Shown here: one piece after another, positions 1-44,008 of the stretch | Layout of the letters: every line of letters starts with the position of its first letter | Position numbering within the stretch: position 1 is the first letter of the stretch | Origin: an uncultured bacterium | GTDB taxonomy: Bacteria; Patescibacteriota; Minisyncoccia; Phycocordibacterales; UBA9973 | Reading direction: 5' to 3' | Length of the DNA stretch: 44,008 bases | Assembly (NCBI GenBank): GCA_903891365.1 | Contig: CAITEG010000004.1 | Location: forward strand, 1 to 44,008 | Notes under the pieces: model-generated | Told to the model about the DNA's origin: nothing | Seen by the model: the letters and a program-made list of their open reading frames with translations, nothing else | Databases searched by the model: none | Translations under genes and position numbers: made by a program

Positions 1-774
1 AGATGTCTCATTATATGACAAAACCTTTGTAAAAGATATTTTGTTTTCCACAATATCTCCAATTTTAACTGGACCAACCTCTGTTTCAATCATTGTTTCA
101 TAAGGAAAACAGTAATGACTTTCGTCTAGTACGAGCATATCGAATGACAGAGAATGCAGTGAGGTGATAAAACGTTTAAGCAGATCGTAGTTGACAATCC
201 AGACTTGTGTTTTTAAGTCTATCTCTGATAAAACTGTATCACTATTGATTACAATTGAGCTAAGATTGCTCCATTTTGCTATTTCACTCTCCCACACATA
301 TTTCATGGTGGCAGGACAGATGATAAGGCTACGCCCCGCACGGCTGTGTAGGATGGCCCCTATGGCCTGTACGGTCTTACCTAGACCTGGATCATCAGCG
401 AGCAATGCTCGATAGTTAGTATTGACCAAGAAATCTATTCCTACCTTTTGGAATGGATAGAGAGTTCCTTTTAGACCAGGAATAGCAATATCACTATCAG
501 AAGCAGTTTTAACTTTCGAAAGTTTCTCTAATCTTTTTTCTTCTTGTTCTTTTTTTGTTATTAAATCATAAGCTTCTGGTGTCATTTCTATGCGACCAAA
601 CTTATTTGTTAATAAAACAAGGACTGAAAGATCTTCAAACATCCAAGCTTTATAAGTAGTACTATATTCAAAATTGTTATCATATGAATTTTTAAATGTT
701 TTGCAATACTCAACAACCTCCGGCGTGTAGTCGTAGCTAAAGGAGAACTTGTTGTTTATTACATCTATTTTCAT
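1..774 (-). CDS. SNF2/Rad54-family helicase, N-terminal portion (ORF runs off the left window edge)
   Basis: Own minus-strand translation from the ATG at 772-774 (MKIDVINNKFSFSYDYTPEVV...) stays open to base 1, so it is not on the ORF track. It has helicase motif I LLADDPGLGKT (373-405) and the DExH box MLVLDESH (115-138). Confidence 0.8.
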   Translation of the reverse strand, partial: MKIDVINNKFSFSYDYTPEVVEYCKTFKNSYDNNFEYSTTYKAWMFEDLSVLVLLTNKFGRIEMTPEAYDLITKKEQEEKRLEKLSKVKTASDSDIAIPGLKGTLYPFQKVGIDFLVNTNYRALLADDPGLGKTVQAIGAILHSRAGRSLIICPATMKYVWESEIAKWSNLSSIVINSDTVLSEIDLKTQVWIVNYDLLKRFITSLHSLSFDMLVLDESHYCFPYETMIETEVGPVKIGDIVENKISFTKVLSYNETS

Positions 775-948
775 AGTCGTTCATATTATTTATTAATTTG
801 AAGTGCTGATGGCAGATGGTATCGGTGTTTCACCGATGCGTATACGCTCCTTATCCCTAGAAGACACCCATAATACCGACGCTCCTTGATCTTCTTCGCT
901 TTATCGGGCAGGCAAGGAATTGCTCAACCACCTGTAATCAACACTCCA

Positions 949-1194
949 CTATTCACTCCCACCTTCTATCTTACTCTCCTCGACAATCTTTGTCAAGTCC
1001 TCATTCTTCGGGTTTATGTGTTTTTGAGACTTCTTTTTTAGAGATTCTTTTCTCTCCCACCACATACGAGTGCTAAAAAGTCTTGAAATCATACCTCCCC
1101 GAGGTTGACGGATTGCAAATTTTGTGCTCTTCTCTTCACGTGTACGCATACCTGTCTTACGAGCTATTTTAGTTTTCTGTTTGTGGGTTAACAT
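949..1194 (-). CDS. hypothetical small basic protein (81 aa)
   Basis: ORF track. Lys/Arg-rich, same strand as its neighbours, no recognisable motif. Confidence 0.35.
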   Translation of the reverse strand: MLTHKQKTKIARKTGMRTREEKSTKFAIRQPRGGMISRLFSTRMWWERKESLKKKSQKHINPKNEDLTKIVEESKIEGGSE

Positions 1195-1275
1195 ATTTGT
1201 TGATTATAAAGAACATTAGTAAATGGAAAAGAAAATCTGCAAGCAGACCCACTACAAAACCTAGAGCAAAAAGAT

Positions 1276-1713
1276 TTATATGCATGGCTTTTTATCCCAA
1301 AGGGTTCCTGCGTCATCACATAATTGGAAGGATGATTCTTTTTCTTTAGGTTGACTAATTGGACGACCCATATCTTGAATAATAGAATCTGTAGTTATGG
1401 TTCTTCCATCCCAATTTAAGGATGGAATTGGATAGTCACCAAAACGCCCTCTTTCGCCAATAGCGCCACTACCACCAATAGTAGTGCCTGCTGAAACATA
1501 ACTGTGTTGCATAGACGAACTAGATCTTATCTGGCCGGGATCCCCTGCAGCACTAGAAAAACGTATTGCCTGCATTTGTTCAGGACTAAGTGTTGCAAAT
1601 GGACTTGATGATTGTGATCGACGAAGATTCTCATCAAGAGCATCAAAAGCACTAGTGAGATTAGGATCACTCATTTCATCACTGGATTGGGGGTTATTCG
1701 TATAAGCAGGCAT
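1276..1713 (-). CDS. hypothetical protein (145 aa, Ser-rich)
   Basis: ORF track. Co-directional, sits 6 nt downstream of the preceding gene, no motif recognised. Confidence 0.45.
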   Translation of the reverse strand: MPAYTNNPQSSDEMSDPNLTSAFDALDENLRRSQSSSPFATLSPEQMQAIRFSSAAGDPGQIRSSSSMQHSYVSAGTTIGGSGAIGERGRFGDYPIPSLNWDGRTITTDSIIQDMGRPISQPKEKESSFQLCDDAGTLWDKKPCI

Positions 1714-1719
1714 AATTTT

Positions 1720-2310
1720 TTAATTATTTTCTTTCATCAATAAAGCGAGTCTCTCGTGGTAGTTGAGCAAGCGTTTCATCTCGCTCTCAAACCAAGCGTC
1801 ATCGCGCAAAACATGGCCTATTTCCTTAAGAATTAGACTATTATCTGTCTCAAGTGGTTGAAAGATAAAGGCTTCCGGCCGATTGCATATCGTGCAGTAG
1901 AGTTTGGCTTGGTGGTCGTGGTAATCTTTACTTTTTGCAAAGATGTTTTCTGATGTTTTGAATTCCCAGACCGAATCATCTGGGAGGTGATCGACCTTAC
2001 CGACAACGGTGAACTTCTTTTCACCGTCAACGATATAGTCGTACTCGAATTTGATTTCATTCCTTTCTTTGGGGAGATATTTCTGGACGAGCTCATGAGT
2101 CTGTATCCCCTTTATCATACGCATTGCGCTGGAAAAGTCAATATCCTCAATATCGAAGTATTTTGCAGGAGGAATTCCCCATGGAATTTTGGACGCCTCC
2201 AACATGTTGTACAACATGGAACAAGAATAGCGGCCGAACTTCTTCGGGTAGCCTCGTGAAGCCTCTAGGACTTTTGGTGTTAGATCTATGATAAGGGGAT
2301 CATTTTTCAT
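1720..2310 (-). CDS. PD-(D/E)XK nuclease (RecB/Cas4-like exonuclease fold)
   Basis: The motif series VGKVDHL (hhGxhD), VWEFKTS (ExK) and HQAKLY (QxxxY) occurs in canonical order and spacing. The gene lies in a replication/recombination neighbourhood. Confidence 0.6.
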   Translation of the reverse strand: MKNDPLIIDLTPKVLEASRGYPKKFGRYSCSMLYNMLEASKIPWGIPPAKYFDIEDIDFSSAMRMIKGIQTHELVQKYLPKERNEIKFEYDYIVDGEKKFTVVGKVDHLPDDSVWEFKTSENIFAKSKDYHDHQAKLYCTICNRPEAFIFQPLETDNSLILKEIGHVLRDDAWFESEMKRLLNYHERLALLMKENN

Positions 2311-2507
2311 GTGTATATATTGAATACTGTTAATATCTCACCATTCTTTCTTTTTACTAGATATTCCTTGAGAAAATTACGACTACTTACATACTCGGAA
2401 CCTAAGATCTTTACTTCTTCGTAGTGCCCCTCACTGTTGTTACCAAAGAATATATTTGTATTCTTTTTGGTTTCTACCCAGATGTAACCTGTTGGAATTT
2501 TTTTCAT
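2307..2507 (-). CDS. hypothetical protein (66 aa)
   Basis: ORF track. Its stop overlaps the downstream start as ATGA (2307-2310), suggesting translational coupling. Confidence 0.4.
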   Translation of the reverse strand: MKKIPTGYIWVETKKNTNIFFGNNSEGHYEEVKILGSEYVSSRNFLKEYLVKRKNGEILTVFNIYT

Positions 2508-2689
2508 AGGAATAAATATTCTTCAAAGAATTTCATTGCTAACATTTCACAATTACCATCTCTCCCTCCTCCCCCCAAGACATAAGACAAATCAACTAAA
2601 GAAAGGAAGAGAACTACTAATATGAATATTGGTAGAAAGACTATTTTTATTAGTCCTTTGACAAAATAATAGATGTGTTTCATAATCAT
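2504..2689 (-). CDS. small membrane protein (61 aa)
   Basis: Hydrophobic stretch IVFLPIFILVVLFLSLV. It has a 4-nt overlap with the next gene. Its start context AAACTAAATGATTATGA is duplicated at 3043-3060. Confidence 0.4.
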   Translation of the reverse strand: MIMKHIYYFVKGLIKIVFLPIFILVVLFLSLVDLSYVLGGGGRDGNCEMLAMKFFEEYLFL

Positions 2690-2699
2690 TTAGTTTTTA

Positions 2700-2942
2700 T
2701 TATGATAAGAAATAGCACTCTCCTTTGTGTGCCAAAGAAGGCCAAGAAATAGCACTCTCCTTTGTGTTCCAAAGAAGGCCGCCACAAAGAGGACAACCAT
2801 TTGTAAACCACCAATTCCCAGACCAATGGAACATCATTTTTTCTAACCAAAAACGAGTTAAACACTTACCACAATAGACAGGTAGAAAAAGAAACTTCAA
2901 TTTATCTTTTTTAACATTATATGCTTTAAATTTAGTTCTCAT
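2700..2942 (-). CDS. Cys-rich, zinc-ribbon-like small protein (80 aa)
   Basis: CGKC ... CPLCGG pairs. The 3' end carries a 37-bp tandem duplication. Confidence 0.4.
   Translation of the reverse strand: MRTKFKAYNVKKDKLKFLFLPVYCGKCLTRFWLEKMMFHWSGNWWFTNGCPLCGGLLWNTKESAISWPSLAHKGECYFLS
2707..2780. repeat. 37-bp direct tandem duplication (2 copies, 1 mismatch)
   Basis: aagaaatagcactctcctttgtgtgccaaagaaggcc (2707-2743) is repeated at 2744-2780 with g2731 replaced by t. Confidence 0.9.
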
Positions 2943-2943
2943 A

Positions 2944-3051
2944 TTATTTTGAATAGATATTTTTTGCTAAATGCCATGCAGCTGAGATTACAAAGGTTAA
3001 AACAAACAATAATCCTATAAATGCAAAACAATCTAAAATTGTCATAATCAT
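2944..3051 (-). CDS. small membrane protein (35 aa, below the ORF-track cut-off)
   Basis: Own translation: MIMTILDCFAFIGLLFVLTFVISAAWHLAKNIYSK. Its ATG overlaps the upstream TGA stop as ATGA (3048-3051). Confidence 0.35.
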   Translation of the reverse strand: MIMTILDCFAFIGLLFVLTFVISAAWHLAKNIYSK

Positions 3052-3287
3052 TTAGTTTTATTAACTTTATTAAGTTTCTGAATACTGTCGTACTTGATCT
3101 GTCGCACTCGCTCTCTAGTCATCTTAAGTTCAACTGCTATCTCTTCTAGAGTGTGACGAGAATAAGATCCGAACCCATAGTATTTCTCTATGATCTCTTG
3201 TTCACGCTTATCAAGTACATTAAAGTTCTTGGTATAAATTGTCAATACCCTTTCCGCTGCTGTGATATTTTTTACTTCTTTTGCCAT
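3048..3287 (-). CDS. stand-alone sigma-70 region-4 (HTH) protein
   Basis: LDKREQEIIEKYYGFGSYSRHTLEEIAVELKMTRERVRQIKYDSIQKL matches the sigma-70 region 4.2 pattern (TLeEIa..l..TRERVRQI). No regions 1-3 are present. I prefer the ATG at 3285-3287 (MAKEV...). The track's longer form starts at a GTG at 3332 inside a hairpin arm. Confidence 0.65.
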   Translation of the reverse strand: MAKEVKNITAAERVLTIYTKNFNVLDKREQEIIEKYYGFGSYSRHTLEEIAVELKMTRERVRQIKYDSIQKLNKVNKTK

Positions 3288-3315
3288 AATTTTTAATAAT
3301 TTTTTATAATATCCG

Positions 3316-3359
3316 ACCTTCGATGTGACCACGAGTTACCGAATGGTCACATCGAAGGT
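3316..3359. promoter_or_regulatory. perfect 16-bp inverted repeat with a 12-nt loop
   Basis: accttcgatgtgacca (3316-3331) pairs with tggtcacatcgaaggt (3344-3359). It lies about 30 nt upstream of the sigma-like gene start. Confidence 0.7.
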
Positions 3360-3540
3360 AAGATGAACGATAATCTTACCTTCTTACCCTCTCGGGTTGT
3401 AAAATAGACTTATTGGGTTTCGGAGAAAAAATGAGCTATTAGCTCTCCCAATAAACCTTCCCGCGCTAATCCTCGTAAGCCACTGAGCCAACTTTGTTTA
3501 GTACCAAGTAAGACATGCCTGCTTACCCAGTACTATAGCC

Positions 3541-3569
3541 AGTGTATACCCCGGGGCTACCTTTGTCAA
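3541..3569 (-). promoter_or_regulatory. possible leftward sigma-70-type promoter
   Basis: The reverse complement of 3564-3569 is TTGACA. After a 17-bp spacer, the reverse complement of 3541-3546 is TACACT. Confidence 0.3.
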
Positions 3570-3573
3570 TACC

Positions 3574-3602
3574 TTGACAGGTTTCACGTTGCTAGCTATA
3601 AT
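3574..3602 (+). promoter_or_regulatory. consensus sigma-70-type promoter
   Basis: TTGACA (3574-3579), an exact 17-bp spacer, then TATAAT (3597-3602). It lies 51 nt upstream of the ATG at 3654. Confidence 0.7.
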
Positions 3603-3653
3603 GAATCCATTAACCAATGGAGGTTGATATTAATACAAGAATAAATTTATTTT

Positions 3654-3977
3654 ATGGCAGATAAAAACAATGAGCCAAAGGCTATTAAAGAAGGTTTACA
3701 AGACGGAGGCATCTATTGCACGCGGGATTTGTATCTAGCAGCTACACTGGTTACCCTCAAATTTTATATGGAGGGGATAGACTACCAAATCGAGGGCACG
3801 AAGAATAACCCTGTCGGTTACTTCAAGTTCACAGAGACACCTGAACTACGTGATGCACGACAGAAGTATCTACAAGGACTGATTCTTGTGGAACCACAAG
3901 ACTATGTTCAGAAGATGCACGCTTTAAAGGCGGAAGTCCAGAACATGTCAATGAACCCCCACAATAAAGTTGCTTAG
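3654..3977 (+). CDS. hypothetical protein (107 aa), possibly DUF5659-like
   Basis: It is the only plus-strand gene in the left arm and has its own consensus promoter. The pattern TRDLYLAATLV...GYFKF resembles my memory of the small phage-associated DUF5659 domain. This was not verified. Confidence 0.5.
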   Translation: MADKNNEPKAIKEGLQDGGIYCTRDLYLAATLVTLKFYMEGIDYQIEGTKNNPVGYFKFTETPELRDARQKYLQGLILVEPQDYVQKMHALKAEVQNMSMNPHNKVA

Positions 3978-6313
3978 TCGTCAACACCTTCAGCCTCTAC
4001 AGCTTCGTTGGTGACAAAGTCATCTTTACTAAAGAGTGAAGCTTTACTAATTAGTTTGAGTGTCTTTGTAGTTGGGTACCACCTATTGTTTCGTACTCCA
4101 CCTATCTGCACTTGTTTCTTTTCTAGGAACAGGATTCTGCGTAGCATACCTCCAATCTTTCTATTCATGTATCCTGGCATATCGCGCCCTAGAGGTGCAT
4201 TACCAAGCCACACGGCTTGATAGACTTGCAAGACGGTAACGCCATCTTCTATATTTCGCGCAAAGTCAGCATACCAAGAGATAAGCTCTTCCTCATGGCC
4301 CTCACTATCCATACGAGATTCCTGGAGATCTGTCAACTCCTCTGGGTACTCCCAAGTAGTCTCGCCATCTTTTATGGCGCGGAAGTATGCTTCGGCTAGA
4401 ATCTGTTCCCTATTCTCTTTAAGCCAATCCAAGTCAGCTGGATGTTCCAGTTTGACAGGGAGGAAACGTCTGTTCCCACTATCATCTTTGAGATACTCTG
4501 TATCATTTGTGGTCATAGCAAAGACGCAGTGACGCTTCATCCTGCTCCAGCCTGATTCATAAGGAAGGCGCACCTGGTCTTCAGTTTTAGTAATAGTGGC
4601 TTTCATTTCCCTAACTTCTGTGCGATTAAGAGTCTCACCCTCTGCAAGCTCTACTATCACATTGTGAGCAAGAAGCATTGCAAAATCCTTGGCTGCCGCC
4701 CCATCTACGCGCGCAGTGGATTCAACGTGCCATTCACCCCCTAGCACGGCTAGAGAGGTTGTTTTCTTCCACCCCTGTGGCCCTTCTAGAACAAGAACCT
4801 CGTCAAATTTACATCCAGGACGAACCACGCGTTTGATGAGACCTTTGATCCAATTAGCCCCTATGGCCTGGTGGAGGGGATCATCCGGCGTGCCATACGT
4901 TTTGTACATCCAAGAATCTAGACGGGGGGACCGGTCCCACTCGAATGATGTGAAGTAGTCGCGCACTGGATTTACTTGGTTGTGGCGTGCATACGCTACT
5001 ACGGAAGCTTCTACTTTTGCGTAGCTTACATTTGCGAAGTGTGGGTAATAGGTGCGCTGGATATAAACTTGGGCATTTATGATAAAAGCCTTGCATAAGT
5101 CTTCCCAAACCCCACGCTCGTTTAGGGCTTCTGTCATATATGAGAAGCTGTTGTAGCGGAAGCGATCTTTTAGATATAGATCTTCTTTAAATATACGTAT
5201 GATATTTTCTTCGTTATTGTCATAGATTAAGCGACCCTTGACACCAGGTTTAGATTGTAGTGTAGCAAGAACCCTCTCCACCTCATCGTCATTGACAACA
5301 GGCGCTCCAGCTTCGCAATGAGACTTACTCCCTTCATAAACTTCACGACACCCTTTTATTGCTTTGTCAATAGTGCGTTCTCTGTAGTTTGGTCGCTTCT
5401 GTGTCTTCTCGCGCGCACCCAATGGAGAGCTCATCCAAGCTTTTTCAATTAGAGTTGCGTCACGACCAAACCAAAAAGCAAGGTGTGAGCAAAGCCCTAA
5501 GTCTGCGGAGCTGTGGTCGCCCGTATATTCGGAAAGATCACCGTCCCAGAGTGCACGAATGGCTTTCCCATTCTTTGAGGCAAACATTTTTTCTAGAAGA
5601 TCGTCGTAGTCTGCGACGCTAGCTCCTGTAGAAATAGGAGTAAGAGAAGCAGTTTCACCCTGTGAAGCGTCCTTACGACCTCCCCAAGGATAGCCCAGCA
5701 AAGCCAGGATTTCCTCTAGCTCTTCTGTCGTGACACTACAGACAGGAACATTACAGATGGTATCGCCAGTAAAGGTAAAGTAACGACCAGACGCATAAAT
5801 CTCAACCTCGGGTTCTCCACGAAGTTTGTATTCTTTCGGTGTGCGATTTAAGATTGGAACATAGCGTTCATCTAATTTGAAAAATGCGTGTATACCAGTG
5901 CCTGAAGGTGACTTCTCCATATAGGTGGACGCTGTTTCTACGAATGGTTGTATCGCCACGTCAAGGATAGGATCGCCATCAGGCCCATAAGCTATGACGT
6001 GATCAAGATCTACCGCAACTATATTTTCTGCTTCAAAGACAACACCAACACCCCCAGCAAGGATGGGAGCTACTCCTTCTTTGTAGTGAAGGTCGCCTAG
6101 GAAGTTTGGACGCGCCTTGTCAACTACGGAATATGTGGTCCAAGTGTTTGGGTCGGTTGAGGAACCGTAGGAACCGTCGTACCGATAGGGTACTTTGGTT
6201 CGACGTTTCTCACCACCCTCCTGGATACTTCGTTCCTCAAGGCGCCAATTCATCCATATCTTTTTTTCTCCATATTCCTTGATGAACTCATTCTCAGTTT
6301 CTTTATCTTTCAT
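3974..6313 (-). CDS. primase-polymerase (Prim-Pol) + PriCT + VirE-like P-loop NTPase (replicative primase/helicase)
   Basis: Prim-Pol motifs AVDLDH and SPSGTGIHAFF. PriCT-like segment GDHSSADLGLCSHLAFWFGRD. Walker A-like LEGPQGWKKTT, Walker B VIVELAEG, then FAMTTN and RRFLPV, as in the VirE/D5-like NTPases. Confidence 0.8.
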   Translation of the reverse strand: MKDKETENEFIKEYGEKKIWMNWRLEERSIQEGGEKRRTKVPYRYDGSYGSSTDPNTWTTYSVVDKARPNFLGDLHYKEGVAPILAGGVGVVFEAENIVAVDLDHVIAYGPDGDPILDVAIQPFVETASTYMEKSPSGTGIHAFFKLDERYVPILNRTPKEYKLRGEPEVEIYASGRYFTFTGDTICNVPVCSVTTEELEEILALLGYPWGGRKDASQGETASLTPISTGASVADYDDLLEKMFASKNGKAIRALWDGDLSEYTGDHSSADLGLCSHLAFWFGRDATLIEKAWMSSPLGAREKTQKRPNYRERTIDKAIKGCREVYEGSKSHCEAGAPVVNDDEVERVLATLQSKPGVKGRLIYDNNEENIIRIFKEDLYLKDRFRYNSFSYMTEALNERGVWEDLCKAFIINAQVYIQRTYYPHFANVSYAKVEASVVAYARHNQVNPVRDYFTSFEWDRSPRLDSWMYKTYGTPDDPLHQAIGANWIKGLIKRVVRPGCKFDEVLVLEGPQGWKKTTSLAVLGGEWHVESTARVDGAAAKDFAMLLAHNVIVELAEGETLNRTEVREMKATITKTEDQVRLPYESGWSRMKRHCVFAMTTNDTEYLKDDSGNRRFLPVKLEHPADLDWLKENREQILAEAYFRAIKDGETTWEYPEELTDLQESRMDSEGHEEELISWYADFARNIEDGVTVLQVYQAVWLGNAPLGRDMPGYMNRKIGGMLRRILFLEKKQVQIGGVRNNRWYPTTKTLKLISKASLFSKDDFVTNEAVEAEGVDD

Positions 6314-6341
6314 GTTAAATTTGATTTAGGATTATTAATTG

Positions 6342-6369
6342 AGTATACCCCCACCACGGAGGTTGTCAA
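6342..6369 (-). promoter_or_regulatory. possible promoter of the primase gene
   Basis: The reverse complement of 6364-6369 is TTGACA. After a 16-bp spacer, the reverse complement of 6342-6347 is TATACT. It lies about 30 nt upstream of the ATG at 6313. Confidence 0.4.
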
Positions 6370-6479
6370 GAGTTGATTTGTCATAAAATTATGGTGTGCA
6401 ATGATTAAAACTCCCAATACATATCATAGCACACCATTGCATCGAAAAAATATGGCGTACCTTGGCCCTACTATCACTG

Positions 6480-6700
6480 GTGCAATCTATGCAACCTATA
6501 CTCTAATGAGTATTGTATAATTATATATATTTATTGTATATAGTATGTAGATAGCATCGTTGCACAGTAGCACGGGTTGCACTTTTGTGTTTTACGGCTT
6601 AGGTACGCCGTATAATCGTCTGCAACGGTCTTGCAACGATCGACGATTTTTGGAATCGTTGCACTTTGAAAAGGGCTGTTTTTACCCAAAAAGGTTCGAT
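6480..6700. other. candidate replication origin: AT-rich block plus TCGTTGCA iterons
   Basis: AT-rich run tattgtataattatatatatttattgtatatagtatgtag (about 6511-6550). It is followed by ATCGTTGCAC at about 6555 and 6655, inverted copies (tgcaacgg, ttgcaacgat) at about 6620-6640, and GTTGCAC at about 6575. gcaacgat / atcgttgc form an 8-bp palindrome pair. Confidence 0.4.
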
Positions 6701-6993
6701 CACCTTCAAAAGGGAGATCCCCGAAACCCTGAACTTTTCCGAAAATGGCAATTTTTAGAAAATCAGACCCCAACTTGAGCTGTGGAAGGAGCTCCAAAAG
6801 CCCCCAACTTTTCTTATTTGACCCTCCTTTTGAACTGGGGCCGGCAAATAAACAATCTACCCCTTGACTTTCCTTATAAATATCGTTTATTAAAAATATT
6901 TAAAACGTTTCAGTACCTTCTACATACATAGATTCCAAGATACCTAAACTCTGAACTTTTTAGATCTGACGTTACGAAGTAACTACAGCACAT

Positions 6994-7027
6994 GAAAAAA
7001 AGCCAGCGGGCAGTGGGCCAACTGGCT
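6994..7027 (-). terminator. rho-independent terminator (minus strand)
   Basis: Stem agccag (7001-7006) / ctggct (7022-7027). The A-run 6994-7000 on the plus strand gives a U-run on the minus-strand transcript. Confidence 0.5.
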
Positions 7028-7160
7028 TAGTTCATTACTGACGTTACTGACTCTCTTGATCTGAAGCGTTTTGTTCAGCCTCAGTTACAGCGAACTCTCT
7101 AGTTACGGTGCCATCTGGGTTGACGGTAATATTGAAGACTTCTCTTATTTCTGGTTCATC

Positions 7161-7415
7161 TTAATCATCGTCATTATCATGCTCGCAGAAACAGTCCTCT
7201 CTAAGTTCCGCACAATCTGGGCAGTAGCAATCACAGTCTTCTTCAGTTTTGCCACAGAGGGGGCAGATTATTACAGCGTCGTGAGGATGGACGTTCCTAA
7301 GGTTTGGTCTATCCTTCAAGCCCCAAGTTGTCTGACGCAGACAGAAAGGTAGTGTTTCTTCTTTAGAGGGTTCACCCCATAGATACTTAGAGCCACGTTT
7401 CTTACGTTTAGCCAT
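7161..7415 (-). CDS. Cys-rich small protein (84 aa)
   Basis: CPLCGKTEEDCDCYCPDCAELREDCFCEH with an acidic tail. It is the last gene of the coupled operon and has an 8-nt overlap with the upstream ORF. Confidence 0.5.
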   Translation of the reverse strand: MAKRKKRGSKYLWGEPSKEETLPFCLRQTTWGLKDRPNLRNVHPHDAVIICPLCGKTEEDCDCYCPDCAELREDCFCEHDNDDD

Positions 7416-7908
7416 GGTGATCGATGTTAACTTGATTAAATGTTCTAATAGCTTCAGTGGCCACTTCAGAACTTATGGCAACTGGATCGGTCCGATGACT
7501 GGATATTGGATCTACAACTCTTAGGTTGAATACTTCAGAATTATCTGTGGGTTCAATATAGATCAGGCGTTGTCTGAATAGACCAGGAGCCTTCAAGATA
7601 ATAGGGCGTACACCGTGGAGCATGCTCATGGCGATCCACTCGACACCATTGAGCTTATAGAACGTGTCACTTAGGACAGTTCTAATGTGGCCTATCCTTC
7701 CTACGGGACCAGCGAGCTCTTGCTTAGTGTTATGTTTGAGACACTTAAGAATAACACCAGCGGCAGTGCGAGGGCGTAAGCCAACCTTGACTACTATCCA
7801 ACTATCTTGTCTAATAGTTACACGATAGTGGCCACCTTGTGGTGTGACGGTGATTGTGCGACTACCCGCTTTGAAGATAGTGGCTTGACTAACAGGTGTT
7901 TGTTCCAT
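7408..7908 (-). CDS. hypothetical protein (166 aa)
   Basis: ORF track. The ATG is at 7906-7908. It overlaps the upstream ORF by 90 nt, and I saw no alternative ATG. Confidence 0.5.
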   Translation of the reverse strand: MEQTPVSQATIFKAGSRTITVTPQGGHYRVTIRQDSWIVVKVGLRPRTAAGVILKCLKHNTKQELAGPVGRIGHIRTVLSDTFYKLNGVEWIAMSMLHGVRPIILKAPGLFRQRLIYIEPTDNSEVFNLRVVDPISSHRTDPVAISSEVATEAIRTFNQVNIDHHG

Positions 7909-8312
7909 ACAAGTTTGTTATAGTCCTTTCGGAATCTAAGTTGATAAAGCCAGACAGACCATCGACAGGCTGTCAGTTCATCAGGACCGAAGAGATGATG
8001 AGCGAGTTCATGGAAGAGGCTTATAATTGAGCCATCCTTTACGAAGATAAAGTAATCGAATTCACCGACTACATATCTTGTTGGTTCTCCTTCCTTTACG
8101 TAGACTGGTTGGGCGTTATATGCATCAGTGATGATATTTACTAATGCTTGCTGGCAGAATCTTTGGTCTATTCTATTGGGCCAATTTCTGTAGCATCTTC
8201 GTTTCCAGTCACTTATTCTTGTCATTAGACCAATTGGATATATTGGTCTTGGTTCTGCCAAGATTTGCTTCTTAGTCGGATATTTACTTGTATCCCGGGT
8301 CATCGTCGTCAT
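7818..8312 (-). CDS. putative zinc metallopeptidase-like protein (HExxH)
   Basis: FHELAHHLFGPDE contains HExxH and resembles the ImmA/IrrE or SprT-type motif. The start is uncertain: ATGs at 8330, 8312 and 8303, and the track uses a GTG at 8378. Confidence 0.45.
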   Translation of the reverse strand: MTTMTRDTSKYPTKKQILAEPRPIYPIGLMTRISDWKRRCYRNWPNRIDQRFCQQALVNIITDAYNAQPVYVKEGEPTRYVVGEFDYFIFVKDGSIISLFHELAHHLFGPDELTACRWSVWLYQLRFRKDYNKLVWNKHLLVKPLSSKRVVAQSPSHHKVATIV

Positions 8313-10239
8313 AATCCATTTCGTCAGCATAAGCCGGCGAGAGTTTAGCTGCCTTGACAATATGGGCAAGTGTTTCACAACGGGAGCGAAACTTATCCAT
8401 TTCAGTCTTGATGTTATTGATGTGCCATCCTATCTGAAGAGGAAGCCCTTCCTCAGCAGCAATATTAACAACCTTCCTTAGATATTCATCAACACGCATC
8501 TCGGTGGCATTCAGAATTGTGGAACCAACTCCTTCAGCTTCTTCTAGGATTTCGAATGGATCTTTATCATCTCCAGTGTTACTTAGTGCTTCTAGCATTA
8601 ACTCCGCTTCTCCTTCAAGTACGTCTACTGGAGTTTGAACACTAGACACTTCTGTAAATTCAGCGTCGGTGATACGTTCATCATCTCTACCCATGGCTGC
8701 ATCAGCCAGAGCCCGAACTCCCTGAGGCTTATTAATCCTTTCTAGAATAGTTAGTGCATAGGAATCGTTCTTAACTACGGCACCAGCTGGTTTGCTTGGG
8801 AAGGCTTCTTCGATATCCTTGTCGAAGTTTTCGGATATCGCATCATTATTTTCATTGTCACATATTTCTGCATCAGTCTTTGGGTTTGTGAATGCTGCAG
8901 CCAAAGCTAGAACAACTTCACAATAAGTGCAGAATTGAAACACTGGCACATATGCCCCAGCGATCTCGCTCATTCTTACATTAGTGAGCTCCCGCCCCAC
9001 CTTGTCAATATCGTCGAAAGTCTTCCATTTCGAGAGATCAAACTTTTTTTCTTCGAGAGCTTCTTCTAGACATTCATCATAAGATACTTCTTGGGTGACT
9101 AGGCCTATACCTTCTACGAAGAGTTCATTTGCTCTCTTAAGATCTCCCATGCTTATGGCTAGATTGAAATCCTTAATAATTCCTTTCCCTTCTAGGGTTT
9201 CAATAGCTGCATGGTCATTAGAGTCAGTGAATACTTTACCTAGTGGCCCACTCATCATTTGATGAACGATGTGGGACTGAGATACGAATTTATATTCGTC
9301 TTCTGTTTTAGATTTATCTCCTCTATTTGGTAATAGCCACATATTTTTTTCTTTGTTCCACTCGTATCCGGCATCCGTCATTCCTTTCTTTAGATCTGCA
9401 TCAGACACCTTGTTTCTATTGGTTCCAAAGCCTATGCTTCTACCACTATAAGACTCCTGTTTAGCTGGCGGTTCAGGAGTATATTTCATCGTGATAGTCT
9501 TCTTGAGTTTAGTGAACGTTACTAGACCGCCTTCTTTATAGACAGCTTCTAGAACTACCACTTCATCTTTCTCTAATGGTTGACCTAGAGTTTCCTCAGA
9601 AGCGAAAGCCCAGCCAGAGTTAGACTCCCAGATTTTCATACCTGCATATCCATTTGTGCCTAGTAGGATTTGATGGATCTTATCATCTTTTGTTCTAGAT
9701 ATTGCCCAGAAGGTGAATCCTCCTTTGGCACCAATATCAGGAATCTTGCCTTCGAAGAATCTAGCTAGTTCAATAGCGATGGCTTCACTATCATTGAACT
9801 TCATGGTATAACTGGCGCTGTTAGCTGCCCAAGCTTTTCTATATTCTGTTTCATATAGATAGCCAGCTTTCTCGTGAACAGCCTTCAATTCCTCATCATT
9901 ACTGATCACACCATTGTGAGCGATGAGCCATTTATATGTCAACTCTTCATTCTCTATTGCCATTGGATGAGTTTGGCTCATTAGATTATCTGAAGAAGTT
10001 GGCATTCGATGATGGAATAATATGTGACGAGATTGAGGGTCAGTATACATGTCATGAAACATCTTTGCTGCCTCAGTTGCACGATCTACACTTACAATTC
10101 CTTTATCATCTATTTTTACTATACCGAACCCACGAGTACCTCTTCCTTGTTGGTCTTCAAATTGATTTACAACATAGTCGATAGCGCGAGCAGGCGGTAT
10201 CTTTTTGTCTTTACTTACCCATCCGATTAGTCCACACAT
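8284..10239 (-). CDS. class-II (Ntn) glutamine amidotransferase domain fused to an ~400-aa acidic uncharacterised C-terminal region
   Basis: Begins MCGLIGW (catalytic Cys2). Also has RGTRGFGIV, LFHHRMPTSS and AHNGVISN, typical of GATase class II. The remainder has no recognised motif. Confidence 0.7.
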   Translation of the reverse strand: MCGLIGWVSKDKKIPPARAIDYVVNQFEDQQGRGTRGFGIVKIDDKGIVSVDRATEAAKMFHDMYTDPQSRHILFHHRMPTSSDNLMSQTHPMAIENEELTYKWLIAHNGVISNDEELKAVHEKAGYLYETEYRKAWAANSASYTMKFNDSEAIAIELARFFEGKIPDIGAKGGFTFWAISRTKDDKIHQILLGTNGYAGMKIWESNSGWAFASEETLGQPLEKDEVVVLEAVYKEGGLVTFTKLKKTITMKYTPEPPAKQESYSGRSIGFGTNRNKVSDADLKKGMTDAGYEWNKEKNMWLLPNRGDKSKTEDEYKFVSQSHIVHQMMSGPLGKVFTDSNDHAAIETLEGKGIIKDFNLAISMGDLKRANELFVEGIGLVTQEVSYDECLEEALEEKKFDLSKWKTFDDIDKVGRELTNVRMSEIAGAYVPVFQFCTYCEVVLALAAAFTNPKTDAEICDNENNDAISENFDKDIEEAFPSKPAGAVVKNDSYALTILERINKPQGVRALADAAMGRDDERITDAEFTEVSSVQTPVDVLEGEAELMLEALSNTGDDKDPFEILEEAEGVGSTILNATEMRVDEYLRKVVNIAAEEGLPLQIGWHINNIKTEMDKFRSRCETLAHIVKAAKLSPAYADEMDYDDDDPGYK

Positions 10240-10241
10240 AT

Positions 10242-12140
10242 TTAGAATGACGCTTGCGCGTTGTTATGATTAATTGTTCCAATAAGATATGATCTTGCTA
10301 CTGGAGATAATGAGTGGGTGATTCGTCCATTGGATGTATCGCTTAAATATTCTACAAGTTCTCTAGCAACTTCTTCTCGTGCTGCTTGGTCTACATTCCA
10401 ATTCCATCGATCATTATTCTGCATGAGTATAATTATTTTCACGAATGGTGATCCAGAATATGGGGCCATTGCTCTTGATAGATCTCTAATTACACCACTG
10501 ATAGCAGAATCAATAGAGTAGCTTCCAGGATTAGTTTCCATTTCAGCTTGTACAGCATCATTGCTTAGTTGTCTAGGATTGTCAGCTCTAGATTCAGCTC
10601 TCTCTAGTCCTACCTCCATCTCTTCTTCTTTCTTCATAGATTCAAGAAGAGGACTTGGTCCAGGGGATAGAGTTGCTGAGTCTAATGGAATGAATGTTTT
10701 AGGAGACTTTTCAAACTTAAGCACAAGTCTGATTAGGGGCTTAATATCTCCTTTTCTTCTCATTTCATATGGAAGACCAATCATTACTCTTCGGTTATCC
10801 TTGGAGCTGATTAATTTTCCAGTACGAGCATTTAACACTCGACCATACATAGGAACAGCTTCATTTTTGTTTCCTATTCGATCAAACTTACTTGACAAGA
10901 GAGAGAAATCTTCTATTGTGGTTATTATTTCATGACCCGCAATAAAGAGTCCATTTTCATCTCTCATTACAAGAGCGTTCAGACCTTTCTTAAGACCGAA
11001 GAGATAATATTCATGCTGTGGTTTCCATCCAAGCGCGATACACCTCTTAGATAATGCTGTGGCAAATTGTTCAACATTCAGGTCTTCATTCCAAGCGAAC
11101 TGACTCATGTTTCTGATTACTGATTCAGGGAATTTAGAAGTCTTTTCTTCGATCTCTTCATCTTTAAAGAAGGATGTTATAGGGATCTTGGCAGATCCTT
11201 GTGTGAAACCCCAACCTTCATTAATAGAATAATGGGCTTTTACTTTCTCTTCCATTACTCTAGATGGAGACATTATAAGTTCAAGTTCTGCTTTATATTC
11301 AGGATAAGCAGGATGAGCTCGTACGAAGGGACGAATTTTGTCCAGATAAGATTTCTGAATGTTCACATAATTATCTAGAAGAAATGGAAGATACTCCTTC
11401 GCTTGTTTCCGGCTTCTGAACAAGACTGGCCCGACAGGTTTCAAGTTGCCCTTGAGAATGCTGTCCCAACAGATTGCCATATAAGCCAACGTCCCGAGAG
11501 CAATCTTTTCTGTGGTTACCCACTCAGCTCCTGGAGCTCGAACTTCAAGAGTGAATCCATCAGCACCGCTAGGGAATTTGAATCTCGGAGTGTCTATTCT
11601 GAAATCGAATAGCTCACCATAGTGGCCAGATTGGAATCCCTTTCTCAATTGACTTGACAGTTTGTTTTCTCCCATCATAATTAGAATGATGAAAGTTCCT
11701 ACAGCTCGTTCAATAGCTGCCCATTTTTCAGTTTTATTACGCCACATCTGATTGAAGTCTTCTGGAATGGCGAGATGGATATGACCACCAGCACTTGCAG
11801 CAATGGTGAGGGTGGACATGTCTACGAATGGAATCTTATCGGCAGCTTGTTTGAATAGAGATTTCATATTAGCCACAACTTCTCGTGGTGTGCCTGGATC
11901 TGGTCTAAGCTCACCAGTAGCATTATGACCATCCCAACCAATATCTCCTCCAGGAAATGCAAATCCAGCAGGTGTCTTTGCTTCTCCTTTGAAGAAAGTT
12001 GTGAAGATCTCTATTGCACTAATTGGTCGAGAGCCACTCACTACAGTGAACTCAGGGTCAGCGCCCACTTTGAATGGGAATTCATAAGCGGGTTTAACTT
12101 TTGGTTCTTCTACCACAGGCTCAACTGTTGTTTCAGTCAT
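10242..12140 (-). CDS. glutamine-synthetase-fold carboxylate-amine ligase (amidoligase), paralog A, with an ~300-aa C-terminal extension
   Basis: VGADPEF, GELRPDPG, SAGGHIHLA and LEVRAPG match the acidic/His/Arg motif series of the GS/GCS2-fold amidoligases. All four are shared with the next gene. Confidence 0.6.
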   Translation of the reverse strand: MTETTVEPVVEEPKVKPAYEFPFKVGADPEFTVVSGSRPISAIEIFTTFFKGEAKTPAGFAFPGGDIGWDGHNATGELRPDPGTPREVVANMKSLFKQAADKIPFVDMSTLTIAASAGGHIHLAIPEDFNQMWRNKTEKWAAIERAVGTFIILIMMGENKLSSQLRKGFQSGHYGELFDFRIDTPRFKFPSGADGFTLEVRAPGAEWVTTEKIALGTLAYMAICWDSILKGNLKPVGPVLFRSRKQAKEYLPFLLDNYVNIQKSYLDKIRPFVRAHPAYPEYKAELELIMSPSRVMEEKVKAHYSINEGWGFTQGSAKIPITSFFKDEEIEEKTSKFPESVIRNMSQFAWNEDLNVEQFATALSKRCIALGWKPQHEYYLFGLKKGLNALVMRDENGLFIAGHEIITTIEDFSLLSSKFDRIGNKNEAVPMYGRVLNARTGKLISSKDNRRVMIGLPYEMRRKGDIKPLIRLVLKFEKSPKTFIPLDSATLSPGPSPLLESMKKEEEMEVGLERAESRADNPRQLSNDAVQAEMETNPGSYSIDSAISGVIRDLSRAMAPYSGSPFVKIIILMQNNDRWNWNVDQAAREEVARELVEYLSDTSNGRITHSLSPVARSYLIGTINHNNAQASF

Positions 12141-13186
12141 GATTTACGTTCTAGATAAGCTTCAAAACCTTTATCTTCATAGGTGAAACGATAGTTCGAC
12201 CAGTGCTTAAGAGGATCACCTCTGAATGATTTCTTAATACCTTTCTCAATAAACTTTTCAAATGCTGGCATACTTCTGTCGTTCAAACTGTGTCCAGTGA
12301 AATTAGGACACCATTTTATAATGATTGGTTTGATTCTATTGAAGTTAGCCAGCGCTAGGTTAAAGTCATTGTTATTAATTGCGTGAACGATTTCGAGTTC
12401 ATTCACGGCTGCCATCAATTCTTTGCCTGCTTTCTTATTCTCTGCAAAGCCGAGACCTTGGCGACATAGTCCCATAACCATACTCATGAGTGTATAGTTT
12501 TTCAACCAGAAGTTGCCTAGAACTCTATATTCAATACCATGAGGTTGAATACGATATTCTCCTGCGCGCCCATAATACTTTCGTCTCTCGATTTCTCCTT
12601 CATCACGATCGAGAAGTACACAAGTGTTACCAACGATAATATCCAGGATCTTTACAATCTTTTCAGCTTCTTTACCATCTTTAAGCATGTTTATTACACA
12701 TTGTTCTGATGATCCAGGAGATGTTCCTAGATGGATATGACCACCGGCACTTCGATAAAGATATTTACTGGCGTCTGGAAGCTGGGGATAGTTTCCATAT
12801 GCATTTAAGCTAGGAGAACATCCAAAGCGTTTGCTATCTGGACTTAGAGAATCCATTTCCTTTTTGGTTACTTTAACCAAAACATTCCAATTGATGGTGA
12901 TACGTTTACCAGCTATTTGTCTTTGGACTCCTTGGAATAGTTCATGGATTCTATAAGAGAAACTTTGACGACAGCGATTGAAGTATGGATTCAGCTCTGC
13001 TTGAATACCATCTATAATCAATTTACCTCCAGATGTATTTATTCCTTCTTTGGGGAGGATTTTTTCTGCACCTATGATTGAACTTGGATTACCCACTAAG
13101 TTCTTTCTTGCGAAAAAGAACTCAGGATCAGCTCCCCAAGTTGGATGCAGATATTTAATTGTGGGTTTGATTTCTGTTTCTGGCAT
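12137..13186 (-). CDS. glutamine-synthetase-fold carboxylate-amine ligase (amidoligase), paralog B
   Basis: WGADPEF, IQAELNP, SAGGHIHLG and IEYRVLGN. It has an ATGA overlap with paralog A (12137-12140). The start at 13186 (MPETEIKP) was chosen by analogy with paralog A (MTETTVEP). The track uses a TTG at 13234. Confidence 0.6.
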   Translation of the reverse strand: MPETEIKPTIKYLHPTWGADPEFFFARKNLVGNPSSIIGAEKILPKEGINTSGGKLIIDGIQAELNPYFNRCRQSFSYRIHELFQGVQRQIAGKRITINWNVLVKVTKKEMDSLSPDSKRFGCSPSLNAYGNYPQLPDASKYLYRSAGGHIHLGTSPGSSEQCVINMLKDGKEAEKIVKILDIIVGNTCVLLDRDEGEIERRKYYGRAGEYRIQPHGIEYRVLGNFWLKNYTLMSMVMGLCRQGLGFAENKKAGKELMAAVNELEIVHAINNNDFNLALANFNRIKPIIIKWCPNFTGHSLNDRSMPAFEKFIEKGIKKSFRGDPLKHWSNYRFTYEDKGFEAYLERKS

Positions 13187-13373
13187 GTTTAATAATAAAA
13201 CCCCATCATGAAGCGACATCTGGAAACGGGGCAATACATTGCAGGTTATTCTTTACTGGTGAATAACAACCAGTTATACAGTTCTGCTTACCTCTTAGTT
13301 AGGCGAGGATATTGTGGATAGCCATTTCCATGTGTCGCCCCACAATGGGGCAACGAATAAATGACTCAGTAGG

Positions 13374-13910
13374 TTAAACTACGTCGTCTGGCGCACTGGC
13401 GGTCTCTTCAATGATCTTCTGAGAAAGACTCTTGAGAGCGTCCTTATCAACTTTCAATTCACCGGTCTTAGCCTTGTCAAGGTTATCAAGAGCACGAGCG
13501 AGCTCATCTTGTGTATCTTTGATATCCTTACCTGCCTCTTCAAGCATACTGGCTAGAGTTTTTGCTGCTTCTTTGTTTTCCTCAGCATCTTCTTTGTCCT
13601 GTTCCTTATACTTATCCTCTAGAGATGCTGATGCAGCAGCAATGTCATCCGCGCTGATACCTGGGACGTTGCCGAGAGCTTGACGCATTGCGTCACGGTG
13701 GGCATCTGACTTGACTTTAGCTTCAGCAATCTCAGTTGCCTCTTCAGCTGCGTCAACGATGACCTTTGAATAATGGCGAATAGCAGTGGCTACGTTCTTC
13801 TTTGCCTCTGTTACACGCTCTTGGATGCGGACAATCATTTGTGCACGTAGAATGTCTCGCGCTTTCTCCTTTGCTGCAGTTGCGACTGAAGCGTAATCAA
13901 TTGTACTCAT
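13374..13910 (-). CDS. hypothetical Ala/Lys/Glu-rich coiled-coil protein (178 aa)
   Basis: ORF track. The composition is typical of a long helix or coiled coil. Confidence 0.5.
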   Translation of the reverse strand: MSTIDYASVATAAKEKARDILRAQMIVRIQERVTEAKKNVATAIRHYSKVIVDAAEEATEIAEAKVKSDAHRDAMRQALGNVPGISADDIAAASASLEDKYKEQDKEDAEENKEAAKTLASMLEEAGKDIKDTQDELARALDNLDKAKTGELKVDKDALKSLSQKIIEETASAPDDVV

Positions 13911-14212
13911 AAATAAAAAATATATGTTAGATTAATAGTGGCGCACAAATCTTAGGAATTCTCTTTATTATATTCCTAAAATCGACGTTTGTCTAGGCTA
14001 TTGCTAATTAAGCACTATCTTGTTATGATAAGTGCTTGGGCAGGGTCAGGTAGAAGGATTGTGGAGGTTTTGTCTTTGAGACATTATGAAAGAACATTGC
14101 TCTCAAATGCGAGCAGCATCTCCTATCCTAACCCCACCCAAACACTAATCGTTTAATGTTTGGGAATTATTCAGGCTTTTGGGAAAATTATATAAAAACC
14201 AAAAACCCAAAA
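13911..14212 (-). other. ORF-free, hairpin-dense leader or candidate ncRNA
   Basis: No ORF longer than 16 codons on the minus strand. Four perfect 7-8-bp stems read on the minus strand: ttttggg/cccaaaa, cccaaaca/tgtttggg, aagcact/agtgctt, ttaggaat/attcctaa. Confidence 0.35.
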
Positions 14213-14223
14213 ATAGAGTCGTA
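14213..14223 (-). promoter_or_regulatory. TACGACTCTAT motif, copy 1
   Basis: Plus strand atagagtcgta, which reads TACGACTCTAT on the minus strand. It lies 10 nt downstream of the stop at 14233. Confidence 0.45.
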
Positions 14224-14232
14224 ACAAAACAA

Positions 14233-14571
14233 CTAACACCACTCTTTTTGATACCAGTTTTTTTTCTTTCCGAACTTCTTGAACTTTCTGTTGTTCACAG
14301 ACCATACCCACATGTGTAGAATGTTTCCACTGTTTGGATTGAGTCTTGGTCTCATTCTGTGTGTTACACCAAGATCGTTTCTTTTTATGTAATTAGCCAA
14401 TCTTTTTCCTGCCTTTTCTGTGTTTGTACAAGAGAAGATAAGAAAAGCTCTTGGCGTGTCATCAAACCAATCTTGGCAAATGTCTTTTAGAATGCGGTCA
14501 GGAAGATATCCTGAGATGCGATCTATTTCTTTAATTCCACAGCACTCAACACCATCATTAATGTGTGACAT
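14233..14571 (-). CDS. hypothetical protein (112 aa)
   Basis: ORF track. No motif recognised. Confidence 0.5.
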   Translation of the reverse strand: MSHINDGVECCGIKEIDRISGYLPDRILKDICQDWFDDTPRAFLIFSCTNTEKAGKRLANYIKRNDLGVTHRMRPRLNPNSGNILHMWVWSVNNRKFKKFGKKKNWYQKEWC

Positions 14572-14710
14572 ATATTAAGCCATATCTTCTACGTGGGAAG
14601 ATTTCATAGTTCTTCATTTAAGTTTGGATAAATAATGTCTTCTTCTTCTGACAAGTCTGCTGTATCTATGGGATCGCATTCGTCATAGATCTCATTGATA
14701 TAATCGTCTT

Positions 14711-14932
14711 TTATAACGATAGGTTAGCTCTTAGTAGCAGAGTGCGGGCTTCATCGACTAATATTTTAAGGGCTATTTCGTCGTATTTACTACCACTCTC
14801 GTCATCATAGTCTGTTATATCTGCTTTTGATTGCCACGAAGCGATTTCTAGTTTTAGAACTGTGTTTTTCCCGAATACATAGTTTATAAACCTACTTATA
14901 ACGGTAATCGGACTATAAGAATAGTTAATCAT
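14711..14932 (-). CDS. hypothetical protein (73 aa from the internal ATG)
   Basis: The ATG at 14930-14932 overlaps the upstream TGA as ATGA. The longer track ORF would overlap the upstream gene by 90 nt. Confidence 0.45.
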   Translation of the reverse strand: MINYSYSPITVISRFINYVFGKNTVLKLEIASWQSKADITDYDDESGSKYDEIALKILVDEARTLLLRANLSL

Positions 14933-15198
14933 ACCATCAACGTTACATATCCGTGCGCTACTTTGCGCGCGAAGTTGCCAACAATAGCTTTCTCGACCAT
15001 GTCTAGCTTTGCACTGCACGTTGCTTTTCGTTGTCCTGAGTACACATTAAGAAAGACCACACGTCTAAGTGCGGGATTATATGGTCTGATGCTTAGTGTA
15101 TATCTAGTGCCCAGTTCGAGTTTGTCTCTTTGTTCTACTACTACGTCACCAGCTGATATTGTCAGCGGTTCGTTCTTTCTTAGATTAAGCATAATCAT
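14929..15198 (-). CDS. hypothetical protein (89 aa)
   Basis: ORF track. Motif copy 2 lies about 40 nt upstream. Confidence 0.5.
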   Translation of the reverse strand: MIMLNLRKNEPLTISAGDVVVEQRDKLELGTRYTLSIRPYNPALRRVVFLNVYSGQRKATCSAKLDMVEKAIVGNFARKVAHGYVTLMV

Positions 15199-15238
15199 AA
15201 GATTATTAATAATGAGGGAACTAAAGCTCCCTCACAAA

Positions 15239-15249
15239 ATAGAGTCGTA
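15239..15249 (-). promoter_or_regulatory. TACGACTCTAT motif, copy 2
   Basis: atagagtcgta on the plus strand. It is followed on the minus strand by the hairpin tgaggga (15213-15219) / tccctca (15228-15234). Confidence 0.5.
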
Positions 15250-15274
15250 GACTACGTCTCACCTCACCACAGCA

Positions 15275-15303
15275 CAAAAAGAAAGCCAGCATCTCTGCTG
15301 GCT
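15275..15303 (-). terminator. rho-independent terminator (minus strand)
   Basis: 8-bp stem agccagca (15284-15291) / tgctggct (15296-15303) with loop tctc. The A-rich run 15275-15283 gives a U-tract on the minus transcript. It follows the stop at 15368. Confidence 0.65.
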
Positions 15304-15367
15304 TCTCTTCGCGTAGTATCAAACTGCGTCTTAAGACTTGCGTAGCATTAAGCTGCGACTTAGTGGC

Positions 15368-15625
15368 TTAAGCAGCCACTTCTACGAATGCTCTGAGATC
15401 TGCATCCTTCTTTCCTTCTCTTTTGATATTCGGATAGAGGATTACGCGATCTCCAGGGCTAAGAGTTACGTTACCAGGAGAGTTACGTCCACTATCAATC
15501 GATAGTGTGAGAAACTCCGTGCCTGGAGCTTTGCTATTAGCGCCTGTTACATTCTTCCACGCTCGACCTACCGGTACGAGCTTGGTGGCTGGCTTTGTGG
15601 CCGCGCCGTTCTGTGTTGTTGCCAT
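15368..15625 (-). CDS. hypothetical protein (85 aa), weakly DUF736-like
   Basis: VGRAWKNVTGANSKAPGTEFLTLSIDS resembles my recollection of the DUF736 core (GAAWKK..K.G..YLSVKLD). It is the first gene of the leftward arm. Confidence 0.45.
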   Translation of the reverse strand: MATTQNGAATKPATKLVPVGRAWKNVTGANSKAPGTEFLTLSIDSGRNSPGNVTLSPGDRVILYPNIKREGKKDADLRAFVEVAA

Positions 15626-15709
15626 ACGATGTTATCGTTTAGCGAATAAGGTAGCTAGCTGAAGCGCTAGCAAGACTGAGAGGCATCTCCTAAGATATAC
15701 CTCTCATAT

Positions 15710-15720
15710 ATAGAGTCGTA
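15710..15720 (-). promoter_or_regulatory. TACGACTCTAT motif, copy 3
   Basis: atagagtcgta on the plus strand. It lies about 85 nt upstream of the ATG at 15625 and is followed on the minus strand by the tgagagg/cctctca 7-bp stem. Confidence 0.5.
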
Positions 15721-15771
15721 ATGTATTAGGGAACCATGTCCTCATATAATCATCTACGCTTCTATACATAT

Positions 15772-15782
15772 ACAGAGTCGTA
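15772..15782 (-). promoter_or_regulatory. TACGACTCTGT motif, copy 4 (one substitution)
   Basis: acagagtcgta on the plus strand, 62 nt from copy 3 and in the same orientation. Confidence 0.4.
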
Positions 15783-15979
15783 CTCCTTCAGAAAGACACT
15801 AGGGGGGAGTAGTCACTTCACCTCCTTGCCAGATTGAACCTCCTCTCCTGGTACTGTAACCGCGTCCAGATTTGTAAAAATCTCTATCACTCGCCCACGA
15901 AATGACGAAATGAAGTACCTCCCCTACTTTTATACAACTCAATGGGTACCCTAAAATTTTTTTTCAAATTTTTGACATC

Positions 15980-16008
15980 TTGACAGTCCTTCTAATCGCG
16001 CGTAATAT
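15980..16008 (+). promoter_or_regulatory. sigma-70-type promoter giving a leaderless mRNA
   Basis: TTGACA (15980-15985), a 17-bp spacer, TAATAT (16003-16008), 6 nt, then the ATG at 16015. A second TTGACA lies at 15972-15977. Confidence 0.6.
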
Positions 16009-16014
16009 GAAACT

Positions 16015-16818
16015 ATGATCAAAAAGAAACTAGTGGCTAAGCCTGCTAAGCCTAAGGCGAAGCTTAAGCCTAAGGCGAAGCTTAAGCCTAAAGCGAAGCT
16101 TAAGCCTAAGGCGAAGCTTAAGCCTAAGGCGAAGCCTAAGTCTAAGGCGAAGCTTAAGCCTAAGGCGAAGCCTAAGTCTAAAAAGTCTGAGGTCCTCCTC
16201 AATATTGGTTGCGGCATCACCCTCTTTAAAGACTTCATCAATATTGACAAGTACTTTACAGAAGAGCAACTTCGTCAGGGGGCAACGTCTCACACAGGAC
16301 CATGTGCCAACGCTCTCTACCCGCGCGGAGCATCCTTCCTTCAGGCAGACATGCTAGACTTGCCTATAGACGCAAACTCTGTAGACTATATTGAGTCGAT
16401 GGAAGCCCTGGAGCACCTAAAGTTTTGTGACGTAGAAAAAGCTGTAGCCGAAATGTACCGGGTACTAAAACCTGGAGGCAAACTTGTCTTGTTTATTCCC
16501 GACATGGATGATATGTGTCAAGTCTGGACAGAGAGGATCGGTAGTGGGGCACCCTTCGGGCCGGAGGACTTCTTTCAGATGGTTCAGATGTTTTATGGGA
16601 ATCAAAAACATGACGGCGAATATCACAAGTCTTGTTTCAACGAAACCTACATGGGTCTGATGATGCAGGCAATAGGATTCGAAGCGAGGAATATTAGGAT
16701 AGCCCACTGCAGTCATGGTCAGCAGGTACCCAAGATCCGAGGAGCGTCAGCATCCCCCGCGTGGGACAGCAAAGCTGTGCTCATTATAGGGTTCCTACTT
16801 ATAGAGGCCACTAAGTAG
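16015..16818 (+). CDS. class I SAM-dependent methyltransferase with an N-terminal (KPKAKL)n lysine-rich repeat tail
   Basis: Residues 8-57 are KPAKPKAKLKPKAKLKPKAKL...KPKSKK. These are followed by SAM motif I LLNIGCG, then VDYIESMEALEHL and YRVLKPGGKLVLFIP (Methyltransf_11/23-like). No DPPY/NPPY or PCQ DNA-methyltransferase motif was seen. Confidence 0.75.
   Translation: MIKKKLVAKPAKPKAKLKPKAKLKPKAKLKPKAKLKPKAKPKSKAKLKPKAKPKSKKSEVLLNIGCGITLFKDFINIDKYFTEEQLRQGATSHTGPCANALYPRGASFLQADMLDLPIDANSVDYIESMEALEHLKFCDVEKAVAEMYRVLKPGGKLVLFIPDMDDMCQVWTERIGSGAPFGPEDFFQMVQMFYGNQKHDGEYHKSCFNETYMGLMMQAIGFEARNIRIAHCSHGQQVPKIRGASASPAWDSKAVLIIGFLLIEATK
16036..16180 (+). repeat. 18-bp tandem repeat aagcctaaggcgaagctt (about 7 units, degenerate at the ends)
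   Basis: Near-perfect (single-mismatch) units at 16048-16065, 16066-16083, 16084-16101 and 16102-16119. Variant units extend to about 16178. The repeat is in frame and encodes KPKAKL. Confidence 0.9.
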
Positions 16819-16840
16819 GCTCAGTGGCTTGCCGCAGGCT

Positions 16841-17467
16841 ATGACACTCACAACACTCAAATATTTGATGTGGTTTTTAAACGCCTATAGCGACGAGATA
16901 AAGCCAGAGGCTCGCATCGCTGATTATGGTGGAATAGATAATCCTGACACAGTGATTTTTCCCCAGGTTGTTAAGAAAAGTTTGGCAGGTGCGGGCCGAC
17001 TTAATTATCACGCTCTGGATTTTGATAGTGGGGTAGATCTGCGCAAACCCTTACGGGGTCCTAAGTATGACGTTGGTATTTGTATGGATCTGCTTGAGCA
17101 TTGTAGTGATCCCTTTCTTGTGGCACATAATATTCGAGATAGTCTACGGCACAACGCGCTGCTTTTTGTAACCGCACCATTCATATGGGATCCTCATTTT
17201 TTCCCAAAGGACTATTGGCGTTTCACACCGCAGGGGATTGAAGAGCTTTTTAGTGCCGAAGGTGATCCGAAAGCTATGGATGTCCTCGCTCTAGGTATGG
17301 TTCGTGATCCTAACAAGGGAGAATTTTTACAACTTTGTCGCGTAGTTGCAGTCTTTCGAAAAGCAAAAAAGAAAGATCGAAAACGAGATGATGCGGCTCG
17401 TTCTATCTTTCCTCCAGAGTGGGGAGTAAGAGGGTTTGACAAGACAACATTTGGCATGGTACCATAA
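16841..17467 (+). CDS. methyltransferase-fold protein with a degenerate SAM motif I
   Basis: ARIADYGG (degenerate GxGxG), YDVGICMDLLEHCSDP and NALLFVTAPF follow the layout of class I methyltransferases. The ATG is at 16841. The track uses a TTG at 16829. Confidence 0.5.
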   Translation: MTLTTLKYLMWFLNAYSDEIKPEARIADYGGIDNPDTVIFPQVVKKSLAGAGRLNYHALDFDSGVDLRKPLRGPKYDVGICMDLLEHCSDPFLVAHNIRDSLRHNALLFVTAPFIWDPHFFPKDYWRFTPQGIEELFSAEGDPKAMDVLALGMVRDPNKGEFLQLCRVVAVFRKAKKKDRKRDDAARSIFPPEWGVRGFDKTTFGMVP

Positions 17468-17473
17468 AAAGAT

Positions 17474-18460
17474 ATGAATACACCACAAGCAATTTCAAAA
17501 TCAAAACACATAGAAGAGAACGGGGTATGGGGTCCAGACGAATTAGAAGATAAGGTAGTTCGCCCTACACAGTGGGGGTTGGTGCGTCCTGACACATTTA
17601 AAGCCTTCAGTCTCACTCGCAAGAAACTAGCGCCCGGAGCCTATACAATAACGCGTGATAATCAAGATGACCAACCAATTTATTTCCGTAGACAGATAAA
17701 AAGTGACACAGATATGAAGGTTTCTGAGGGTTTGTCAAAACAAATCATAGAGGAAATTACTAACTTCTGGGTTAAGAACGAAACATTTCGTAAAAATGGC
17801 TTTCTCCATTCGCGTGGATACCTTCTATATGGAAGTCAGGGCGTTGGGAAATCGTCTGTAGTGCGACAGATCATGAGTAATGTGATAGAAAATGATGGAA
17901 TAGTTTTCATCTGTGGTAATCCTGCGTTCTTTAACCTTGGATTGAAGGTCTTCCGACAGACTGAACCTGATCGTCCAGTGGTTTGTGTCTTCGAAGACAT
18001 CGACGCCATCATTCGTAAATACGGAGAGGATGAGATACTGTCCATCCTTGACGGTGAAAACCAAATCGATCGTGTGCTTAATATCGCCACCACAAATTAT
18101 CCAGAGAATCTTGATCGGCGGATTATTTCTCGTCCACGTCGTTTTGATCGTGTCTACAAAATAGAATCACCAAGCGAAACTTCTCGTAGAGAATATTTCT
18201 GTGTGAAACTTCCGAAGATGCCTAAGGCGAAACTTGAGACTTGGGTTAAGAAAACAAAAGGACTTACGTTTGCAGGATTGGCAGAGCTTCTCATTAGTAC
18301 ACAATGTCTTGGCAACAAGTTCGATGAAACAATTAAGGTGTTGAAAGATCTTGAAAATGGTCATCCATCATCAGCAGATTTTGGCGGTAGGATCGGATTT
18401 GAAAAAGAGGGAAAAGATAATGACGAAGAGGGATCAAAAGTTGAGTGCATCGAGGACTAG
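17474..18460 (+). CDS. AAA+ ATPase (classical AAA, BCS1-like core) with an ~110-aa unknown N-terminal domain
   Basis: RGYLLYGSQGVGKSS (Walker A), VVCVFEDIDAI (Walker B), ATTNYPENLD (sensor 1), and RPRRFDRV (Arg fingers/SRH). Confidence 0.8.
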   Translation: MNTPQAISKSKHIEENGVWGPDELEDKVVRPTQWGLVRPDTFKAFSLTRKKLAPGAYTITRDNQDDQPIYFRRQIKSDTDMKVSEGLSKQIIEEITNFWVKNETFRKNGFLHSRGYLLYGSQGVGKSSVVRQIMSNVIENDGIVFICGNPAFFNLGLKVFRQTEPDRPVVCVFEDIDAIIRKYGEDEILSILDGENQIDRVLNIATTNYPENLDRRIISRPRRFDRVYKIESPSETSRREYFCVKLPKMPKAKLETWVKKTKGLTFAGLAELLISTQCLGNKFDETIKVLKDLENGHPSSADFGGRIGFEKEGKDNDEEGSKVECIED

Positions 18461-18469
18461 AAAAGTCGT

Positions 18470-18540
18470 TTGACTTATAAAAGTCACTCAATAAATTGAG
18501 TTGACTTATAAAAGTCACTCAATAAATTGAGTTGACTTAT
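18470..18540 (+). repeat. 31-bp tandem repeat, 2 full copies plus a 9-nt partial copy
   Basis: ttgacttataaaagtcactcaataaattgag occurs at 18470-18500 and 18501-18531, then ttgacttat at 18532-18540. Each unit contains the palindromes gactt-ataa-aagtc and ctcaa-taaa-ttgag. Confidence 0.9.
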
Positions 18541-18560
18541 TTGACACTAGGTAGTATCAT
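18532..18560 (+). promoter_or_regulatory. sigma-70-type promoter of the secreted-protein gene
   Basis: TTGACT (18532-18537), a 17-bp spacer, then TATCAT (18555-18560). The -35 is the last partial copy of the 31-bp repeat. Confidence 0.45.
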
Positions 18561-18566
18561 TAAGAG

Positions 18567-18614
18567 TAAGAAGGAAGGGAAGGATGGGGGATGCATCTCC
18601 TCTTCCCTCTTCTT
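18567..18614 (+). other. polypurine/polypyrimidine inverted repeat (imperfect long hairpin) in the 5' UTR
   Basis: aagaaggaagggaagga ... atgcat ... tctcctcttccctcttctt. It pairs as a 6-bp segment plus a 7-bp segment, with small bulges and G-U pairs. Confidence 0.5.
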
Positions 18615-18654
18615 AAATTTATCAGGTTAATTAGCTAATTAAATCTTATTCATT

Positions 18655-21600
18655 ATGTCTAAACTAAAGACATTTGTGACTAGTGCTGCGCTTGCAGTGG
18701 GAGCCTTGGCGTTCGCGTCGAGTGCTTTTGCGGCGGGCCTTACTGGTTCACAGGTCCAGTCAATCCTTTCACTTCTCGCTTCTTTTGGAGCAGATAGTGC
18801 GACGATTGCAAATGTTAGTGCCGCATTAAATGGTACTCCGGTAGTAGTATCGCCCTCTTTCAAGATTGGTGATACAGGACCGGCAGTGGTCGCTCTTCAG
18901 AAACAACTTATTGCAGATGGCTATCTAAAGATTGCTGCTCCAACAGGTTACTACGGAAAGCTCACACAGGCAGCGGTTCTAGCAAAGGCAGCTTCAACTT
19001 CCTCTTCTTCGTTTACTCCAGTAACTATGGTTGGGAATGGATTGAAGGTTGCTATTTCTTCAACTTCTCCTAATGGTACAGTGCTTGTAGCGGGTCAGGG
19101 TATCGGTGATCTTGGGAACTTTGTATTCTCAAATCCTACCGCAACTCCGATTAATGTTACCGGTCTTACCTTCAAGCGCCTAGGAGTCAGCAATGATTCC
19201 ACACTTGTAAACGTGTATCTCTATAATGGAGTAACACGAATCACTGATTCTGCTGGAGTCAGTAACGGACAGTTCTCGTATACTGATCCTACAGCACTCT
19301 TCACAGTGCCTGCAGGCGGTACGTACGTAGCTTCAGTTCGTTCTGATATCGACAGTTCAGCTTCGGGACAGCAAATTGGAGTTTCTCTGGTCTCCGTTTC
19401 TTCAAATGGTACCCTAGATTCTTCCGTAGTCTTCCCGATTTCTTCTAGTTATCAGACTGTGTCGGCAGCCACTCTAGCAGGGGTTGACTTCTCGTCTGTT
19501 AGCCAGTCCACAGCATCTATCTCCCCACAGAGTAATTATCCTCTATGGCAAGAGACAGTCTCTATCAATCAGAACCCAGTTAAGTTGTCTTCACTTAAAT
19601 TGACAAATCTTGGTTCTATTGATTCGAGTTTGGTCCAAAACCTTCGCCTCTATGTAGATGGTGTACAGGTTGGAAGTGCTGCTATTCTCTCTGACAGAAC
19701 AGCAACGTTTGACTTCAGTGCAAATCCTGCGATTCTTAACACTCAGAACCACACAATTAAGGTTGTTGGTGATATTGTTGGAGGATCGTCTCGCACTATC
19801 GAACTTTCGTTGCAGCGTTCTTCAGATGCAATGTTCGTAGACACGCAACTTGGTCAGCCAGTCACGATGACAGTTAATGGTAACGTATTCACTCCTGTGA
19901 ATGGTTCTATTATCACTATCAACGCTGTTACTGGTTCTACAGGTATCAGTGTGTCAATCGATCCTGCTTCACCTAACCAAGATGTCGCCCTAGGCGCGTC
20001 TAGTGTTAAGTGGGCAACGTTCGACGTTCTCGTCTCAGGTGAGAATGTAAAACTAAACTCTCTTAACGTATCGTCAAATGTAGCTCTTGCAAATGGCAAG
20101 ATTTATATTAACGGTAGTCAAGTTGGTTCTACAAAATCACTCGGCACTTCGGCAGTAACATTTAACACCTCGGCAGTTCTACCTGCAGGACAGACTTCTC
20201 ATGTAGAGATCTACGCTGACGCGAAGACTCCAACAGGAAATCTTTCAAACGGTCAGACTGTTATCGTTACATTGAATGCGGGTAGTTCAAATGCTCAAGG
20301 ACAATCGTCTTTGAACACTGCGAATGTTCCTGCTTCCGATACTTCGGGAAATTCAATTAACGTTACAAATTCGTCTCTAAGTGTAACTAGATATTCTGGT
20401 TACGGTAGTCAAACTATTATTCCTGGCTCAGTATCACGCATCGGATCGTTTACGATCTCTGCTGGTTCTACAGAGGGAGTAACTGTGAACACTATTAATC
20501 TTTCGCTTTCGGCTGCGAATGCAGCTTCGATTACGAATCTTACCCTTAAGGATGGTTCGTCTGTCTTGGGTAATGTAGTGACGACGCCTTCGATATCAAG
20601 TTCTTATTCTGTCAACCTAGACATTCTAGCTTCTCAGACAAAGACTATTGATGTTTACGGCAATGTGCTTTCTGGTGCGGCTAACGGCTCTCTAGTAGTG
20701 TCCGTTTCAGTATCAGGAAATGGTGATCAAACTGGCAACACAACTTCATCGTCTGCGGTTTCTCTACAGACAATGACTATTGGTTCCGGTTCACTTAGTG
20801 CTACTGTTGCTGCAGGAGATCCTGTATCAGCAAATATTGTTGCTGGCGCAGCTTCTATTAATGTCGGTCAGTTCGAATTTAATGCAGTCAGTTCTGCATA
20901 CACAATTCAGAATCTCGACATTTCAGTTGCTGGGACCATCAATGATGTTACTGCTGTCACTGTCACTTATCTAGATGCAAATGGTAATACCCAAACATCA
21001 ACACAACCTATCGTAGGAACTGTTGCTTCGTTCTCGGGTCTTAACATTTACGTTCCGGCTAATGATCAGGCAGACGTAACCGTGAGTATAGGAACTCCTA
21101 CAATTGCCTCTGGCGCACAGTCAGGATCAAGCGTAAGTGTTGGACTAGCAAGTTCAAACTTCCGTGCAGTTGATGCTTCCGGTAGATCCATTACAACAGG
21201 ATTTACGAAAGCTGCTGAGGGAACATTCTATGTGTACAAGAGCATCCCAACATTTGCGACGCTCGCAATCACATCGAATATTCCATCTTCAGGGAATCCT
21301 CTCTATCGTTTCAGCGTAACTGCTGATCCGAAGGGTTCTATTGATCTCTCAAAGGTAACATTCAATTTGTCAACGACAAGTGTGTCGGTAACAAATATGT
21401 ATGTTGTTGATGAGGCTTCAGGACTCAGTGTTGGGTCTGTCGGTGCAAATGGCGCAGTAGCCATGACACAACAGATTGGTGCTGGTATGTCTAAGACATA
21501 CGCCCTCTACGGTACAGTAGGAGGCTTCACCACGGGTTCTTCTCTTACAATTAGCCTAGCGCAGGATACGTCTCTTTCCACGACAAATGTTCAGTGGTCA

Positions 21601-21672
21601 GATCGTTCTACTACAGCAAATGGTTATCTGTTAAAGAACTTCACAACAAACGCTACTTCTTACTCGAAGTAG
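18655..21672 (+). CDS. secreted peptidoglycan-binding protein with long Ser/Thr/Val/Asn-rich beta-repeat region (1005 aa)
   Basis: Sec-type signal peptide MSKLKTFVTSAALAVGALAFASSAFA/AG. PG_binding_1-like segment GDTGPAVVALQKQLIADGYL...TGYYGKLTQAAV. Recurring ~100-aa modules follow (e.g. NLRLYVDGVQVGS, NGKIYINGSQVGS, NLTLKDGSSVLGN). Confidence 0.7.
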   Translation: MSKLKTFVTSAALAVGALAFASSAFAAGLTGSQVQSILSLLASFGADSATIANVSAALNGTPVVVSPSFKIGDTGPAVVALQKQLIADGYLKIAAPTGYYGKLTQAAVLAKAASTSSSSFTPVTMVGNGLKVAISSTSPNGTVLVAGQGIGDLGNFVFSNPTATPINVTGLTFKRLGVSNDSTLVNVYLYNGVTRITDSAGVSNGQFSYTDPTALFTVPAGGTYVASVRSDIDSSASGQQIGVSLVSVSSNGTLDSSVVFPISSSYQTVSAATLAGVDFSSVSQSTASISPQSNYPLWQETVSINQNPVKLSSLKLTNLGSIDSSLVQNLRLYVDGVQVGSAAILSDRTATFDFSANPAILNTQNHTIKVVGDIVGGSSRTIELSLQRSSDAMFVDTQLGQPVTMTVNGNVFTPVNGSIITINAVTGSTGISVSIDPASPNQDVALGASSVKWATFDVLVSGENVKLNSLNVSSNVALANGKIYINGSQVGSTKSLGTSAVTFNTSAVLPAGQTSHVEIYADAKTPTGNLSNGQTVIVTLNAGSSNAQGQSSLNTANVPASDTSGNSINVTNSSLSVTRYSGYGSQTIIPGSVSRIGSFTISAGSTEGVTVNTINLSLSAANAASITNLTLKDGSSVLGNVVTTPSISSSYSVNLDILASQTKTIDVYGNVLSGAANGSLVVSVSVSGNGDQTGNTTSSSAVSLQTMTIGSGSLSATVAAGDPVSANIVAGAASINVGQFEFNAVSSAYTIQNLDISVAGTINDVTAVTVTYLDANGNTQTSTQPIVGTVASFSGLNIYVPANDQADVTVSIGTPTIASGAQSGSSVSVGLASSNFRAVDASGRSITTGFTKAAEGTFYVYKSIPTFATLAITSNIPSSGNPLYRFSVTADPKGSIDLSKVTFNLSTTSVSVTNMYVVDEASGLSVGSVGANGAVAMTQQIGAGMSKTYALYGTVGGFTTGSSLTISLAQDTSLSTTNVQWSDRSTTANGYLLKNFTTNATSYSK

Positions 21673-21703
21673 TTGGCGGACAGTCGGCCCCTTCACTCAA
21701 AAG

Positions 21704-21726
21704 AACCGCATAACGCGGTTTTTTTG
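21704..21726 (+). terminator. rho-independent terminator
   Basis: aaccgc (21704-21709), loop ataac, gcggtt (21715-21720), then a T-run to about 21725. Confidence 0.7.
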
Positions 21727-21820
21727 TATCTTGTCAAGTCTTGCAAAAGATTTGAAGGTATGATAGATTAAGTAAAGGGAACGGGAATTCCCACTTATAC
21801 ATTAATATTAATTGTAATAT

Positions 21821-22357
21821 ATGTTCTTTAAAACCAAAAATCGTATTGAGGATGATTTAGATCTTTATAAGAATCGTCGTAAACTTGAAATCGACGAGGA
21901 GCTCTCTGAATGGAGACGCTCTCAGAAGAATCGTGCCGTAGATGAGATTATGGCTCATACGGAGGAAGCACGCATTAAGAAGCAGAAGATGTTCAAGGAA
22001 ACCCAGGCAGCTGAGGTTGAGCATGAACAGAAGAAGGCTGCTTATGCTGCAGACCTAGCCACGATAGAGGCTAATATTGCTACCAAGAAAGCTCTTGCAA
22101 CACAGGTTGACACGGATTTTGAATCTCGTGGACTCCTACGCGATCGAGCATGTAAGGCTGAGAAGGAAAAGGCAGATGCGATTATCACTGAAAAGGATAA
22201 GCACATTGCCCATCTTGAAGCACACCTTAAGACTGTTTCAGAACAGAATGTAGGTCTTCTTGCAACTCTCGCAAAATCACTTGGTGATGCTGCAGCTAAA
22301 GACGCTGTAACAAAGGTGGTTGGATTCGGACCATCAAGCGAAGCCAAGAAAGTATAG
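21821..22357 (+). CDS. hypothetical coiled-coil protein (178 aa)
   Basis: ORF track. Ala/Lys/Glu-rich helical composition. Confidence 0.5.
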   Translation: MFFKTKNRIEDDLDLYKNRRKLEIDEELSEWRRSQKNRAVDEIMAHTEEARIKKQKMFKETQAAEVEHEQKKAAYAADLATIEANIATKKALATQVDTDFESRGLLRDRACKAEKEKADAIITEKDKHIAHLEAHLKTVSEQNVGLLATLAKSLGDAAAKDAVTKVVGFGPSSEAKKV

Positions 22358-22372
22358 TTTGTCCGTAGAAAT

Positions 22373-22391
22373 CTGGGGGTATTGCCCCCAG
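22373..22391 (+). other. GC hairpin without a U-tract
   Basis: ctggggg (22373-22379), loop tattg, cccccag (22385-22391). Confidence 0.4.
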
Positions 22392-22409
22392 TCCTGTGCG
22401 GATAAAAAA

Positions 22410-22862
22410 ATGAAACCTAAAATAACAATCATAGATGTAGACGGAACGGTCGCCAAAATCGACCATCGTCTTTATCTTATAAAAAAGACTCCTAAGGATT
22501 GGGCAGCCTTTTATGGTGAGTCGTACAAAGATGAACCTCTTGTTGAAAATATGGCAATGATTAAAGAACATCTTTCTTCAACAGAATCTATTCCATTTTT
22601 TGTGACTGGACGTTCTGATGTTGCAAGAGAAAGAACACACTCTTGGTTGAAGGAACATTTTGATGAAGTTCCTCCAGAGCGTCTCTTTATGCGCAAAGAA
22701 GGTGATACAAGAGAAGACTTTGTTGTTAAAAAAGAAATTCATGACAATCACTTGACGGAATATGAAATAATTCGCGTGTATGAAGACCGTCCTCAAGTTA
22801 TTAGAATGTGGCAGGATCTTGGTTATGAAGTGATCGATGTTGGTCCAGGGTACGAGTTTTAG
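22410..22862 (+). CDS. HAD-superfamily phosphatase (Pnk-phosphatase / nucleotidase-like)
   Basis: KITIIDVDGTVA (DxDGT motif I), FFVTGRSD (motif II), VKKEI and VYEDRPQVIRMW (motifs III/IV). The ATG at 22410 follows the previous gene's stop. The track's longer form overlaps that gene. Confidence 0.7.
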   Translation: MKPKITIIDVDGTVAKIDHRLYLIKKTPKDWAAFYGESYKDEPLVENMAMIKEHLSSTESIPFFVTGRSDVARERTHSWLKEHFDEVPPERLFMRKEGDTREDFVVKKEIHDNHLTEYEIIRVYEDRPQVIRMWQDLGYEVIDVGPGYEF

Positions 22863-22863
22863 T

Positions 22864-22892
22864 TTGACAAATTCATTTGTTATTGTTAACAT
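22864..22892 (+). promoter_or_regulatory. sigma-70-type promoter giving a leaderless mRNA
   Basis: TTGACA (22864-22869), a 17-bp spacer, TAACAT (22887-22892), 6 nt, then the ATG at 22899. Confidence 0.6.
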
Positions 22893-22898
22893 GTATTT

Positions 22899-23294
22899 AT
22901 GAGGTATTATTTTCGTGATAAAAGTAAGGAATTAGGACTCCTAACACAAGAGGAATTTTTTAGAGATGTTGCTTTTGCTACTCGTTATCTTGATCGTGAG
23001 GATGTAAGAACAGTGTATAAAGCAATACTAGCCATTGTGTGGAGAGAAATAAAAGCAAAAGGGACTATCAGACTCCCTTCTTTGTGTGATATATACCTAA
23101 GACAACGCCCCACAATGAGGTGTGCTGGAAAATATATTCCAGGGACCGTGGTTGTCCAGGCCCATCATAACTTATCATTTAGTACACTAGAATCAGTACG
23201 TGTGTACGTAAAGAAGTTAGAACAGGAGAATCCAGGCAAACTGTTCGACCCAGCCAAACGCATAGAAAGAGGAGGGGACATCACACAACTGTGA
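22899..23294 (+). CDS. HU/IHF-like DNA-binding protein (divergent)
   Basis: GTIRLPSLCDIYLRQRPTMRCAGKYIPGTVVVQAHHNLSFSTLESV aligns by eye with the HU beta-arm region (vqL.GFGtF.v..RaaR.GRNP.TGe.i.I.a...v.F). A helical N-terminal half precedes it. Confidence 0.5.
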   Translation: MRYYFRDKSKELGLLTQEEFFRDVAFATRYLDREDVRTVYKAILAIVWREIKAKGTIRLPSLCDIYLRQRPTMRCAGKYIPGTVVVQAHHNLSFSTLESVRVYVKKLEQENPGKLFDPAKRIERGGDITQL

Positions 23295-23309
23295 TAAATT
23301 AAGGGTAAT

Positions 23310-26300
23310 ATGCCCACAAGTACGACCAATCCACTTGAAACAATAAGCACAACAGAACCGCAGATTTCAGATCTTCAGAAACAAATTGCACAATATCAAA
23401 GCAATTTGGCAAGTTCTCCTACAGCGGCGTCGTCTTTGACTGATCCTACCAGTCGAGATTTAAGCAATGAGACTGAAATGACGACCCTTCAAACCCAATT
23501 AAAGGCGTTGCAAAAACAAAATCTTACTGCTGCTTGGTATGGAAATGACACAAGTACTAATTCTACTACAGAAGGAGCACAACCTGGAATGATGGCATCA
23601 GCTTTAAACTGGCTTCAGCAACCTCTTTATAATGTTGTAAAAGGAGTGAAAGCTGCTACTGGTGATACTACTCAGGTTCCTAATCAAGAGTTTACGGACC
23701 TTCTTGCTCAACATGGTGTGGGAGGCATACCAGGTGCTGTTGCAGGATTTACTGCTGACGTTCTTTTTGATCCTGTTAACTGGATAACAATGGGAACAGG
23801 AGCTCTTATTCCTAAACTTGGATATGGGTTAGCAAAGGGTGCAATAGAAGGTGGTGTTGAAGGAGCTGCGCGAGGAGCGTCAGAGGGTCTTATTTCAAAT
23901 CTTGGACGGAAGGCATCTTGGGTGATTAATAAATTACCAGGAGTCTCAGATCAGATTCCAGGAACCTTCGCACAACGTTTTTCCGTAAAAGTTGCTGAAT
24001 CAGCTGCAAATTATAATAAGGCTGTTGGCGAAGATGTATTAAGGGACGTAACTTCTCCAGGAATTTTAAGAGGAACAAAAGCAGGTGGAATTCTAGGTTC
24101 TAATGGAATTACTCTGAGTGATATAACACATGCTGCCATGAAGAAAATTCCTTATGGTGATGATTTATATAAATCTTTACGCTTTAATAGTAATGACTGG
24201 GTTGACAACCAGAAACTTCTGGATGTAATTAATAAAAACAAAGCTAGAACAGTTGGAGAGATGGCATCAGCTGGGGCTCCATCACCAGCCGCAATTGCTG
24301 CCCGAGAAGGAAGTAGTATTTCCGCAGTAAAACCAAATATTGAAGTTCTAAAGAATGTTCCTGCGGGACAAGAAAAGAATGCGATGATTGATGAGCTTCA
24401 GAAAACTGCCGGAGACGTTGATTCTATTTCATCTAATCCAACTAACTTTGTTTCTAGTAATCCTGATGAACTTTTTTCTCGTGTGATGCAAGAGGGTGTA
24501 CGAGCAGATGAACTTCGAGCAACTCTTGCTCCCGCAGTGGATAGTCTTCCTCGATCTGGTCCTACTGGAGTTAAGTGGTGGGATGATGCTCTACAAAAAG
24601 GTAATGCATGGAAGATTAAGATTGGGGATAAGGAGGTCGCCCCCATCTATGCTTTTATGGACGCCTATAACAGTATTATGGAAGGGGCGTTTAAGCCATT
24701 CCATGTTTCTCTCAATCCTCCAGTACGAGCAATGCACGTTTTGTCTGCACCAGCTTTTTGGTCAATGGCAGGCCTTTCAGAGAGTGTAGGCGACTATATG
24801 AAAAATATGAAGAACGCTTTCTTTGCAGTATCAGGATCAAACCCATACGAAAACTTAGTAAGAGATTGGGTAGAAGGACCAATGAAAGAAGGAGAAGATT
24901 GGAAAGTTTTACGATCTCAAAGTATAAAAAATGCGATGCAGGAATTCCCGGGGACGTTTAAAAAATCTCTTCACGGCGTAGGACCAACCTTCTTCCAGGG
25001 ACATAGTGTTCTTCACGGGATAGATGAATTGGTAAATAGTGGAGTAGAGAGTGGAATTTATTCTGCAGATGATGTTTCAAACGGGACTGCTGTAAATGAT
25101 TTTGTGAAAGCTAATGAAGAATATAGAAATGCGATGCGTACAGGAAATATGTCTGGTAAACCAGTTCAGCCCACTGGATTTGCTCGAATAGCAAACATGT
25201 TAAAGAAAATGGTATTTCTTCCTGCAGAGACTTCTGCAGAAAATCCAGAGATAAAAGCGATGATGGAAAGGGCTGCTGGTACAGGTTCTATAGAGGGAGA
25301 TTTACCAATAGGAATGAATGAACCTTCAGGAATGTTGGTTCGTAATCCAGAACTTCACGCAAAATATCTTGATCAAGCAAATGCTTTCATAAAAGCTAGG
25401 GCAGACTCGGGTAGTAAACCCTTCCAAGTGATGAAGAATCTTCTAGATAATTCTACTGCAGGATTTGAACATCAGCTTCAGGCCCAACGTATTTCTGCCA
25501 TCACAACTCTAATGAATACTGGTGTAAGTGATACTGCATTAAAAACTCTTTCTCGTTTTATTCCATTAGGTGATAGAGAGACTGATATTTTGAGTACATA
25601 TGTAAAGAATGGTCAAAAGATGAATCGTATGTCTTTTGATTATGCAAACAAGGTATCGCAGGAAATTTCTATAAACATGGGAGCAATGCCTGCTGCTATA
25701 AGAATGTTGCGATCAATGCCTCTGGTAGGAGCTCCGTTTGCTTCATTCACGTATGGCATGGCAGTCAAAACTGCCCAGACTCTTGCTTACAATCCTGCAT
25801 TCTTTAACAAAGCAGCTTTCCTTGTTGAGTCTGCAGAGGGACATAAAACTCCTCTAGAAAAAGAAGCCCTAAAGAGCAAATACTATCAGTGGTATAACGA
25901 ACCTTCAATGGCAAGAGTCCCTGATGCTATGAACTTCTTCAGTCAGTATCCTCTATACTTAAACTTAACAAACGCTCTCCCATACTACACATTGAATATA
26001 TTTCAGCCATCAAGTCGGTCGTATGCCGCGACACTTCCGGATGATATTGTTCAGTTACTAGATCGATCTCCTGTTATGAAGGACCCATTGGGACAAATTA
26101 TTTTTGATAACCTTGTTCTTCCAGCCATTCTTTCTGGCACAGGCGAGCAACCTACAGGTATGTCCGGAGAACCTCTTTATCCAATCAATGCCACAACAGG
26201 AGATAAGGCTTTCTATGCGGGGCGTTCTCTTGTAGATCAATTTACTCCTGCAATAGCAGCGCCTGCTGGTCTACTGCTTCCGTCTGATTATGCAAAGTAT

Positions 26301-26507
26301 TATCCAGGATATCGTATGCGACAAATGGCTTATGGTAAGGCTGGTGGAAGTAGCCAATATCCAAGTGAAAATTCATTAGGTATTCCATCATCTGAGTCAT
26401 CAGCTTCTCGAACCATACGAAGTATCTTGGGATATCTTGGACTACCAATAGAACAGGCGAACACATCGTATGCCGCTAGCCAAATTAAATCTGGACAAAA
26501 TCCTTAA
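23310..26507 (+). CDS. large hypothetical protein (1065 aa), possibly virion-associated
   Basis: A long intact ORF directly upstream of the packaging genes. No catalytic motif recognised. Confidence 0.6.
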   Translation: MPTSTTNPLETISTTEPQISDLQKQIAQYQSNLASSPTAASSLTDPTSRDLSNETEMTTLQTQLKALQKQNLTAAWYGNDTSTNSTTEGAQPGMMASALNWLQQPLYNVVKGVKAATGDTTQVPNQEFTDLLAQHGVGGIPGAVAGFTADVLFDPVNWITMGTGALIPKLGYGLAKGAIEGGVEGAARGASEGLISNLGRKASWVINKLPGVSDQIPGTFAQRFSVKVAESAANYNKAVGEDVLRDVTSPGILRGTKAGGILGSNGITLSDITHAAMKKIPYGDDLYKSLRFNSNDWVDNQKLLDVINKNKARTVGEMASAGAPSPAAIAAREGSSISAVKPNIEVLKNVPAGQEKNAMIDELQKTAGDVDSISSNPTNFVSSNPDELFSRVMQEGVRADELRATLAPAVDSLPRSGPTGVKWWDDALQKGNAWKIKIGDKEVAPIYAFMDAYNSIMEGAFKPFHVSLNPPVRAMHVLSAPAFWSMAGLSESVGDYMKNMKNAFFAVSGSNPYENLVRDWVEGPMKEGEDWKVLRSQSIKNAMQEFPGTFKKSLHGVGPTFFQGHSVLHGIDELVNSGVESGIYSADDVSNGTAVNDFVKANEEYRNAMRTGNMSGKPVQPTGFARIANMLKKMVFLPAETSAENPEIKAMMERAAGTGSIEGDLPIGMNEPSGMLVRNPELHAKYLDQANAFIKARADSGSKPFQVMKNLLDNSTAGFEHQLQAQRISAITTLMNTGVSDTALKTLSRFIPLGDRETDILSTYVKNGQKMNRMSFDYANKVSQEISINMGAMPAAIRMLRSMPLVGAPFASFTYGMAVKTAQTLAYNPAFFNKAAFLVESAEGHKTPLEKEALKSKYYQWYNEPSMARVPDAMNFFSQYPLYLNLTNALPYYTLNIFQPSSRSYAATLPDDIVQLLDRSPVMKDPLGQIIFDNLVLPAILSGTGEQPTGMSGEPLYPINATTGDKAFYAGRSLVDQFTPAIAAPAGLLLPSDYAKYYPGYRMRQMAYGKAGGSSQYPSENSLGIPSSESSASRTIRSILGYLGLPIEQANTSYAASQIKSGQNP

Positions 26508-26525
26508 TTAATATATACTTTCTTT

Positions 26526-27047
26526 ATGCCACCATTTCAACCAGCAGCAGGAGCAGGGAGTCCACCTCCAATGAATGGGATGCCACCTATGCCCGGCGTA
26601 GTTTCAGGAGCAGGAATGTCTCCTATGCCGATGCCGGCAGCACCGACACCAAATTCAATTGGAGCAACCCCAGGTGTTCAAGGTGTTTCGGCACCAATGA
26701 CACCAGAGCATAAGGCAGAACTTCAAGAACTTCTTTCAAAAGTAAAACAGGAGTATATGAAGTGGCAAAGCATGAAGTTTGGTATTCAAAATACAGCAAA
26801 CGAAAATCGTCGCGATCAGTTGAAAAGAGTTTTTCAAATTCTTCAAGCTAAAGGGGTAGATTTAAATAATCCAAAATCAGTTTCTGAATTTCTTGCAAAA
26901 TTAAAACAAACAGCACCACAACACTTTGATGCTATTACTAAAGCGTTAGATTATCTTTTAGGATCAGACTATGAAAACCAACAAACACCAGACGAATCAC
27001 AACAGCCTCTCCCAGACCAAAACGTTTCTCCAGAACCGCAGTTCTAG
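26526..27047 (+). CDS. hypothetical protein with a Pro/Met/Gly-rich N-terminus (173 aa)
   Basis: MPPFQPAAGAGSPPPMNGMPPMPGVVSGAGMSPMPMPAAPTP, then a helical C-terminal half. Confidence 0.5.
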   Translation: MPPFQPAAGAGSPPPMNGMPPMPGVVSGAGMSPMPMPAAPTPNSIGATPGVQGVSAPMTPEHKAELQELLSKVKQEYMKWQSMKFGIQNTANENRRDQLKRVFQILQAKGVDLNNPKSVSEFLAKLKQTAPQHFDAITKALDYLLGSDYENQQTPDESQQPLPDQNVSPEPQF

Positions 27048-27100
27048 TGTGGGGGATGTAAGACTTTTAACTCCTCTTAAGGAGAGAATATTTTAATACC

Positions 27101-27709
27101 ATGGAAGAAGACCTTGATTATGGACCGCCTCTAGAAGAGGAAAAAGTAACAGCAGAAAAACCAATTTCAGAGAGAGGTGAAAGGAAGCGAAAAGAATATG
27201 CAAGTCAGAAGAGACTTTATAATGCCCTGAGTCAGGGTGGGGATCCAATAAAACTGAAGGAGATTATTGGAGCTAAGACTGTTGCCGAGGTTTATAGAAC
27301 CCTTGACAAACTTACAATTAGACGTGAGTTCCATGATGCCCTTACAAAGGCTGGTATTACCTTCGAATTTCTTATTGAAGGAATAAAGCGTGAAGCTATA
27401 GGAGGTGATAAGTCTATGGATCGCCTAAAGGCATATGAAATGCTTCTAAAGACCCTTGGACTAGACAAATATGACGATGTAAATACCGGATCTACTTCGT
27501 CATGGGAGGAAAGATTGCTTAAGGCCATAGAAACTCATGAAACTGATCTAAACCAGGATGTTCCTATGTCTAAAGAAGAAGAAACAGACACTGAATATAA
27601 GGTGAAGGTTCCAAAAATTCCAGTATCGGTTCAAAAAACAAAAATGTTAAATGAGGAAATGGAAAATTCACTTTATGAAGGATTCCCCCAACCAGCAACT
27701 CCAATATAA
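27101..27709 (+). CDS. putative terminase small subunit
   Basis: It lies immediately upstream of, and overlaps, the large terminase gene. It has an HTH-like segment IKLKEIIGAKTVAEVYRTL and is about 200 aa. Confidence 0.45.
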   Translation: MEEDLDYGPPLEEEKVTAEKPISERGERKRKEYASQKRLYNALSQGGDPIKLKEIIGAKTVAEVYRTLDKLTIRREFHDALTKAGITFEFLIEGIKREAIGGDKSMDRLKAYEMLLKTLGLDKYDDVNTGSTSSWEERLLKAIETHETDLNQDVPMSKEEETDTEYKVKVPKIPVSVQKTKMLNEEMENSLYEGFPQPATPI

Positions 27710-29153
27710 AGATACAGAACTCCTGGAAAGGATGAAAGATCCCAAGTTTTACTTGGAAAATTTCTGTAAAATCAAAGGAAAGACCCCGGGTCTTGTCCCT
27801 TTCATATTGAACGAGGCACAGAAGGATATTTTTAATACATTACGTAAATCCTCTCGTGTAATCATTCTAAAAGCTCGTCAAATTGGTTTCTCCACTGCAA
27901 TAACTGGATTCTTTTATCACAAAACGATTATGACTCCAGGCATGAACACTGTTTTGATTGGATACAACACAGACATGGCAGCAGAACTTCTAGACAAAGT
28001 CAAAATGTTCTGGCAAACGACTCCTATGGAACTTCAACCGACCATCCATTACAACTCTAAATACGAAATATCATTCCCAAAGTTAAATTCTAAGATCATA
28101 GTGCTTCCATCATCCGAGAACGTGGGTCGAGGTTACACAATTCACGCTTGTCTATGTACTGAATTAGCTATGTGGGAGAAAGCAGAAGAGAAAATGGCTG
28201 CCCTAGAGAATGCAGTTCCTAAGGATGGACTCCTTGTTATTGAATCTACCCCTCGTGGAGTAGGTAACCTGTACCACAAGATATGGATGTCAAAGGAAAA
28301 CGGGTATGAAAAGAAAGAATATGGATGGTGGTGGGCGTATAACGAAGAAGAAATAGAGCAAATTCGTCGACGAATGAACGATCCTCAGCGTTTTGCACAG
28401 GAATATTCTCTAGAATTCTTGTCATCGGGACGAAGCGTGTTCTCTCCAGACCTCATAAAGTCATTGCAATCTGATATTTTGAACCTCGGTGATGTTCATT
28501 TGGATGAAAATAAGAAAGAACACACCGTAAGACAGATGGATGGACTCACTATTTATCAAGAACCAGCCCCGGGTAAGGTTTATGTGGCTGGAGCAGACGT
28601 TTCTGAGGGTGTAACAGGGGGTGATTACTCCGTAGTAACCATTTTTGAACGTTCTACAGGTGAAGAAGTAGCCCATTGGCATGGAATGATGGCCCCAGAC
28701 AAGTTTGCAGAGAAGTTAAACGCGTGGGGAAGGTTCTACAACAACGCATTGATGGTAGTTGAAATCAACAATCATGGTTTGACGACCGTAACAGTGCTAA
28801 AACAGATGCTATATCCGACTTTATACTTCAGACCGAGTAAATTTGACACAATTCCTTCATCATGGTCTGATAGATTGGGGTGGAAGACAACAAAGGTCAC
28901 TCGTCCACTCATGATTGATGACTTAAACCAGGCTTTGAGGGAAAAGTCGTTAACAATACATAGTAAATACCTTGTTGATGAGATGCAGACCTTCGTTTAT
29001 GACTTTGGGAATAACATGAATGCCATAGATGGGTATCATGACGACGCAATTTTCTCTGCGTCTATCGCTTTCCAGGGGTTCAAGGTTCTTTTTAGCGGGG
29101 ATCTTGATCAAATCTATTATTCAGACTTTATGCCTTCTTCGGGGGGTTATTAG
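27651..29153 (+). CDS. terL: terminase large subunit
   Basis: VIILKARQIGFSTAITG (terminase Walker A-like KxRQxGxS/T). Nuclease-domain acidic residues lie in VAGADVSEG..GDYSVVTIF and GYHDDAIFSASIAF. The start is ambiguous (27651, 27675 or 27732). Confidence 0.85.
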   Translation: MRKWKIHFMKDSPNQQLQYKDTELLERMKDPKFYLENFCKIKGKTPGLVPFILNEAQKDIFNTLRKSSRVIILKARQIGFSTAITGFFYHKTIMTPGMNTVLIGYNTDMAAELLDKVKMFWQTTPMELQPTIHYNSKYEISFPKLNSKIIVLPSSENVGRGYTIHACLCTELAMWEKAEEKMAALENAVPKDGLLVIESTPRGVGNLYHKIWMSKENGYEKKEYGWWWAYNEEEIEQIRRRMNDPQRFAQEYSLEFLSSGRSVFSPDLIKSLQSDILNLGDVHLDENKKEHTVRQMDGLTIYQEPAPGKVYVAGADVSEGVTGGDYSVVTIFERSTGEEVAHWHGMMAPDKFAEKLNAWGRFYNNALMVVEINNHGLTTVTVLKQMLYPTLYFRPSKFDTIPSSWSDRLGWKTTKVTRPLMIDDLNQALREKSLTIHSKYLVDEMQTFVYDFGNNMNAIDGYHDDAIFSASIAFQGFKVLFSGDLDQIYYSDFMPSSGGY

Positions 29154-29182
29154 TTGACAAAAGTATCATCTAAGAATATAAT
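29154..29182 (+). promoter_or_regulatory. consensus sigma-70-type promoter giving a leaderless mRNA
   Basis: TTGACA (29154-29159), a 17-bp spacer, TATAAT (29177-29182), 6 nt, then the ATG at 29189. Confidence 0.65.
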
Positions 29183-29188
29183 TATAGT

Positions 29189-29710
29189 ATGAAAAAGGGA
29201 TCTAAACACTCTAATGAATCACGCGCAAAAATGCGAGAGAATCATTATGATGTTAGTGGTATAAATAATCCCAATTATGGTAAACGTTGTTCAGAAGAAA
29301 CAAAAAGAAAAATCAGTAAAGCAAACAGGAATCCATCATTAGAAATTAGAAATAAAATAAGTCAACATCATGCCAATGTCTGGGGAATAAATAATCCTAG
29401 ATGGAGGGGTGGCATTACTCCTTTATATAAACTTATAAGGAATAGAAAAGAATATTTTAAATGGAGAAATGACGTCTCTAAGTTAAATCCCAATAGGTGT
29501 AAACACTGTTCTCGAGAAGACCTTAGCCTTGAAATAGATCATATTATTCCACTTTGTTATTTTATCACTAAAAATAACATAAAAACGATTAAAATGGCAC
29601 TAAATTGTCCAGAATTATGGGAAATTAGCAATGGACAAGTGCTTTGCAGGGGTTGTCATGCACTAAAAACACAAAAAGATATACAAAAATACAATAAAGT
29701 AACACGTTAA
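29189..29710 (+). CDS. HNH endonuclease with NUMOD3 repeats (homing-endonuclease-like)
   Basis: GINNPNYGKRCSEETKRKISKAN and GINNPRWRGG (NUMOD3-type). HNH core CKHCS...EIDHIIPL...NGQVLCRGCHALKT. It is visibly more AT-rich than both neighbours and has its own promoter. Confidence 0.8.
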   Translation: MKKGSKHSNESRAKMRENHYDVSGINNPNYGKRCSEETKRKISKANRNPSLEIRNKISQHHANVWGINNPRWRGGITPLYKLIRNRKEYFKWRNDVSKLNPNRCKHCSREDLSLEIDHIIPLCYFITKNNIKTIKMALNCPELWEISNGQVLCRGCHALKTQKDIQKYNKVTR

Positions 29711-29731
29711 CCCTAGTAATATTAACAGTTA

Positions 29732-31921
29732 ATGACAAGACTTATCGGCACATATAGTGCAACTAACTACGGTCAAAAAGAAGTTGACCTCATGAACGCC
29801 TTCTATCTTCAATCAGAAGATGCCTACCAGTATTTTTATAATATTCTTAGACCTCGTTACGAGAGGTACTATAAACTTTTTGTGGCATTTTCTGGAGATC
29901 GAAAAAGAGAAATCAAAACCTGGCAAGCAAATGTTTTCGTCCCTTATGTGCAAGCGGTTATCGAGACAATGATGCCTCGTATCCTTGATGCTCGACCGGA
30001 TTTCACAGTTATTGGTCGTACATCAGAAGATAACTTAAAGGCAGAAAAGCAACAGCAACTCTGTGATTATCTTTGGGAGATTTCAGGAATGGACGGAATA
30101 ACGGAAGATGTTGTTCGTTCTTCACTTATGTATGGAACAGGATTTATGCAAGTATCTTGGAAGAAAGACGTGCGTAAACTAAAATTCCTTAAAACAAAAG
30201 ATATTGGAAATAGAAAATACAAATGGCAAGAGGAAGAAAGAACTTTTTATGACGCACCATTCTGTGAATGGGTGGACAACTTTGCGCTTTGGTATGACTG
30301 GCACAATATTGATCGTAAGTTAAAACAATATTGGTTTAAGAGACTCGTTTTATCAGCAAACGAAATTCGTCGTCGTTACCCAATGGCAGACCCAGAAAGA
30401 TTAGAAATGGCTATTAATTCTGCAGGTGGAGATCTTACTGATTACGCAGCCATACGTCAACTTGTTAAATCATCCCAAGAACGTATTACAAAAGATGCTG
30501 ATCGTAATGTTGCAATTTCATATTCAGGTGTCTATTATAATACACAACGATATCAACAGGTTGACTCCAAACTTCGTATGTACGAAGTAAAGGAGTGGTG
30601 GAGACCATACGAAGACACATTTGCTGTGATGGTAGGAGGTTCTCGTATTCCAATACTTCGCAATGGCTTTATGCCAATTCCTTATGACTTCAAGGAAGCT
30701 CCATTTATTGATGTTCCTTATCTTAAAATTCCAGGAGAATTCGAGGGATACGGTCTTGCATCTATTCTTGAATCACCTCAAATCCTACTTAACACAATTA
30801 AAAACCAGCGTCTTGATGCAGCAACACTTTCAATACATAAAATGTGGATTGTCAATCCACTTGCTAACATCAATAAAGATGAACTTGTAACTCGTCCATT
30901 CGGTATCATTTACTCTATAGATCCCCAGGGCGTGCGTGAGGTTCAATTCTCAGACATTAAAGCATCGGCATATAAAGAGGAAGATCTTCTTAAGAGTGAT
31001 ATGCAATACGCATCTGGCGTGGATGACGCTTCTATGGGAATGAAGAGCGGTGCAAACGCAACAGAAATTCGTCACTTGCGCGAGTCTACTCTCGAGCGTG
31101 TTCGTCTATTTATCAATCACCTCGGTGCAGCTTATGGTGATGTTCTTAGATACTGGATGGATATGGAACGTCAGCTCTTTACAAAGGAAATGACAATACG
31201 TGTTATTGGTGACAATGGAGATGTTGAATATCCTCTCATTGAAAAGGACGACCTATGTGGCAAGTTTGATTATCGTGCATCTGTTCTTCCATCTATTGCA
31301 GGACAACAGGATGTACAGAAGAAACAGGATATGGATCTCTTCCAGCTCCTTATTAGTCTTCCGTTTATCGATCAACGCAAACTTACTGCAAAAGTTCTTG
31401 GAGATTGGGGTTGGAGTCTTGATAATGTAGCACAAAGTGATCAGGGTCAGGCCCAACAGGGTATGCCGGGAATGCCAGCGACACCAGGAGGCGCTCCAGG
31501 CGCGCAAGGCGCTCCACAGGGTATGGGAGCAGCACAACCACAAGATCTCGCTGCTATGAGCCAATTAGGAGCTGGAGGACCCCCTCAGGGACAACCTGCT
31601 CCTCAACAGATGCCACAAACCTCTACAATTTCTCCTCAGGTAGTTATGCAGGCACTTAGTTTACTTCGTAAACCCGGAGAAGAGCAGGGAGCTCAAGGAA
31701 CAGCTTTTGGACAGGCGGCTGCTCCAATAAATCTACTTAGAAGCGGAATGCCTCCAACAGCTCCTTCAGCAGGCCTTCCTCCTCCAGCTACACATGGAGC
31801 AACAGGACCAAATCCCCGTGGGCACAACCGAACAGGTAAGGTAAATACAAATATTTCCAAAGGAAACAATTCAAATCCAGAAAGTCAATTACAAAATCGG
31901 GCTCTCAATATCCAGCGCTAA
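29732..31921 (+). CDS. portal protein with an ~170-aa Gln/Gly/Pro/Ala-rich disordered C-terminal tail
   Basis: Size of 729 aa and position after terL/HNH and before the scaffold and capsid genes. The tail starts about SDQGQAQQGMPGMPATPGGAPGAQGAPQG. Confidence 0.7.
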   Translation: MTRLIGTYSATNYGQKEVDLMNAFYLQSEDAYQYFYNILRPRYERYYKLFVAFSGDRKREIKTWQANVFVPYVQAVIETMMPRILDARPDFTVIGRTSEDNLKAEKQQQLCDYLWEISGMDGITEDVVRSSLMYGTGFMQVSWKKDVRKLKFLKTKDIGNRKYKWQEEERTFYDAPFCEWVDNFALWYDWHNIDRKLKQYWFKRLVLSANEIRRRYPMADPERLEMAINSAGGDLTDYAAIRQLVKSSQERITKDADRNVAISYSGVYYNTQRYQQVDSKLRMYEVKEWWRPYEDTFAVMVGGSRIPILRNGFMPIPYDFKEAPFIDVPYLKIPGEFEGYGLASILESPQILLNTIKNQRLDAATLSIHKMWIVNPLANINKDELVTRPFGIIYSIDPQGVREVQFSDIKASAYKEEDLLKSDMQYASGVDDASMGMKSGANATEIRHLRESTLERVRLFINHLGAAYGDVLRYWMDMERQLFTKEMTIRVIGDNGDVEYPLIEKDDLCGKFDYRASVLPSIAGQQDVQKKQDMDLFQLLISLPFIDQRKLTAKVLGDWGWSLDNVAQSDQGQAQQGMPGMPATPGGAPGAQGAPQGMGAAQPQDLAAMSQLGAGGPPQGQPAPQQMPQTSTISPQVVMQALSLLRKPGEEQGAQGTAFGQAAAPINLLRSGMPPTAPSAGLPPPATHGATGPNPRGHNRTGKVNTNISKGNNSNPESQLQNRALNIQR

Positions 31922-31940
31922 AGCCTGATATACTCTAAAT

Positions 31941-32489
31941 ATGGCAAATTACGATCCGGACAAAAGTATGTTCGATATGTTTAAAGGAAAGATAAAAGAA
32001 CTTTCCGATGCTCTCTCACAATGGCAGCAAAAAGAAAATGCTGTTCACTCTCTTGCTGAGGCGCATGCGAAAGCTAGTGGCGCTCCACCAGAAGCAATGG
32101 ATGCTCATGTTTATATGCACAAAAAGGCGATAAAGAAAGCCATAGAAGATCAAGCAAAACAAAGTGAACAAGCACAAGCAGGTCAAGGTGTTCCTACTGC
32201 ACAAGATACTCCAGGAGGACCTGAATTTTCAGGACAAGGTGGACCAGGTTTAACAGCGCGAGTTTCTCCACAACTTCCGATGGCAGGACAAGCGGGTAAT
32301 ACTGGTGCAAATGGATGGGAGAATATATTGAAACCAAATCCGTATCCACAAGTTGCACAACAGCAAACGGGAGCACCAACACAAAGCGTGGGACCAATAA
32401 CTCCAGCACAGAGACCAATGATGGGAATGCCGACACCACCAGTACCAGGAGGATTTGGAAGTCCAAACCCAATGCAACGAACAGCTTGA
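31941..32489 (+). CDS. hypothetical Gln/Pro/Gly-rich protein (182 aa)
   Basis: ORF track. Helical N-terminus, then a low-complexity region GQGVPTAQDTPGGPEFSGQGGPG...PMMGMPTPPVPGGFGSPNPMQ. Confidence 0.5.
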   Translation: MANYDPDKSMFDMFKGKIKELSDALSQWQQKENAVHSLAEAHAKASGAPPEAMDAHVYMHKKAIKKAIEDQAKQSEQAQAGQGVPTAQDTPGGPEFSGQGGPGLTARVSPQLPMAGQAGNTGANGWENILKPNPYPQVAQQQTGAPTQSVGPITPAQRPMMGMPTPPVPGGFGSPNPMQRTA

Positions 32490-32514
32490 CAAGTTTGATG
32501 CGTTAGCTTATAGT
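32486..32514 (+). promoter_or_regulatory. sigma-70-type promoter
   Basis: TTGACA (32486-32491, overlapping the upstream stop), a 17-bp spacer, TATAGT (32509-32514), 8 nt, then the ATG at 32523. Confidence 0.55.
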
Positions 32515-32522
32515 TAATCTAT

Positions 32523-32921
32523 ATGGCACCAAAAAAACGAGCAAAGAAAGTAGAAGAAAAAGAAACTCCTAAGGTAACTCAGGAGCAGTTTCAGCAATCT
32601 GCAGCACAAGCGATTCAAAATTATTTTACGAAAGACATAAATGATCAAGTCCACGAAATGACAAACGATGTGATGTTTGCATTACTTCGTCAACTTGAAG
32701 GTTCAGAATATTGGATTCCACTTCTTAGGTATAACAATCTAAGACTCCTTAATGCACAGTCAGCAATAAATTCTATGGATCCAATGACCCAAGGATCAAC
32801 AATGCGACTACAGCAAGGATGCATGATGGGTATAGTAGATCTTCAAAATGCAATTATAACGATGGTAGAAGCCGAAAAAGAGGCTGAAAGAGAGGCGAGA
32901 GAGATTGCGGAAACGTTCTAA
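32523..32921 (+). CDS. hypothetical protein (132 aa)
   Basis: ORF track. Lies in the head module. Confidence 0.5.
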   Translation: MAPKKRAKKVEEKETPKVTQEQFQQSAAQAIQNYFTKDINDQVHEMTNDVMFALLRQLEGSEYWIPLLRYNNLRLLNAQSAINSMDPMTQGSTMRLQQGCMMGIVDLQNAIITMVEAEKEAEREAREIAETF

Positions 32922-32923
32922 AT

Positions 32924-32995
32924 ATGCCGTTTCCTAAAGGGGGACATCATTCAGAAGAAACAAAAACGTTTTTCGTTTCTGGGAACATGAAATAA
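32924..32995 (+). pseudogene. 23-codon ORF carrying a NUMOD3-like core: probable homing-endonuclease relic
   Basis: Own translation: MPFPKGGHHSEETKTFFVSGNMK. KGGHHSEETK parallels the GKRCSEETKRK of the intact HNH/NUMOD3 gene at 29189. Confidence 0.35.
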
Positions 32996-33048
32996 ATGAG
33001 TCAGTTTCTATATGTATAGATAGATTAGAACTATTGTAGTATTTGTGA

Positions 33049-33228
33049 ATGGCAGGAAAATTATTTGGTAAGCCTATAGGGGATGTCATAAAACACCCAG
33101 GTTCTCTCACTCGTAAAGCAAAAGCTGCGGGGAAAAGTATAACCCAATACTGTGCTCAAGGAGGTCTTGATGGACACACAAAAAAACAGTGTTCTCTAGC
33201 TAAGACTATGAGATCTTGGCATAAATAA
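33049..33228 (+). CDS. small basic protein (59 aa)
   Basis: Own translation: MAGKLFGKPIGDVIKHPGSLTRKAKAAGKSITQYCAQGGLDGHTKKQCSLAKTMRSWHK. Below the track cut-off. Confidence 0.45.
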   Translation: MAGKLFGKPIGDVIKHPGSLTRKAKAAGKSITQYCAQGGLDGHTKKQCSLAKTMRSWHK

Positions 33229-33234
33229 TCAGCA

Positions 33235-33390
33235 ATGAATCCTCCACAGCAAGAAGGCCCAGGAACAACCGTCGACTCTGCAAAGAGTGGGCGTCTTGTC
33301 GTTGATGCAGGAGCGCGAGAATTAAAAGCAAAAAAGAAAAAATCTTTACAAGAAAGGGTCCGACAACAGTCAATGTCACCAGAGAATTAA
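33235..33390 (+). CDS. small protein (51 aa)
   Basis: Own translation: MNPPQQEGPGTTVDSAKSGRLVVDAGARELKAKKKKSLQERVRQQSMSPEN. Confidence 0.35.
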   Translation: MNPPQQEGPGTTVDSAKSGRLVVDAGARELKAKKKKSLQERVRQQSMSPEN

Positions 33391-33400
33391 CATTTTTATC

Positions 33401-33499
33401 ATGGCAAAAAGTAAAGCGAAAGCTAAAAAGACCAAGAAAAATCCAATCCTTAAGTGGATTAGTAAGACTTGGAAAAAGATAATTAAGATCAATATTTAA
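33401..33499 (+). CDS. very basic mini-protein (32 aa)
   Basis: Own translation: MAKSKAKAKKTKKNPILKWISKTWKKIIKINI. Confidence 0.35.
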   Translation: MAKSKAKAKKTKKNPILKWISKTWKKIIKINI

Positions 33500-33527
33500 T
33501 TACTAGGTACTAAGGTATATTGTATTT

Positions 33528-33704
33528 ATGGCAACAAAAAAGGAAGCGCGAAAAAATGCTCTCAAGGAAATGCTAGCTAATCGATTTAAGGGTGGAAAGA
33601 AAGACAAGTTTTCCAACCTTAAGGAGAAAATGAAAGAGTCCAAAGAGAACAAGAAAGAAGAGGCCTCAGAAACCCCTGCTTTCGAAAAGAGCGAGAAGGA
33701 CTAA
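33528..33704 (+). CDS. Lys/Glu-rich small protein (58 aa)
   Basis: Own translation: MATKKEARKNALKEMLANRFKGGKKDKFSNLKEKMKESKENKKEEASETPAFEKSEKD. Confidence 0.4.
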   Translation: MATKKEARKNALKEMLANRFKGGKKDKFSNLKEKMKESKENKKEEASETPAFEKSEKD

Positions 33705-33705
33705 C

Positions 33706-34128
33706 ATGGCTTTAACCCCTTCATTTTCGACGGGAGGGATGCCACGTCCTAGTAAAGGAAGCGTTGGTACGTCTGTTAGTTCCCTTCTCAAGACAAAGAT
33801 GCCCTCACTTAATAGGGGGTCTGGTATTAAAGGTACTGCGCTAAAAGGTGTTACTTTCCCTAAAGCAGGATCTATGAAGGCTGGTCCTAAACTTTCTACA
33901 AAAACTCGCAGTGGTGGAACTGTCAAAGCCCCTAAAACCACAATTAAACCCAGTTCCCTATCCTCGTCACTTAAATCACTTATAAGTGCTGCTAAAAAGT
34001 CACCTTCCCCTATGGGCGGCGCTGGTTTAGGAATGTCCTCCGGTGTGGGTGCCCCGGCAGCTACACCATCTCCGGCCTTCTTCGGACAACCTAATGCGGG
34101 CCCTGGAGGGATAGGTCTTGGAATGTAA
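33706..34128 (+). CDS. Lys/Ser/Gly-rich low-complexity protein (140 aa)
   Basis: ORF track. The start lies 1 nt after the previous stop. The C-terminus is Gly/Pro/Met-rich (SPSPMGGAGLGMSSGVGAPAATPSPAFFGQPNAGPGGIGLGM). Confidence 0.5.
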   Translation: MALTPSFSTGGMPRPSKGSVGTSVSSLLKTKMPSLNRGSGIKGTALKGVTFPKAGSMKAGPKLSTKTRSGGTVKAPKTTIKPSSLSSSLKSLISAAKKSPSPMGGAGLGMSSGVGAPAATPSPAFFGQPNAGPGGIGLGM

Positions 34129-34148
34129 CTAACGTATAATTTTTAAAT

Positions 34149-34391
34149 ATGGCAAAAACTGTTGATAATAAGAAGTCTAGCGAAATCGAAACACCTGAGT
34201 TTAACGAGATGGGTACGGCCCGTCCGTTTGAGAATATTGACTCCACTGCAGATGTGAAAGATAAACTTGCAAAAAAACTTGGTTATAAGAAAGGTGGTGC
34301 AATGCCTCCATTCATGACTCGCCCGTTTGCAGAATTTCAAGCATTGAAAAAGAAGCAAAACGCAGCGAAGAAAGCCGGCGATAAAGCATAA
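34149..34391 (+). CDS. small basic protein (80 aa)
   Basis: ORF track. Lys-rich, and followed directly by a strong terminator. Confidence 0.5.
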   Translation: MAKTVDNKKSSEIETPEFNEMGTARPFENIDSTADVKDKLAKKLGYKKGGAMPPFMTRPFAEFQALKKKQNAAKKAGDKA

Positions 34392-34420
34392 AAACAAACC
34401 CCGAAAGGGGTTTTGTTTTA
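34391..34420 (+). terminator. rho-independent terminator
   Basis: aaaacaaacccc (34391-34402), loop gaaa, ggggttttgtttt (34407-34419), including the U-tract. Confidence 0.8.
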
Positions 34421-34536
34421 TGGTACTGAGCTATTATTTGTCAAGAGCATCTCAATTGCTCCGACTATGAATAAAAATAAGTCGGGATAAATATTGTGCA
34501 CAGCAACTTATCCGTTTATCCAATAATGAATTAATT

Positions 34537-35217
34537 ATGATTGATCCTGTAACAGGACAAGAGGTTCCGGCAGGCGCCGGGCAGACCCAAGTTTCACCAA
34601 ACGCTCTTAAAGAGCTTGGAGATTTTAAACAGTTTTTTGAAGATATCTCCCCTTTACTTGAGAAGTTAAATGCTAGTCCAGATCTCGTTCAGGCTATTGT
34701 GTCTGACAAGATCAACGACGAATTTGCAAAGGCAGCTCTCGCAGGCAAGCTAACCGTCGAGGAAGCTCAAACAGCGACAGCAGCAGTCAAAGCAGTCGAA
34801 AAGGAACTAGGCACACAAGCTTTTAATACAGCATCTCCAGAAGAGATCTCAAAACTTGTGGAAGAAAAAGTTTCAGCTCTCGAGTCTAGATTAACTGAAA
34901 AAGACGAGATGAAACAATTTGAGAGTTATACTAGTCAGTTCATTTCAAATACTCCTGACTTCAAAGACTATTCGGAAGCAATTTCTGAATGGCTTGATGA
35001 ACATGATGTAACCGATGTTAAAGTCGCTTACTACGCAGTAAAAGGAGAACTTTCTGAAAAGAAAGCAAAAGAAATGGCTGATTCAGATGCTTCAGAGTAC
35101 GCTAAAAATGTCATGATGACTGCGGGTGGCGGAAATGTTCCAGCTAATGCTATCGTAGGTGGGCAACCTCTTATTGATACACTTATAGCTCCTCGAACAA
35201 ACCCAAATCGTTTCTAA
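34537..35217 (+). CDS. putative scaffolding protein (226 aa, acidic, helical)
   Basis: It lies immediately upstream of the capsid gene. Glu/Ala/Lys-rich coiled-coil composition. Confidence 0.5.
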   Translation: MIDPVTGQEVPAGAGQTQVSPNALKELGDFKQFFEDISPLLEKLNASPDLVQAIVSDKINDEFAKAALAGKLTVEEAQTATAAVKAVEKELGTQAFNTASPEEISKLVEEKVSALESRLTEKDEMKQFESYTSQFISNTPDFKDYSEAISEWLDEHDVTDVKVAYYAVKGELSEKKAKEMADSDASEYAKNVMMTAGGGNVPANAIVGGQPLIDTLIAPRTNPNRF

Positions 35218-35223
35218 CAATCC

Positions 35224-35252
35224 TTGACAAATTAATAGTTAATTATTAGTAA
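35224..35252 (+). promoter_or_regulatory. sigma-70-type promoter upstream of the capsid gene
   Basis: TTGACA (35224-35229), a 17-bp spacer, then TAGTAA (35247-35252). A 30-nt leader contains a repeated taacgtt. Confidence 0.45.
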
Positions 35253-35282
35253 CGTTATTAGTTAACGTTCGTAAACAAATTT

Positions 35283-36551
35283 ATGGCAGCATATCCGTTT
35301 TACAACGAACCGACTCATGACCAAGGGGTAGTCACAAATGCAGCGTCTAACGCAGCGCGAACTTCAGCCACATCAAGTGCTGAACAGCGCCTCGTTATCG
35401 ATGCAGTTGATAAGATCTTCCTTCTTGAACCGAACAAGCACCCTCTCGTAACCCTTCTGACGAATGTTGGAAAGGTATGGGATGGCAAGGCTTGGGTTGG
35501 TGCAGGAATCGCGAAAGCATCTACGACTAATCCTGAGTTCAAGTGGTTCGAAGATTACTATGGAGGCCGTTTCGGTTCCGTAGCAGTCGCTTATTCAACA
35601 GGTGATCCAGTGACAATCACTGTATCAGTTGTTGGTGCAGGTTCAAGCTCTGGTTATATCTTCACAGTAGGAGATGTAATCCGCAATGCTCGAACAGGTG
35701 AGAACATGATGGTCACGACAGTCGCGGCTACCACTATCGCTTGTTCCCGTGCATTCGGCACAACGGTAGCAACAGCCGGTCTCGCGGGAGACTCTCTTTT
35801 CATCATTGGCAATGCCTCTGAGGAAAATGCAGGAGCTCGTAACGTGAACACGACTCGTTCTACACCAAACACAAACTATACTCAGATCTTCAAGACTTCA
35901 ATCGCTCTTTCCAACACGGAAAAGGAGGTTAAGCTCTATGGTGGTCCTGATCTTCCGTATCAGCGCGCGAAGAAAGGCACCGAACACGCTCTCGATATCG
36001 AGCGCGCATTCTGGTGGGGTCAGAAATACTACGACACAGGAGTTGCAACTCAAGGTCATATCCGACGTGCAACAGGTGGCGTACTGGAATTCATCCAGGC
36101 TGGCAATTCATACGTTCAGAATCAGAATGGTCCTTTGACTGCTCCTGATTTCAACACCTTCCTCCGAGAAGGCTTCACGTATGGTAATAACGAGAAGATG
36201 CTCTTTGCATCTGGACTCGTTCTTCAGGCTATCAATGAAATGGCACGTGGCCAGATTCGTATCAAACCTGAAGAGAAGACCTATGGTATTCAGATTTCTG
36301 AATGGTTTACTCCGTTCGGCATGATCAATATCGTTCACAATCCTCTCTTCGTTGATGCGTACGCTTCGTATGCCTTCATGATGGACATGGAAAGCTTCCG
36401 TTACCGCTTCATGATGAACCGCGACACAGTTCTCCGCACCAATATTCAGGCGCCGGATGTCGATGGTCAAGTGGACGAGTATCTCTCGGAAGTCGGTCTC
36501 GAGCGCAAGCAAGCTCCGCGTCATGCGTTGCTTCTTGGTGTTACAGGCTAA
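35283..36551 (+). CDS. major capsid protein (HK97-fold class presumed)
   Basis: Size of 422 aa and position after the scaffold gene. The early PLVTLL and NPEFKWFED segments resemble coat proteins of the P22/SU10-type family as I remember them. A strong hairpin lies downstream. Confidence 0.7.
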   Translation: MAAYPFYNEPTHDQGVVTNAASNAARTSATSSAEQRLVIDAVDKIFLLEPNKHPLVTLLTNVGKVWDGKAWVGAGIAKASTTNPEFKWFEDYYGGRFGSVAVAYSTGDPVTITVSVVGAGSSSGYIFTVGDVIRNARTGENMMVTTVAATTIACSRAFGTTVATAGLAGDSLFIIGNASEENAGARNVNTTRSTPNTNYTQIFKTSIALSNTEKEVKLYGGPDLPYQRAKKGTEHALDIERAFWWGQKYYDTGVATQGHIRRATGGVLEFIQAGNSYVQNQNGPLTAPDFNTFLREGFTYGNNEKMLFASGLVLQAINEMARGQIRIKPEEKTYGIQISEWFTPFGMINIVHNPLFVDAYASYAFMMDMESFRYRFMMNRDTVLRTNIQAPDVDGQVDEYLSEVGLERKQAPRHALLLGVTG

Positions 36552-36636
36552 GCGAAATCAAATATATAGTCCTTCGTGTTTGTGGGACAAAAAATCACAA
36601 ACATCCGGTTCCAGAATACTTCGTAAGAAGTTTGGG

Positions 36637-36675
36637 GTCGGAGCAGAGGATAGTGCCTCTATCTTCTGCTCCGAC
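36637..36675 (+). terminator. 17-bp stem hairpin after the capsid gene (no U-tract)
   Basis: gtcggagcagaggatag (36637-36653), loop tgcct, ctatcttctgctccgac (36659-36675). All positions pair, with one G-U pair. Confidence 0.5.
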
Positions 36676-36737
36676 TCTACAGAGTTCCGGTCCGACAAAC
36701 CACGGGTCATTGGCTTATTAGTTAATCTTAAAAAATT

Positions 36738-37511
36738 ATGGCTTCATTAGAAGGAACATTCACCCGATACCTGCTTCGTCAGGGGGTGGTTGTACAAAAA
36801 ACGGGTACAGCTGGTAATCGACCAGTTGCTATTCGTATGCGATACAAAGGAACAGGTACAGTAACTTCCGTTACGACTGCAGCCGGTACTCTCGTTACAG
36901 TTTCAGTAGCAGGTACAGGACAGGCGACTGAAGGTACAAAGACTTATACCTTTGCATCTGACAGTCCTACCATTGCGTCTCTTGTTGGTAATATTAATGC
37001 AGACGGTATTTTCGAGGCGAAAGTCTTGGATGCTCTCAATGCTGATGTTACCCCGAGTTACTTCGTTACTGGTGCTATCACAGCAACCTACGATTCAAAC
37101 GGAGTTCGACAGTGGGACCTTACTGTAGATCCAAACGTTCAGCTTTCAGCTGGTGTTTATGGCATTACAGTTTGTCTTACAGGCAATCGTGAGTGGGACA
37201 ACAACTTCTTCACTCCAGAAAAGGTTGGTCAACATCGTGTTGTTCTTCAGGAAGTCGATTACTATGCAACGCTTGGTGGCGCAGCAGATAACCTAGTTCG
37301 TATATATGTACGACGTGGTCTTCCTGGTCACACTGAGACCCAAATCTTTGGTGCTCTCTCAGTAAGCGGTACTCTTACGGCAATTACATTTGCTTCTGGA
37401 CAGGGATTCATCTCTGGAAAGGATGGTGATGAAATTATCGTTCGCGTTCAGGATGGTACATCGATCTCTGATACAGCGCTCTTCCTACGTGCAACCGGTT
37501 ACCTCGAATAA
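36738..37511 (+). CDS. hypothetical structural protein (257 aa)
   Basis: ORF track. Thr/Gly/Val-rich, beta-type composition, directly after the capsid gene. Confidence 0.5.
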   Translation: MASLEGTFTRYLLRQGVVVQKTGTAGNRPVAIRMRYKGTGTVTSVTTAAGTLVTVSVAGTGQATEGTKTYTFASDSPTIASLVGNINADGIFEAKVLDALNADVTPSYFVTGAITATYDSNGVRQWDLTVDPNVQLSAGVYGITVCLTGNREWDNNFFTPEKVGQHRVVLQEVDYYATLGGAADNLVRIYVRRGLPGHTETQIFGALSVSGTLTAITFASGQGFISGKDGDEIIVRVQDGTSISDTALFLRATGYLE

Positions 37512-37617
37512 TATCGAGTAACTGTTGTATCTTAGTTAGTAAGGGGAAGTCTCTTTGGAGGTTTCCCTGAACTAGCCCGGATAAAAATTCGTGCTAATTA
37601 ATAAGTAATATAAAACT

Positions 37618-38109
37618 ATGAAGTTTATTTCAAGAAGTTCAAATTATATGGTTGTTTTAAAACCAGGGATACAAGGAAATCATTTGACAGGTCAGCCATC
37701 CGTTCCTGGACTTTATGTACGCTTCCGTGATGGTATTGCGGAAATCAAGGATGAGGAAATTATTAACCTCATGAAGAATAGTGAGGGTTTTAGAAATGGT
37801 GATTTTATAGCAGCCGATGAACAAGGTGCTGATCCATTTGCAGACACGAGGAGTCAACTTGAACCGACTCACGTTATTTCAGAAATAAAATATGGACACA
37901 TAGAAGGACGCAAAGCAAGTGAAACGCCAGTAAAGATTCCTGCCGCTGTCAAAAAATTGATTGAGGAAGAGGCTGTTAGAATGGCAAAAGCAATGCTTCC
38001 AGATCTACTAAAAGAGGCTATAAAAGAGATGACAAGTGCGGCCTCTATTGAACCAGAAAAGGTCTCAAAAGCAACTACCAAAAACGCTTCGGCTCCAACC
38101 GTTATCTAG
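37618..38109 (+). CDS. hypothetical protein (163 aa)
   Basis: ORF track. The upstream sequence TAATATAAAACTATG mirrors the leaderless context at 16003-16017. Confidence 0.5.
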   Translation: MKFISRSSNYMVVLKPGIQGNHLTGQPSVPGLYVRFRDGIAEIKDEEIINLMKNSEGFRNGDFIAADEQGADPFADTRSQLEPTHVISEIKYGHIEGRKASETPVKIPAAVKKLIEEEAVRMAKAMLPDLLKEAIKEMTSAASIEPEKVSKATTKNASAPTVI

Positions 38110-38189
38110 TAAGTAGACTTTGTACTAAAATGCACTCTCCATGGTGCAGACTTTAGTATTGTGTGTATATCAATTTAATTGTCTAAAAC

Positions 38190-39026
38190 ATGGACTGCAT
38201 CCCACAAAATTTCTACTATGACCCGATCCGACAAGGGACGGGTAAGGGTGTTTGGAACTGGTATTCTGGCGCTCCTTATCAGAATGGTGGATACCTAGTT
38301 CTCCTTAATGGGTCAGGTTATATGTTCTATGATTGCGGTAAAGGAAGCATCTCTTATGTTTTAAATATTCCTCACGATCCAACAGATTTTTCGGCTCGTC
38401 AATGGGGTCTTAGAAGTGGCGAAGATTATGTTCTATTTGATTTTAGTGGTGGAACATTCCAAGCAATTTCAGCTTCAACAAGAGGAACACGGACAGCTTC
38501 TTCAGTAATCGCATGGGATAGTACTTGGACTCAAACAGATACTACCTTTATGATTCGATGGGAAGCTGGAATGGCAACTTTCTATATCAACGGAATTGTT
38601 CGTGCAGTTCTTTCGGATGCTTCAATTCCTTATGGCCCAATGAGTCCATTTGTTCATAACAATGGAGCAGATTTGTTTATGATTGAAAGTGTTGTTGGGC
38701 AAGGTCTTCAGAGTTTGATTCTTGATCCTGTAGAAACTTCAAGTGATACTTCTAGTCCTTCTATTTCAACTCTACATGATAGTATGACTTCAAGTGAGGT
38801 TATTACTATCACAAACGCAACTCTTCCAGCAAATAGTGTTTCAGACACAATCTCAGCATCAAGTGATACTGTAACTGCAGCTGATTCACTTGATAAAGCA
38901 TCTTCAGTTTCTGAAACAACTTCAATGACTGAGAGTACTACAGCAGCAGTACAAATGACGTTCCTAAGATCTGTTGCTGACACAATTACAATAACTGACG
39001 TAATCTCTAATAGTCATACCGCCTAG
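38190..39026 (+). CDS. hypothetical structural protein: jelly-roll/lectin-like N-domain plus a Ser/Thr-rich tail
   Basis: The N-terminal ~170 aa has a beta-sandwich-like pattern (FMIRWEAGMATFYINGIV). The C-terminal ~100 aa is a Ser/Thr/Asp-rich region with SDT/DTIT repeats. Confidence 0.5.
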   Translation: MDCIPQNFYYDPIRQGTGKGVWNWYSGAPYQNGGYLVLLNGSGYMFYDCGKGSISYVLNIPHDPTDFSARQWGLRSGEDYVLFDFSGGTFQAISASTRGTRTASSVIAWDSTWTQTDTTFMIRWEAGMATFYINGIVRAVLSDASIPYGPMSPFVHNNGADLFMIESVVGQGLQSLILDPVETSSDTSSPSISTLHDSMTSSEVITITNATLPANSVSDTISASSDTVTAADSLDKASSVSETTSMTESTTAAVQMTFLRSVADTITITDVISNSHTA

Positions 39027-39028
39027 TT

Positions 39029-39295
39029 ATGGATCCTGCAACTCAATGCGATCATGATGTACTGATAGAACTTCGCACTGAGATGCGGATGATCCGACAG
39101 GATATAAAAGAACTAAAGGATGGTCTCTCCACCCGCGTGAATGATCACGAGAGTCGTATTCGTTCTCTTGAAACTCACGTTGGGGATGCTATTGCAGAAA
39201 GAAAAGGTTCAGATCGGGCGACTCGTTTGTATGGTGCAATTTTAATATTCGTAGTGGGAGTAGTTGAGTTCTTTATTAGCCATTATTATAGATAG
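39029..39295 (+). CDS. XhlA-like lysis-associated membrane protein (88 aa)
   Basis: N-terminal coiled coil (IELRTEMRMIRQDIKELKD...RIRSLE) and a C-terminal TM helix LYGAILIFVVGVVEFFI. It lies directly upstream of the endolysin, as in PBSX-type xhlA cassettes. Confidence 0.45.
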   Translation: MDPATQCDHDVLIELRTEMRMIRQDIKELKDGLSTRVNDHESRIRSLETHVGDAIAERKGSDRATRLYGAILIFVVGVVEFFISHYYR

Positions 39296-39299
39296 TTTT

Positions 39300-40376
39300 A
39301 TGGATAAACAAATTCCAGCGCTTGGAGCAGTTCCAAGCCCTCATGATTATAGGGATGATTATGCTAAGGTGGCGCTAGGAGCCCCTCAGACGGCTCCATT
39401 TGCCCTTCCAGCGAGTTTTGAGACCTCTATGCCTGGTCCAGTACTTATGCAGGCGCAAATCCCCGCCTGTGTGTCACACTCAGTAGCACAGGTACTCCAA
39501 CTCTACTGGTATAAAAAGACTGGTAAACTTATAGACTTTTCTCCTCGCTTCTTGGATGTACTGGCGAAGCGTTTTGACGGACAACCTTTAGATGGGGGGA
39601 CTATTCCACGCCTTGTTTTCAAACTTGCCGTAAAATACGGGTGTGCAACAACAGCAACTGTTCCAAATGATACAAGTTTATCTCTTGCACAATATCGAAA
39701 TGATTCTATTTTGACACCAGCAGCTTTTACAGAAGCGCTTCAACACAAAATTCCTGGATTCATCCGTGTTCCAGACAGCTTTGATGCAGTACGCCAAGCA
39801 GTGTATTTTCATGGTGCGGTATCAACTTTAATGGAAATTGGAAAAGAATGGTGGACAAACACTAGTGGAACAAGTTCATGGGTTGATTCAGAAATTGATC
39901 CATTAAGAATTCCTGTAGTTCAAGTTGGAGGTCATCAGATCGTAGTTAAAGGTTGGACTGATAATGATTTCAACACATTACGTAATTCATGGAGTGATAA
40001 GTGGGCAAATATTGGTGAGGCTAAATATGATTTCGCTAATTGGGCTCCGTATATTATAGAAGGTTGGACTGTAGCAGAAATTCCAGAAGATGTAAAAGAT
40101 TTTATGGCGACTCTTCCTGCTCCTACAGATTTCCATTACACCTGGAATACAAATATGAGTCTTGGGCAAACAAATGAGGACATTAAGTTCATGCAAATAG
40201 CCCTAATGATTCTTGGTTTCATTTCTCCGTTTGATCCTAGTCAACTTGGAATCTATGGACCTAAGACTGCGGTAGGTGTTTTGGCTTACCAGAAGTCAAA
40301 AAAGATAAATCCACCTTCAGCAAATAATGTTGGACCAATGACACGTGCTGCTTTGAACGCAGACTTCTCTATATAG
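39300..40376 (+). CDS. endolysin: papain-like (C1-type) cysteine peptidase domain + C-terminal PG_binding_1 domain
   Basis: Q-x5-C (QAQIPACVSHS), GGHQIVVKGW and LRNSWSDKWANIG reproduce the papain Gln/Cys/His/Asn-Trp signature. The C-terminus NEDIKFMQIALMILGF...GIYGPKTAVGVLAYQ...GPMTRAAL is PG_binding_1-like. I prefer the ATG at 39300, just after the upstream stop. Confidence 0.7.
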   Translation: MDKQIPALGAVPSPHDYRDDYAKVALGAPQTAPFALPASFETSMPGPVLMQAQIPACVSHSVAQVLQLYWYKKTGKLIDFSPRFLDVLAKRFDGQPLDGGTIPRLVFKLAVKYGCATTATVPNDTSLSLAQYRNDSILTPAAFTEALQHKIPGFIRVPDSFDAVRQAVYFHGAVSTLMEIGKEWWTNTSGTSSWVDSEIDPLRIPVVQVGGHQIVVKGWTDNDFNTLRNSWSDKWANIGEAKYDFANWAPYIIEGWTVAEIPEDVKDFMATLPAPTDFHYTWNTNMSLGQTNEDIKFMQIALMILGFISPFDPSQLGIYGPKTAVGVLAYQKSKKINPPSANNVGPMTRAALNADFSI

Positions 40377-40417
40377 ACTTACCTATACTTTAGGTATTAA
40401 TAACTAATATAAAAACA

Positions 40418-40630
40418 ATGGATTATTCAACTACACAGGCTGGAAATATTGCCGCTATTGCGGGTCTTCTGGTCATGATTGCTTCCCATTTTGGATATAC
40501 ATTTATCACTACAGCAGAAGTAGCGTCAATTATTGGTGCTCTCTTGACAGTTGGTGGTATTGTTGTCTCGTGGATTGATCAGGTGAAAAGTGGACATACG
40601 ACTGTTGCCGGCTTTAAAATCACTGGTTAA
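40418..40630 (+). CDS. holin-like protein (70 aa, two TM helices)
   Basis: IAAIAGLLVMIASHFGY and VASIIGALLTVGGIVVSWI. It lies adjacent to the endolysin. Confidence 0.6.
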   Translation: MDYSTTQAGNIAAIAGLLVMIASHFGYTFITTAEVASIIGALLTVGGIVVSWIDQVKSGHTTVAGFKITG

Positions 40631-40727
40631 TAGACTCAGATAATATAAGTAATAGCCCATTGCACCGTCAAATAAGCAGGTCGTAGACACCGCAATGGGA
40701 TAGTGTTAACACTAATTTTAAAAAATT

Positions 40728-41237
40728 ATGGCAAAGAAAGGTACAGATTCTCTAGGACTCAGAGGTTTCTTCCGAGTTCAGATTCTTGACGGCAGCAAGG
40801 TTGCTGGCGATTCAGGATGGATCGAGAATACAGTAACAAACCAGGGTAAGAATGATTATCTTCTTACGTGGCTCGTTACCGGTTCTGGTGGTAAGTTCGT
40901 CTCGTCTATGGGTCTTGGCACCGGTGGTGCTCCTGCAGCGGGTGATACTACCCTCTCAGGCGAGATCTTCGACAAGTCAACAAACGGTACGACTAACTCT
41001 CGTGCAGCTGTTTCGACTTCGATCAACACCCTTACACAGGCTCAGTTTACTGCCGCTTTCAACAGCGCAAACTCGTTCGTTACTGCTTCTCACAACATCT
41101 CGAACGTTGGTTTGTTCAATACCTACCTCACCTCATTGGCGAACGCAGGTACGCTCTTCGCAGGTAATACATTTACCTCGAGTTCTGTAGCAACGAACCA
41201 GTCAGTGCAAGTCACATACCAGGTCAACCTATCATAA
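40728..41237 (+). CDS. hypothetical structural protein (169 aa)
   Basis: ORF track. Gly/Thr/Ser/Asn-rich beta composition, followed by a terminator. Confidence 0.5.
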   Translation: MAKKGTDSLGLRGFFRVQILDGSKVAGDSGWIENTVTNQGKNDYLLTWLVTGSGGKFVSSMGLGTGGAPAAGDTTLSGEIFDKSTNGTTNSRAAVSTSINTLTQAQFTAAFNSANSFVTASHNISNVGLFNTYLTSLANAGTLFAGNTFTSSSVATNQSVQVTYQVNLS

Positions 41238-41256
41238 GGTTAATCAGGTTTGTAAG

Positions 41257-41291
41257 AAACAAACACCTCTTGACGAGGTGTTTGTTTTTGT
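41257..41291 (+). terminator. rho-independent terminator
   Basis: aaacaaacacctc (41257-41269), loop ttgac, gaggtgtttgttt (41275-41287), then ttgt. Confidence 0.75.
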
Positions 41292-41323
41292 ATATGATAA
41301 AGAGATATTAATAACAATCGTCT

Positions 41324-42004
41324 ATGGCAAAAGCAAAGACAAAAATAGTAAAGGCAAAGACTAAAAAGAAATCTATAGATCAATTATTAAAAGAAAGTGC
41401 TATTGTCAAACTAGACCTCGCATGTGGCGCCAATAAACAGGGAAAAGACTTTATAGGGATGGATATGTTCCCTTATCCGGGAGTTGATATCGTTCATAAT
41501 GCACTAAACTTCCCATGGCCATTGCCAGACAAGAGTGTGAATATGATTGTGGCCTCTCACTTCTTGGAGCACGTATCTGCGAGTGGAATAGACCCGCACC
41601 TTTCTGACCTTATAGATCTCTTGATTAAAAATAAGATTCTTAAGGAAAAAGAAATAACAGATCTTATGGGTGAACACCGAATATTTAGTAACTTCATTCG
41701 TCTTCTTGACGAATGTTGGCGTGTTCTTAAGGTTGGTGGACAAATGGCCTTTGTAGGTCCTTATTACCAGTCCATAGGAGCAGCACAGGATCCTACACAT
41801 GTGAAACCCTTGTGCGAAGCTTCTATGTTGTATTTTGATCCTGAGGAGTGTGGTGGTTTGTTCTGGAATTTCTACAAACCAAAACCTTGGAAACTTGAAA
41901 TGCAGTCCTTTGAAGGAAGTGGAAATATTGAAGTCATTATAAGCAAACGTGATATAAAACCGTATGAAGAAAGAATCAAAAGTCATCTCGAAGTTGAAAA
42001 CTAA
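41324..42004 (+). CDS. class I SAM-dependent methyltransferase with a Lys-rich N-terminus
   Basis: MAKAKTKIVKAKTKKKS, then motif I VKLDLACGAN, NMIVASHFLEHV and WRVLKVGGQMAFVGPY. Confidence 0.7.
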   Translation: MAKAKTKIVKAKTKKKSIDQLLKESAIVKLDLACGANKQGKDFIGMDMFPYPGVDIVHNALNFPWPLPDKSVNMIVASHFLEHVSASGIDPHLSDLIDLLIKNKILKEKEITDLMGEHRIFSNFIRLLDECWRVLKVGGQMAFVGPYYQSIGAAQDPTHVKPLCEASMLYFDPEECGGLFWNFYKPKPWKLEMQSFEGSGNIEVIISKRDIKPYEERIKSHLEVEN

Positions 42005-42947
42005 AACTAAAAAGACCGTCAAGATTAAGACTAAAAAGTCAGTGACTAAGAAGGAACCCAAGAAACCATCAATTCCTTCAGCCATTCCTCTAGGACAGAT
42101 AATGCAAGGGAAATATAACTTTACTATTCCTGGCATCAAATTAGCAAAAGATTCAGCTCTTCTAGGGAAAAGAGTTCTTATCTTTACTCCTACAATAGGT
42201 CTAGTTAGAATGGAGTGGGTTTCGGCCCGCTATTCTCAGTTGGTTCCAACCAATTGGTCATTTGCAAATATGTTGCAATTTATCTCTGCGCAAATTCCAA
42301 TTGGATATCAAATTCCTGATGCTCAGAATCTAATGGTTAAAAAGGTTGTTGAAGAGGGTTATGAATGGGTTCTATTAATTGAAGATGACAATATTTTGCC
42401 ACCAGATGCATTTATTCGATTCAATGAGTATATAAATGAAGCAACTATTCCAATGGTTTCGGGGTTGTACTTCGTGAAATCTACTTTTGCAGAACCAATT
42501 CTCTATCGTGGTCGTGGTAACTCCCATTTCCGTGACTGGAAATTGGGGGATCGTGTATGGTGTGACGGTGTACCGACAGGCGCACTTCTCATCCACTCAT
42601 CACTTCTGAAAGCAGCATGGAAAGAGTCTGAAGAGTACATGATAATGGGTGAAAAAACTCGTCGTGTGTTTGAACAACCAAATAGGATCTGGTACGACGA
42701 GGTGTCAGGTGGTATAATTGGAAAAGGCGGTACAACCGATCTCAATTGGTGTAGTCGTCTTATGGAAGATGGATTGTTTGAAAAGGCCGGTTGGCCTAAG
42801 TTTCAAAAGATGCAGTATCCTTTCTTAGTGGATACAAGGATCTTCGTTAGACATATCGGAAAGGATGGTGTGCAGTGGCCAATAGCGGTCCCAGCTCGCT
42901 TTGTTCCTGACGATAAAAATTATAAAGGCATTGATATAATCGATTAA
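41964..42947 (+). CDS. GT-A fold glycosyltransferase-like protein, possibly with a Lys-rich N-terminus
   Basis: RVLIFTPTIG..., the DxD-like VLLIEDDNILPPDAF, and GT2-like length. The start is uncertain. The ATG at 41964 overlaps the methyltransferase gene by 41 nt and adds KLKTKTKKTVKIKTKKSVTKKEPKKP. The next ATG is at 42102. Confidence 0.5.
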   Translation: MKKESKVISKLKTKTKKTVKIKTKKSVTKKEPKKPSIPSAIPLGQIMQGKYNFTIPGIKLAKDSALLGKRVLIFTPTIGLVRMEWVSARYSQLVPTNWSFANMLQFISAQIPIGYQIPDAQNLMVKKVVEEGYEWVLLIEDDNILPPDAFIRFNEYINEATIPMVSGLYFVKSTFAEPILYRGRGNSHFRDWKLGDRVWCDGVPTGALLIHSSLLKAAWKESEEYMIMGEKTRRVFEQPNRIWYDEVSGGIIGKGGTTDLNWCSRLMEDGLFEKAGWPKFQKMQYPFLVDTRIFVRHIGKDGVQWPIAVPARFVPDDKNYKGIDIID

Positions 42948-42951
42948 AATT

Positions 42952-43068
42952 ATGGAAGAAAACGCAGGCGTAACCGACAGTGTTCAGGCAGAAGTTATCA
43001 CGGATGCTCCAGTAGAAACTACTGAGGAAACTGTTGTCGTACCGGAAGAGGTTGTAGAGGCTGAATAA
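42952..43068 (+). CDS. small acidic protein (38 aa)
   Basis: Own translation: MEENAGVTDSVQAEVITDAPVETTEETVVVPEEVVEAE. Followed by a terminator. Confidence 0.35.
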   Translation: MEENAGVTDSVQAEVITDAPVETTEETVVVPEEVVEAE

Positions 43069-43088
43069 GCTTATCTTACAGATAGAGG

Positions 43089-43114
43089 AAACGCGTCTTT
43101 TGGCGCGTTTTTTC
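43089..43114 (+). terminator. rho-independent terminator
   Basis: aaacgcg (43089-43095), loop tcttttgg, cgcgttt (43104-43110), with the T-run extending to 43113. Confidence 0.65.
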
Positions 43115-43209
43115 TTAACCTATGGCCTACTAATTGAGATATTCTTAGGAATATGGCGAAATATCTACTAGCACTATTTGCCCAGAAAGTGCGGGGTCTT
43201 TTCTAATTT

Positions 43210-44008
43210 ATGGCAATAGCATACAACTCATCAGGAGAAGCTGACGGAACGACAGGGGCATCTCCTTCTACAGCATCAATTACTGTGCCGAGTAGTTTAT
43301 CTAACTCCGTACTTGTTGTGGCAGTTCAAGGACATAATTCAGGTAAAAATGATATGTCTTGTTCTGCTTGTACATACAATGGAGTTTCAATGATTCCATT
43401 ATCGGCAGCAGCTGGAGTAGGAAGTGGTACGGGATACTGTGTTAGAGGATTTTATCTTCTTAACCCAGCATCTGGAGCAAATACTATTTCTGCATCTTTC
43501 CCTAACACTTCTGATGCTGTGATATTTATTTATGGAATATATACAGGAGTGGGGGCTGTCACTAGTGGAAATAATGGAACAGACGCTGGTTCAAAAATTT
43601 CAACTTGTTCACTTAACGTAACAACATCACAAACTGGAGAATGGGGAGTTTCTACACAAGGGGGGAATGGGGCTTACACAACAGCTAGTACAAACATAAA
43701 CTCTATTCGTCTTAATAATTCAAGCGGGGCGTGGTTTTTGGGTGACTCAAATGGTTCTCTCGGAACAGCTGGGACTTATGCTCTCGTTTGGAACGAATCT
43801 CCTGCTGACTGGTGGTATGGCGGTGCATCATTTTCACTTCAGCCTGCTCAAGCAATATATAATATTTCAGTTTCCGATACAATTACTGTTTCTGAAGCAA
43901 AAACGATAACCAACAGTACCCTGGGTACTAAAACAGTAAGTGACACAATAACAGTTTCTGAAGCAAAAACGATAACCAACAGTACCCTGGGTACTAAAAC
44001 AGTAAGTG
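43210..44008 (+). CDS. Ser/Thr/Gly-rich structural (fibre-like) protein, 5' part (runs off the right window edge)
   Basis: Own translation from the ATG at 43210: MAIAYNSSGEADGTTGASPSTASITVPSS... stays open to the window end, so it is absent from the track. It ends in 22-aa tandem repeats DTITVSEAKTITNSTLGTKTVS. Confidence 0.6.
   Translation, partial: MAIAYNSSGEADGTTGASPSTASITVPSSLSNSVLVVAVQGHNSGKNDMSCSACTYNGVSMIPLSAAAGVGSGTGYCVRGFYLLNPASGANTISASFPNTSDAVIFIYGIYTGVGAVTSGNNGTDAGSKISTCSLNVTTSQTGEWGVSTQGGNGAYTTASTNINSIRLNNSSGAWFLGDSNGSLGTAGTYALVWNESPADWWYGGASFSLQPAQAIYNISVSDTITVSEAKTITNSTLGTKTVSDTITVSEAKTITNSTLGTKTVS
43876..44008 (+). repeat. 66-bp in-frame tandem repeat (at least 2 copies, truncated by the window edge)
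   Basis: 43876-43941 matches 43942-44007 except for about 3 substitutions near the 5' end of the unit. Confidence 0.9.

Follow-up and report, generated by a model that had tools for sequence, protein, structure and literature searches.

A conserved phage gene block with a long GS-fold ligase, a class-II glutamine amidotransferase domain and a zincin-like protein: a possible split glutamine-dependent amidoligase

The window, i.e. the whole analysed stretch of 44,008 nucleotides, contains a minus-strand block of six genes (A to F) of an uncultured phage, in which a long ligase (B), a glutamine amidotransferase domain protein (C) and a small zincin-like protein (D) form a conserved triad that looks like a functional unit. 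As the best explanation, we tentatively propose that the block encodes a split glutamine-dependent amidoligase that acts together with a trimming hydrolase on a peptide-like carboxylate, with the cell wall as the likeliest target, which is a serious possibility that still falls short of being probable. The first-pass annotation of this DNA had placed six minus-strand ORFs at 7161-13234, and re-deriving the ORFs returned the same coordinates. From high to low coordinates, the block and the features linked to it are:

14233..14571, minus strand: H, 112-aa protein with an N-terminal CCG(I/L)xE motif, which travels with A
13967..13995, minus strand: TAGACA-17-TATAAT, resembling a sigma-70 promoter (consensus kept at 11 of 12 positions), upstream of G
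13374..13910, minus strand: G, 178-aa acidic coiled-coil protein, here upstream of A (G HMM)
12137..13234, minus strand: A, canonical phiEco32-type COOH-NH2 ligase (GS/GCS-fold carboxylate-amine ligase), 365 aa (PF14395, phrog_3815)
10242..12140, minus strand: B, remote long paralogue of A, 632 aa (PF14395 in homologues, AF2/Foldseek)
8284..10239, minus strand: C, stand-alone class-II (Ntn) glutamine amidotransferase domain with an acidic helical tail, 651 aa (family profile, conserved pocket)
7818..8312, minus strand: D, 164-aa zincin-like protein with HExxH...E, from a family not described before (motif conservation, AF2 fold)
7408..7908, minus strand: E, 166-aa orphan, overlapping the end of D
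7161..7415, minus strand: F, 84-aa Cys-rich, acidic, zinc-ribbon-type protein
6994..7028, minus strand: intrinsic-terminator-like hairpin with a U-run (RNA fold dG -25.3 kcal/mol, z-score -4.56)

The junctions within the block are tight: A and B share an ATGA, B and C are separated by 2 nt, C overlaps D by 29 nt when ATG 8312 is taken as the start of D, D and E overlap by 91 nt, and E and F by 8 nt. The D/E overlap is long (52-133 nt) in all five of five close relatives. For D, the mechanical ORF extends from a GTG over 7818-8378 (186 aa), and the ATG at 8312 is favoured as the start because homologue alignments begin at residues 27-32 of this ORF. The TTG start of A is uncertain, with alternative ATG codons at residues 6 and 17. 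The terminator-like hairpin lies 133 nt past the stop codon of F, none of 200 shuffled sequences folds equally well, and the hairpin (7028-6994) is the probable 3' end of the transcription unit. The strong hairpin and U-run after F therefore make the block probably a transcription unit separate from that of the primase-helicase gene, and the earlier idea that the block is expressed with the replication genes is probably incorrect. The promoter match upstream of G is weak evidence, as the scan overall was not enriched over shuffles and the promoter type may not be that of the host. Elsewhere, the phage encodes two PG_binding_1 proteins, one of which is papain-like.

The ligase pair consists of one canonical and one remote member. 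A passes PF14395 (COOH-NH2_lig) with 34.5 bits at a gathering cut-off of 25 (E 1.7e-8), matches phrog_3815 ('COOH.NH2 ligase') at 1.6e-40, and has tblastn relatives in 306 GenBank phage records, all below 33% identity, among them phages of Pseudomonas, Escherichia and Vibrio, including Bruynoghevirus and Zobellviridae. Its invariant residues include E38, E80, H166, H168, E235 and R237 (10 sequences), and it is found in 7 of the first 12 loci (the window and 11 relatives). B itself reaches only 19.4 bits against PF14395, which is below the cut-off, but a precomputed PF14395 match exists for 44 of the 49 B homologues with less than 96% identity. The AlphaFold (AF2) model of B (pLDDT 85.9) gives Foldseek matches to GshF (3ln7), YbdK (1r8g), glutamine synthetases, glutamate-cysteine ligases and Dop with E-values from 2e-6 to 1e-3, albeit at low TM scores (0.2-0.47), and gamma-glutamylmethylamide synthetase is also among the structural neighbours. 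As judged from this model, B is of the glutamine-synthetase/glutamate-cysteine-ligase fold, and, with A assigned through its family matches, the proposed placement of both A and B in the GS/GCS2-type ligase fold is supported. The first-pass annotation had further equated the phiEco32-like COOH-NH2 ligases with Amidoligase_2; both proteins do belong to PF14395 (COOH-NH2 ligase), but Amidoligase_2 (PF12224) is a different family. Similarly, A and B are indeed paralogous, with GADPEF, ELxP, AGGHIHL and E(V/Y)R found again in each of them and a profile-profile match of 96.9% probability (E 1.7e-10, 173 columns), but they are not the clear paralogues they had been taken for, as the relation is remote (BLASTP 23% identity, E 0.003). 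The duplication concerns the ligase alone, the amidotransferase being single-copy, and the notion of a duplicated pair thus does not apply. The Glu/Glu/His/Glu-Arg metal- and phosphate-binding series is kept in order in A and B, the ligand roles of these residues being those that we assume from family knowledge.

B can be divided into a ligase core (approximately residues 20-210) with invariant E30, E77, R79, H120, E199 and R201 (47 sequences), a conserved novel domain (approximately 212-520) and a variable tail. The extension of about 300 aa has no Pfam or PDB match, and it contains its own invariant residues (Y279, K299, G309, W310, D353, G382, P457 and R461). The lengths of B and C co-vary (r = 0.80, 11 loci). 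Neither B nor C nor D has a tblastn match in 50,697 GenBank phage genomes.

In case of C, the sequence features MCGLIGW and HNGVISN noted in the first pass are present, and the placement among the Ntn (class II) amidotransferases holds on the basis of the PurF/GlmS profile match, Cys2 and the pocket residues. The family profile of C aligns from Cys1 with PurF (8w7d, 5e-7; 1ecb, 9e-6) and with GlmS/GFAT (8.5e-5) in the PDB, and the NCBIfam models of GlmS, PurF and AsnB match C at the N-terminus only (residues 1-132). C remains below every curated whole-protein or Pfam cut-off, including GATase_6 with 21.6 bits at a cut-off of 27. Invariant in 35 homologues are C2, G3, R33, H76-H77-R78, P80-T81, H108-N109-G110, D150 and E152. 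R78 and N109-G110 align to the HVRYPT and HNG motifs of PurF, and we take D150, which lies beyond the PurF alignment, to be the equivalent of the Asp in the PurF SDSE motif. In the glutamine pocket, the nucleophile Cys2 is invariant, as are Arg in HHRxPT, Asn-Gly in HNG and Asp in NDSE. The amidotransferase domain covers only residues 1 to about 235, and the remaining 410-aa tail is acidic (net charge -31), mostly helical and variable. Pfam, PHROGs, NCBIfam and PDB searches found no synthase or acceptor domain in residues 240-651, so the term amidotransferase fusion is not appropriate for a protein whose tail has no recognisable domain. As C lacks a synthase domain, the acceptor enzyme must act in trans.

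D is characterized by the sequence HELAHH as its HExxH, by an invariant N-terminal YPTKxEIL and by the signature HExxHxxxGxxE...AC. Its family comprises 292 clusters at E<=1e-3, one of them spurious, in a library of 1.84 billion representatives. P12, S95, H101, E102, H105, E112 and S119 are invariant and C116 and H139 nearly invariant in 90 sequences. In the AF2 model (pLDDT 89.9), three strands are followed by the HExxH helix (residues 96-108) and by a helix with E112 (residues 112-126). Foldseek against the PDB gave nothing significant, with PprI/IrrE, selecase and astacins on top at E>=0.26, the best BFVD match is an uncharacterised phage protein (1.7e-3), and Pfam, PDB-sequence and NCBIfam searches gave no match. 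On the basis of motif and predicted topology, a function of D as a peptidase is plausible, although it matches no known peptidase family.

The genes are linked rather than scattered in related genomes, as had been anticipated. B, C and D are contiguous in the same order, and often overlap, in the window and in 16 metagenomic loci, with B identities of approximately 30-63%. Around this triad, A, E, F, G and H are gained, lost or moved. As the block is kept across many independent contigs, it is more than a chance arrangement. Members of the D family also occur beside Amidoligase_2, a non-orthologous GS-like ligase, and another MC-start Ntn protein (L027, L031/L032); the contigs with D and Amidoligase_2 include a high-GC one, and in L027 multiple CxxC zinc ribbons are fused to the Amidoligase_2 protein. 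This recurrence of D with a different ligase and Ntn protein argues for function and not for inherited gene order alone. Part of the B-C-D synteny is inheritance, as the phages with B are all related members of a single broad group.

The smaller genes are less constant. E has homologues in only five clusters of a 5.8-billion-protein database, occurs in five loci of the close clade and matches no family in Pfam, PHROGs or NCBIfam. Its relatives align from the first residue and have the conserved core RPIILKAPxLFRQRLIYIEP...LRVVDP, but their C-termini vary (HHG, HGR, SQR, SAR, QGK, TRG, GRG, TFTP), and E therefore has no ubiquitin- or Pup-like tail. The Cys-rich character ascribed to F was found to be correct (9 Cys in 84 aa), and the homologues of F in L005 and L010 show the same pattern CPxCG...CxC...YCPxC...CxC. 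At greater distance, D is followed by different Cys-rich ORFs, and B is preceded by a protein with two zinc ribbons, Z. This protein, which has a variable Asp/Ser/Thr-rich loop, is the immediate upstream neighbour of B in 10 of the 17 B-C-D loci counted (the window and 16 others). Homology between F and Z is not demonstrable. The G HMM matches in all five close-clade loci, G-like ORFs occur just after D in seven further loci (L013, L014, L021, L024, L025, L026 and L030; E 7e-9 to 1.6e-4), and G belongs to no known family according to Pfam, PHROG and NCBIfam scans. H, which has no Pfam or PDB match, has homologues upstream in L004, L005 and L009 and beside A in L014 (two copies) and L021.

As a split amidoligase system, the block would be a phage operon of the early or middle phase, encoding a pathway that forms amide bonds at the expense of ATP and glutamine, with B-C-D as conserved core. 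C would use Cys2 for the hydrolysis of glutamine at its gamma-amide, or of a gamma-glutamyl amide, and thereby supply ammonia or an amine to B, which would activate a substrate carboxylate with ATP as acyl-phosphate and convert it to the amide. The 300-aa domain of B and the helical tail of C may serve substrate binding and docking, D might trim or unmask a peptide-like substrate or product, and A could add a second amide-linked group. The likeliest substrate class would be a cell-envelope peptide carboxylate, i.e. a peptidoglycan stem peptide or its precursor, and the altered wall of the infected cell could lead to superinfection exclusion or lysis control. Such a split system is favoured by the fold and motifs of A and B, the invariant pocket of C on a protein that lacks a synthase domain, the B-C-D linkage, the recurrence of D with another ligase and Ntn protein and the co-varying lengths of B and C, and MurT/GatD sets a precedent for a ligase with a separate glutaminase. 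Domain identities, conserved catalytic residues, predicted folds and gene linkage are observations, while the partnership of B and C, the transfer of ammonia or amine, the hydrolase role of D and the target are inferred from them. The cell wall is favoured as target because of the published cassette prediction, for which PMC11945000 and PMC10580990 cite Iyer et al. 2009, and because of the two PG_binding_1 proteins. This target is weakened by the fact that the cassette of the 2009 prediction has only A in common with the window, and in addition GGACT (gamma-glutamylamine cyclotransferase, PF06094) in common with relatives of the window. Two further points count against the split amidoligase: the GS-fold ligases described so far take, to our knowledge, their nitrogen from free ammonia or amines and have no known glutaminase partner, and the conserved pocket of C fits an amidohydrolase and an ammonia donor alike. 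Stand-alone GAT-II-like proteins are often amidohydrolases and not ammonia donors, as in the case of EgtC. The hydrolase role of D is weakened as well, as neither sequence nor structure searches linked D significantly to a peptidase. The split system also assigns no role to E, F, G, H and the zinc-ribbon partner.

What alternatives exist for the split amidoligase? A and/or B could transfer a gamma-glutamyl group to an amine (for instance, to a polyamine, amino acid or thiol precursor), with C as an EgtC- or YafJ-like gamma-glutamyl amidohydrolase, and the phage would thereby sequester, detoxify or make a soluble metabolite. Stand-alone GAT-II domains serve as gamma-glutamyl hydrolases in ergothioneine synthesis, B resembles glutamate-cysteine ligases, GshF and gamma-glutamylmethylamide synthetase, among others, in its predicted structure, GGCT belongs to the canonical cassette, and GGACT genes lie in or near the block in L004, L005 and L009, with a Peptidase_C26/class-I GATase gene near the block in L005. 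However, an HMM search over all six frames of the window found no GGACT, which is absent also from 9 of the first 12 loci, and such a small-molecule metabolism leaves unexplained the invariant zincin D, the fusion of zinc ribbons to the ligase in L027 and the large extra domain of B. We consider it unlikely. Alternatively, the ligases could modify a protein by forming amides or cross-links at carboxylates of its side chains or C-terminus, be it the acidic loop of F (here) or Z (in relatives) or a host protein, with D as peptidase for maturation or removal, in functional analogy to PafA/Dop-type tagging or to ribosomal-peptide tailoring. The match of B to Dop, the frequent position of Z just before B, the CxxC ribbons on the Amidoligase_2 protein, the Cys-rich ORFs, F among them, that come after D, and the universal presence of a peptidase-like partner agree with this idea, but E lacks a conserved C-terminal Gly-Gly, Gln or Glu tail, F shows no demonstrable homology to Z, a ligase-fused zinc ribbon would be equally apt as adaptor or subunit as it would be as substrate, and no evidence points to a target. 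Protein modification is distinctly unlikely in our estimation. In its boldest form, B-C-D with a zinc-ribbon partner would be a phage machine not recognised before, in which a GS-fold ligase, supplied by its own Ntn glutaminase, alters carboxylates of proteins or peptides and a new zincin matures or removes the product. We regard this as doubtful, but if true, viruses would have their own equivalent of the amino-acid ligation known from Pup and tubulin, and glutamine-dependent amidotransferases would have a new architecture.

A decoration of a DNA base or its precursor by the ligases and the amidotransferase, as protection against restriction, is very unlikely, and among the candidate targets that the first-pass annotation had listed, DNA hypermodification is the least supported one. 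Some viral contigs combine thymidine-hypermodification genes with Pfam domains of amidoligases and amidotransferases (PMC8989533), and the block adjoins replication genes, but the terminator-like hairpin lies between the block and the primase gene, a nucleic-acid-binding domain is lacking in B, C and D, and Pfam/PHROG scans of the window ORFs of at least 90 aa revealed no dUMP/dCMP hydroxymethylase, 5-HMUDK, aGPT-Pplase or TET/JBP and no transglycosylase, glycosyltransferase, DpdA/TGT, kinase or DNA-binding genes. The possibility that the proteins act independently, and that their adjacency merely reflects common descent of related phage genomes, would agree with the similar layout of all B loci, which have a divergent arm with methyltransferase, AAA and ~1000-aa genes and a VapE-type primase-helicase nearby. 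It is nevertheless hardly credible, as B, C and D stay contiguous at ~30% identity despite the turnover of small genes around them, A, G and H relocate but remain linked, start and stop codons overlap, and D accompanies a different ligase family and Ntn protein in unrelated contigs, one of which is high-GC.

Compared with known systems, the split amidoligase would functionally resemble MurT/GatD, which according to PMC3267633 is a ligase and glutaminase that amidates peptidoglycan glutamate (lipid II), with separate ATP-dependent ligase and glutaminase subunits encoded by co-transcribed genes. The folds are unrelated, however: MurT/GatD combines a Mur-ligase-like subunit with a class-I-type glutaminase and has no zincin partner, whereas here a GS/GCS fold is combined with a class-II Ntn domain. 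PafA/Dop (Pup ligase and depupylase) are likewise a paralogous GS/GCL-fold pair acting on a carboxylate-amide bond, and Dop matches the structure of B, but a Pup-like tag with a conserved C-terminal Gly-Gly-Gln/Glu was not found among the E homologues, and the Ntn partner is of the Cys1 glutaminase type and not a Thr1 proteasome subunit as in the Pup-proteasome system. C has the N-terminal Cys nucleophile and the Arg/Asn-Gly/Asp pocket of PurF, GlmS and AsnB, with the profile aligned from residue 1, but in these enzymes the glutaminase is fused to a synthase domain, in place of which C has its variable acidic helical tail. D has the HExxH, the downstream Glu and the small sheet before the helix in common with minimal zincins (ImmA/IrrE-PprI M78, selecase-type minigluzincins and SprT-like proteins), which are its top but non-significant neighbours (best PDB E 0.26).

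The closest relative is the canonical cassette of phiEco32, LUZ24-like phages (Bruynoghevirus), Zobellviridae and further phages with phrog_3815, for which Iyer et al. 2009 predicted a role in the cell wall or in superinfection, with the function still to be explored according to PMC11945000 and PMC10580990. The predicted association of a phage amidoligase with GAT-II, to which the first-pass annotation had referred, is found here as A and C in one operon, and these two papers bear out that prediction as published. In canonical cassettes, the ligase is followed by a protein of ~190 aa that has no HExxH and is not D. HMMs of B, C and D detected nothing in three canonical cassettes, and the window contains no Amidoligase_2 (PF12224), ATP-grasp or GGCT, as judged by Pfam scans and, for GGACT, by the six-frame HMM search. 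With the canonical cassette, the window shares the membership of A in PF14395/phrog_3815, the combination of a COOH-NH2 ligase with GAT-II in one early-region operon, the site just upstream of the primase-helicase (in HZ2201 and phage T2S2) and, as far as the relatives of the window are concerned, GGCT/GGACT; new in the window are the 300-aa domain of B as well as D, E, F, G and H. The window block is a new version, of an uncharacterised kind, of the gene set that was predicted in 2009.

Among the six minus-strand genes of the operon (A to F), B, C and D are adjacent and in the same order in the window and in 11 of 11 other loci, with B identities of ~30-63%; the set comprises contigs with B homologues, whose ORFs were clustered, and one MAG contig. 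The first-pass annotation had proposed to test whether the six-gene block is kept in relatives. B-C-D is kept in all 12 loci; A, E and the linked upstream gene G are present in a close clade and F in three loci. The genes of the operon, as taken from the ORF listing, are:

A: 12137-13234, minus strand, 365 aa, predicted COOH-NH2 ligase
B: 10242-12140, minus strand, 632 aa, predicted amidoligase
C: 8284-10239, minus strand, 651 aa, predicted class-II amidotransferase
D: 7818-8378 (GTG start) or 7818-8312 (ATG start), minus strand, 186 or 164 aa, zincin-like protein
E: 7408-7908, minus strand, 166 aa, protein without family match
F: 7161-7415, minus strand, 84 aa, Cys-rich acidic protein

All six ORFs were recovered at the coordinates of the first-pass annotation and contain the motifs quoted there. 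A and B share an ATGA, 2 nt lie between B and C, and E and F overlap by 8 nt. In case of D, the ATG at 8312 that had been chosen before is the better start, because homologues align only from residues 27-32 of the GTG ORF, and with this start the overlap with C amounts to 29 nt. The 91-nt overlap of D and E is real, as the alignments of E with five related contigs begin at residue 1, and all five have D/E overlaps of 52-133 nt. As no Shine-Dalgarno-like motif precedes the starts at 13910, 13234, 12140, 10239, 8312, 7908 and 7415, the leaders of which are AT-rich, the overlapping codons are the visible coupling signal. A hairpin followed by a U-run (7028-6994; dG -25.3 kcal/mol, z -4.56) is located 133 nt 3' of F, and the transcript probably ends there, ahead of the primase-helicase gene. 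A sigma-70 promoter scan gave no enrichment over shuffled sequences, and an Rfam search of the whole window gave no match. No convincing ORF is present in the ~850 bp that separate F from the primase-helicase gene (6314-7160); besides this terminator-like hairpin, they contain an AT-rich run (~6510-6545) and a TTGACA-16-TATACT promoter match (6369-6342) directly upstream of the primase start. In related contigs, the corresponding gap measures ~560-590 bp, and the region may harbor regulatory elements or an origin.

The window is a nearly complete genome (~45 kb) of an uncultured tailed phage, which was encountered on 23 or more contigs (up to 44.9 kb long; ERZ27313068 holds a contig of this length). 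Its plus strand encodes terminase, portal and capsid proteins, and its minus strand an NrS-1-like prim-pol/VapE helicase. The latter is a 779-aa protein (3974-6313, minus strand) with an NrS-1-polymerase-like helix-bundle domain and a VapE-type helicase domain that also matches PHROG primase families; a separate DNA polymerase was not seen within the window. The terminase is ~30% identical to that of any GenBank phage, with Flavobacterium phages among the best matches, and together with the AT-rich leaders and the lack of Shine-Dalgarno motifs this may indicate a host, such as Bacteroidota, that makes do without Shine-Dalgarno or sigma-70 consensus signals. Other genes of these phages are:

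3048-3332, minus strand: 94-aa protein, essentially sigma-70 region 4 (PF04545, 1.4e-12), kept by the primase region in three related loci (L005, L009, L010)
16015-16818, 16829-17467 and 41324-42004, plus strand: three class-I SAM-dependent methyltransferase-like genes (Methyltransf_11/12/25 type), the first two being neighbors and divergent from the amidoligase arm, with a homologous methyltransferase at the same place in L005, L010 and L011
18655-21672, plus strand: 1005-aa PG_binding_1 protein with a weak endolysin-PHROG match
39264-40376, plus strand: 370-aa PG_binding_1 protein with a weak papain-family (Peptidase_C1) match, probably a peptidase-type endolysin
29189-29710, plus strand: NUMOD3 and HNH homing-endonuclease-type gene between the large terminase (27651-29153) and portal (29732-31921) genes
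15347-15655 and 2276-2698 of the related locus L009: Acb2/Tad1-hairpin-domain gene (anti-defence sponge family) and peptide deformylase gene, near the amidoligase block

A scores above the gathering threshold of PF14395 and matches phrog_3815 at 1.6e-40, and is by these profiles predicted to be a canonical phiEco32-type COOH-NH2 ligase, relatives of which occur at <33% identity in 306 GenBank phage genomes. The AlphaFold model of B (pLDDT 85.9) matches GshF, YbdK, glutamine synthetases, glutamate-cysteine ligases and Dop, and the Glu/Glu/His/Glu-Arg series of B is invariant in 47 homologues. The initial identification of both proteins as amidoligases of the GS/GCS fold is thereby upheld. They are indeed related (profile-profile probability 96.9%, E 1.7e-10), but the clear paralogy that had been claimed is a remote one, with 23% identity in BLASTP (E 0.003). 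A further domain of B (residues ~212-520) is modelled with confidence and has invariant residues of its own; a profile search with it found no relative in Pfam or the PDB. Single-sequence PDB searches with A and C gave noise or weak matches only.

Residues 1-235 of C are predicted to constitute an amidotransferase domain of the class-II Ntn type. All 35 homologues keep Cys2 together with the HHRxPT Arg, the HNG Asn-Gly and the NDSE Asp, and the family profile matches PurF (5e-7) and GFAT (8.5e-5) with alignments starting at Cys1, which bears out the proposed Ntn glutamine amidotransferase. The idea of a fusion protein had to be abandoned: the 410-residue remainder, an acidic helical stretch with a net charge of -31, is variable and gave no domain match, and C would thus be a stand-alone glutaminase-type subunit.

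D belongs to an undescribed family with 292 clusters in a library of 1.84 billion proteins. One of these, the top-scoring entry (P0087), is spurious and repeat-driven, with 40 identical 54-aa repeats in 2175 aa and without HExxH, and is possibly an assembly artefact. Conserved are HExxH, a Glu seven residues downstream, and an N-terminal YPTKxEIL. In the model (pLDDT 89.9), three strands lead to the HExxH helix and then to the Glu-bearing helix, a layout that would be that of a minimal zincin. None of the Foldseek matches in the PDB was significant, with PprI/IrrE, selecase and astacins ranking highest at E >= 0.26, and the sole match in BFVD was an uncharacterised phage protein.

E has five homologue clusters among 5.8 billion proteins and no family match. 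Four homologues end in Gly, and a ubiquitin- or Pup-like tag was considered and rejected, as the ends differ among further homologues; the start of F, which overlaps them, probably constrains these ends. F is acidic and contains 9 Cys in the pattern CPxCG...CxC...YCPxC; lenient HMM searches for E and F in distant loci gave only matches with E>1. H, the second linked upstream gene, encodes a CCG motif, and profile searches with it against Pfam and the PDB gave no match. In more distant relatives, a double zinc-ribbon protein (Z), which has no counterpart in the window, is encoded directly upstream of B. In Z, two CxxC pairs flank a variable acidic Asp/Ser/Thr-rich loop, followed by a second ribbon. 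Its genes were found also in L023, L026 and L028-L030, and at these positions:

L007: 9547-9996
L011: 8973-9998
L012: 2945-3397
L013: 5574-5993
L014: 4809-5501
L021: 4270-4947

The complete set, in the order A-H-Z-B-C-D-G, is found on L021, a 14-kb contig of a GTDB MAG (JBAYME010000021.1) labelled Candidatus Paceibacterota. This contig probably derives from a phage and was binned into the MAG, so that its label is unreliable for the host. G, an acidic coiled coil, is upstream of A in some loci and downstream of D in others, and H remains next to A; this survival of the linkage through rearrangement points to a functional set that exceeds the six genes. That the genes form no functional unit at all is hardly credible, albeit part of the B-C-D synteny is inherited, since all these phages have one broad genome layout. 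An independent test from the D side, an IMG/VR scan with the D alignment, yielded 11 loci. Z-B-C-D is present in five of them, followed by G in three of these five, and two loci that end at a contig edge keep C-D-G (L024) or D-G (L025). Single-protein scans of IMG/VR with B or C found nothing. In L027, a 641-aa protein (3105-5030) consists of a CxxC-rich N-terminal half and an Amidoligase_2 domain (PF12224, 3.8e-9; residues 374-558), a fusion that links zinc ribbon and ligase; the next protein, of 303 aa, begins with MCIIIV... and matches GATase_4 weakly, and a D-family zincin follows ~1 kb later. In the high-GC L031/L032, the genes ahead of D are one for an Amidoligase_2 protein (2.3e-18) and an ORF in which a start with MCVILT...HNGT lies internally. 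The Ntn proteins of L027 and L031/L032 match C weakly, and in L033 D has no visible ligase within 4 kb. As D is found with a GS-like amidoligase plus an Ntn protein also where the ligase is of another family, it appears that ligase, glutaminase and zincin work together, and this recurrence with a second ligase family is the strongest evidence for such a cooperation.

What could these proteins do? Tentatively, we regard the block as a split glutamine-dependent amidoligase, in which C would release ammonia or an amine, B would activate a carboxylate at the expense of ATP, A would add a second link, and D would hydrolyze an adjoining bond, with a cell-envelope peptide as the likeliest class of substrate. 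What each part is predicted to catalyze is based on its conserved residues and fold; the partnership of B and C, the function of D and the target are what we infer. A small-molecule metabolism of gamma-glutamyl amines appears unlikely; it would agree with the GGACT (gamma-glutamylamine cyclotransferase) and Peptidase_C26 genes of relatives, the GGACT being present in three of them and not in the window. A modification of proteins or peptides that involves the zinc-ribbon proteins is somewhat less likely still. DNA hypermodification, one of the targets considered at first, is quite improbable, as Pfam and PHROG scans detected no enzymes of such pathways in the other ORFs of the window.

An association of phage amidoligases with class-II glutamine amidotransferases (GAT-II) has long been known, and such cassettes are widespread and annotated since 2009. 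The prediction mentioned in the first-pass annotation matches Iyer et al. 2009, who, as cited in later papers (PMC11945000, PMC10580990), predicted that the canonical cassette modifies the cell wall; such papers, up to 2025, still term its function unexplored. In Bruynoghevirus, Zobellviridae and other phages with phiEco32-type ligases, this cassette comprises COOH-NH2_lig, Amidoligase_2, GAT-II, ATP-grasp and GGCT upstream of the primase, and the window has only A in common with it, its relatives additionally GGACT. HMMs of B, C and D found nothing in three canonical cassettes, tblastn with B, C and three divergent D proteins gave no match in 50,697 GenBank phage genomes, and a near-identity DNA search with the block found nothing in GenBank phages. 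The ~190-aa protein after the ligase in LUZ24-like/Zobellviridae cassettes was considered as a D counterpart and rejected, as it lacks HExxH and does not align. New are therefore the conserved B-C-D triad, its recurrence with a second ligase family, and three undescribed families that are so far absent from cultured phages, namely the extra domain of B, the D zincins (~290 clusters) and the zinc-ribbon partner. The variant narrows the old question to a compact and strictly conserved triad of ligase, glutaminase and zincin, which, as it occurs with two different ligase families, is a defined three-protein set for expression and assay. If B and C indeed form a split amidotransferase, a GS-fold synthetase would be joined to a class-II glutaminase in a combination that is new.

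Follow-up and report, generated by a model that had tools for sequence, protein, structure and literature searches.

The early leftward genes of this phage are almost certainly served by a phage-specific promoter, which is best read as a new class, judged by its sequence and placement in six diverged lineages. Four copies lie in the window (the whole 44,008-nt stretch of DNA that was analysed), and the 11-mer by which they were first recognised, TACGACTCTRT, is almost certainly the core of a 16-nt promoter, TACGACTC-N6-TG. The original prediction of phage-specific promoters for the early leftward genes is strongly supported by the conserved core and its placement in five syntenic relatives, and further by the confinement of the sites to one strand and to intergenic positions, by sites that follow terminators and by a fixed register with RNA structure. 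What reads the promoters is the weaker part of the explanation. The reader is probably the host core RNA polymerase, and we put at roughly 0.5 the probability that this enzyme acts here with a non-housekeeping specificity factor.

A one-stranded, intergenic motif

All four copies of the 11-mer are on the minus strand and intergenic, as first described: TACGACTCTAT at 14213-14223, 15239-15249 and 15710-15720, and TACGACTCTGT at 15772-15782. The chance expectation is 0.01, and none of 100 dinucleotide-preserving shuffles gave four matches. When two mismatches were tolerated there was no excess over chance (19 observed vs. 17.4 expected). Two copies fall in the divergent control region (15626-16014), one lies between the 85-aa and 89-aa genes, and another is found 10 nt past the stop codon of the 112-aa gene. 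That the rightward arm has no copy holds for the 11-mer but not for the bare 8-mer TACGACTC, which occurs twice more on the minus strand within rightward genes (22518-22525 and 39151-39158), against a chance count of ~1.3 (88,016 positions on both strands, divided by 4^8). Neither extra copy is among the 12 best matches to a matrix built from the relatives only, so both score below 6.4 bits, compared with 20.9–26.5 bits for the four real copies. The latter take the top ranks with this matrix, followed by a match of 12.8 bits, and the maximum in shuffled sequence was 16.7. In the remaining ~42 kb of this phage, which lie beyond the window (L017 and L067; L035 duplicates part of L067), the matrix found no copy.

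Conservation in diverged relatives

Five syntenic relatives (41–58 % protein identity) were reached via the neighbouring ligase gene, whose homologues were 48–58 % identical. They carry 4, 5, 5, 4 and 4 copies of TACGACTC, including one single-mismatch copy in L040, all of them intergenic and on the early-gene strand. The opposite strand holds no exact core other than one coding-region copy in L191. This gives 26 sites from six lineages, with TACGACTC invariant in 25. The consensus is TACGACTC-(T/G)AT-n-T-w-TG, after which comes a purine-rich run; the flanking intergenic sequence has diverged among the lineages. In every lineage the divergent control region carries a tandem pair, with a spacing of 62–105 nt. 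Eight of the 26 sites sit 9–30 nt past a strong intrinsic terminator (dG -11.5 to -17.3, T5–T7), and where a copy immediately precedes a gene the start codon follows 41–95 nt on. The copies of one genome span 1.6–6.7 kb in a single orientation, and none is palindromic. Gene content between the copies varies by lineage, from five genes here to ~20 in L041.

The phage group is uncultured and podovirus-like, with genomes of ~78–100 kb from freshwater and groundwater (~78 kb for this phage), and combines an SU10/phiEco32-type capsid with an NrS-1-type primase-polymerase and thymidine-modification-type ligases. A genome walk extended the leftward arm to ~+20 kb (L035, L067) and the tail arm to ~+9 kb beyond the window end (L017). 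Megablast of positions 13000-17000 against 50,697 phage records returned no match, and a tblastn search for cultured relatives with the capsid and primase-polymerase proteins returned distant matches only (≤35 % identity). Further IMG/VR relatives found through the capsid protein or an AAA ATPase (L001-L013, L025-L033) are more distant, non-syntenic in this region and motif-free; L192 and L193 proved to be unrelated phages. The pattern ACTCCCCC-N18-24-TACGACTC gave merely chance single matches in IMG/VR and GTDB genomes, from which no host was found, and the motif string appeared in the literature only in primer typos.

Predicted transcript start and downstream RNA structures

The TG at motif positions 15–16, conserved in 20 of the 26 sites, lies 7–8 nt past the core, and RNA structures begin at positions 15–18. 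Pairing from these positions is found at 12/26 sites and is strong (dG ≤ -9) at only about six. Because of the placement of the terminators and of these structures, we infer a transcript start at T15/G16, a prediction that follows the RNA-structure register.

The original prediction also described three perfect 7-bp stems, 2–5 nt downstream of the motif. Three stems do exist (15677-15706, 15212-15235 with 10 bp, and 14174-14208), but they are stronger than the 7 bp described and start 0–4 nt past the 11-mer, at motif positions 15–16. The first has a dG of -18 for a folded 50 nt that includes a small second stem, and of -16.3 for 42 nt. The copy at 15782 (P1 in Table 1) has no 5' hairpin and folds into nothing significant. 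Each of the six lineages has pairing from positions 15–18 at its P2-equivalent copy, and the stem sequences are unrelated; the pairing clearly beats shuffled sequence in four lineages and is weaker in L040 and L041. Stem, loop sequence and loop size (4–16 nt) differ among sites. The stem-loop is not a part of the motif, being strong at about six of the 26 sites with none at others. A hairpin at position 15–16 would be the 5' end of an RNA and not a DNA signal, most likely a stem-loop that stabilises the mRNA or, in a leader RNA, the closing helix.

Such a leader is predicted downstream of P4, which opens an ORF-free stretch of 313 nt. By folding, this RNA of ~100–170 nt has three parts: (a) a lineage-specific insertion with a hairpin at 14174-14208 and a possible second hairpin at 14137-14164; (b) a conserved 22-bp closing helix, 14127-14148 paired with 14029-14050; and (c) a terminator-like alternative hairpin (14006-14037), with the AAGCAC strand common to it and the closing helix. 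The hairpin at 14137-14164 overlaps a strand of the closing helix, so the two cannot coexist. The 5' strand of the closing helix starts at motif position T15, and the helix shows strong covariation, with 89 % of cells paired and nine pairs changed on both sides. At most one of 500 shuffles (0–1) was as good, and sliding the partners against each other left 33–52 % paired. An Rfam scan of 13500-16500 gave no family match. We predict an attenuator-like leader RNA ahead of the 178-aa gene.

Organisation of the early leftward region

The features of the region are listed in Table 1. The tandem copies P1 and P2 would drive the 85-aa gene, whose start codon is 95 nt from P2. The terminator that ends this first transcription unit lies 26 nt upstream of P3, and P3, 51 nt from the 89-aa gene, would drive the group of 89-, 73- and 112-aa genes. 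P4 would drive the structured, attenuator-like leader RNA. Past this leader the 178-aa gene has a promoter of its own, kept in the relatives as TTGACA-17-TAnnAT. Ordinary TTGACA-type promoters, which are present elsewhere in the same genome, would serve the replication, virion and remaining genes. The first copy of each lineage, equivalent to P1, lies 20–28 nt past a conserved (GTGAC)yAC(T)CCCC block in 6/6 lineages. In the window, the non-coding block upstream of P1 contains GGGCGAGTGAT, a palindrome rGTACnGTACy, two GAGGAGGT repeats and GTGACyACTCCCCC.

Table 1. Sites, genes and RNA elements of the early leftward region and the sigma-like gene of the window
Feature	Position	Strand	Remarks
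Conserved non-coding block upstream of P1	15802..15896	-	
P1, distal tandem copy TACGACTCTGTATATG	15767..15782	-	T1 = 15782, G16 = 15767; 20.9 bits
P2, gene-proximal copy TACGACTCTATATATG	15705..15720	-	26.5 bits, best match in the window
P2 transcript 5'-terminal hairpin (predicted), TGAGAGGTAT...ATGCCTCTCA	15677..15706	-	from motif position 15
First leftward gene, 85 aa, no family match; predicted P1/P2 product	15368..15625	-	
Intrinsic terminator, GAAGCCAGC-agag-GCTGGCTTT + T-run	15276..15305	-	dG -16.5, T5
P3, TACGACTCTATTTTGTG	15233..15249	-	21.2 bits; conserved TG shifted one base
P3 transcript 5' hairpin (predicted), 10 bp	15212..15235	-	from motif position 15; z = -5.9
Three small early genes (89, 73, 112 aa), no family match	14233..15198	-	downstream of P3
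P4, TACGACTCTATTTTTG	14208..14223	-	24.1 bits; 10 nt past 112-aa gene stop
Structured non-coding leader RNA, predicted start P4	14006..14208	-	folding and covariation
Sigma-70-type promoter of 178-aa gene, TAGACA-17-TATAAT	13967..13995	-	past the leader RNA
178-aa helical protein, kept in 6/6 lineages	13374..13910	-	downstream of the leader RNA
Sigma-70 region-4-only protein	3048..3287	-	own sigma-70-type promoter 3569-3541; conserved in relatives

Candidate readers of the promoter

The sites are distinct from TTGACA-17-TATAAT promoters, as originally proposed. Upstream of T1 there is no conserved position and no -35, and the sequence is often the T-run of a terminator or G/C-rich. In several sites the obligatory A and T are missing from positions 9–14. 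There is no canonical -10, and no hexamer at consistent spacing bears the bases that housekeeping sigma-70 (TTGACA, 16–18 bp spacer, TATAAT) requires (A at -11, T at -7). Reading TACGAC as a -35, TATnTw as a -10 or the TG as an extended -10 was rejected on spacing and missing obligatory bases. An NTG at positions 14–16 as a leaderless start was also rejected, as these frames close within a few codons (e.g. at P2). The geometry is compatible with an ECF-type element with CGAC as the -10, but there is no conserved -35 (AAC).

If transcription starts at G16 (+1), as predicted, the element spans -15 to -7, and the invariant A5 would fall at -11 and T9 at -7 (a T in 17/26 sites), which would follow the logic of a single -10-type element with no -35. 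We favour the host core polymerase because no phage polymerase was found in ~75 of ~78 kb or in the relatives' loci and the transcription units end at canonical hairpin-plus-U terminators, and also because capsid-related phages use a single-element phage sigma (PMC12276001). Such a specificity factor could be phage-encoded, delivered with the virion or an alternative sigma of the host. The identity of all eight core bases with the T7 promoter, together with the T at the equivalents of T7 -4 and -2 and the G-rich start, bears out the T7 resemblance noted originally and speaks for a T7-type enzyme over a sigma; we estimate the chance that a random 8-mer matches any T7, T3 or SP6 promoter window at ~5e-4. 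A G at -12 and a C at -10 also count against the host-core reading, since we know of no well-studied -10 element that has them.

The only sigma-like gene found encodes the region-4-only protein at 3048-3287. This ORF, pointed out originally as a possible clue to a redirected host polymerase, is confirmed (Pfam Sigma70_r4, E = 1.4e-12; 79–94 aa including relatives) and retains the canonical -35-reading helix (TRERxRQIK). It is unlikely to read the motif, because the -35 space is unconserved and is filled by a terminator at eight sites. Lenient Pfam scans of the small leftward ORFs detected no sigma region 2, and we found no sigma-2-like protein and no other candidate for the factor, though a very divergent one may have escaped these scans. 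As a sigma-2 partner, the 196-aa protein encoded next to the sigma-4 gene was rejected on account of its PD-(D/E)xK-type nuclease motif, and a sigma function is unsupported for the conserved 178-aa protein, which is helical and Ala/Glu/Lys-rich.

The main rival, which we think less likely, is that a phage-encoded RNA polymerase reads the promoters, either a T7/N4-type single-subunit enzyme outside the searched part or a cryptic one among the hypothetical proteins. Possibly delivered with the virion, it would transcribe the earliest-gene cluster only, as in N4 or P23-45. Several features agree with this: the core equals T7 -14 to -7 (T7 TACGACTC-ACTATA-G, here TACGACTC-N6-TG), the initial sequence is G/A-rich, the 5' hairpin is akin to the T7 phi10 leader, and a -35 and a canonical -10 are both absent. 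The 4–5 copies at one control region, with sigma-70-type promoters elsewhere, are the pattern of N4 early and P23-45 pre-early genes (PMC10770324). The early-gene motif of P23-45 was known ahead of its cryptic polymerases, and gp64 and gp96 of that phage show that divergent enzymes can evade sequence searches (PMC10770324). Against it, there is no conserved AT-rich element at the equivalent of T7 -17 to -15, and no enzyme was found. Pfam and motif searches uphold the original statement that the window encodes no single-subunit RNA polymerase, and a gene for one elsewhere in the genome, as then suggested, has become unlikely. In ~75 of ~78 kb (the window, L035/L067 and L017) we found no RNA polymerase of the T7-like, N4-like or two-barrel kind, and Pfam detected no polymerase domain in called genes; the search covered all but the rightmost ~5.6 kb of the longest scaffold, past the tail genes. 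The relatives' loci (20–40 kb each) gave no Pfam polymerase domain either, and no T7 motifs A/B/C, DxDGD, conserved DxDxD or motif-B pattern (Rx3Kx7YG) occurred in ORFs of at least 150–200 aa. Of the two large proteins, the 1065-aa protein of the virion arm (predicted model with pTM 0.71) matched no solved structure by profile or fold (Foldseek best E = 0.38), let alone a polymerase, and the other, a secreted 1005-aa repeat protein, carries a peptidoglycan-binding domain.

The original prediction had left the choice between promoters and regulatory or processing sites; the promoter half stands, and processing is kept only as a minor alternative. We consider it improbable that the motif acts in RNA, as a site for an endoribonuclease or an RNA-binding regulator that, by cleaving or binding just ahead of a stem-loop, makes or protects the 5' ends of early transcripts supplied by a promoter farther upstream. 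The motif is on the transcribed strand and so would be present in read-through RNA, structures that start 14–17 nt past its first base would also fit a defined cleavage, and a weak promoter of sigma-70-like type may lie across the conserved palindrome ahead of P1. However, the key -7 position of that candidate promoter is poorly conserved, eight sites come right after strong intrinsic terminators, so that little RNA would reach them, and most sites have a weak hairpin or none. Tandem copies 62–105 nt apart suit promoters, not processing.

A DNA site with no part in transcription (an origin or priming site of the primase-polymerase, a repressor operator, or a recombination or packaging site) is more improbable still. 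The phage does encode an NrS-1-like primase-polymerase, a family that primes at specific template sequences, but the NrS-1 sites (TTTGGTTA and GTGA/GTGG) are short and flexible and differ from the motif (PMC8718748). Repeated motifs among variable small genes can be recombination points, as in the PeSLs of T4 (PMC4122927); recombination would here be a by-product of promoter repeats and not an alternative function. The copies, spread over 1.6–6.7 kb and each tied to a terminator and to the start of a gene or RNA, are unlike iterons, operators or pac/cos sites, and a role in DNA only leaves the RNA-structure register without explanation. Least credible is a nut-like signal, with a boxA-like element (cf. 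CGCTCTTA) and a boxB-like hairpin through which a factor lets host polymerase pass the terminators of the early operon: CGACTCT is loosely boxA-like, the operon does contain terminators and a hairpin comes next in three window copies, but one such 'hairpin' is really the closing helix of a ~100–170-nt leader RNA, stems and loops vary (loops of 4–16 nt) and are absent at most sites, there is no common protein-binding boxB, and the 4–5 copies per genome follow terminators, where a lambdoid nut site has boxA and a conserved-loop boxB between an early promoter and the first terminator.

Implications

Unusual transcription machinery has repeatedly come to light through a phage-specific promoter motif, N4, AR9/phiKZ and P23-45 being examples. 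Here the motif is defined at base resolution in six diverged lineages, with a predicted start and the core of the most-used promoter in biotechnology, yet neither a cognate polymerase nor a cognate sigma was detected in ~75 of ~78 kb. We suggest, tentatively, that this T7-core-like promoter without a T7-like polymerase has as its reader a previously unrecognised transcription protein, either a cryptic RNA polymerase or a new specificity factor for the host core. Such a protein would have converged on, or be distantly related to, T7-type recognition of TACGACTC, and would serve a small 'pre-early' regulon, with a structured attenuator-like RNA among its members. If the reader were instead an ordinary T7-like enzyme encoded in the remaining ~5.6 kb, the finding would be a routine one, a further case of a known promoter family. 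What reads TACGACTC is a testable question; its answer could be a new specificity factor or polymerase and might also provide an orthogonal expression part. A small regulon of uncharacterised early genes is likewise delimited by the motif, as is a new structured leader RNA, and both are good targets for functional work on this uncultured phage group.

Comparison with known promoter systems

The T7 class III promoter, TAATACGACTCACTATAGGGAGA, is read by T7 RNA polymerase, with a specificity region CGACTC at -12 to -7 and, at -17 to -15, an AT-rich element that the enzyme's AT-rich recognition loop contacts; initiation is with G, 6 nt past the core. The promoters described here share the identical 8-base core TACGACTC, followed by six mostly A/T-rich bases, a predicted start at G and purine-rich first bases. 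Both are compact single blocks with no -35 that can directly follow a terminator, and some transcripts (here predicted ones) begin with a stem-loop. Unlike T7 promoters, those of this phage have no conserved AT-rich element upstream, their conserved G is one base farther from the core, and their 4–5 copies are confined to one early cluster, whereas T7 copies occur across middle and late genes. No T7-like polymerase gene (PF00940) was found in ~75 of ~78 kb, and the phage, with its SU10/phiEco32-type capsid and primase-polymerase replication, is unrelated to Autographiviridae.

Among single-element promoters of phage sigma factors, that of T4 gp55 is TATAAATA. That of phiEco32 gp36 is AATGTA, centred at -11.5 (PMC12276001). 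As in these systems, one short element would lie ~7 nt upstream of the (here predicted) start with no -35, and host polymerase and sigma-70-type promoters are used otherwise. With phiEco32 and SU10 the phage also shares capsid, portal and adaptor families and the COOH-NH2 ligase family. The element sequence is unrelated to those of gp36 and gp55, it precedes a few early genes rather than middle or late ones, and a region-4-only protein was found in place of a sigma-2 protein.

N4 early promoters are DNA hairpins (5–7 bp stem, 3-nt loop) upstream of +1 that are read by a giant virion polymerase. In P23-45, the first hint of polymerases that barely resemble known ones in sequence came from a conserved motif (PMC10770324). 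As in both phages, a few special promoters are clustered before small early genes, and the remaining genome is transcribed in other ways. In contrast to N4, the conserved 16 nt have no inverted repeat, and neither a giant virion protein nor a DxDxD-bearing protein was found.

The PeSL cassettes of T4-type phages are composite terminator/early-promoter units (PMC2839356, PMC4122927). Their architecture is present at eight of the 26 sites, where terminator stem-loop and promoter modules likewise stand between variable small early ORFs, and in both cases the repeats could serve as recombination points. PeSL promoters are sigma-70 early promoters, which the motif is not, and here only the promoter is conserved while the terminator sequences differ. 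The motif sites are an analogue of PeSL cassettes and not a member of that class.

Motif copies in the window and in related phages

All four copies of the motif lie between minus-strand ORFs (4/4), and shuffled sequence yielded 0.01 matches compared with these four, bearing out the original observation of four same-orientation intergenic 11-nt copies. A two-mismatch search of the window gave no excess of the motif over chance. The bare 8-mer core has two further copies, inside rightward genes (22518-22525; 39151-39158), which is the number expected by chance, and both score low against the full motif. Separately, an ORF-free 360-nt region (6798-7160 (-)) follows a strong terminator and holds TTGGAATCTATGTATGTAGAAGG (around 6938), a match to the motif's 3' half (CTATGTATGTAG) with the core absent; this may be what is left of a decayed copy, or some other signal.

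The phage genome is larger than the window and continues past both of its ends. Samples containing this phage are ERZ18624653 (scaffold_462 and scaffold_6675), ERZ27245625, and JGI 3300022555 and 3300009502. Contigs of near-identical sequence, recovered from several lake metagenomes, extended it by ~20 kb of leftward arm (exonucleases, SprT, GroES/GroEL, class II ribonucleotide reductase and other genes) and, past the window end, by ~9 kb of rightward arm with tail genes. The summed pieces come to ~78 kb, in agreement with the 78.3-kb contig of one relative (Logan contig SRR25490548_4644, 78,308 bp); ~75 of the ~78 kb were read, the ~5.6 kb at the right-hand end of the longest scaffold lying outside this coverage. 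Assemblies probably break at the left edge of the window because the SNF2 helicase carries an intein in some strains (1-774 (-), continued in L016 at 7254-9161 and in L035). The first methyltransferase begins with ~eight tandem 18-nt repeats (16029-16199 (+)), encoding a lysine-rich (AKLKPK)-type repeat that resembles a basic tail like those of DNA-binding proteins.

No cultured relative was found, and relatives in IMG/VR were distant and without synteny in the motif region. Starting from homologues of the 365-aa ligase, we reached five lineages with synteny (L040, L041/L042, L043, L044 and L191) and protein identities of 41-58%. In each, methyltransferase and AAA genes on one side are followed by a divergent control region and, past it, small early genes, a 172-178-aa gene, ligases, the primase-polymerase and the sigma-4 gene, which encodes a sigma-70 region-4-only protein. 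The intergenic DNA around the sites has diverged between lineages. Every lineage has 4-5 copies of the core TACGACTC, all between genes on the early-gene strand; on the opposite strand of the relatives the exact core is missing except for one coding-region copy in L191. The consensus of the 26 sites in six lineages is TACGACTC, then T/G, A, T, n, T, A/T/G, then TG and a G/A-rich run, with TG at positions 15-16 in 20/26 sites and shifted by one base in most others. Using a position matrix trained on the relatives only, with the window left out, the four window copies took the top ranks (20.9-26.5 bits; next match 12.8; shuffled windows ≤16.7). Outside the window, the same scan found no copy in the phage's other ~42 kb; nor does one occur in a ligase-bearing phage that is more distant and differs in its replication module.

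Two features of gene content in the relatives were also recorded. All retain the two phiEco32-type COOH-NH2 ligase-like proteins and the amidotransferase-like protein (8284-13234 (-)), which suggests hypermodified bases in the phage DNA; if present, these could themselves affect promoter recognition. The leftward arm of a 100.7-kb relative (L070, JBFOMT010000382.1) holds 27 tRNA genes and a tmRNA (tag peptide ADLQKDLVYVA) at 5000-8000, adjoining RtcB, and one more tRNA gene at 11048-11119; this array and tmRNA are absent from the window phage.

Coordinates of the main features in the window and, where given, in related phages
Feature	Window	Strand	Content, or position in relatives
Leftward arm	1-15625	minus	SNF2 helicase (cut at window edge), small ORFs, sigma-70 region-4-only protein, NrS-1-type primase-polymerase fused to VapE-like helicase domain, amidotransferase-like protein, two phiEco32-type COOH-NH2 ligases, small genes adjoining motif copies
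Rightward arm	from 16015	plus	two methyltransferases, AAA ATPase, 1005-aa secreted repeat protein, 1065-aa protein without assigned family, terminase, SU10/P22-type portal, SU10-type capsid protein
Motif copies TACGACTCTAT	14213-14223, 15239-15249, 15710-15720	minus	
Motif copy TACGACTCTGT	15772-15782	minus	
Intrinsic terminator	15276-15305		just upstream of copy at 15249
Conserved non-coding block	15802-15896	minus	L040 ~7090-7185; equivalents in L041, L043, L044, L191
Structured ORF-free RNA	14006-14208	minus	L040 9170-9276; L041 9022-9187; L043 7990-8145; L044 7735-7868; L191 9081-9200
Stand-alone sigma-70 region-4 protein	3048-3287	minus	promoter 3569-3541; L040 19324-19545; L043 20760-21026

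Site anatomy consistent with promoters

A tandem pair of copies, spaced 58-105 nt apart, lies in the divergent control region of every lineage, and its first copy is always 20-28 nt downstream of a conserved block ending (GTGAC)yAC(T)CCCC. Eight sites have a strong intrinsic terminator 9-30 nt upstream (dG -11.5 to -17.3; T5-T7), and copies that immediately precede a gene have its start codon 41-95 nt downstream. No position upstream of the first T is conserved across sites, so the motif sites have no -35; several also lack, at positions 9-14, the A and T required by the sigma-70 -10 hexamer. They are therefore distinct from TTGACA-17-TATAAT promoters, as was originally proposed. Since the sigma-4 gene, the primase-polymerase, the methyltransferase arm, the 178-aa gene and the virion genes all have ordinary TTGACA-type promoters ahead of them, the motif represents a separate, small class. 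This comparative anatomy supports well the earlier claim of phage-specific promoters, to which we assign a probability of about 0.8, host-core and phage-polymerase readings taken together.

The strongly conserved block contains GGGCGAGTGAT, a palindrome rGTACnGTACy, two GAGGAGGT repeats and GTGACyACTCCCCC, and may serve to bind a regulator or be a further RNA element. Upstream of the 1005-aa gene, three promoter-like units are stacked at 18470-18560 (+), where a 31-mer (TTGACTTATAAAAGTCACTCAATAAATTGAG) occurs twice in perfect tandem and a third promoter, TTGACT-17-TATCAT, comes after it.

Predicted start site and leader RNA

Three observations place the RNA 5' end, and hence the predicted start site, at T15/G16, which corresponds to window positions 15768/15767, 15706/15705, ~15234 and 14209/14208 on the minus strand. 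The first is the conservation of the TG itself. The second is that, at the gene-proximal tandem copy, pairing begins at positions 15-18 in 6/6 lineages with unrelated stem sequences; the hairpin clearly exceeds shuffled controls in four of the lineages and is weaker in the other two. Stem-loops at the very 5' end, with hardly any unpaired leader, are known to stabilise mRNAs, as in the T7 phi10 and ompA leaders. The third comes from the copy ahead of the 172-178-aa gene, which heads an ORF-free RNA of ~100-170 nt (~200 nt in the window): the 5' strand of its 22-bp closing helix starts at T15 in three lineages (L040, L041 and L191) and at the next base in L044. Across the alignment of six sequences, pairing holds in 89% of cells, and both sides have changed in nine pairs; 0-1/500 shuffles were equally good, and sliding the partners gave 33-52% pairing. 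A 60-nt insertion separates motif and closing helix in the window. It contains one hairpin and a portion of another, alternative hairpin, and is the source of the ttttggg/cccaaaa stem. The 7-bp stems originally noted at three copies all exist, but are stronger than 7 bp; at the fourth copy no hairpin reaches significance.

As an alternative to the closing helix, its 3' strand (AAGCAC...) can base-pair with a GTGCTT further downstream, after which the sequence is T-rich. This predicted terminator/antiterminator arrangement resembles an attenuator or riboswitch; the sigma-70-type promoter of the 172-178-aa gene itself comes after it. No Rfam family matches the leader RNA. Extra motif copies in L043 (2955-3518 and 3353-) and L044 (3702-4935; site 3937) head ORF-free stretches of 0.6-1.2 kb, one of them a paralogue of the G-rich leader. 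Sharing of a second start, TGTAGGTTTCGTAGTTTCTT, suggests that this promoter class gives rise to further non-coding transcripts.

Candidate readers of the motif

Pfam domains (precomputed and scanned, in called genes and main ORFs over ~75 kb of the phage and 15-40 kb per relative) included no polymerase, and six-frame translations contained no T7 motif A, B or C, no DxDGD and no conserved DxDxD or Rx3Kx7YG. The window thus has no single-subunit RNA polymerase gene, as first stated, and the proposed check of the rest of the genome found no T7-like enzyme over ~75 of ~78 kb. The 1065-aa protein has ~300 homologue clusters; its profile had no match in the PDB, and its all-helical AlphaFold model (pTM 0.71) gave nothing below E = 0.38 with Foldseek, with T7, N4 and crAss-type polymerases in the library. 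Two further candidates were rejected: the 1005-aa protein as a polymerase, being a secreted repeat protein, and the nuclease-like 196-aa neighbour of the sigma-4 gene as a sigma-2 partner.

The sigma-4-only protein (73-94 aa) is conserved adjoining the primase-polymerase, and its gene has its own sigma-70-type promoter and a ~230-nt 5' leader. Its invariant TRERxRQIK helix is the -35-reading helix of primary sigmas. Because the sites offer no -35, it is a poor candidate reader, and the suggestion that it redirects host polymerase to them is unlikely. Many promoters of the phage have perfect TTGACA boxes and weak -10 elements, on which this protein may act.

We consider it an even bet that the host core enzyme reads the sites with a putative specificity factor. 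Host core is favored because searches of nearly the whole genome revealed no polymerase and the units end at canonical hairpin-plus-U terminators. The site geometry suits both a sigma model and a T7 model. In the sigma model, +1 at G16 would place G4 at -12, A5 at -11 and T9 at -7, the layout of a single-element promoter of the -10 type. Such promoters (AATGTA at -11.5) are used by phiEco32, which is related through the capsid module, and are read by its own sigma (PMC12276001). That a phage polymerase reads the sites is rather unlikely, none having been found, but coincidence is not an easy explanation for an exact T7 core: TACGACTC, then six bases that are mostly A/T-rich, then a G start follow T7 logic shifted by one base, and P23-45 is a precedent for cryptic polymerases concealed behind motifs of this kind (PMC10770324).

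Other roles and comparison with known promoters

A role in recombination, modeled on the T4 PeSLs (PMC4122927), is possible as a by-product, as gene content between copies differs among lineages. Priming or origin sites would be expected to look otherwise: the NrS-1 primase sites are TTTGGTTA and GTGA/GTGG (PMC8718748), from which the motif differs, and its dispersed, gene-linked, single-orientation copies are unlike iterons. Nut-like antitermination sites are disfavored by copies placed after terminators and the lack of a common hairpin, and RNA processing sites by terminators directly upstream and by tandem copies.

Read as promoters, the sites would form a new class belonging to an uncultured phage group. 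In kind they belong with the known phage-specific promoters, from which they differ in having no visible reader, an unexplained T7-like core and an attached new structured RNA.

Follow-up and report, generated by a model that had tools for sequence, protein, structure and literature searches.

The tailed methyltransferase described here is encoded in the genome of an uncultured freshwater phage whose capsid and portal are SU10-like; the identity of the capsid to those of cultured phages was at most 29%. No tRNA genes were found in the window (the whole 44,008-nt stretch of DNA that was analysed), and the ORF at 16015-16818 was the first gene of a rightward operon. The relevant features are as follows.

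15980-16008, + strand: sigma-70-like promoter (TTGACA, 17-nt spacer, TAATAT), which scored 10/12 and was the top site of the region.
16015-16818, + strand: early methyltransferase ORF of 267 aa, with a basic tail predicted to be disordered (residues 1-60) and a predicted class I SAM methyltransferase core (residues 61-267).
16036-16053, + strand: two copies of a 9-bp unit (GCTAAGCCT), which encode AKPAKP, lead into the array and were found in every allele.
16048-16173, + strand: 18-bp array of seven in-frame units (consensus AAGCCTAAGGCGAAGCTT), encoding KPKAKL four times, KPKAKP, KSKAKL and KPKAKP.
16195-16815, + strand: Methyltransf_11-type Rossmann core with motif I LNIGCG, D78, DYIE..EHL, EMYRVLKPGG and the family-specific YGNQ.HDGEYHK.FN.
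16841-17467, + strand: MTase2, a second methyltransferase-like gene of 208 aa from the ATG at 16841, with a weak Methyltransf_12 match.
17474-18460, + strand: AAA+ ATPase (Pfam AAA; 69% identity to its counterpart in the related locus L006), the third gene of a conserved early module.
18218-18235, + strand: in-frame copy of the 18-bp unit within the AAA ATPase gene (ATGCCTAAGGCGAAACTT, 16/18 matches, encoding MPKAKL; 0 expected by chance).
41324-42004, + strand: late methyltransferase with the Lys-rich N-terminus MAKAKTKIVKAKTKKKS.
41964-42947, + strand: GT-A-fold glycosyltransferase-like protein with a Lys-rich N-terminus of ~36 residues, predicted to be disordered.

Tandem Repeats Finder detected 7.5 copies of an 18-bp period at 16047-16181 (93% matches, score 235). 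In a search for 18-mers with at most 3 mismatches, with 100 dinucleotide-preserving shuffles as the control, seven in-register units were found at 16048-16173, and matches were obtained in 0 of the 100 shuffles. An earlier note on this DNA had described a near-perfect KPKAKL-type array encoded by about seven 18-bp repeats, and these seven in-frame units bear it out. A partial eighth unit extends to 16181, and KSKKSE comes after the seven units. Since the units were 93-100% identical to one another, the expansion of the array is recent, and since one unit corresponds to six codons, the gain or loss of whole units stays in frame. The 18-mer search found no other clustered copies of the unit beyond the array; at the position of the MPKAKL copy in the AAA ATPase, L006 has T--EKL.

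In-frame start codons ahead of SAM motif I were present only at codon 1 (ATG) and codon 7 (GTG), both of which lie 5' of the array. A downstream start that skips the tail, raised in the earlier note as a way in which its reading could fail, was rejected since no in-frame ATG, GTG or TTG occurs between codons 7 and 113 and motif I lies at residue 62; the tail is thus necessarily translated. Residues 8-57 consist of 50% K, 18% A, 18% P, 10% L and 4% S, and the net charge of residues 1-60 is +27 as compared to -8 for the core. In the AlphaFold2 model, residues 1-30 and 32-54 had pLDDT values below 50 and no secondary structure, and the ~50-residue tail is predicted to be disordered. It contains no amphipathic helix or hydrophobic anchor, and the prolines occurring every 3-6 residues disfavour one. 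No Pfam family covers residues 1-57, and a homology search with the tail only gave no match at E <= 1e-3. On these sequence criteria, the H1-like resemblance of the tail is one of composition, not of common descent.

The core matched Pfam Methyltransf_11 (PF08241) with 50.4 bits against a cutoff of 21.2 (E = 3.7e-13), and the three motifs on which the earlier note had based its complete class I methyltransferase core were indeed present: LNIGCG (residues 62-67), EALEHL and VLKPGGKLVLF. Among 13 homologues, N63, G65, G67 and D78 were invariant, which represent the glycine-rich motif I and the acidic residue ending strand 2. AlphaFold2 modelled the core as alternating strands and helices (pTM 0.73; pLDDT mostly above 80 for residues 60-267), and all top Foldseek matches were class I methyltransferases. 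The fold neighbours included the sugar O-methyltransferases RebM and AtmM, which ranked 9-14 among equally good generic matches, the Trm112 partner Hvo_0019, and METTL6. Like these enzymes, which are among the leading matches by sequence as well as by fold, the phage protein has a Rossmann fold, motif I and an acidic residue after motif I; however, the identity is just 12-20%. No characterised enzyme was identified that has the YGNQ.HDGEYHK.FN segment and so short a connection from motif I to strand 2.

A regular-expression search of the 267-aa protein for (D/N/S)PP(Y/F/W/H) or PC(Q/K) returned nothing, and DNA methyltransferase families were absent from the Pfam, NCBIfam and PHROG matches and from the top 50 fold matches. 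A DNA-base methyltransferase was thus rejected, as the earlier note had anticipated from the lack of motif IV. Its neighbours, by sequence and by fold, belong to generic class I enzymes of the small-molecule, sugar-O and tRNA types, and the core reached no specific or curated NCBIfam family cutoff; it is a predicted class I SAM methyltransferase of a generic, non-DNA-base type. A DNA hypermodification pathway in which the methyltransferase would be a tailoring enzyme received no support: Pfam and PHROG scans of most window ORFs of at least 100 aa detected no dNMP hydroxymethylase, TET/JBP, DpdA or QueC-type gene, and all that they revealed was a phiEco32-like module of amidoligase and GATase genes.

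As only 6 nt separate the -10 hexamer from the ATG of ORF 16015, the mRNA from this promoter is probably leaderless or almost so. The geometry is the same in L006 (TTGACA-17-TAAAGT-6 nt-ATG), where the homologue (P0003) is 50% identical to the 267-aa protein. TAATAT-N6-ATG as a general leaderless signal was rejected; just two sites were found, no more than chance would give, and one of them, the second, has no -35 element. Shine-Dalgarno-like motifs were present in only 3 of 34 genes of the phage genome. Short MKK-type N-termini are common in this genome, which generally lacks Shine-Dalgarno sites. MTase2, which showed 56% identity to a 203-aa protein of L006, adjoins the first methyltransferase gene in the closest relative too, and it is missing from the strain with the 233-aa allele described below.

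Searches of GenBank phages with blastn and tblastn revealed no real homologue of the tailed methyltransferase. Since the matches in species-representative genomes were merely generic and covered ~55 residues of the methyltransferase, they provided no cellular orthologue and no clue to the host. The family was found here only in phage-like contigs and appears to be restricted to phages. N-termini in the family are net positive in 86% of members, the median length of the N-terminal extension is 7 aa, and more than 80% of members have no extension. Polybasic extensions of 20-36 aa occur in P0022, P0004, P0062 and P0003, where they are independent in origin; most homologues lack a long one, and the tail is thus an accessory and not a family feature. 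None of the approximately ten family members in IMG/VR has a tail, tail-less homologues hold the same genomic position, and within the family the repeat array is confined to the lineage of the 16015 ORF.

Among near-identical phage contigs, three alleles were found: 267 aa in 16 contigs, 231 aa in 3 and 233 aa in 1, with identical methyltransferase cores. L001 and L002 lack six units (108 bp) of the array, and near-identical strains retain just 1-1.5 units. The net charge of the N-terminal extension before motif I is about +27, +9 and +7 across the three alleles. Assembly collapse was ruled out as the origin of the 231-aa allele, since the junction k-mers (k >= 19) are missing from the long allele; the junction is common to three assemblies. 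As the 231- and 233-aa alleles occur in apparently viable strains, the array is dispensable. The 267-aa allele outnumbers the short ones (16 vs 4 contigs), and since it is identical and of the same length across 16 contigs from at least six samples, its maintenance is stable. Thus, of the earlier proposal that slippage of the repeat tunes the length of the tail, the variation in copy number stands, but tuning is weakly supported, because the long allele is invariant in at least six samples and no intermediate lengths were seen among the 20 contigs. Exact-flank DNA scans of metagenome and viral collections gave 0 matches, and the phage is not contained in those collections.

The Lys-rich N-termini that the earlier note had pointed out on the 41324 methyltransferase and, with less certainty, on the 41964 protein are both present. 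Only 3 of the 38 ORFs have at least 10 K/R in their first 30 residues, namely the early methyltransferase, the late methyltransferase and the GT-A protein, and a post-hoc Fisher test for the bias of strongly basic N-termini towards transferases gave p = 4.7e-4. The 41964 protein, previously taken for a glycosyltransferase, models as a GT-A fold; its best Foldseek match was STIV A197 (E = 3.6e-7), with COLGALT1 and heparosan synthase next, and E140, D142 and N143 are invariant. The late methyltransferase pairs with the downstream GT-A in L011-L015 too, and the partner of the GT-A family was a fixed methyltransferase in the six loci examined; co-variation of the tails of the GT-A and its partner across these loci was only partial, so it was not counted as evidence.

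Nucleoid proteins are already known to carry lysine-repeat tails, as is one class of DNA enzyme, the actinobacterial TopA. The lysine-repeat C-terminal domain of Streptomyces TopA stabilises the enzyme-DNA complex and gives processivity (PMC5714199). As a long low-complexity lysine-repeat tail on an enzyme, it is the best functional analogy to the phage tail. However, the substrate of TopA is DNA and its tail is C-terminal, whereas the phage tail is N-terminal, encoded by a near-perfect 18-bp repeat and attached to a generic methyltransferase, for which a tether role is predicted. In Chlamydia Hc2, DNA repeats encode tandem peptide repeats rich in Lys, Ala and Pro, and the size of the protein differs among strains through repeat gain and loss (PMC2848022). 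Hc2 and Bordetella BpH1 resemble the phage tail in having K/A/P-rich tandem repeats that are encoded by DNA repeats and vary in number among strains, but both are nucleoid proteins in their own right, carry no catalytic domain and show no detectable homology to the phage tail; moreover, the phage shows only three alleles, two of which are nearly tail-less. The tail of Pseudomonas AlgP (KPAA repeats), which is similar in its K/P/A repeats and H1-like composition, is needed for the even spacing of polyphosphate granules, with which AlgP associates (PMC9239181). The lysine-repeat tails of AlgP, Hc2 and TopA bind DNA (PMC5714199, PMC2848022, PMC9239181). Since the case of AlgP means that tails of this kind bind polyanions in general, DNA binding by the phage tail is not to be assumed.

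By analogy with these systems, we tentatively favour a tail that acts as an electrostatic tether holding the enzyme at a polyanion, a reading to which we give somewhat short of an even chance. In its favour are the obligatory translation of the tail, its charge and predicted disorder, the independent polybasic extensions of other family members, the confinement of strongly basic N-termini to the three transferases and the constancy of the long allele; against it are the many family members that work with no tail, the short alleles and the recent date of the expansion, which could be nearly neutral. Tandem duplication of the 18-bp unit has expanded the short basic N-terminus of the family in this lineage alone. 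The tail would tether electrostatically without sequence preference and hold the enzyme on a polyanionic surface, raising its local concentration near the substrate, much as the lysine-repeat tails of actinobacterial topoisomerase I and of H1-like nucleoid proteins do. The leading candidate for this surface is nucleic acid, either replicating phage DNA and the nucleoid or RNA, and the methyl acceptor may be something at the tethering surface, such as RNA, a protein bound there or a hydroxyl group on a sugar or glycan. Since their Lys-rich N-termini are similar, the early methyltransferase, the late methyltransferase and the GT-A protein may be sent to the same place.

That place may instead be a membrane or an envelope polymer. 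The polylysine N-termini of the three transferases would hold the enzymes on the anionic inner-membrane leaflet or on an anionic lipid-linked polymer, the targets would be lipid-linked or cell-surface glycans or glycosylation of virion proteins, and DNA would not be involved. This reading draws on the fact that all three of the tailed proteins are transferases, and on the fold neighbours of the 41964 protein, which include polysaccharide synthases and protein O-glycosyltransferases. The GT-A is always paired with a methyltransferase inside a structural or lysis module, RebM and AtmM are among the top fold matches of the early methyltransferase, and the H1-like tail of AlgP binds non-DNA polyanions (PMC9239181). 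Relatives of the early methyltransferase are also fused to glycosyltransferase domains or lie beside dTDP-sugar genes: GT2 or GT4 domains are present in 5 of 9 distant multi-domain relatives, with scores that partly sum several generic domains, and in L009 and L010 only, a homologue is located beside RmlA- and epimerase-type sugar-nucleotide genes. However, these glycan clues are generic, a distance of 25 kb separates the GT-A pair from the early methyltransferase, which has a promoter of its own, and the proline-interrupted tail offers neither an amphipathic helix nor a hydrophobic anchor. We regard a membrane tether as unlikely.

To a similar degree, we doubt that the tail is a near-neutral low-complexity expansion, in which slippage on an in-frame 18-bp repeat inflated a short basic N-terminus into a tail that is tolerated and does nothing specific. 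The age of the array fits such an origin, as do the rarity of extensions in the family, the commonness of short MKK-type N-termini in this genome and the short alleles of related strains with identical cores. The AAG:AAA ratio of lysine codons, 24:4 in the tail vs 103:115 elsewhere, is also what is expected from the copying of a unit and not from codon selection. Yet the long allele is the commoner one and is constant in length across samples, non-repetitive polybasic extensions evolved independently in the methyltransferase family and in the GT-A family, and the three basic N-termini of the genome are all on transferases.

A more specific form of tethering appears improbable to us, namely that the three transferases work on the phage chromosome or nucleoid via H1-like tails, adding methylated sugars to DNA or DNA-bound proteins after replication, with the repeat-encoded tail length as a rapidly evolving dial for the grip on DNA. 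It is still less probable that the polybasic tail is a virion-packaging signal, by which the enzyme would be co-packaged with DNA and enter the next host on injection. Several viruses package basic proteins together with their DNA, and the charge of the tail is compatible with this; however, the gene opens an early or middle operon that has a host-type promoter and lies outside the structural module, neither a prohead-protease site nor a capsid-targeting motif was identified, and homologues at the same genomic position have no tail. Least probable of all is that the 18-bp units are iterons, operators or mRNA structure beside the divergent promoter region with the peptide as a by-product, since, even though the array lies 33-167 nt downstream of the promoter within the divergent control region, its units contain palindromes (AAGCTT, GCTTAAGC), its RNA folds better than shuffled sequences (z = -3.05) and the origin iterons of phage lambda are located within the O gene, every unit is in frame in an ORF obligatorily translated through the array, no other clustered copies exist, strains with just 1-1.5 units occur, the 18-bp spacing does not put sites on one helix face, and non-repetitive Lys-rich tails on homologues and on two other transferases point to selection at the protein level.

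We found no description in the literature of a phage methyltransferase of this generic class I kind with a lysine-repeat tail. Should the tail be a tether to nucleic acid or another polyanion, in-frame repeat expansion would be a cheap evolutionary route to the relocalisation of an enzyme. The three alleles on an identical core provide a natural series for probing tail length against localisation and activity. The GT-A family, to which the 41964 protein belongs, is highly conserved and unannotated; it comprises at least 1,900 proteins in environmental phages, with variable Lys-rich N-termini, and at least some of them occur with SU10-like structural genes. Its pairing with a methyltransferase hints at a widespread, uncharacterised phage glycosylation system.

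The early methyltransferase, a 267-aa ORF at 16015-16818 (+ strand), contains a tandem array with a period of 18 bp (7.5 copies with 93% matches at 16047-16181 by Tandem Repeats Finder). When up to three mismatches were allowed, the unit AAGCCTAAGGCGAAGCTT was found in seven contiguous in-register copies at 16048-16173, and the same search gave 0 matches in 100 of 100 shuffles. The array is translated in frame as four KPKAKL, KPKAKP, KSKAKL and KPKAKP, followed by KSKKSE. Residues 8-57 consist of K (50%), A (18%), P (18%), L (10%) and S (4%), and the net charge is +27 in the first 60 residues versus -8 in the other 207. In an AlphaFold2 model built with a 13-sequence alignment, the tail had a pLDDT below 50 and the core was a confident Rossmann fold (pTM 0.73). 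This tail, encoded in frame by the repeat, is strongly cationic and, by prediction, disordered. The repeat array, the KPKAKL-type tail and the complete class I core described in the earlier note were thus all borne out by the ORF, the repeat analysis, the unit search, the translation and the Pfam match of the core. The reported absence of DNA-methyltransferase motif IV also held, with neither (D/N/S)PP(Y/F/W/H) nor PC(Q/K) present in the protein.

A search for in-frame ATG, GTG and TTG codons ahead of SAM motif I (LNIGCG, residue 62) gave just two, the ATG of codon 1 and the GTG of codon 7, and each of them precedes the array. Codon 113 comes next, and initiation there would remove motif I and the post-I acidic residue. 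Since no start lies between the array and motif I, every functional early methyltransferase carries the tail, and the skipping of the tail through a downstream start, which had been raised as a possible refutation, was ruled out. The best sigma-70-like site of the region (TTGACA, 17 nt, TAATAT) scores 10/12, and six nucleotides separate the end of its -10 hexamer (16008) from the A of the ATG. In L006, the contig of the closest relative, the gene of the 50% identical homologue has the same layout (TTGACA-17-TAAAGT-6 nt-ATG). This promoter geometry suggests that the mRNA is leaderless or nearly so, starting at the 16015 ATG. The number of sites in the promoter scan of the whole region (three versus 2.4 expected) was not above chance. 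Shine-Dalgarno motifs are generally absent from the window, with SD-like tetramers ahead of 3 of 34 genes, and many starts are preceded by an AT-rich TAATA-like sequence. GTAATAT(G/A)AAACTATG is common to two genes (16003-16017 and 37606-37620), the second of which has no -35 element. Direct repeats of CATATA(T/C)AGAGTCGTA at 15705-15720 and 15767-15782, with a weaker copy at 15234-15249, are candidate regulatory sites; they precede the methyltransferase promoter within the control region between the divergent genes.

The closest database protein, P0001 (231 aa), differs from the window protein solely by a clean 36-residue gap. In L001 and L002, two contigs with the short allele, exactly 108 bp (six units) are missing, and the aligned flanks match the window DNA with identities of at least 99.8% and of 98.5-100%. 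In a de Bruijn-graph collapse test, the k-mers of the short junction were compared with the long-allele genome and were absent from it for every k of 19 or more (e.g. CTAAGCCTAAGGCGAAGCC); an assembler run with k of at least 21 could therefore have built the junction only from genuine reads spanning it. An assembly collapse was ruled out by these junction-specific k-mers, and the junction occurs in three separate assemblies. A third allele, P0285 (233 aa), came from the 90% cluster; its tail reads AKPAKP-EAKLKP-KSKKSE, with a junction and register unlike those of P0001. The long allele is the common one (16 contigs), its length being exactly equal in L003, L004 and L005, and no intermediate tail length was seen among the allele-bearing contigs. 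A wider census by exact-flank scans gave no match in the scanned collections, which did not contain this phage. The array length has changed at least twice in nature, always in frame. The comparison of copy number across related genomes proposed in the earlier note thus yielded three tail lengths (267-, 231- and 233-aa alleles). Its prediction that the copy number could change was borne out by these alleles, with no evidence for rapid continuous tuning.

Strain-level differences occur among genomes otherwise more than 99.8% identical. In L001, a replaced segment (2397-2517, corresponding to window 14867-14929) lies beside a scaffold gap and marks this contig as a distinct strain. In the contig of P0285 (ERZ1426829), the second methyltransferase gene is missing, the AAA ATPase comes directly next, and the upstream intergenic region is longer.

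A profile search of 1.84 billion representatives (E < 1e-30) retrieved 83 proteins, nearly all of 197-230 aa. Since every genomic context examined was phage-like and about 185,000 species-representative genomes gave only generic matches over ca. 55 residues, the family appears to be restricted to phages. Among about 100 members, the stretch ahead of motif I has a median of 7 residues, the 61 residues of the window protein being the longest among true members, and the N-terminus is net positive in 86%. Non-repetitive polybasic extensions of 20-36 residues are present in a handful of homologues from different branches, namely P0022 (MAKKVVKKAAKKSSKKKQIK), P0004, P0062 and P0003. The window tail is thus a tendency that recurs in the family, exaggerated in this one lineage by the repeats, and family comparison indicates that it is not needed for catalysis.

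The core matched Pfam Methyltransf_11 at 50.4 bits (cutoff 21.2), as well as Methyltransf_25, _23 and _31. No NCBIfam family cutoff was approached. A Foldseek search of the PDB with the core model returned solely class I methyltransferases not acting on DNA, including the Trm112 partner Hvo_0019, several structural-genomics methyltransferases, JHAMT, METTL6, the sugar O-methyltransferases RebM and AtmM, and phosphoethanolamine N-methyltransferases; sequence searches agreed with this generic class I picture. From sequence and model, the core is predicted to belong to the class I methyltransferases and not to methylate DNA bases. Methyltransf_11 is fused to GT2, GT4 or GT1 domains in five of nine distant multi-domain relatives, and in L009 and L010 the homologue is tandemly duplicated and divergent from RmlA-like and epimerase/dehydratase-type genes. 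Along with the GT-A enzyme of the window, these features hint weakly at a sugar or glycan acceptor. Equally weak clues hint at an RNA acceptor: a PHROG family labelled tRNA methyltransferase matches the protein (E 4.9e-5), RtcB genes occur in the L006 and L009 neighbourhoods, and the fold matches include METTL6 and the Trm112 partner.

Lys-rich N-termini had also been noted on the late methyltransferase (41324-42004, +) and, tentatively, on the 41964 protein (41964-42947, +), and both were found (MAKAKTKIVKAKTKKKS... and MKKESKVISKLKTKTKKTVKIKTKKSVTKKEPKKPS..., respectively). Together with the early methyltransferase, these are the 3 of 38 window ORFs with at least 10 K/R in the first 30 residues; basic N-termini thus occur in 3 of 4 predicted transferases versus 0 of 34 other ORFs (Fisher p = 4.7e-4, post-hoc). 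The 41964 protein has no sequence match in Pfam, PHROG, NCBIfam or the PDB, and its family numbers at least 1,927 proteins, of which the aligned members are 53-75% identical to it. Its model, built with a 30-sequence alignment, is a GT-A fold. The best match is STIV A197, a glycosyltransferase (E 3.6e-7); collagen galactosyltransferase, heparosan synthase, GnT-I and SpsA come next. Since E-x-D-N is also invariant in the family at the expected DxD position, the provisional label "glycosyltransferase" is supported at the fold level. The GT-A gene overlaps the upstream methyltransferase gene in six loci (41324/41964 of the window and L011-L015), and all related phage contigs that were examined contain the pair. 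Wherever its neighbours were identifiable, they were head, lysis and large tail-like genes. The family N-terminus varies from 0 to ca. 60 Lys-rich residues, often containing KKEPKKP, and in the six loci the tails of the two partners co-vary only partly. The pair may represent an uncharacterised phage glycosylation module.

The tail of the early methyltransferase would act as an electrostatic tether to a polyanion. Of the explanations weighed, a tether to nucleic acid ranks first, although we stop just short of calling it probable. The closest functional precedent is Streptomyces topoisomerase I, in which a lysine-repeat domain stabilises the enzyme-DNA complex and gives processivity (PMC5714199). 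Hc2, an H1-like DNA binder, resembles the array in its repeat-number polymorphism (PMC2848022). However, the KPAA tail of AlgP, which associates with polyphosphate granules, is needed for their spacing (PMC9239181), and tail composition by itself therefore cannot point to DNA as the partner. Tethering to a membrane or envelope polymer, serving glycan modification, is unlikely, and near-neutral expansion of the array is unlikely to the same degree. That the tail is a packaging signal seems highly improbable. Least probable of all is a DNA- or RNA-level element: the array mRNA (16015-16200) folds better than shuffles into a long imperfect hairpin (minimum free energy -68.1 kcal/mol, z = -3.05) that leaves the first ca. 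20 nt including the AUG unpaired, but this folding follows from the palindromic unit, GCUUAAGC being present in each copy, and strains with just 1-1.5 units exist.

Class I methyltransferases, H1-like lysine repeats and repeat-number polymorphism are each already known. In the literature searched, we found no description of a phage generic class I methyltransferase with a repeat-encoded H1-like tail, nor of one with like-tailed partner transferases. Of most practical use are the series of natural alleles, which share an identical core, and the unannotated GT-A/methyltransferase pair.

From its sequence, the window is a phage genome, with the following features.

3974-6313, - strand: primase-polymerase, NrS-1-polymerase-like domain fused to a VapE-like helicase domain
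8284-13234, - strand: two phiEco32-type COOH-NH2 ligases and a GATase-like protein, in a row
16015-16818, + strand: early methyltransferase, first gene of the rightward operon
16841-17467, + strand: second methyltransferase-like gene
17474-18460, + strand: AAA+ ATPase
27651-29153: large terminase
29732-31921: SU10/P22-type portal
35283-36551: SU10-type major capsid protein
39264-40376: papain-like peptidase with a peptidoglycan-binding domain

The early methyltransferase gene points away from the replication and amidoligase genes, which run leftward, and the three-gene module that it heads is kept in L006 (50%, 56% and 69% identity in gene order). The ligase/GATase row corresponds to the amidoligase module of phiEco32-like phages, which is predicted to modify peptides or metabolites; the phage of the window is only very distantly related to them. 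No nucleotide match to the window was found among GenBank phages, and no cultured phage has a capsid protein more than 29% identical to the one encoded here. L003-L005 are more than 99.9% identical to the window; these and other contigs with the identical 267-aa protein came from several ENA assemblies and one JGI metagenome. The window has no tRNA genes, and the species-representative genomes searched gave no host clue. Among the scanned ORFs, no DNA hypermodification precursor enzyme (hydroxymethylase, TET/JBP or DpdA) was found.

The primase-polymerase is the only replication polymerase-like gene detected in the window, with no separate DNA polymerase. A weak HU-like ORF (E 0.003) at 22899-23294 (+) precedes a 1065-aa protein, and L009 shows a like order of an HU gene and then a large gene. 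The AAA ATPase gene holds a 16/18 in-frame copy of the array unit (ATGCCTAAGGCGAAACTT, MPKAKL) at 18218-18235 (+), 2 kb downstream of the array, where chance would give 0 such matches. At this position the L006 ATPase (69% identical) reads T--EKL, a stretch two residues shorter. The copy looks like a patch copied between the two genes or the seed of the array unit. Early in the rightward operon, 18655-21672 (+) encodes a 1005-aa protein that combines one peptidoglycan-binding domain with a classic signal peptide and a long region rich in Ser, Thr and Asn, for which no family match was found. Secreted or wall-bound phage proteins are unusual, and this one could be a glycosylation target. Between it and the ATPase gene, a perfect 31-bp tandem repeat (18470-18540, 2.3 copies) containing the palindrome TTGACTTATAAAAGTCA could be an operator or promoter array. 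A 66-bp tandem repeat (two copies, 96% matches) at 43879-44008 reaches the right end of the window, and this and a 37-bp repeat (two copies, 97%) at 2707-2780 may relate to genome ends or regulation.

Follow-up and report, generated by a model that had tools for sequence, protein, structure and literature searches.

Organization of the locus

Three closely spaced genes coding for a predicted methyltransferase (ORF1), a methyltransferase-like protein (ORF2) and an AAA ATPase follow one another on the plus strand of the window, by which we mean the whole stretch of 44,008 nucleotides that was analysed. The features of this locus are the following:

15980-16008, plus strand: sigma-70-type promoter TTGACA-17-TAATAT, with the ORF1 ATG 6 nt past the -10 hexamer
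16015-16818, plus strand: ORF1, 267 aa
16047-16181, plus strand: 18-nt tandem DNA repeat (7.5 copies, 93% matches) coding for the KPKAKL tail of ORF1
16841-17467 (alternative start 16829), plus strand: ORF2, 208 aa from the ATG at 16841
17436-17465, plus strand: second leaderless-type promoter, TTGACA-18-TACCAT with TG before the -10, within the 3′ end of ORF2
17474-18460, plus strand: ATPase gene, 328 aa, after a 6-nt gap from ORF2
18470-18540, plus strand: 31-nt tandem repeat TTGACTTATAAAAGTCACTCAATAAATTGAG (2.3 copies, 100% matches), after the ATPase stop
18532-18560, plus strand: promoter-like site following the 31-nt repeat

The original prediction had described three plus-strand ORFs separated by 22 and 6 nt, and these are present in the sequence, as are all the motifs it quoted (IADYGG in ORF2; RGYLLYGSQGVGKSS, FEDIDA and RPRRFDR in the ATPase). 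We placed the start of ORF2 at the ATG at 16841 because its homologues all begin with 'MT..SL', which gives the 22-nt gap to ORF1. The promoter proposed ahead of ORF1 was also recovered; its -10 hexamer ends 6 nt before the ATG, and the transcript would therefore be leaderless. The same promoter arrangement precedes ORF1 in the nearest relative (L012).

The promoter within the 3′ end of ORF2, which the original prediction had missed, has its -10 ending 8 nt upstream of the ATPase ATG. When the window was searched with the pattern TTGACA-N16-18-TAnnAT-N5-9-ATG, four matches were found, all at ORF starts, against 0.04 expected. An equivalent promoter lies directly 5′ of the ATPase ATG in L012 (at 8700-8737), whereas the strict pattern was not found upstream of the ATPase in two other relatives, L011 and L109. 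Since there is no terminator between ORF2 and the ATPase gene, read-through co-transcription is likely to occur alongside transcription from the ATPase's own promoter. Downstream, the repeat and promoter-like block at 18470-18560 stands between the ATPase and a gene coding for a 1005-aa protein, in agreement with the claim that such a block sets the three genes apart from the next unit.

Two methyltransferase-fold families and their neighbourhoods

ORF1 matched Pfam PF08241 (Methyltransf_11) at 3.7e-13, with 50.4 bits against a cut-off of 21.2, and PF13649 with 40.8 bits against a cut-off of 27. Residues L62, N63, G65 and G67 of its motif I, LNIGCG, are invariant in the family alignment. ORF1 is thus a class I SAM-dependent methyltransferase of the Methyltransf_11 type, and is probably active. 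The protein carries a lysine-rich N-terminal tail made of KPKAKL repeats (residues about 8-58), of which 36 residues are missing in a database variant of 231 aa (P0088).

The family of ORF2 has at least 87 members. The protein combines a compact class I methyltransferase fold with IADYGG as its motif I, a GICMDLLEH block resembling that of UbiG and, at the C-terminus, a basic extension. The original prediction had read the SAM loop as degenerate and suggested a non-catalytic partner or an altered cofactor, and several features would suit a catalytically dead fold with a structural or regulatory role beside ORF1. Its motif I departs from the canonical form (DYGG, then I/T-D/E-N), the copy in the window has a 4-residue insertion after the loop and an Ile where most relatives have a Thr, and relatives of the two genes are adjacent in several lineages. 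In addition, all Pfam methyltransferase models scored below threshold (the best, PF08242, with 22.3 bits against a cut-off of 30), and NCBIfam gave partial matches only. However, the unusual D-x-G-G loop is invariant across the family, and D28, G30, G31, D60, D66, D83, E86, H87, W116, H119, D124 and R127 are invariant in 23 aligned diverse members; a loop and a polar set conserved to this extent would be the pattern of a working active site and not that of decay. The AlphaFold2 model is a confident class I structure (pLDDT 88, pTM 0.87), and all of its top 50 Foldseek matches share the methyltransferase fold, 48 of them being methyltransferases and the other two RdmB and SpnF. OvoA/OvoM, TehB, NodS and UbiG are among these matches, at a TM of about 0.5, and the GICMDLLEH block aligns with the UbiG chains. 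By our own reading of the model, D60 lies just past the second strand and D83 just past the fourth, which would be the usual site of the cofactor-contacting acidic residues in the class I fold. Furthermore, a complete 99-kb genome (G006) has an ORF2 relative without any ORF1 relative. We consider a dead ORF2 very unlikely. It is probably a class I methyltransferase, predicted to be active, in a real family with a fixed non-canonical cofactor loop, whose members should be annotated as probable enzymes and not as pseudo-enzymes.

The surroundings of both families include genes of sugar metabolism. In a distant locus (L016), ORF1 and ORF2 relatives lie side by side between an RmlD-like gene and an NTP_transferase gene with 4-nt overlaps, and in L040, L096 and L106 they are adjacent or a few kb apart. 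Elsewhere an ORF2 relative is flanked by NTP_transferase and GT2 genes (L018) or followed by two TOD1/MUCI70-type glycosyltransferase-like genes (L023). GT2, TOD1, epimerase or RmlD genes occur in about 18 of the 79 loci with ORF1 relatives, and some single ORFs match both ORF1 and GT2. Contig C39, which overlaps the left end of the window by an exact 141 nt, codes for an NTP_transferase (PF00483, 2e-41), a sugar-1-phosphate nucleotidyltransferase sharing 51.5% identity with the NTP_transferase that adjoins the L016 relative of ORF2. Two further genes lie late in the window itself:

41324-42004, plus strand: third methyltransferase, 226 aa, Methyltransf_11-like, with a lysine-rich N-terminus
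41964-42947, plus strand: candidate GT-A-type glycosyltransferase (AQN...EWxxLIEDDN), 327 aa, with a lysine-rich N-terminal tail, overlapping the 41324 gene

The product of the first matched PF08241 (7e-05) and the methyltransferase family phrog_6636 (6e-08). The second gave no match in Pfam, PHROG or the PDB, and when it was aligned by hhalign with phage GT2 proteins the DxD region alone was aligned (E 0.11, probability 0.5%); nowhere in the window did a glycosyltransferase match reach significance. In L034, L035 and L037, an ORF1 relative is found between a relative of the 41324 gene, which precedes it, and one of the 41964 gene, which follows, with overlapping ends. The 41964 relatives that adjoin ORF1 relatives are 46-52% identical to the window's protein. 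Among the 37 window proteins of at least 100 aa, ORF1 and the 41964 and 41324 proteins have the three most basic N-termini.

A different target for ORF1 and ORF2 would be nucleic acid, through DNA hypermodification (a modified base or a DNA-linked sugar) or RNA methylation, with the lysine tails as DNA or RNA anchors. ORF2 relatives do occur in replication and recombination modules (RecA, SbcD, RuvC, DnaG) and beside N6_N4 DNA methyltransferases: RecA is simply followed by the ORF2 relative in a lineage of phages of roughly 100 kb, and DNA methyltransferases surround the relative in L010 and L027, contexts that may fit a nucleic-acid target as well. The tails of ORF1 and of the 41324 and 41964 proteins are basic in the manner of histone H1, the phage also has amidoligase and glutaminase genes and a PNKP-type phosphatase, and ORF1 shows a weak match (4.9e-05) to a PHROG annotated as tRNA methyltransferase. 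On the other hand, neither protein matches any DNA methyltransferase family, and among solved structures both are closest to methyltransferases of small molecules and sugars. The neighbourhood with RecA is limited to a single group of related phages, and in the tightest couplings, where reading frames overlap, the partners are NTP_transferase, RmlD-like and glycosyltransferase genes. We hold a nucleic-acid target to be unlikely.

The ATPase and the independence of the three families

The ATPase matched the Pfam AAA model at 2.5e-12 (47.8 bits against a cut-off of 21.2). Its Walker A motif, GSQGVGKS (residues 120-127), has G120, G123, G125 and K126 invariant in 27 sequences, and the segment ahead of and including the P-loop, RGYLLYG..G.GKSS, appears close to the corresponding part of Bcs1. 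In the Walker B motif, VCVFEDID, residues F173, E174, D175, I176 and D177 are invariant in 27 aligned members. Sensor-1 (ATTN, N208) and RPRRFDR (R220-R226, the arginine fingers of the second region of homology) are likewise invariant in 27 sequences, and both align with the p97 segment 'ATNRP..ID..L.RPGR.D'. An ED in place of DE in Walker B is described as peculiar to YjoB and Bcs1 (Kwon et al. 2022, PMC9565160). When compared with PDB profiles, the protein had YjoB as its best single-stretch match (111.5 bits), with Bcs1 at 74 bits. The first 14 Foldseek ranks obtained with its model were all YjoB or Bcs1 chains (4e-15 to 2e-12; YjoB at 4e-15 with 26% identity, Bcs1 at about 1e-13), followed by p97, PAN and FtsH. 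The BCS1-like character put forward in the original prediction was thus borne out, and the assignment to the Bcs1/YjoB subgroup of the classical AAA clade holds for the alignments and the predicted structure alike.

In this model (pLDDT 78), a disordered stretch (1-30) is followed by a small beta-sheet N-domain at about 31-75, the AAA module at about 85-300 and an acidic C-terminal tail. The N-domain has four strands at 33-73 (pLDDT 68-91), is far smaller than those of YjoB and Bcs1, where a beta-rich N-domain builds a second ring and an internal chamber, and there is no BCS1_N Pfam match in the protein. The N-terminal transmembrane anchor that is a trait of Bcs1 is not apparent; residues 1-30 (MNTPQAISKSKHIEENGVWGPDELEDKVVR) are hydrophilic and are modelled as disordered. 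The segment linking the two Walker motifs is short, and it has no counterpart of the aromatic pore loop that is present in the aligned p97 segment and is usual in threading unfoldases. We also considered an anti-phage defence ATPase (IetA, TRIP13-like), which was rejected: PADLOC and NCBIfam gave partial generic AAA matches only, namely IetA with 36.5 bits over about 70 residues and IteA with 24.9 bits against a cut-off of 510.

The phage ATPase family comprises more than 1200 proteins of about 310-350 aa each, found on metagenomic contigs, many of them viral. Outside the clade of the window, 3 of 11 ATPase loci have chaperonin neighbours. In L001 a GroES gene (Cpn10) lies upstream, and a relative of a GroEL-like protein of contig C39 is also present; in L002 a GroEL gene (Cpn60) lies directly 3′; and in L110 a Cpn10 gene lies about 1 kb upstream. 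Since relatives of the ATPase adjoin GroES and GroEL genes of phages, it is likely to work in the folding or assembly of phage proteins. By analogy with its solved relatives, its most likely role would be that of a chaperone using ATP to hold or move client proteins, whether folded or only partly so.

The original prediction had suggested an unfoldase coupled to the methyltransferases and proposed gene-neighbourhood conservation as a check. The three genes were found to be adjacent only in the immediate clade of the window, that is in the window, L011, L012 and L109, the ATPases of the last three being 64-74% identical to the window's. The order methyltransferase, methyltransferase-like gene, ATPase and a secreted protein of roughly 1000 aa is kept in the window, L012 and L109, and the first three occur in that order in L011; wherever a contig of the clade extends that far, the secreted protein is always next. 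Such an arrangement might mean that the three genes form a working unit in this clade, in which the ATPase would hold or remodel a client, for example the secreted protein, which is Ser/Thr-rich and peptidoglycan-binding, and the methyltransferases would modify the client or its glycans. The conserved order, the tight spacing and the lack of a terminator between the genes argue for it. However, the four loci come from a single clade, and loci of related phages cannot be counted as independent observations. The conserved order may be plain synteny, interrupted by one extra gene inside the group in L011 and another in L109.

Further away, the families assort independently. No ORF1 or ORF2 relative was found within 6 kb of ATPase relatives of 42-56% identity in 9 IMG/VR loci, ATPase loci L110 and L111 have neither, and no ATPase lies within 7 kb of the ORF1 relatives in any of 79 viral loci. 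Whole-record searches of phage genomes, run with positive controls, gave the same picture. The ATPase is present with neither methyltransferase family in G003 (184 kb, 100% complete) and G005 (178 kb, 90% complete); G006 (100% complete) has the ORF2 relative only; and G007 (102 kb, 100% complete) has ORF1 and ORF2 relatives about 10 kb apart and no ATPase. In G001 the ATPase and an ORF1 relative are about 26 kb apart with no ORF2, an absence that is weaker since the genome is 74% complete. Given that each family is found without the others in complete genomes, that a separate promoter precedes the ATPase in the window and L012, and that in L034, L035 and L037 the coupling of ORF1 is with 41324 and 41964 relatives instead, a working unit of three appears quite unlikely.

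Interpretation and comparison with known systems

We are moderately confident that the stretch combines two independent functions, placed next to each other in one phage clade, and does not encode a three-part machine. The first unit would be ORF1 and ORF2, both transcribed from the leaderless promoter at 15980. They would be two different class I methyltransferases in a modification toolkit dispersed over the phage, along with the 41324-42004 methyltransferase, the possible glycosyltransferase at 41964-42947 and the C39 sugar-1-phosphate nucleotidyltransferase. Their neighbourhoods suggest that they methylate a sugar, either an NDP-sugar or a glycan already transferred, and the lysine-rich tails of ORF1 and of the 41324 and 41964 proteins may tether all three to one shared polyanionic surface. 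A virion protein, an envelope polymer and DNA are candidates for the final acceptor. The second unit would be the ATPase, a soluble ring ATPase of the Bcs1/YjoB type whose transcription could start from the separate leaderless promoter at 17436. A bolder reading, which we regard as highly improbable, is that the lysine tails, carried by exactly the three proteins whose genes are neighbours in relatives, mark a tail-anchored modification line on a polyanion (for instance phage DNA undergoing glycosyl-plus-methyl hypermodification), or enzymes packaged with the DNA, and that the clade's Bcs1-like ATPase was recruited to assemble or deliver the set.

With the idea of a new three-part machine set aside, the weight of the finding is modest. 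Under the two-unit interpretation, the dispersed toolkit suggests that glycans are methylated in phages whose relatives lie on contigs with candidate-phyla-radiation labels. To our knowledge, almost nothing is known of phages with such labels. The short Bcs1/YjoB-type phage ATPases, for their part, are a very large, conserved and uncharacterised family and offer an entry point to Bcs1-like chaperone roles in phages.

The fold and motif arrangement of ORF1 and ORF2 are those of NDP-sugar N-, C- and O-methyltransferases and of small-molecule class I enzymes (AtmM, OvoM, UbiG, NodS, TehB), although identity is only 10-17% and the TM about 0.5. No equivalog model was reached, and these matches do not reveal the substrate. 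The phage has class I methyltransferase genes, accompanied in relatives by glycosyltransferase genes, within the structural arm or at its head, and by this gene content it can be likened to Cluster O mycobacteriophages such as Corndog, which have O-methyltransferase and glycosyltransferase genes among their structural genes; in Corndog, these were suggested to add methyl groups and glycans to the capsid (PMC4351075). Corndog also has an unrelated AAA ATPase elsewhere in its genome (PMC4351075). In the window, by contrast, the two methyltransferases are about 25 kb from the candidate glycosyltransferase.

For the ATPase, the remark in the original prediction that it knew of no described phage module with such genes needs correction, since BCS1 orthologues were already noted in jumbo phages by Iyer et al. 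2021 (PMC7824862), where the phage BCS1-like genes were proposed to aid membrane-proximal head assembly; the phage described here is mid-sized and not jumbo. Mitochondrial Bcs1 (PDB 6SH3, 6UKS, 9GSN) shares with the phage ATPase the classical AAA clade, the ED Walker B and a short segment between the Walker motifs without an aromatic pore loop, but has an N-terminal transmembrane helix that is not apparent in the latter. The best solved relative, by profile and by fold, is B. subtilis YjoB (PDB 7W42/7W46), a substrate-specific AAA chaperone which, like the phage ATPase as predicted, has a single AAA module after a beta-rich N-domain, carries the ED Walker B and is soluble without a membrane anchor. 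Their N-domains are without sequence similarity, that of YjoB having 159 residues against about 45 structured residues in the phage protein, and YjoB, unlike the phage family, is confined to Bacillales according to Kwon et al. (PMC9565160).

Phage setting and gene layout

The window constitutes the entire contig C4 of a MAG (533 kb, 70 contigs, 78% complete) and is phage DNA whose genes run in two divergent arms. In the leftward arm lie a primase-helicase, an SNF2 helicase and an amidoligase/glutaminase set, while the rightward arm starts at 16015 and goes on to include terminase, portal and the major head protein. Positions 1-141 of C39, a 20.3 kb contig of the same MAG, overlap exactly with the reverse complement of window positions 1-141 and unite the two halves of the SNF2 helicase gene; the phage therefore carries on into C39. 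Genes for a GroEL-like protein (5511-7103), a histidine phosphatase, HNH proteins and an NTP_transferase were found on C39, which probably also encodes a ribonucleotide reductase. A third contig, C11, which carries SbcCD (SbcD and SbcC) and NinG, looks like another part of the same phage. One related contig bears the NCBI label Candidatus Dojkabacteria. When the 2.4-kb stretch holding the three genes studied here was compared with GenBank phages by blastn, no match was obtained.

Other genes of the window were also annotated. The leftward arm has, at 8284-13234, two paralogues of the phiEco32-type COOH-NH2 ligase together with a glutamine amidotransferase-like protein, and these are conserved in three related loci (L001, L012 and L013). 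At 22320-23294 and 39264-40376 we found a PNKP-type HAD phosphatase, an HU-like DNA-binding protein (weak match) and a papain-family peptidase which, being fused with a PG_binding_1 domain, is a probable lysin.

The three genes and their associated elements are as follows.

16015-16818, + strand: ORF1, methyltransferase-type gene
16841-17467, + strand: ORF2, methyltransferase-type gene, 22-nt gap to ORF1
17474-18460, + strand: Bcs1/YjoB-type AAA ATPase gene, 6-nt gap to ORF2
15980-16008, + strand: promoter TTGACA-17-TAATAT, ending 6 nt before the ORF1 ATG
17436-17465, + strand: second promoter of leaderless design, TTGACA-18-TACCAT with TG ahead of the -10, inside the ORF2 end
18470-18540: perfect 31-nt tandem repeat with TTGACT and a small palindrome (TGACTTATAAAAGTCA), after the ATPase gene

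The original prediction had described three closely spaced ORFs behind the promoter at 15980-16008 and followed by a repeat/promoter block, and all of these were found as claimed, including a promoter-like site after the 31-nt repeat. It had overlooked the promoter at 17436-17465, the -10 of which stops 8 nt short of the ATPase ATG. Four exact matches to the composite TTGACA-N16-18-TAnnAT-N5-9-ATG occur in the window (15980, 17436, 22864 and 29154) against 0.04 expected, all four sit at real ORF starts, and L012, the nearest relative, likewise has four; judged from sequence, it is a recurrent leaderless promoter design. In L012, ORF1 and the ATPase are each preceded by the corresponding promoter. 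The strict pattern was not found before the ATPase in L011, L109, L001, L002 or L111, and its one match in L110 lies ahead of another gene. Three TTGACAAAAGTCAT-like copies were also observed in L012 (8672-8712), immediately upstream of its ATPase; together with the 31-nt repeat of the window, they may represent operator or promoter arrays.

Two independent units

Adjacent copies of all three genes were found in L011, L012 and L109, whose ATPases are 64-74% identical to that of the window and belong to the same clade, and even there an extra gene lies inside the triad in two of the three loci. Outside this clade the genes separate. No methyltransferase of the ORF1 or ORF2 families was found in the nine IMG/VR loci with ATPase relatives or in L110 and L111, ten viral loci have ORF2 relatives and lack the ATPase, and none of the 79 loci with ORF1 relatives has it. 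The same separation was seen when phage genome records (G001, G003, G005, G006 and G007) were searched whole, with working positive controls. The ATPase occurs without either methyltransferase family in G003 and G005 (100% and 90% complete, respectively), the ORF2 family occurs alone in G006 (100% complete), and both methyltransferase families, about 10 kb apart, occur without the ATPase in G007 (100% complete). In G001 (74% complete), the ATPase and the ORF1 family are present about 26 kb apart and the ORF2 family is absent.

Both this separate assortment and the promoter that the ATPase has of its own speak against an obligate machine of three parts. Thus the proposed co-conservation of the three genes is limited to the window's clade, and the idea of an unfoldase coupled to methyltransferases finds no support. 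The genes form two independent units and are further members of already known families. Literature searches on a methyltransferase-plus-AAA phage module and on the phiEco32-type ligase gave no results relevant to the triad.

The methyltransferase pair and a proposed sugar substrate

By family match, ORF1 is a clear Methyltransf_11-type enzyme. Its closest homologues have lysine-rich N-terminal tails, variable in length and sequence, that are absent from more distant ones. An 18-nt tandem repeat (16047-16181) with apparently variable copy number codes for the tail (KPKAKL) of the window's ORF1: a 231-aa version of the protein in the database is missing 36 tail residues, a difference that could reflect population variation or assembly collapse.

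ORF2 had been proposed to encode a non-catalytic partner, or a protein with an altered cofactor, on account of its degenerate SAM loop. However, in 23 aligned members of this family of at least 87 proteins, D28-x-G30-G31, D60, D66, the GICMDLLEH block, W116, H119, D124 and R127 do not vary, and a decayed gene was rejected on the strength of this conservation. The predicted structure is confident (pLDDT 88), with the SAM-methyltransferase fold in all of its top 50 Foldseek matches, 48 of which are methyltransferases. In our reading of the alignment and model, the conserved acidic residues would occupy the usual cofactor-contacting positions of the fold. The pseudo-enzyme is therefore unsupported, and the simplest reading is that ORF2 would be an active enzyme whose glycine loop is unusual.

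Relatives of the two genes recur together, and in a number of loci they lie near genes for sugar nucleotides and glycosyltransferases. In the distant L016, ORF1 and ORF2 relatives are adjacent with 4-nt overlaps and are flanked by an RmlD-like reductase and an NTP_transferase; the NTP_transferase of C39, a sugar-1-phosphate nucleotidyltransferase, is 51.5% identical to the one abutting the ORF2 relative there. The two families also lie near each other in L040, L096 and L106. An ORF2 relative stands between NTP_transferase and GT2 in L018, and another is followed in L023 by two glycosyltransferase-like genes of the TOD1/MUCI70 type, an RmlD-like gene being close by. GT2, TOD1, epimerase or RmlD genes occur in roughly 18 of the 79 loci with ORF1 relatives, related loci being non-independent samples in such counts, and some ORFs gave matches to ORF1 as well as to GT2.

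The most telling neighbourhood is that of L034, L035 and L037. There, relatives of two late genes of the window enclose the ORF1 relative, with overlapping ends; the two genes are the Methyltransf_11-like gene at 41324-42004 and the overlapping 41964-42947 (327 aa). The latter family has a GT2-like segment ('AQN...EWxxLIEDDN'), but nothing significant was found for it as a glycosyltransferase in Pfam, PHROGs and PDB sequence and profile searches, nor in profile comparison with phage GT2 and TOD1-type proteins. When the 37 proteins of the window that reach 100 aa are compared, the N-terminal 40 residues are most basic in the products of ORF1 and these two late genes, a ranking noticed post hoc. 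The relatives of all three lie side by side in L034, L035 and L037, where those of 41964-42947 have no tail. The basic N-termini suggest a shared anchoring device.

We infer that the substrate of the pair is a sugar, which ORF1 and ORF2 would methylate sequentially in SAM-dependent reactions, the enzymes being tethered by basic tails. The target could instead be a nucleic acid, since an ORF2 relative directly follows RecA in one group of ~100-kb phages and others lie among DNA methyltransferases in L010 and L027. These contexts keep this alternative as a candidate, although we consider it rather improbable, and a sugar is the substrate we favor.

The ATPase and its closest relatives

The ATPase matches Pfam AAA and belongs to a family of 1231 database proteins (E 0.001). 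The best 120 of these are all more than 50% identical to it, mostly 303-366 aa long with two of about 570 aa, and their names are all uninformative. An alignment of 27 sequences shows no variation in the P-loop, the Walker B FEDID, ATTN and RPRRFDR. The gene downstream (18655-21672) encodes a protein of 1005 aa that combines a signal peptide and a PG_binding_1 domain with long Ser/Thr-rich repeats; it keeps this position in L012 (52% identity), and a 1002-aa gene is found there in L109.

ATPase relatives adjoin GroES (Cpn10) or GroEL (Cpn60) in three loci (L001, 5099-6900; L002, 5962-8556; L110, 3888-5999). Because of these neighbours and the GroEL-like gene elsewhere in the phage, the ATPase probably belongs to the phage folding and assembly equipment. 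It would be a soluble chaperone ring of YjoB/Bcs1 type, using ATP to hold or move folded proteins, which we infer to be its clients. Other neighbours of the ATPase relatives in the nine IMG/VR loci, L110 and L111 are ThyX, dUTPase, dCTP deaminase, thymidylate synthase, RecA, an epimerase and an IMP dehydrogenase/GMP reductase family protein. A place in a defence system was rejected, PADLOC giving generic partial matches only.

BCS1 orthologues have been described in jumbo phages, with a proposed role in membrane-proximal head assembly (Iyer et al. 2021, PMC7824862). Among viral structures, our ATPase matches AAA proteins without names from crAss-like, jumbo and giant viruses. The only hits of a protein search of GenBank phages were Xanthomonas phage phiXF1 and three huge phages lacking annotation, with no characterised relative among them. 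In phiXF1 (PP475461.1, 8245-12261), the AAA domain forms the C-terminus of a 1338-aa 'putative ATPase YjoB'; this protein of a cultured phage may be a tractable relative.

Among PDB profile matches over a single stretch, YjoB ranked first (111.5 bits), followed by Bcs1 (74 bits) and a lone p97 fragment (71 bits). Cdc48/p97 comes first in the raw PDB lists solely through the summed scores of its two domains; taken singly, these score lower than YjoB and close to Bcs1, and p97 was rejected as the closest family. The top 14 solved-structure matches of the AlphaFold2 model (pLDDT 78) are YjoB and then Bcs1 chains, which are mutual closest structural relatives and exceptional in having ED in Walker B instead of the usual DE (Kwon et al. 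2022, PMC9565160). The phage ATPase has the same ED trait. Thus profile ranking, fold matches and Walker B all uphold the BCS1-like assignment of the original prediction. The segment from P-loop to Walker B is short, and the part surrounding the aromatic pore loop in the aligned p97 segment is missing from it. Unlike Bcs1, the phage ATPase has no membrane anchor; it is a soluble short form, nearer YjoB in plan, with an N-domain modelled as a small four-stranded sheet.

Follow-up and report, generated by a model that had tools for sequence, protein, structure and literature searches.

A conserved three-gene cassette was identified in the late structural module of an uncultured phage that had been binned with a CPR bacterium. 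It encodes a small virion protein of fibre or whisker type (P169), a class I SAM-dependent methyltransferase (MT) and a predicted glycosyltransferase (GT) of a previously undescribed GT-A family. The cassette may glycosylate and methylate a virion fibre protein in the cytoplasm, with P169 as the most parsimonious acceptor; the case for this reading is, in our judgement, evenly balanced. Features of the window (the whole stretch of 44,008 nucleotides that was analysed) are listed in Table 1.

Table 1. Features of the late structural module and the cassette (positions in the window)
Feature	Position	Strand	Remarks
Major capsid protein (MCP)	35283-36551		SU10-type; late structural module
p278	38190-39026	+	Conserved N-terminal domain and Ser/Thr-rich C-terminal tail
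Endolysin	39264-40376		C1-peptidase/PG-binding; late structural module
P169	40728-41237	+	169 aa; fibre/whisker-type virion protein; first gene of the triad
Terminator behind P169	41251-41294	+	Intrinsic (hairpin and U-run); -20.9 kcal/mol, z -6.9
MT	41324-42004	+	226 aa; class I SAM-dependent methyltransferase, Methyltransf_11 type
GT	41964-42947	+	327 aa; GT-A-fold glycosyltransferase (AF2/Foldseek, motifs)
Small ORF	42952-43068	+	38 aa; acidic, net charge -12; 5 nt past GT
Terminator closing the MT-GT-small ORF unit	43084-43115	+	Intrinsic; -19.6 kcal/mol, z -4.8
Fibre protein, 5′ part	43210-44008	+	Contig breaks inside the repeat

The module also holds an SU10/P22-like portal and TerL, so that the initial annotation was right to place the MT and GT genes, which overlap by 41 nt, among late structural genes. 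The terminators that it set on either side of the pair are real as well, each ending in a U-run and neither equalled in folding by any of 200 shuffled sequences. Its delimitation of the pair as the unit has to be extended, because the P169 gene and the 38-aa ORF had been overlooked; the latter is a possible fourth member of the cassette. A sigma70-like sequence, TTGACG-17-TATGAT (41270-41298), lies inside the terminator behind P169 and is a consensus match only.

The order P169, MT, GT was kept in 33 of 33 loci located through GT and in all 70 testable loci located through P169 (nine further P169-derived loci, each truncated by the end of its contig less than 1 kb away, fall outside these 70). 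The triad occurs in the structural modules of two unrelated virion architectures, one of SU10-type podophages and another in which a head-tail adaptor and a minor tail protein accompany an HK97/phrog_10 MCP; fibre repeats aside, P169 is the sole structural protein common to both. Several of these uncultured triad phages come from bins of CPR bacteria (Paceibacterota, Shapirobacteria, Dojkabacteria), and the three families, each of roughly 2,000 clusters, are present without a name in metagenomes. Conservation of MT and GT is very high, on a par with that of the MCP. In relatives, inteins are located at invariant motifs of both enzymes, directly past QDPTH in the MT of locus L015 and directly past DGIPMG in the divergent GT of locus L080, and homing endonucleases are found between the triad genes, which argues that GT and MT are strongly conserved and probably indispensable. 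Genes of these two kinds are unusual hosts for inteins.

The GT consists of a Lys-rich tail (residues 1 to about 45) and a catalytic core (about 68-310) with the motifs FTPT (74-77), E140-D141-D142-N143, DGVPTG (201-206), TTD (257-259) and H297, and it has more than 1,900 homologues (clusters) at 55-75% identity. E140-D141-D142 lies where the central strand ends and is of the DxD type, with E140 and D142 invariant in 33 sequences and D-H-D in the divergent member of L080; TTD, at the position of the GT2 'TED', has an invariant T257 and D259 and a nearly invariant T258, and reads T-E-D in L080. The AF2 model was of moderate confidence (pLDDT 74), and Foldseek comparison (TM 0.39-0.62) gave A197 of the archaeal virus STIV as the best match (E 6.7e-8), followed by B4GALNT1, ColGalT1, KfiA, SpsA and GnT-I (probability 1.0 for these six) and by PBCV-1 A64R. 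The earlier reading of this gene as a DxD glycosyltransferase is thus borne out by a modelled GT-A fold together with the E-D-D motif. By sequence, the GT fell below the threshold of every Pfam GT family (PF13641 came closest, with 13.6 of the 27 bits required; sub-threshold GT2 match, E 0.07), weak GT2 matches were obtained for only 3-4 of 33 members, and a profile search against PDB sequences returned no glycosyltransferase. A tblastn search of 50,697 phage records gave one weak match, in a Methanobacteriales virus. Since no curated family was matched significantly, the predicted enzyme is placed in a new family rather than in an existing one.

The class I assignment of the MT was likewise upheld by Pfam Methyltransf_11 (PF08241, 23.8 bits, just over the cut-off of 21.2), which is also carried by many MT homologues, and by phrog_6636 'methyltransferase' (6e-8). 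SAM motif I reads LDLACG, with D31 and G35 nearly invariant, an acidic beta-2 residue is found in G45-x-D47, and SHxxEH, WR, QDPTH, YFDP and PxPW are invariant in the family. The nearest relatives are small-molecule or generic enzymes, the best in the PDB being the generic methyltransferase 3dli (profile E 1.7e-6). The family has SAM motif I, an acidic residue at beta-2 and DPTH in common with Methyltransf_11/3dli; peculiar to it are the invariant YFDP and Y-P-x-PW motifs, an optional insert of 33 aa and the Lys-rich tails. Neither [DNS]PP[YFW] nor PCQ, the motifs of DNA methyltransferases, occurs in the 226-aa protein or in the family alignment. The Lys-rich N-termini described earlier for both enzymes are present (first 36 residues: MT, 10 K, net +7; GT, 16 K, net +14), but they are lineage-specific and missing in several relatives, and were accordingly kept outside the conserved mechanism.

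P169 (Ser+Thr, 26%) belongs to a family of 2,224 clusters, none of them annotated and without a significant Pfam match; the protein itself matches phrog_5417, and 13 of 29 family members match phrog_4176 'tail fiber protein'. Its AF2 model (pLDDT 77) was matched by Foldseek to chains L and I of the Bas63 connector, an entry containing the whisker protein gp5, and to the Sf14 neck, A511 gp105 and the phi812 arm (E 5e-4 to 4e-3 and target-normalised TM 0.60-0.71 for whisker-type folds, with no sequence similarity), as well as to many BFVD 'tail collar fiber' proteins. The modelled fold thus appears to resemble both tail-collar fibre tips and the small "bead" proteins of which chain-like fibres and whiskers are composed. 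The family alignment, in which identity is 44-72% across the two virion types, contains neither a conserved sequon nor a strikingly conserved Ser/Thr patch. P169 is most parsimoniously the acceptor or a partner of the two enzymes; it is favoured as acceptor, an assignment drawn only from gene linkage, because no other structural protein always accompanies them.

The Ser/Thr-rich segments on either side of the pair, which the initial annotation had pointed out as natural O-glycosylation substrates, do exist (43% Ser+Thr in p278 residues 179-278 and in fibre residues 216-266) and are built from a fibre repeat of 20-22 aa. The N-terminal domain of p278 (residues 7-180) aligns to 21 relatives and is specific to SU10-like relatives, often as tandem paralogues, and its 100-aa tail is of the same repeat type and aligns to the repeat regions of large fibre proteins. 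In the fibre protein at 43210, an N-terminal region matching phrog_553 'minor tail protein' is followed from about residue 216 by repeats of 22 aa (VSDTITVSEAKTITNSTLGTKT), which correspond in the DNA to a 66-nt tandem repeat (2.0 copies, 96% match) that reaches the contig end. The 38-aa ORF itself lacks the strict repeat motif, and one copy of the motif is present in the small ORF behind GT in 26 of 68 relatives. Across relatives, the conserved positions of the repeat are Asp, Glu and hydrophobic residues, and the Ser/Thr positions become Gly, Asn or Ala, for example in L003 (INVSDSLGLNES). The proposal that the pair O-glycosylates the repeats of p278 and of the 43210 fibre is therefore left without support and is considered unlikely, although the segments are rich in Ser+Thr in this phage, repeat-bearing proteins or single-repeat small ORFs stand behind GT in most loci, and PMC12619734, citing Freeman 2023, places the glycans of mycobacteriophage virions C-terminally on the capsid and tail-tube subunits. 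Judged from the alignment, the pattern is more in keeping with a docking site or a structural beta-repeat than with a site of sugar attachment.

In three relatives (L032, L028 and L023), a sugar cluster lies directly 3′ of the triad and encodes two GT2 enzymes, an RmlD-like reductase, a UDP-Glc/GDP-Man dehydrogenase, Methyltransf_24/TylF-like O-methyltransferases, a Methyltransf_11 protein and a radical SAM-SPASM protein, none of them with a membrane segment. On the adjoining contig C39, this phage has a gene for a sugar-1-phosphate nucleotidylyltransferase (PF00483, E 2e-41), and such a gene is also present in 3 of 10 further triad phages. NDP-sugar genes are thus found in a minority of triad phages only, which counts against glycosylation. 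Together with folds, motifs and gene linkage, these neighbours leave a virion glycosylation/methylation module, as first proposed, the best-supported role; what fell is the choice of Ser/Thr-rich substrates.

From these observations we infer an acceptor, a sugar, an order of reactions and a benefit as follows. P169 would be produced in bulk, the strong terminator behind its gene limiting read-through, and the overlapping MT and GT genes, coupled in translation, would yield less protein. Glycosylation of the fibre protein would take place in the cytoplasm, where an NDP-sugar, held via E/D-x-D and a divalent cation, would serve the GT as donor and the aspartate of T-T/E-D as the putative catalytic base; the acceptor would be P169 or, as a second possibility, the repeat-bearing fibre proteins. 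The MT would then O-methylate the added sugar, methylation of protein being less likely. The virion surface would thereby bear fibres or whiskers coated with glycan, which might serve adsorption or shielding.

Phages often keep genes for fibres or receptor-binding proteins beside receptor-modifying genes, as seroconverting phages do. The two enzymes might accordingly modify a surface glycoconjugate of the host, or its cytoplasmic precursor, for receptor masking, superinfection exclusion or progeny release; P169 would be linked to them because it binds that glycan, and the polybasic tails would hold them at the anionic inner face of the membrane. Linkage to a fibre protein is also expected on this account, and the tail-collar/fibre-tip fold of P169 and the Lys-rich tails of both enzymes agree with it. 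However, neither the triad nor the extended sugar clusters contain a membrane protein, flippase, polymerase or initiating transferase, the degree to which P169 is conserved across the two virion types is far too high for a host-range determinant, the enzyme genes lie inside the late structural module, and several relatives lack the tails; modification of the host envelope is rather unlikely.

The polybasic N-termini, which could bind DNA or RNA, and the frequency of DNA glycosyltransferases in phages (PMC12619734, citing Pyle 2024) would also agree with glycosylation and methylation of phage DNA bases. This is very unlikely, since no DNA-glycosylation pathway was found, a thymidylate-synthase-like hydroxymethylase being absent from the phage contigs of this genome and from five complete triad phages, the MT is devoid of DNA-methyltransferase motifs and is closest to small-molecule or generic enzymes, the tails are not conserved, and the genes are tied to a fibre protein in a structural module. 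Their position among structural genes and an MCP-like degree of conservation might instead suggest assembly chaperones or virion components that merely retain enzyme folds, but the invariance of E/D-x-D, T-T/E-D and H297 in the GT and of motif I and the acidic beta-2 residue in the MT, and the targeting of exactly such catalytic motifs by inteins, make non-catalytic proteins the least credible account.

The proposed modification of a virion fibre protein by the cassette has a precedent in mycobacteriophages. Virion glycosylation cassettes are reported for Che8 and Corndog/cluster O (PMC11600133, PMC12619734, citing Freeman 2023), and according to PMC11600133, citing Freeman 2023, cluster O phages carry an O-methyltransferase beside three glycosyltransferases, described as modifying capsid and tail-tube proteins. 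Both systems comprise soluble, phage-encoded MT and GT adjoining structural genes. The present triad differs in having a single GT, of an undescribed family, in its obligate linkage to a small fibre-type protein rather than action on capsid/tail-tube C-termini, and in its likely hosts, CPR bacteria instead of Actinobacteria; no mycobacteriophage match to GT or MT was found in the 50,697 phage records. The GT shares the GT-A fold with two other viral enzymes, STIV A197 (PDB 2c0n) and PBCV-1 A64R (2p6w). A197, the best structural match (TM 0.62 on the target), is about 130 residues shorter and has no counterpart of the large conserved C-terminal half (WKLGD...GTTDLxWC...PFLVDTxIFVxH); sequence identity (A197/A64R) is 11-13%. 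In full-length A064R, a rhamnosyltransferase activity for capsid glycans is joined with a methyltransferase activity, a parallel to the GT and MT pairing, with the difference that here the MT is a separate gene.

According to the excerpted text of PMC13730344 and PMC12609058, chain-like fibres and whiskers (GP4 gp80, VP1 gp11, A1002 gp40/gp41, Bas63 gp5) are built of small monomers (140-171 aa, a range that includes P169), the dimers of which dock serially on an extended 'rope' via beta-sheet augmentation; adjacent modifying enzymes are not mentioned in that text. P169 matches such beads at the level of fold only, without a sequence match, and the 20-22-aa repeat proteins adjoining the triad are a candidate rope. 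A new appendage, a chain-like fibre or whisker with P169 beads on these repeats, each bead glycosylated and methylated by the dedicated enzymes and the single-repeat small ORF behind GT acting as primer or chaperone of assembly, is conceivable but improbable, as is the further part of the same proposal, in which the phages of a large CPR/Patescibacteria-infecting clade would all depend on it for adsorption.

To our knowledge, experimentally demonstrated virion glycosylation by phage- or virus-encoded enzymes is limited to a few actinobacteriophages and giant algal viruses. Virion glycosylation itself is already known; the invariant P169-MT-GT cassette is a new form of it. In both enzyme genes, inteins flag the motifs that are functionally critical. 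If confirmed, the cassette would define a new glycosyltransferase family and a dedicated trio of acceptor and enzymes that is easily reconstituted in E. coli, and would suggest that glycan-coated fibres are common among the phages of ultrasmall bacteria, the surface biology of which is almost unknown.

In the initial annotation, the methyltransferase (MT) and the glycosyltransferase (GT) were described as an overlapping pair, and both ORFs were recovered as reported. The neighbourhoods of 3 GT homologues and 30 IMG/VR loci were inspected, and a protein of ~165 aa (P169 in the window), MT and GT were found in every locus in constant order. When the search was started from P169, the order P169-MT-GT was obtained in 70 of 79 loci, and in the remaining 9 the contig ended <1 kb downstream of P169. 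The proposed virion glycosylation/methylation module was upheld as to its kind, but its unit is this triad and not the pair, and the proposed substrate, the Ser/Thr-rich neighbours, is probably wrong. Coordinates are collected in the table.

Coordinates of the features in the window, in linked contigs and in related loci
Sequence	Position	Feature	Details
Window	1-141	Overlap of left end with contig C39 (locus L117)	141 nt
Window	38190-39026	p278	278 aa
Window	38190-38730	N-terminal domain of p278	~175 aa
Window	40728-41237	P169	169 aa
Window	41270-41298	sigma70-like TTGACG-17-TATGAT	26 nt upstream of MT start
Window	41324-42004	MT	226 aa
Window	41964-42947	GT	327 aa; 41-nt overlap with MT
Window	42952-43068	Small acidic ORF	38 aa; net charge -12
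Window	43210 to contig end	Fibre ORF	
Window	43879-44008	66-nt tandem repeat of fibre ORF	Reaches contig end
C39	17942-18649	RmlA-type NTP_transferase (sugar-1-phosphate nucleotidylyltransferase)	PF00483, E 2e-41
C39	19250-19342	Identical to C11 1-93	93 nt; ~1 kb from right end of C39
L032	6865-12760	Sugar cluster	Directly 3' of triad
L028	6975-12802	Sugar cluster	Directly 3' of triad
L023	7119-9955	Sugar cluster	Directly 3' of triad
L036 (MW202524.1)	6469-16792	Analogous cluster	Podoviridae sp. ctKR88
L080	6784-8775	GT split by intein	Hint + LAGLIDADG
L015	4304-5941	MT split by intein	Hint + LAGLIDADG

In SU10-like contigs, the triad was located after the head genes (in the window, L001 and L010 also after the lysis genes), with large fibre proteins and the SU10 adaptor downstream. 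In a second group, it was located between the HK97/phrog_10 major head protein and the head-tail adaptor, and minor-tail (phrog_290), tail-tube (Phage_tube_2) and PhageMin_Tail genes were present in a genome of this group. The two groups differ in capsid protein family, and across the groups identity to the window proteins was 44-58% for P169, 33-50% for MT and 54-58% for GT. A search of 185,579 species-representative genomes with GT gave one match, on a contig of 38.6 kb that is part of a Candidatus Shapirobacteria MAG and is also listed as viral in IMG/VR, and one MT homologue was found on a contig of 92.6 kb that bears the label Candidatus Dojkabacteria; the cassette is therefore phage-borne and repeatedly linked to CPR bins.

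More than 1,900 clusters of GT homologues (55-75% identity) were retrieved; no cluster has a Pfam domain, and none is informatively named. By sequence, only a sub-threshold GT2 match was obtained (E 0.07), and neither single-sequence nor profile searches against PDB sequences gave anything useful. The assignment as a glycosyltransferase was borne out by the AF2 model (pLDDT 74), which adopts a GT-A fold and was matched by Foldseek to A197 of the archaeal virus STIV (best match, E 6.7e-8), B4GALNT1, ColGalT1, KfiA, SpsA, GnT-I and PBCV-1 A64R. Since no curated family model was significant for GT, the GT-A family is regarded as undescribed. Its invariant columns are E140, D142 and N143 (IEDDN), P204/G206, T257/D259 and H297, with T258 nearly invariant, and the divergent GT of L080 carries D-H-D and T-E-D, the canonical GT2 motifs, at the two key positions. 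The methyltransferase assignment was likewise confirmed, by a Pfam Methyltransf_11 match just over threshold and by phrog_6636 'methyltransferase'. MT contains motif I (LDLACG), an acidic residue after beta-2 and the family-specific invariant motifs SHxxEH, WR, QDPTH, YFDP and PxPW; the best solved relative of its profile was the generic methyltransferase 3dli, which has the DPTH motif in common. Because NCBIfam gave only scattered, weak matches to small-molecule O-methyltransferases, no substrate class can be assigned to MT.

The P169 family comprises 2,224 clusters, all 'hypothetical', and P169 gave no tblastn match in phages and nothing useful in single-sequence or profile searches against PDB sequences. 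Its AF2 model (pLDDT 77) was matched by Foldseek to Bas63 connector chains L and I, the Sf14 neck, A511 gp105 and the phi812 baseplate arm, and likewise to many BFVD entries that carry a tail-collar fibre or tail fibre annotation; phrog_4176 'tail fiber protein' was matched by 13 of 29 family members. Ser/Thr-rich segments were present as annotated, Ser+Thr amounting to 43% both in the C-terminal 100 residues of p278 and in the repeat-bearing stretch of the fibre ORF. In both groups of phages, the large proteins encoded after the triad are filled with a 20-22-aa repeat (for example VSVSDTLTITE in L001 and INVSDSLGLNES in L003), and the Ser/Thr-rich segments are made up of copies of it. What is conserved in the repeat are Asp, Glu and alternating hydrophobics, with Gly/Asn/Ala in place of Ser/Thr in L003, a sequence pattern that is read as the signature of a structural beta-repeat and not of a conserved acceptor site; nothing was found for the L003 repeat protein in PDB. 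Among SU10-like relatives, the N-terminal domain of p278 constitutes a separate family without a Pfam match; two paralogues often lie there in tandem, and only one of them has the repeat tail.

A small ORF with a single copy of L-x-[IV]-x-[IVL]-x-[DE]-x-hydrophobic directly followed GT in 26 of 68 distinct loci (chance expectation, by our estimate, about 0.5); in relatives it often ends in GPGQ or RPPT. The acidic ORF at this position in the window did not match the strict motif. The published chain-like fibres of GP4, VP1 and A1002 and the whiskers of Bas63 are assembled from monomers of 140-171 aa, whose dimers attach in series to an extended 'rope' through beta-augmentation (PMC13730344, PMC12609058). 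Judging from the modelled fold, P169 and the repeats could constitute a system of this chain-like fibre/whisker type.

The two annotated terminators were reproduced as hairpins of -20.9 and -19.6 kcal/mol, each followed by a U-run and with 0 of 200 shuffles as stable. The sigma70-like site falls within the terminator behind P169, in its loop and descending arm, and, as a consensus match, may represent a terminator/promoter overlap. The Lys-rich N-termini were also confirmed (net +7 for MT and +14 for GT over 36 residues). They are kept as protein sequence in the closest relatives (KKEPKKP...), and this alignment supports the upstream GT start codon. Across members, the net charge of the tail ranged from +2 to +14 and several members had no tail; the tails are therefore considered lineage-specific additions, likened to that of the early methyltransferase at 16015. 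Inteins split GT in L080 directly after the invariant DGIPxG motif (DGIPMG) and MT in L015 directly after QDPTH, and free-standing HNH_3 and NUMOD3/DUF559 homing endonucleases were found between triad genes in L006, L007, L010, L013 and others. These elements indicate that the GT and MT genes are highly conserved and probably indispensable, and the intein sites point to both motifs as functionally central.

The window corresponds to the whole of contig C4, one of the 70 contigs of a 533-kb bin; this bin was identified as a CPR/Patescibacteria MAG because its ribosomal protein L11 shares a 90%-identity cluster with a named Candidatus Paceibacterota entry. C4 itself is a phage contig, encoding an SU10-type major capsid protein, an SU10/P22-like portal, large terminase, primase-VapE, phiEco32-type amidoligases and a lysis cassette. 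No match was obtained by blastn of 38000-44008 against GenBank phages. An SNF2 helicase ORF is continuous across the C4/C39 junction in an 859-aa frame, which appears intein-interrupted (DESH|CFPYE...). C39 also encodes a class II ribonucleotide reductase, an SPFH protein, a histidine phosphatase and GroES/GroEL-like proteins, the last assigned by eye from N-terminal sequences. A comparison of the phage contigs with the rest of the bin for spacer-like matches gave a single identity, between C39 and the 7.5-kb contig C11, which may represent an additional connection of the phage in the assembly graph. The right end of C4 is an assembly break, since the contig stops inside the tandem repeat; a search of the same bin recovered neither the remainder of the fibre gene nor adaptor/nozzle genes. 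Contig C6, similar in GC content, was rejected as the missing part as it carries host genes.

The sugar clusters of L032, L028 and L023 encode GT2, an RmlD-like reductase, UDP-glucose/GDP-mannose dehydrogenase, Methyltransf_24/TylF-like O-methyltransferases, further Methyltransf_11 and radical SAM-SPASM proteins, none with membrane segments; two unannotated families (c34, c31) were also seen there. Of 10 other triad phages, 3 carry nucleotidylyltransferase genes, as does the phage studied here. Classical DNA-glycosylation routes need a thymidylate-synthase-like hydroxymethylase, and this enzyme was absent from the phage contigs of the bin and from five complete triad phages. Together, these three observations support soluble, cytoplasmic glycosylation acting on protein. 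In an unrelated podophage (L036), an analogous cluster upstream of a 'phage stabilization protein' contains a yqgM-like GT, a methyltransferase domain, a HAS-like GT2 and a methyltransferase 33% identical to MT, and no P169 or GT homologue was seen in it.

Glycosylation/methylation of a virion protein, with P169 as the favoured acceptor, is given about an even chance. Modification of the host envelope is rather unlikely; its surface-polysaccharide form is disfavoured because the sugar clusters lack membrane proteins. Glycosylation of the repeat segments, as originally proposed, is unlikely, as their Ser/Thr positions are not conserved and are replaced in L003. Nucleic-acid modification is very improbable: MT lacks DNA-methyltransferase motifs, and DNA glycosylation was rejected for want of the hydroxymethylase. 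Least probable is a non-catalytic role.

For virion-protein modification, P169 would be strongly expressed and the terminator behind it would attenuate transcription, with MT, GT and the small ORF following as a coupled unit that ends at the second terminator. GT would transfer a sugar from an NDP-sugar onto a virion fibre protein, most parsimoniously P169, and MT would methylate the sugar or the protein. Functionally essential methylation of a tail protein by a host enzyme is a precedent (PMC13445384), and the mycobacteriophage cassettes are described in similar terms, as an O-methyltransferase adjoining glycosyltransferases, with virion proteins modified (PMC11600133; PMC12619734, both citing Freeman 2023). 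New here are an undescribed GT-A family and an obligate trio of two enzymes and a fibre protein.
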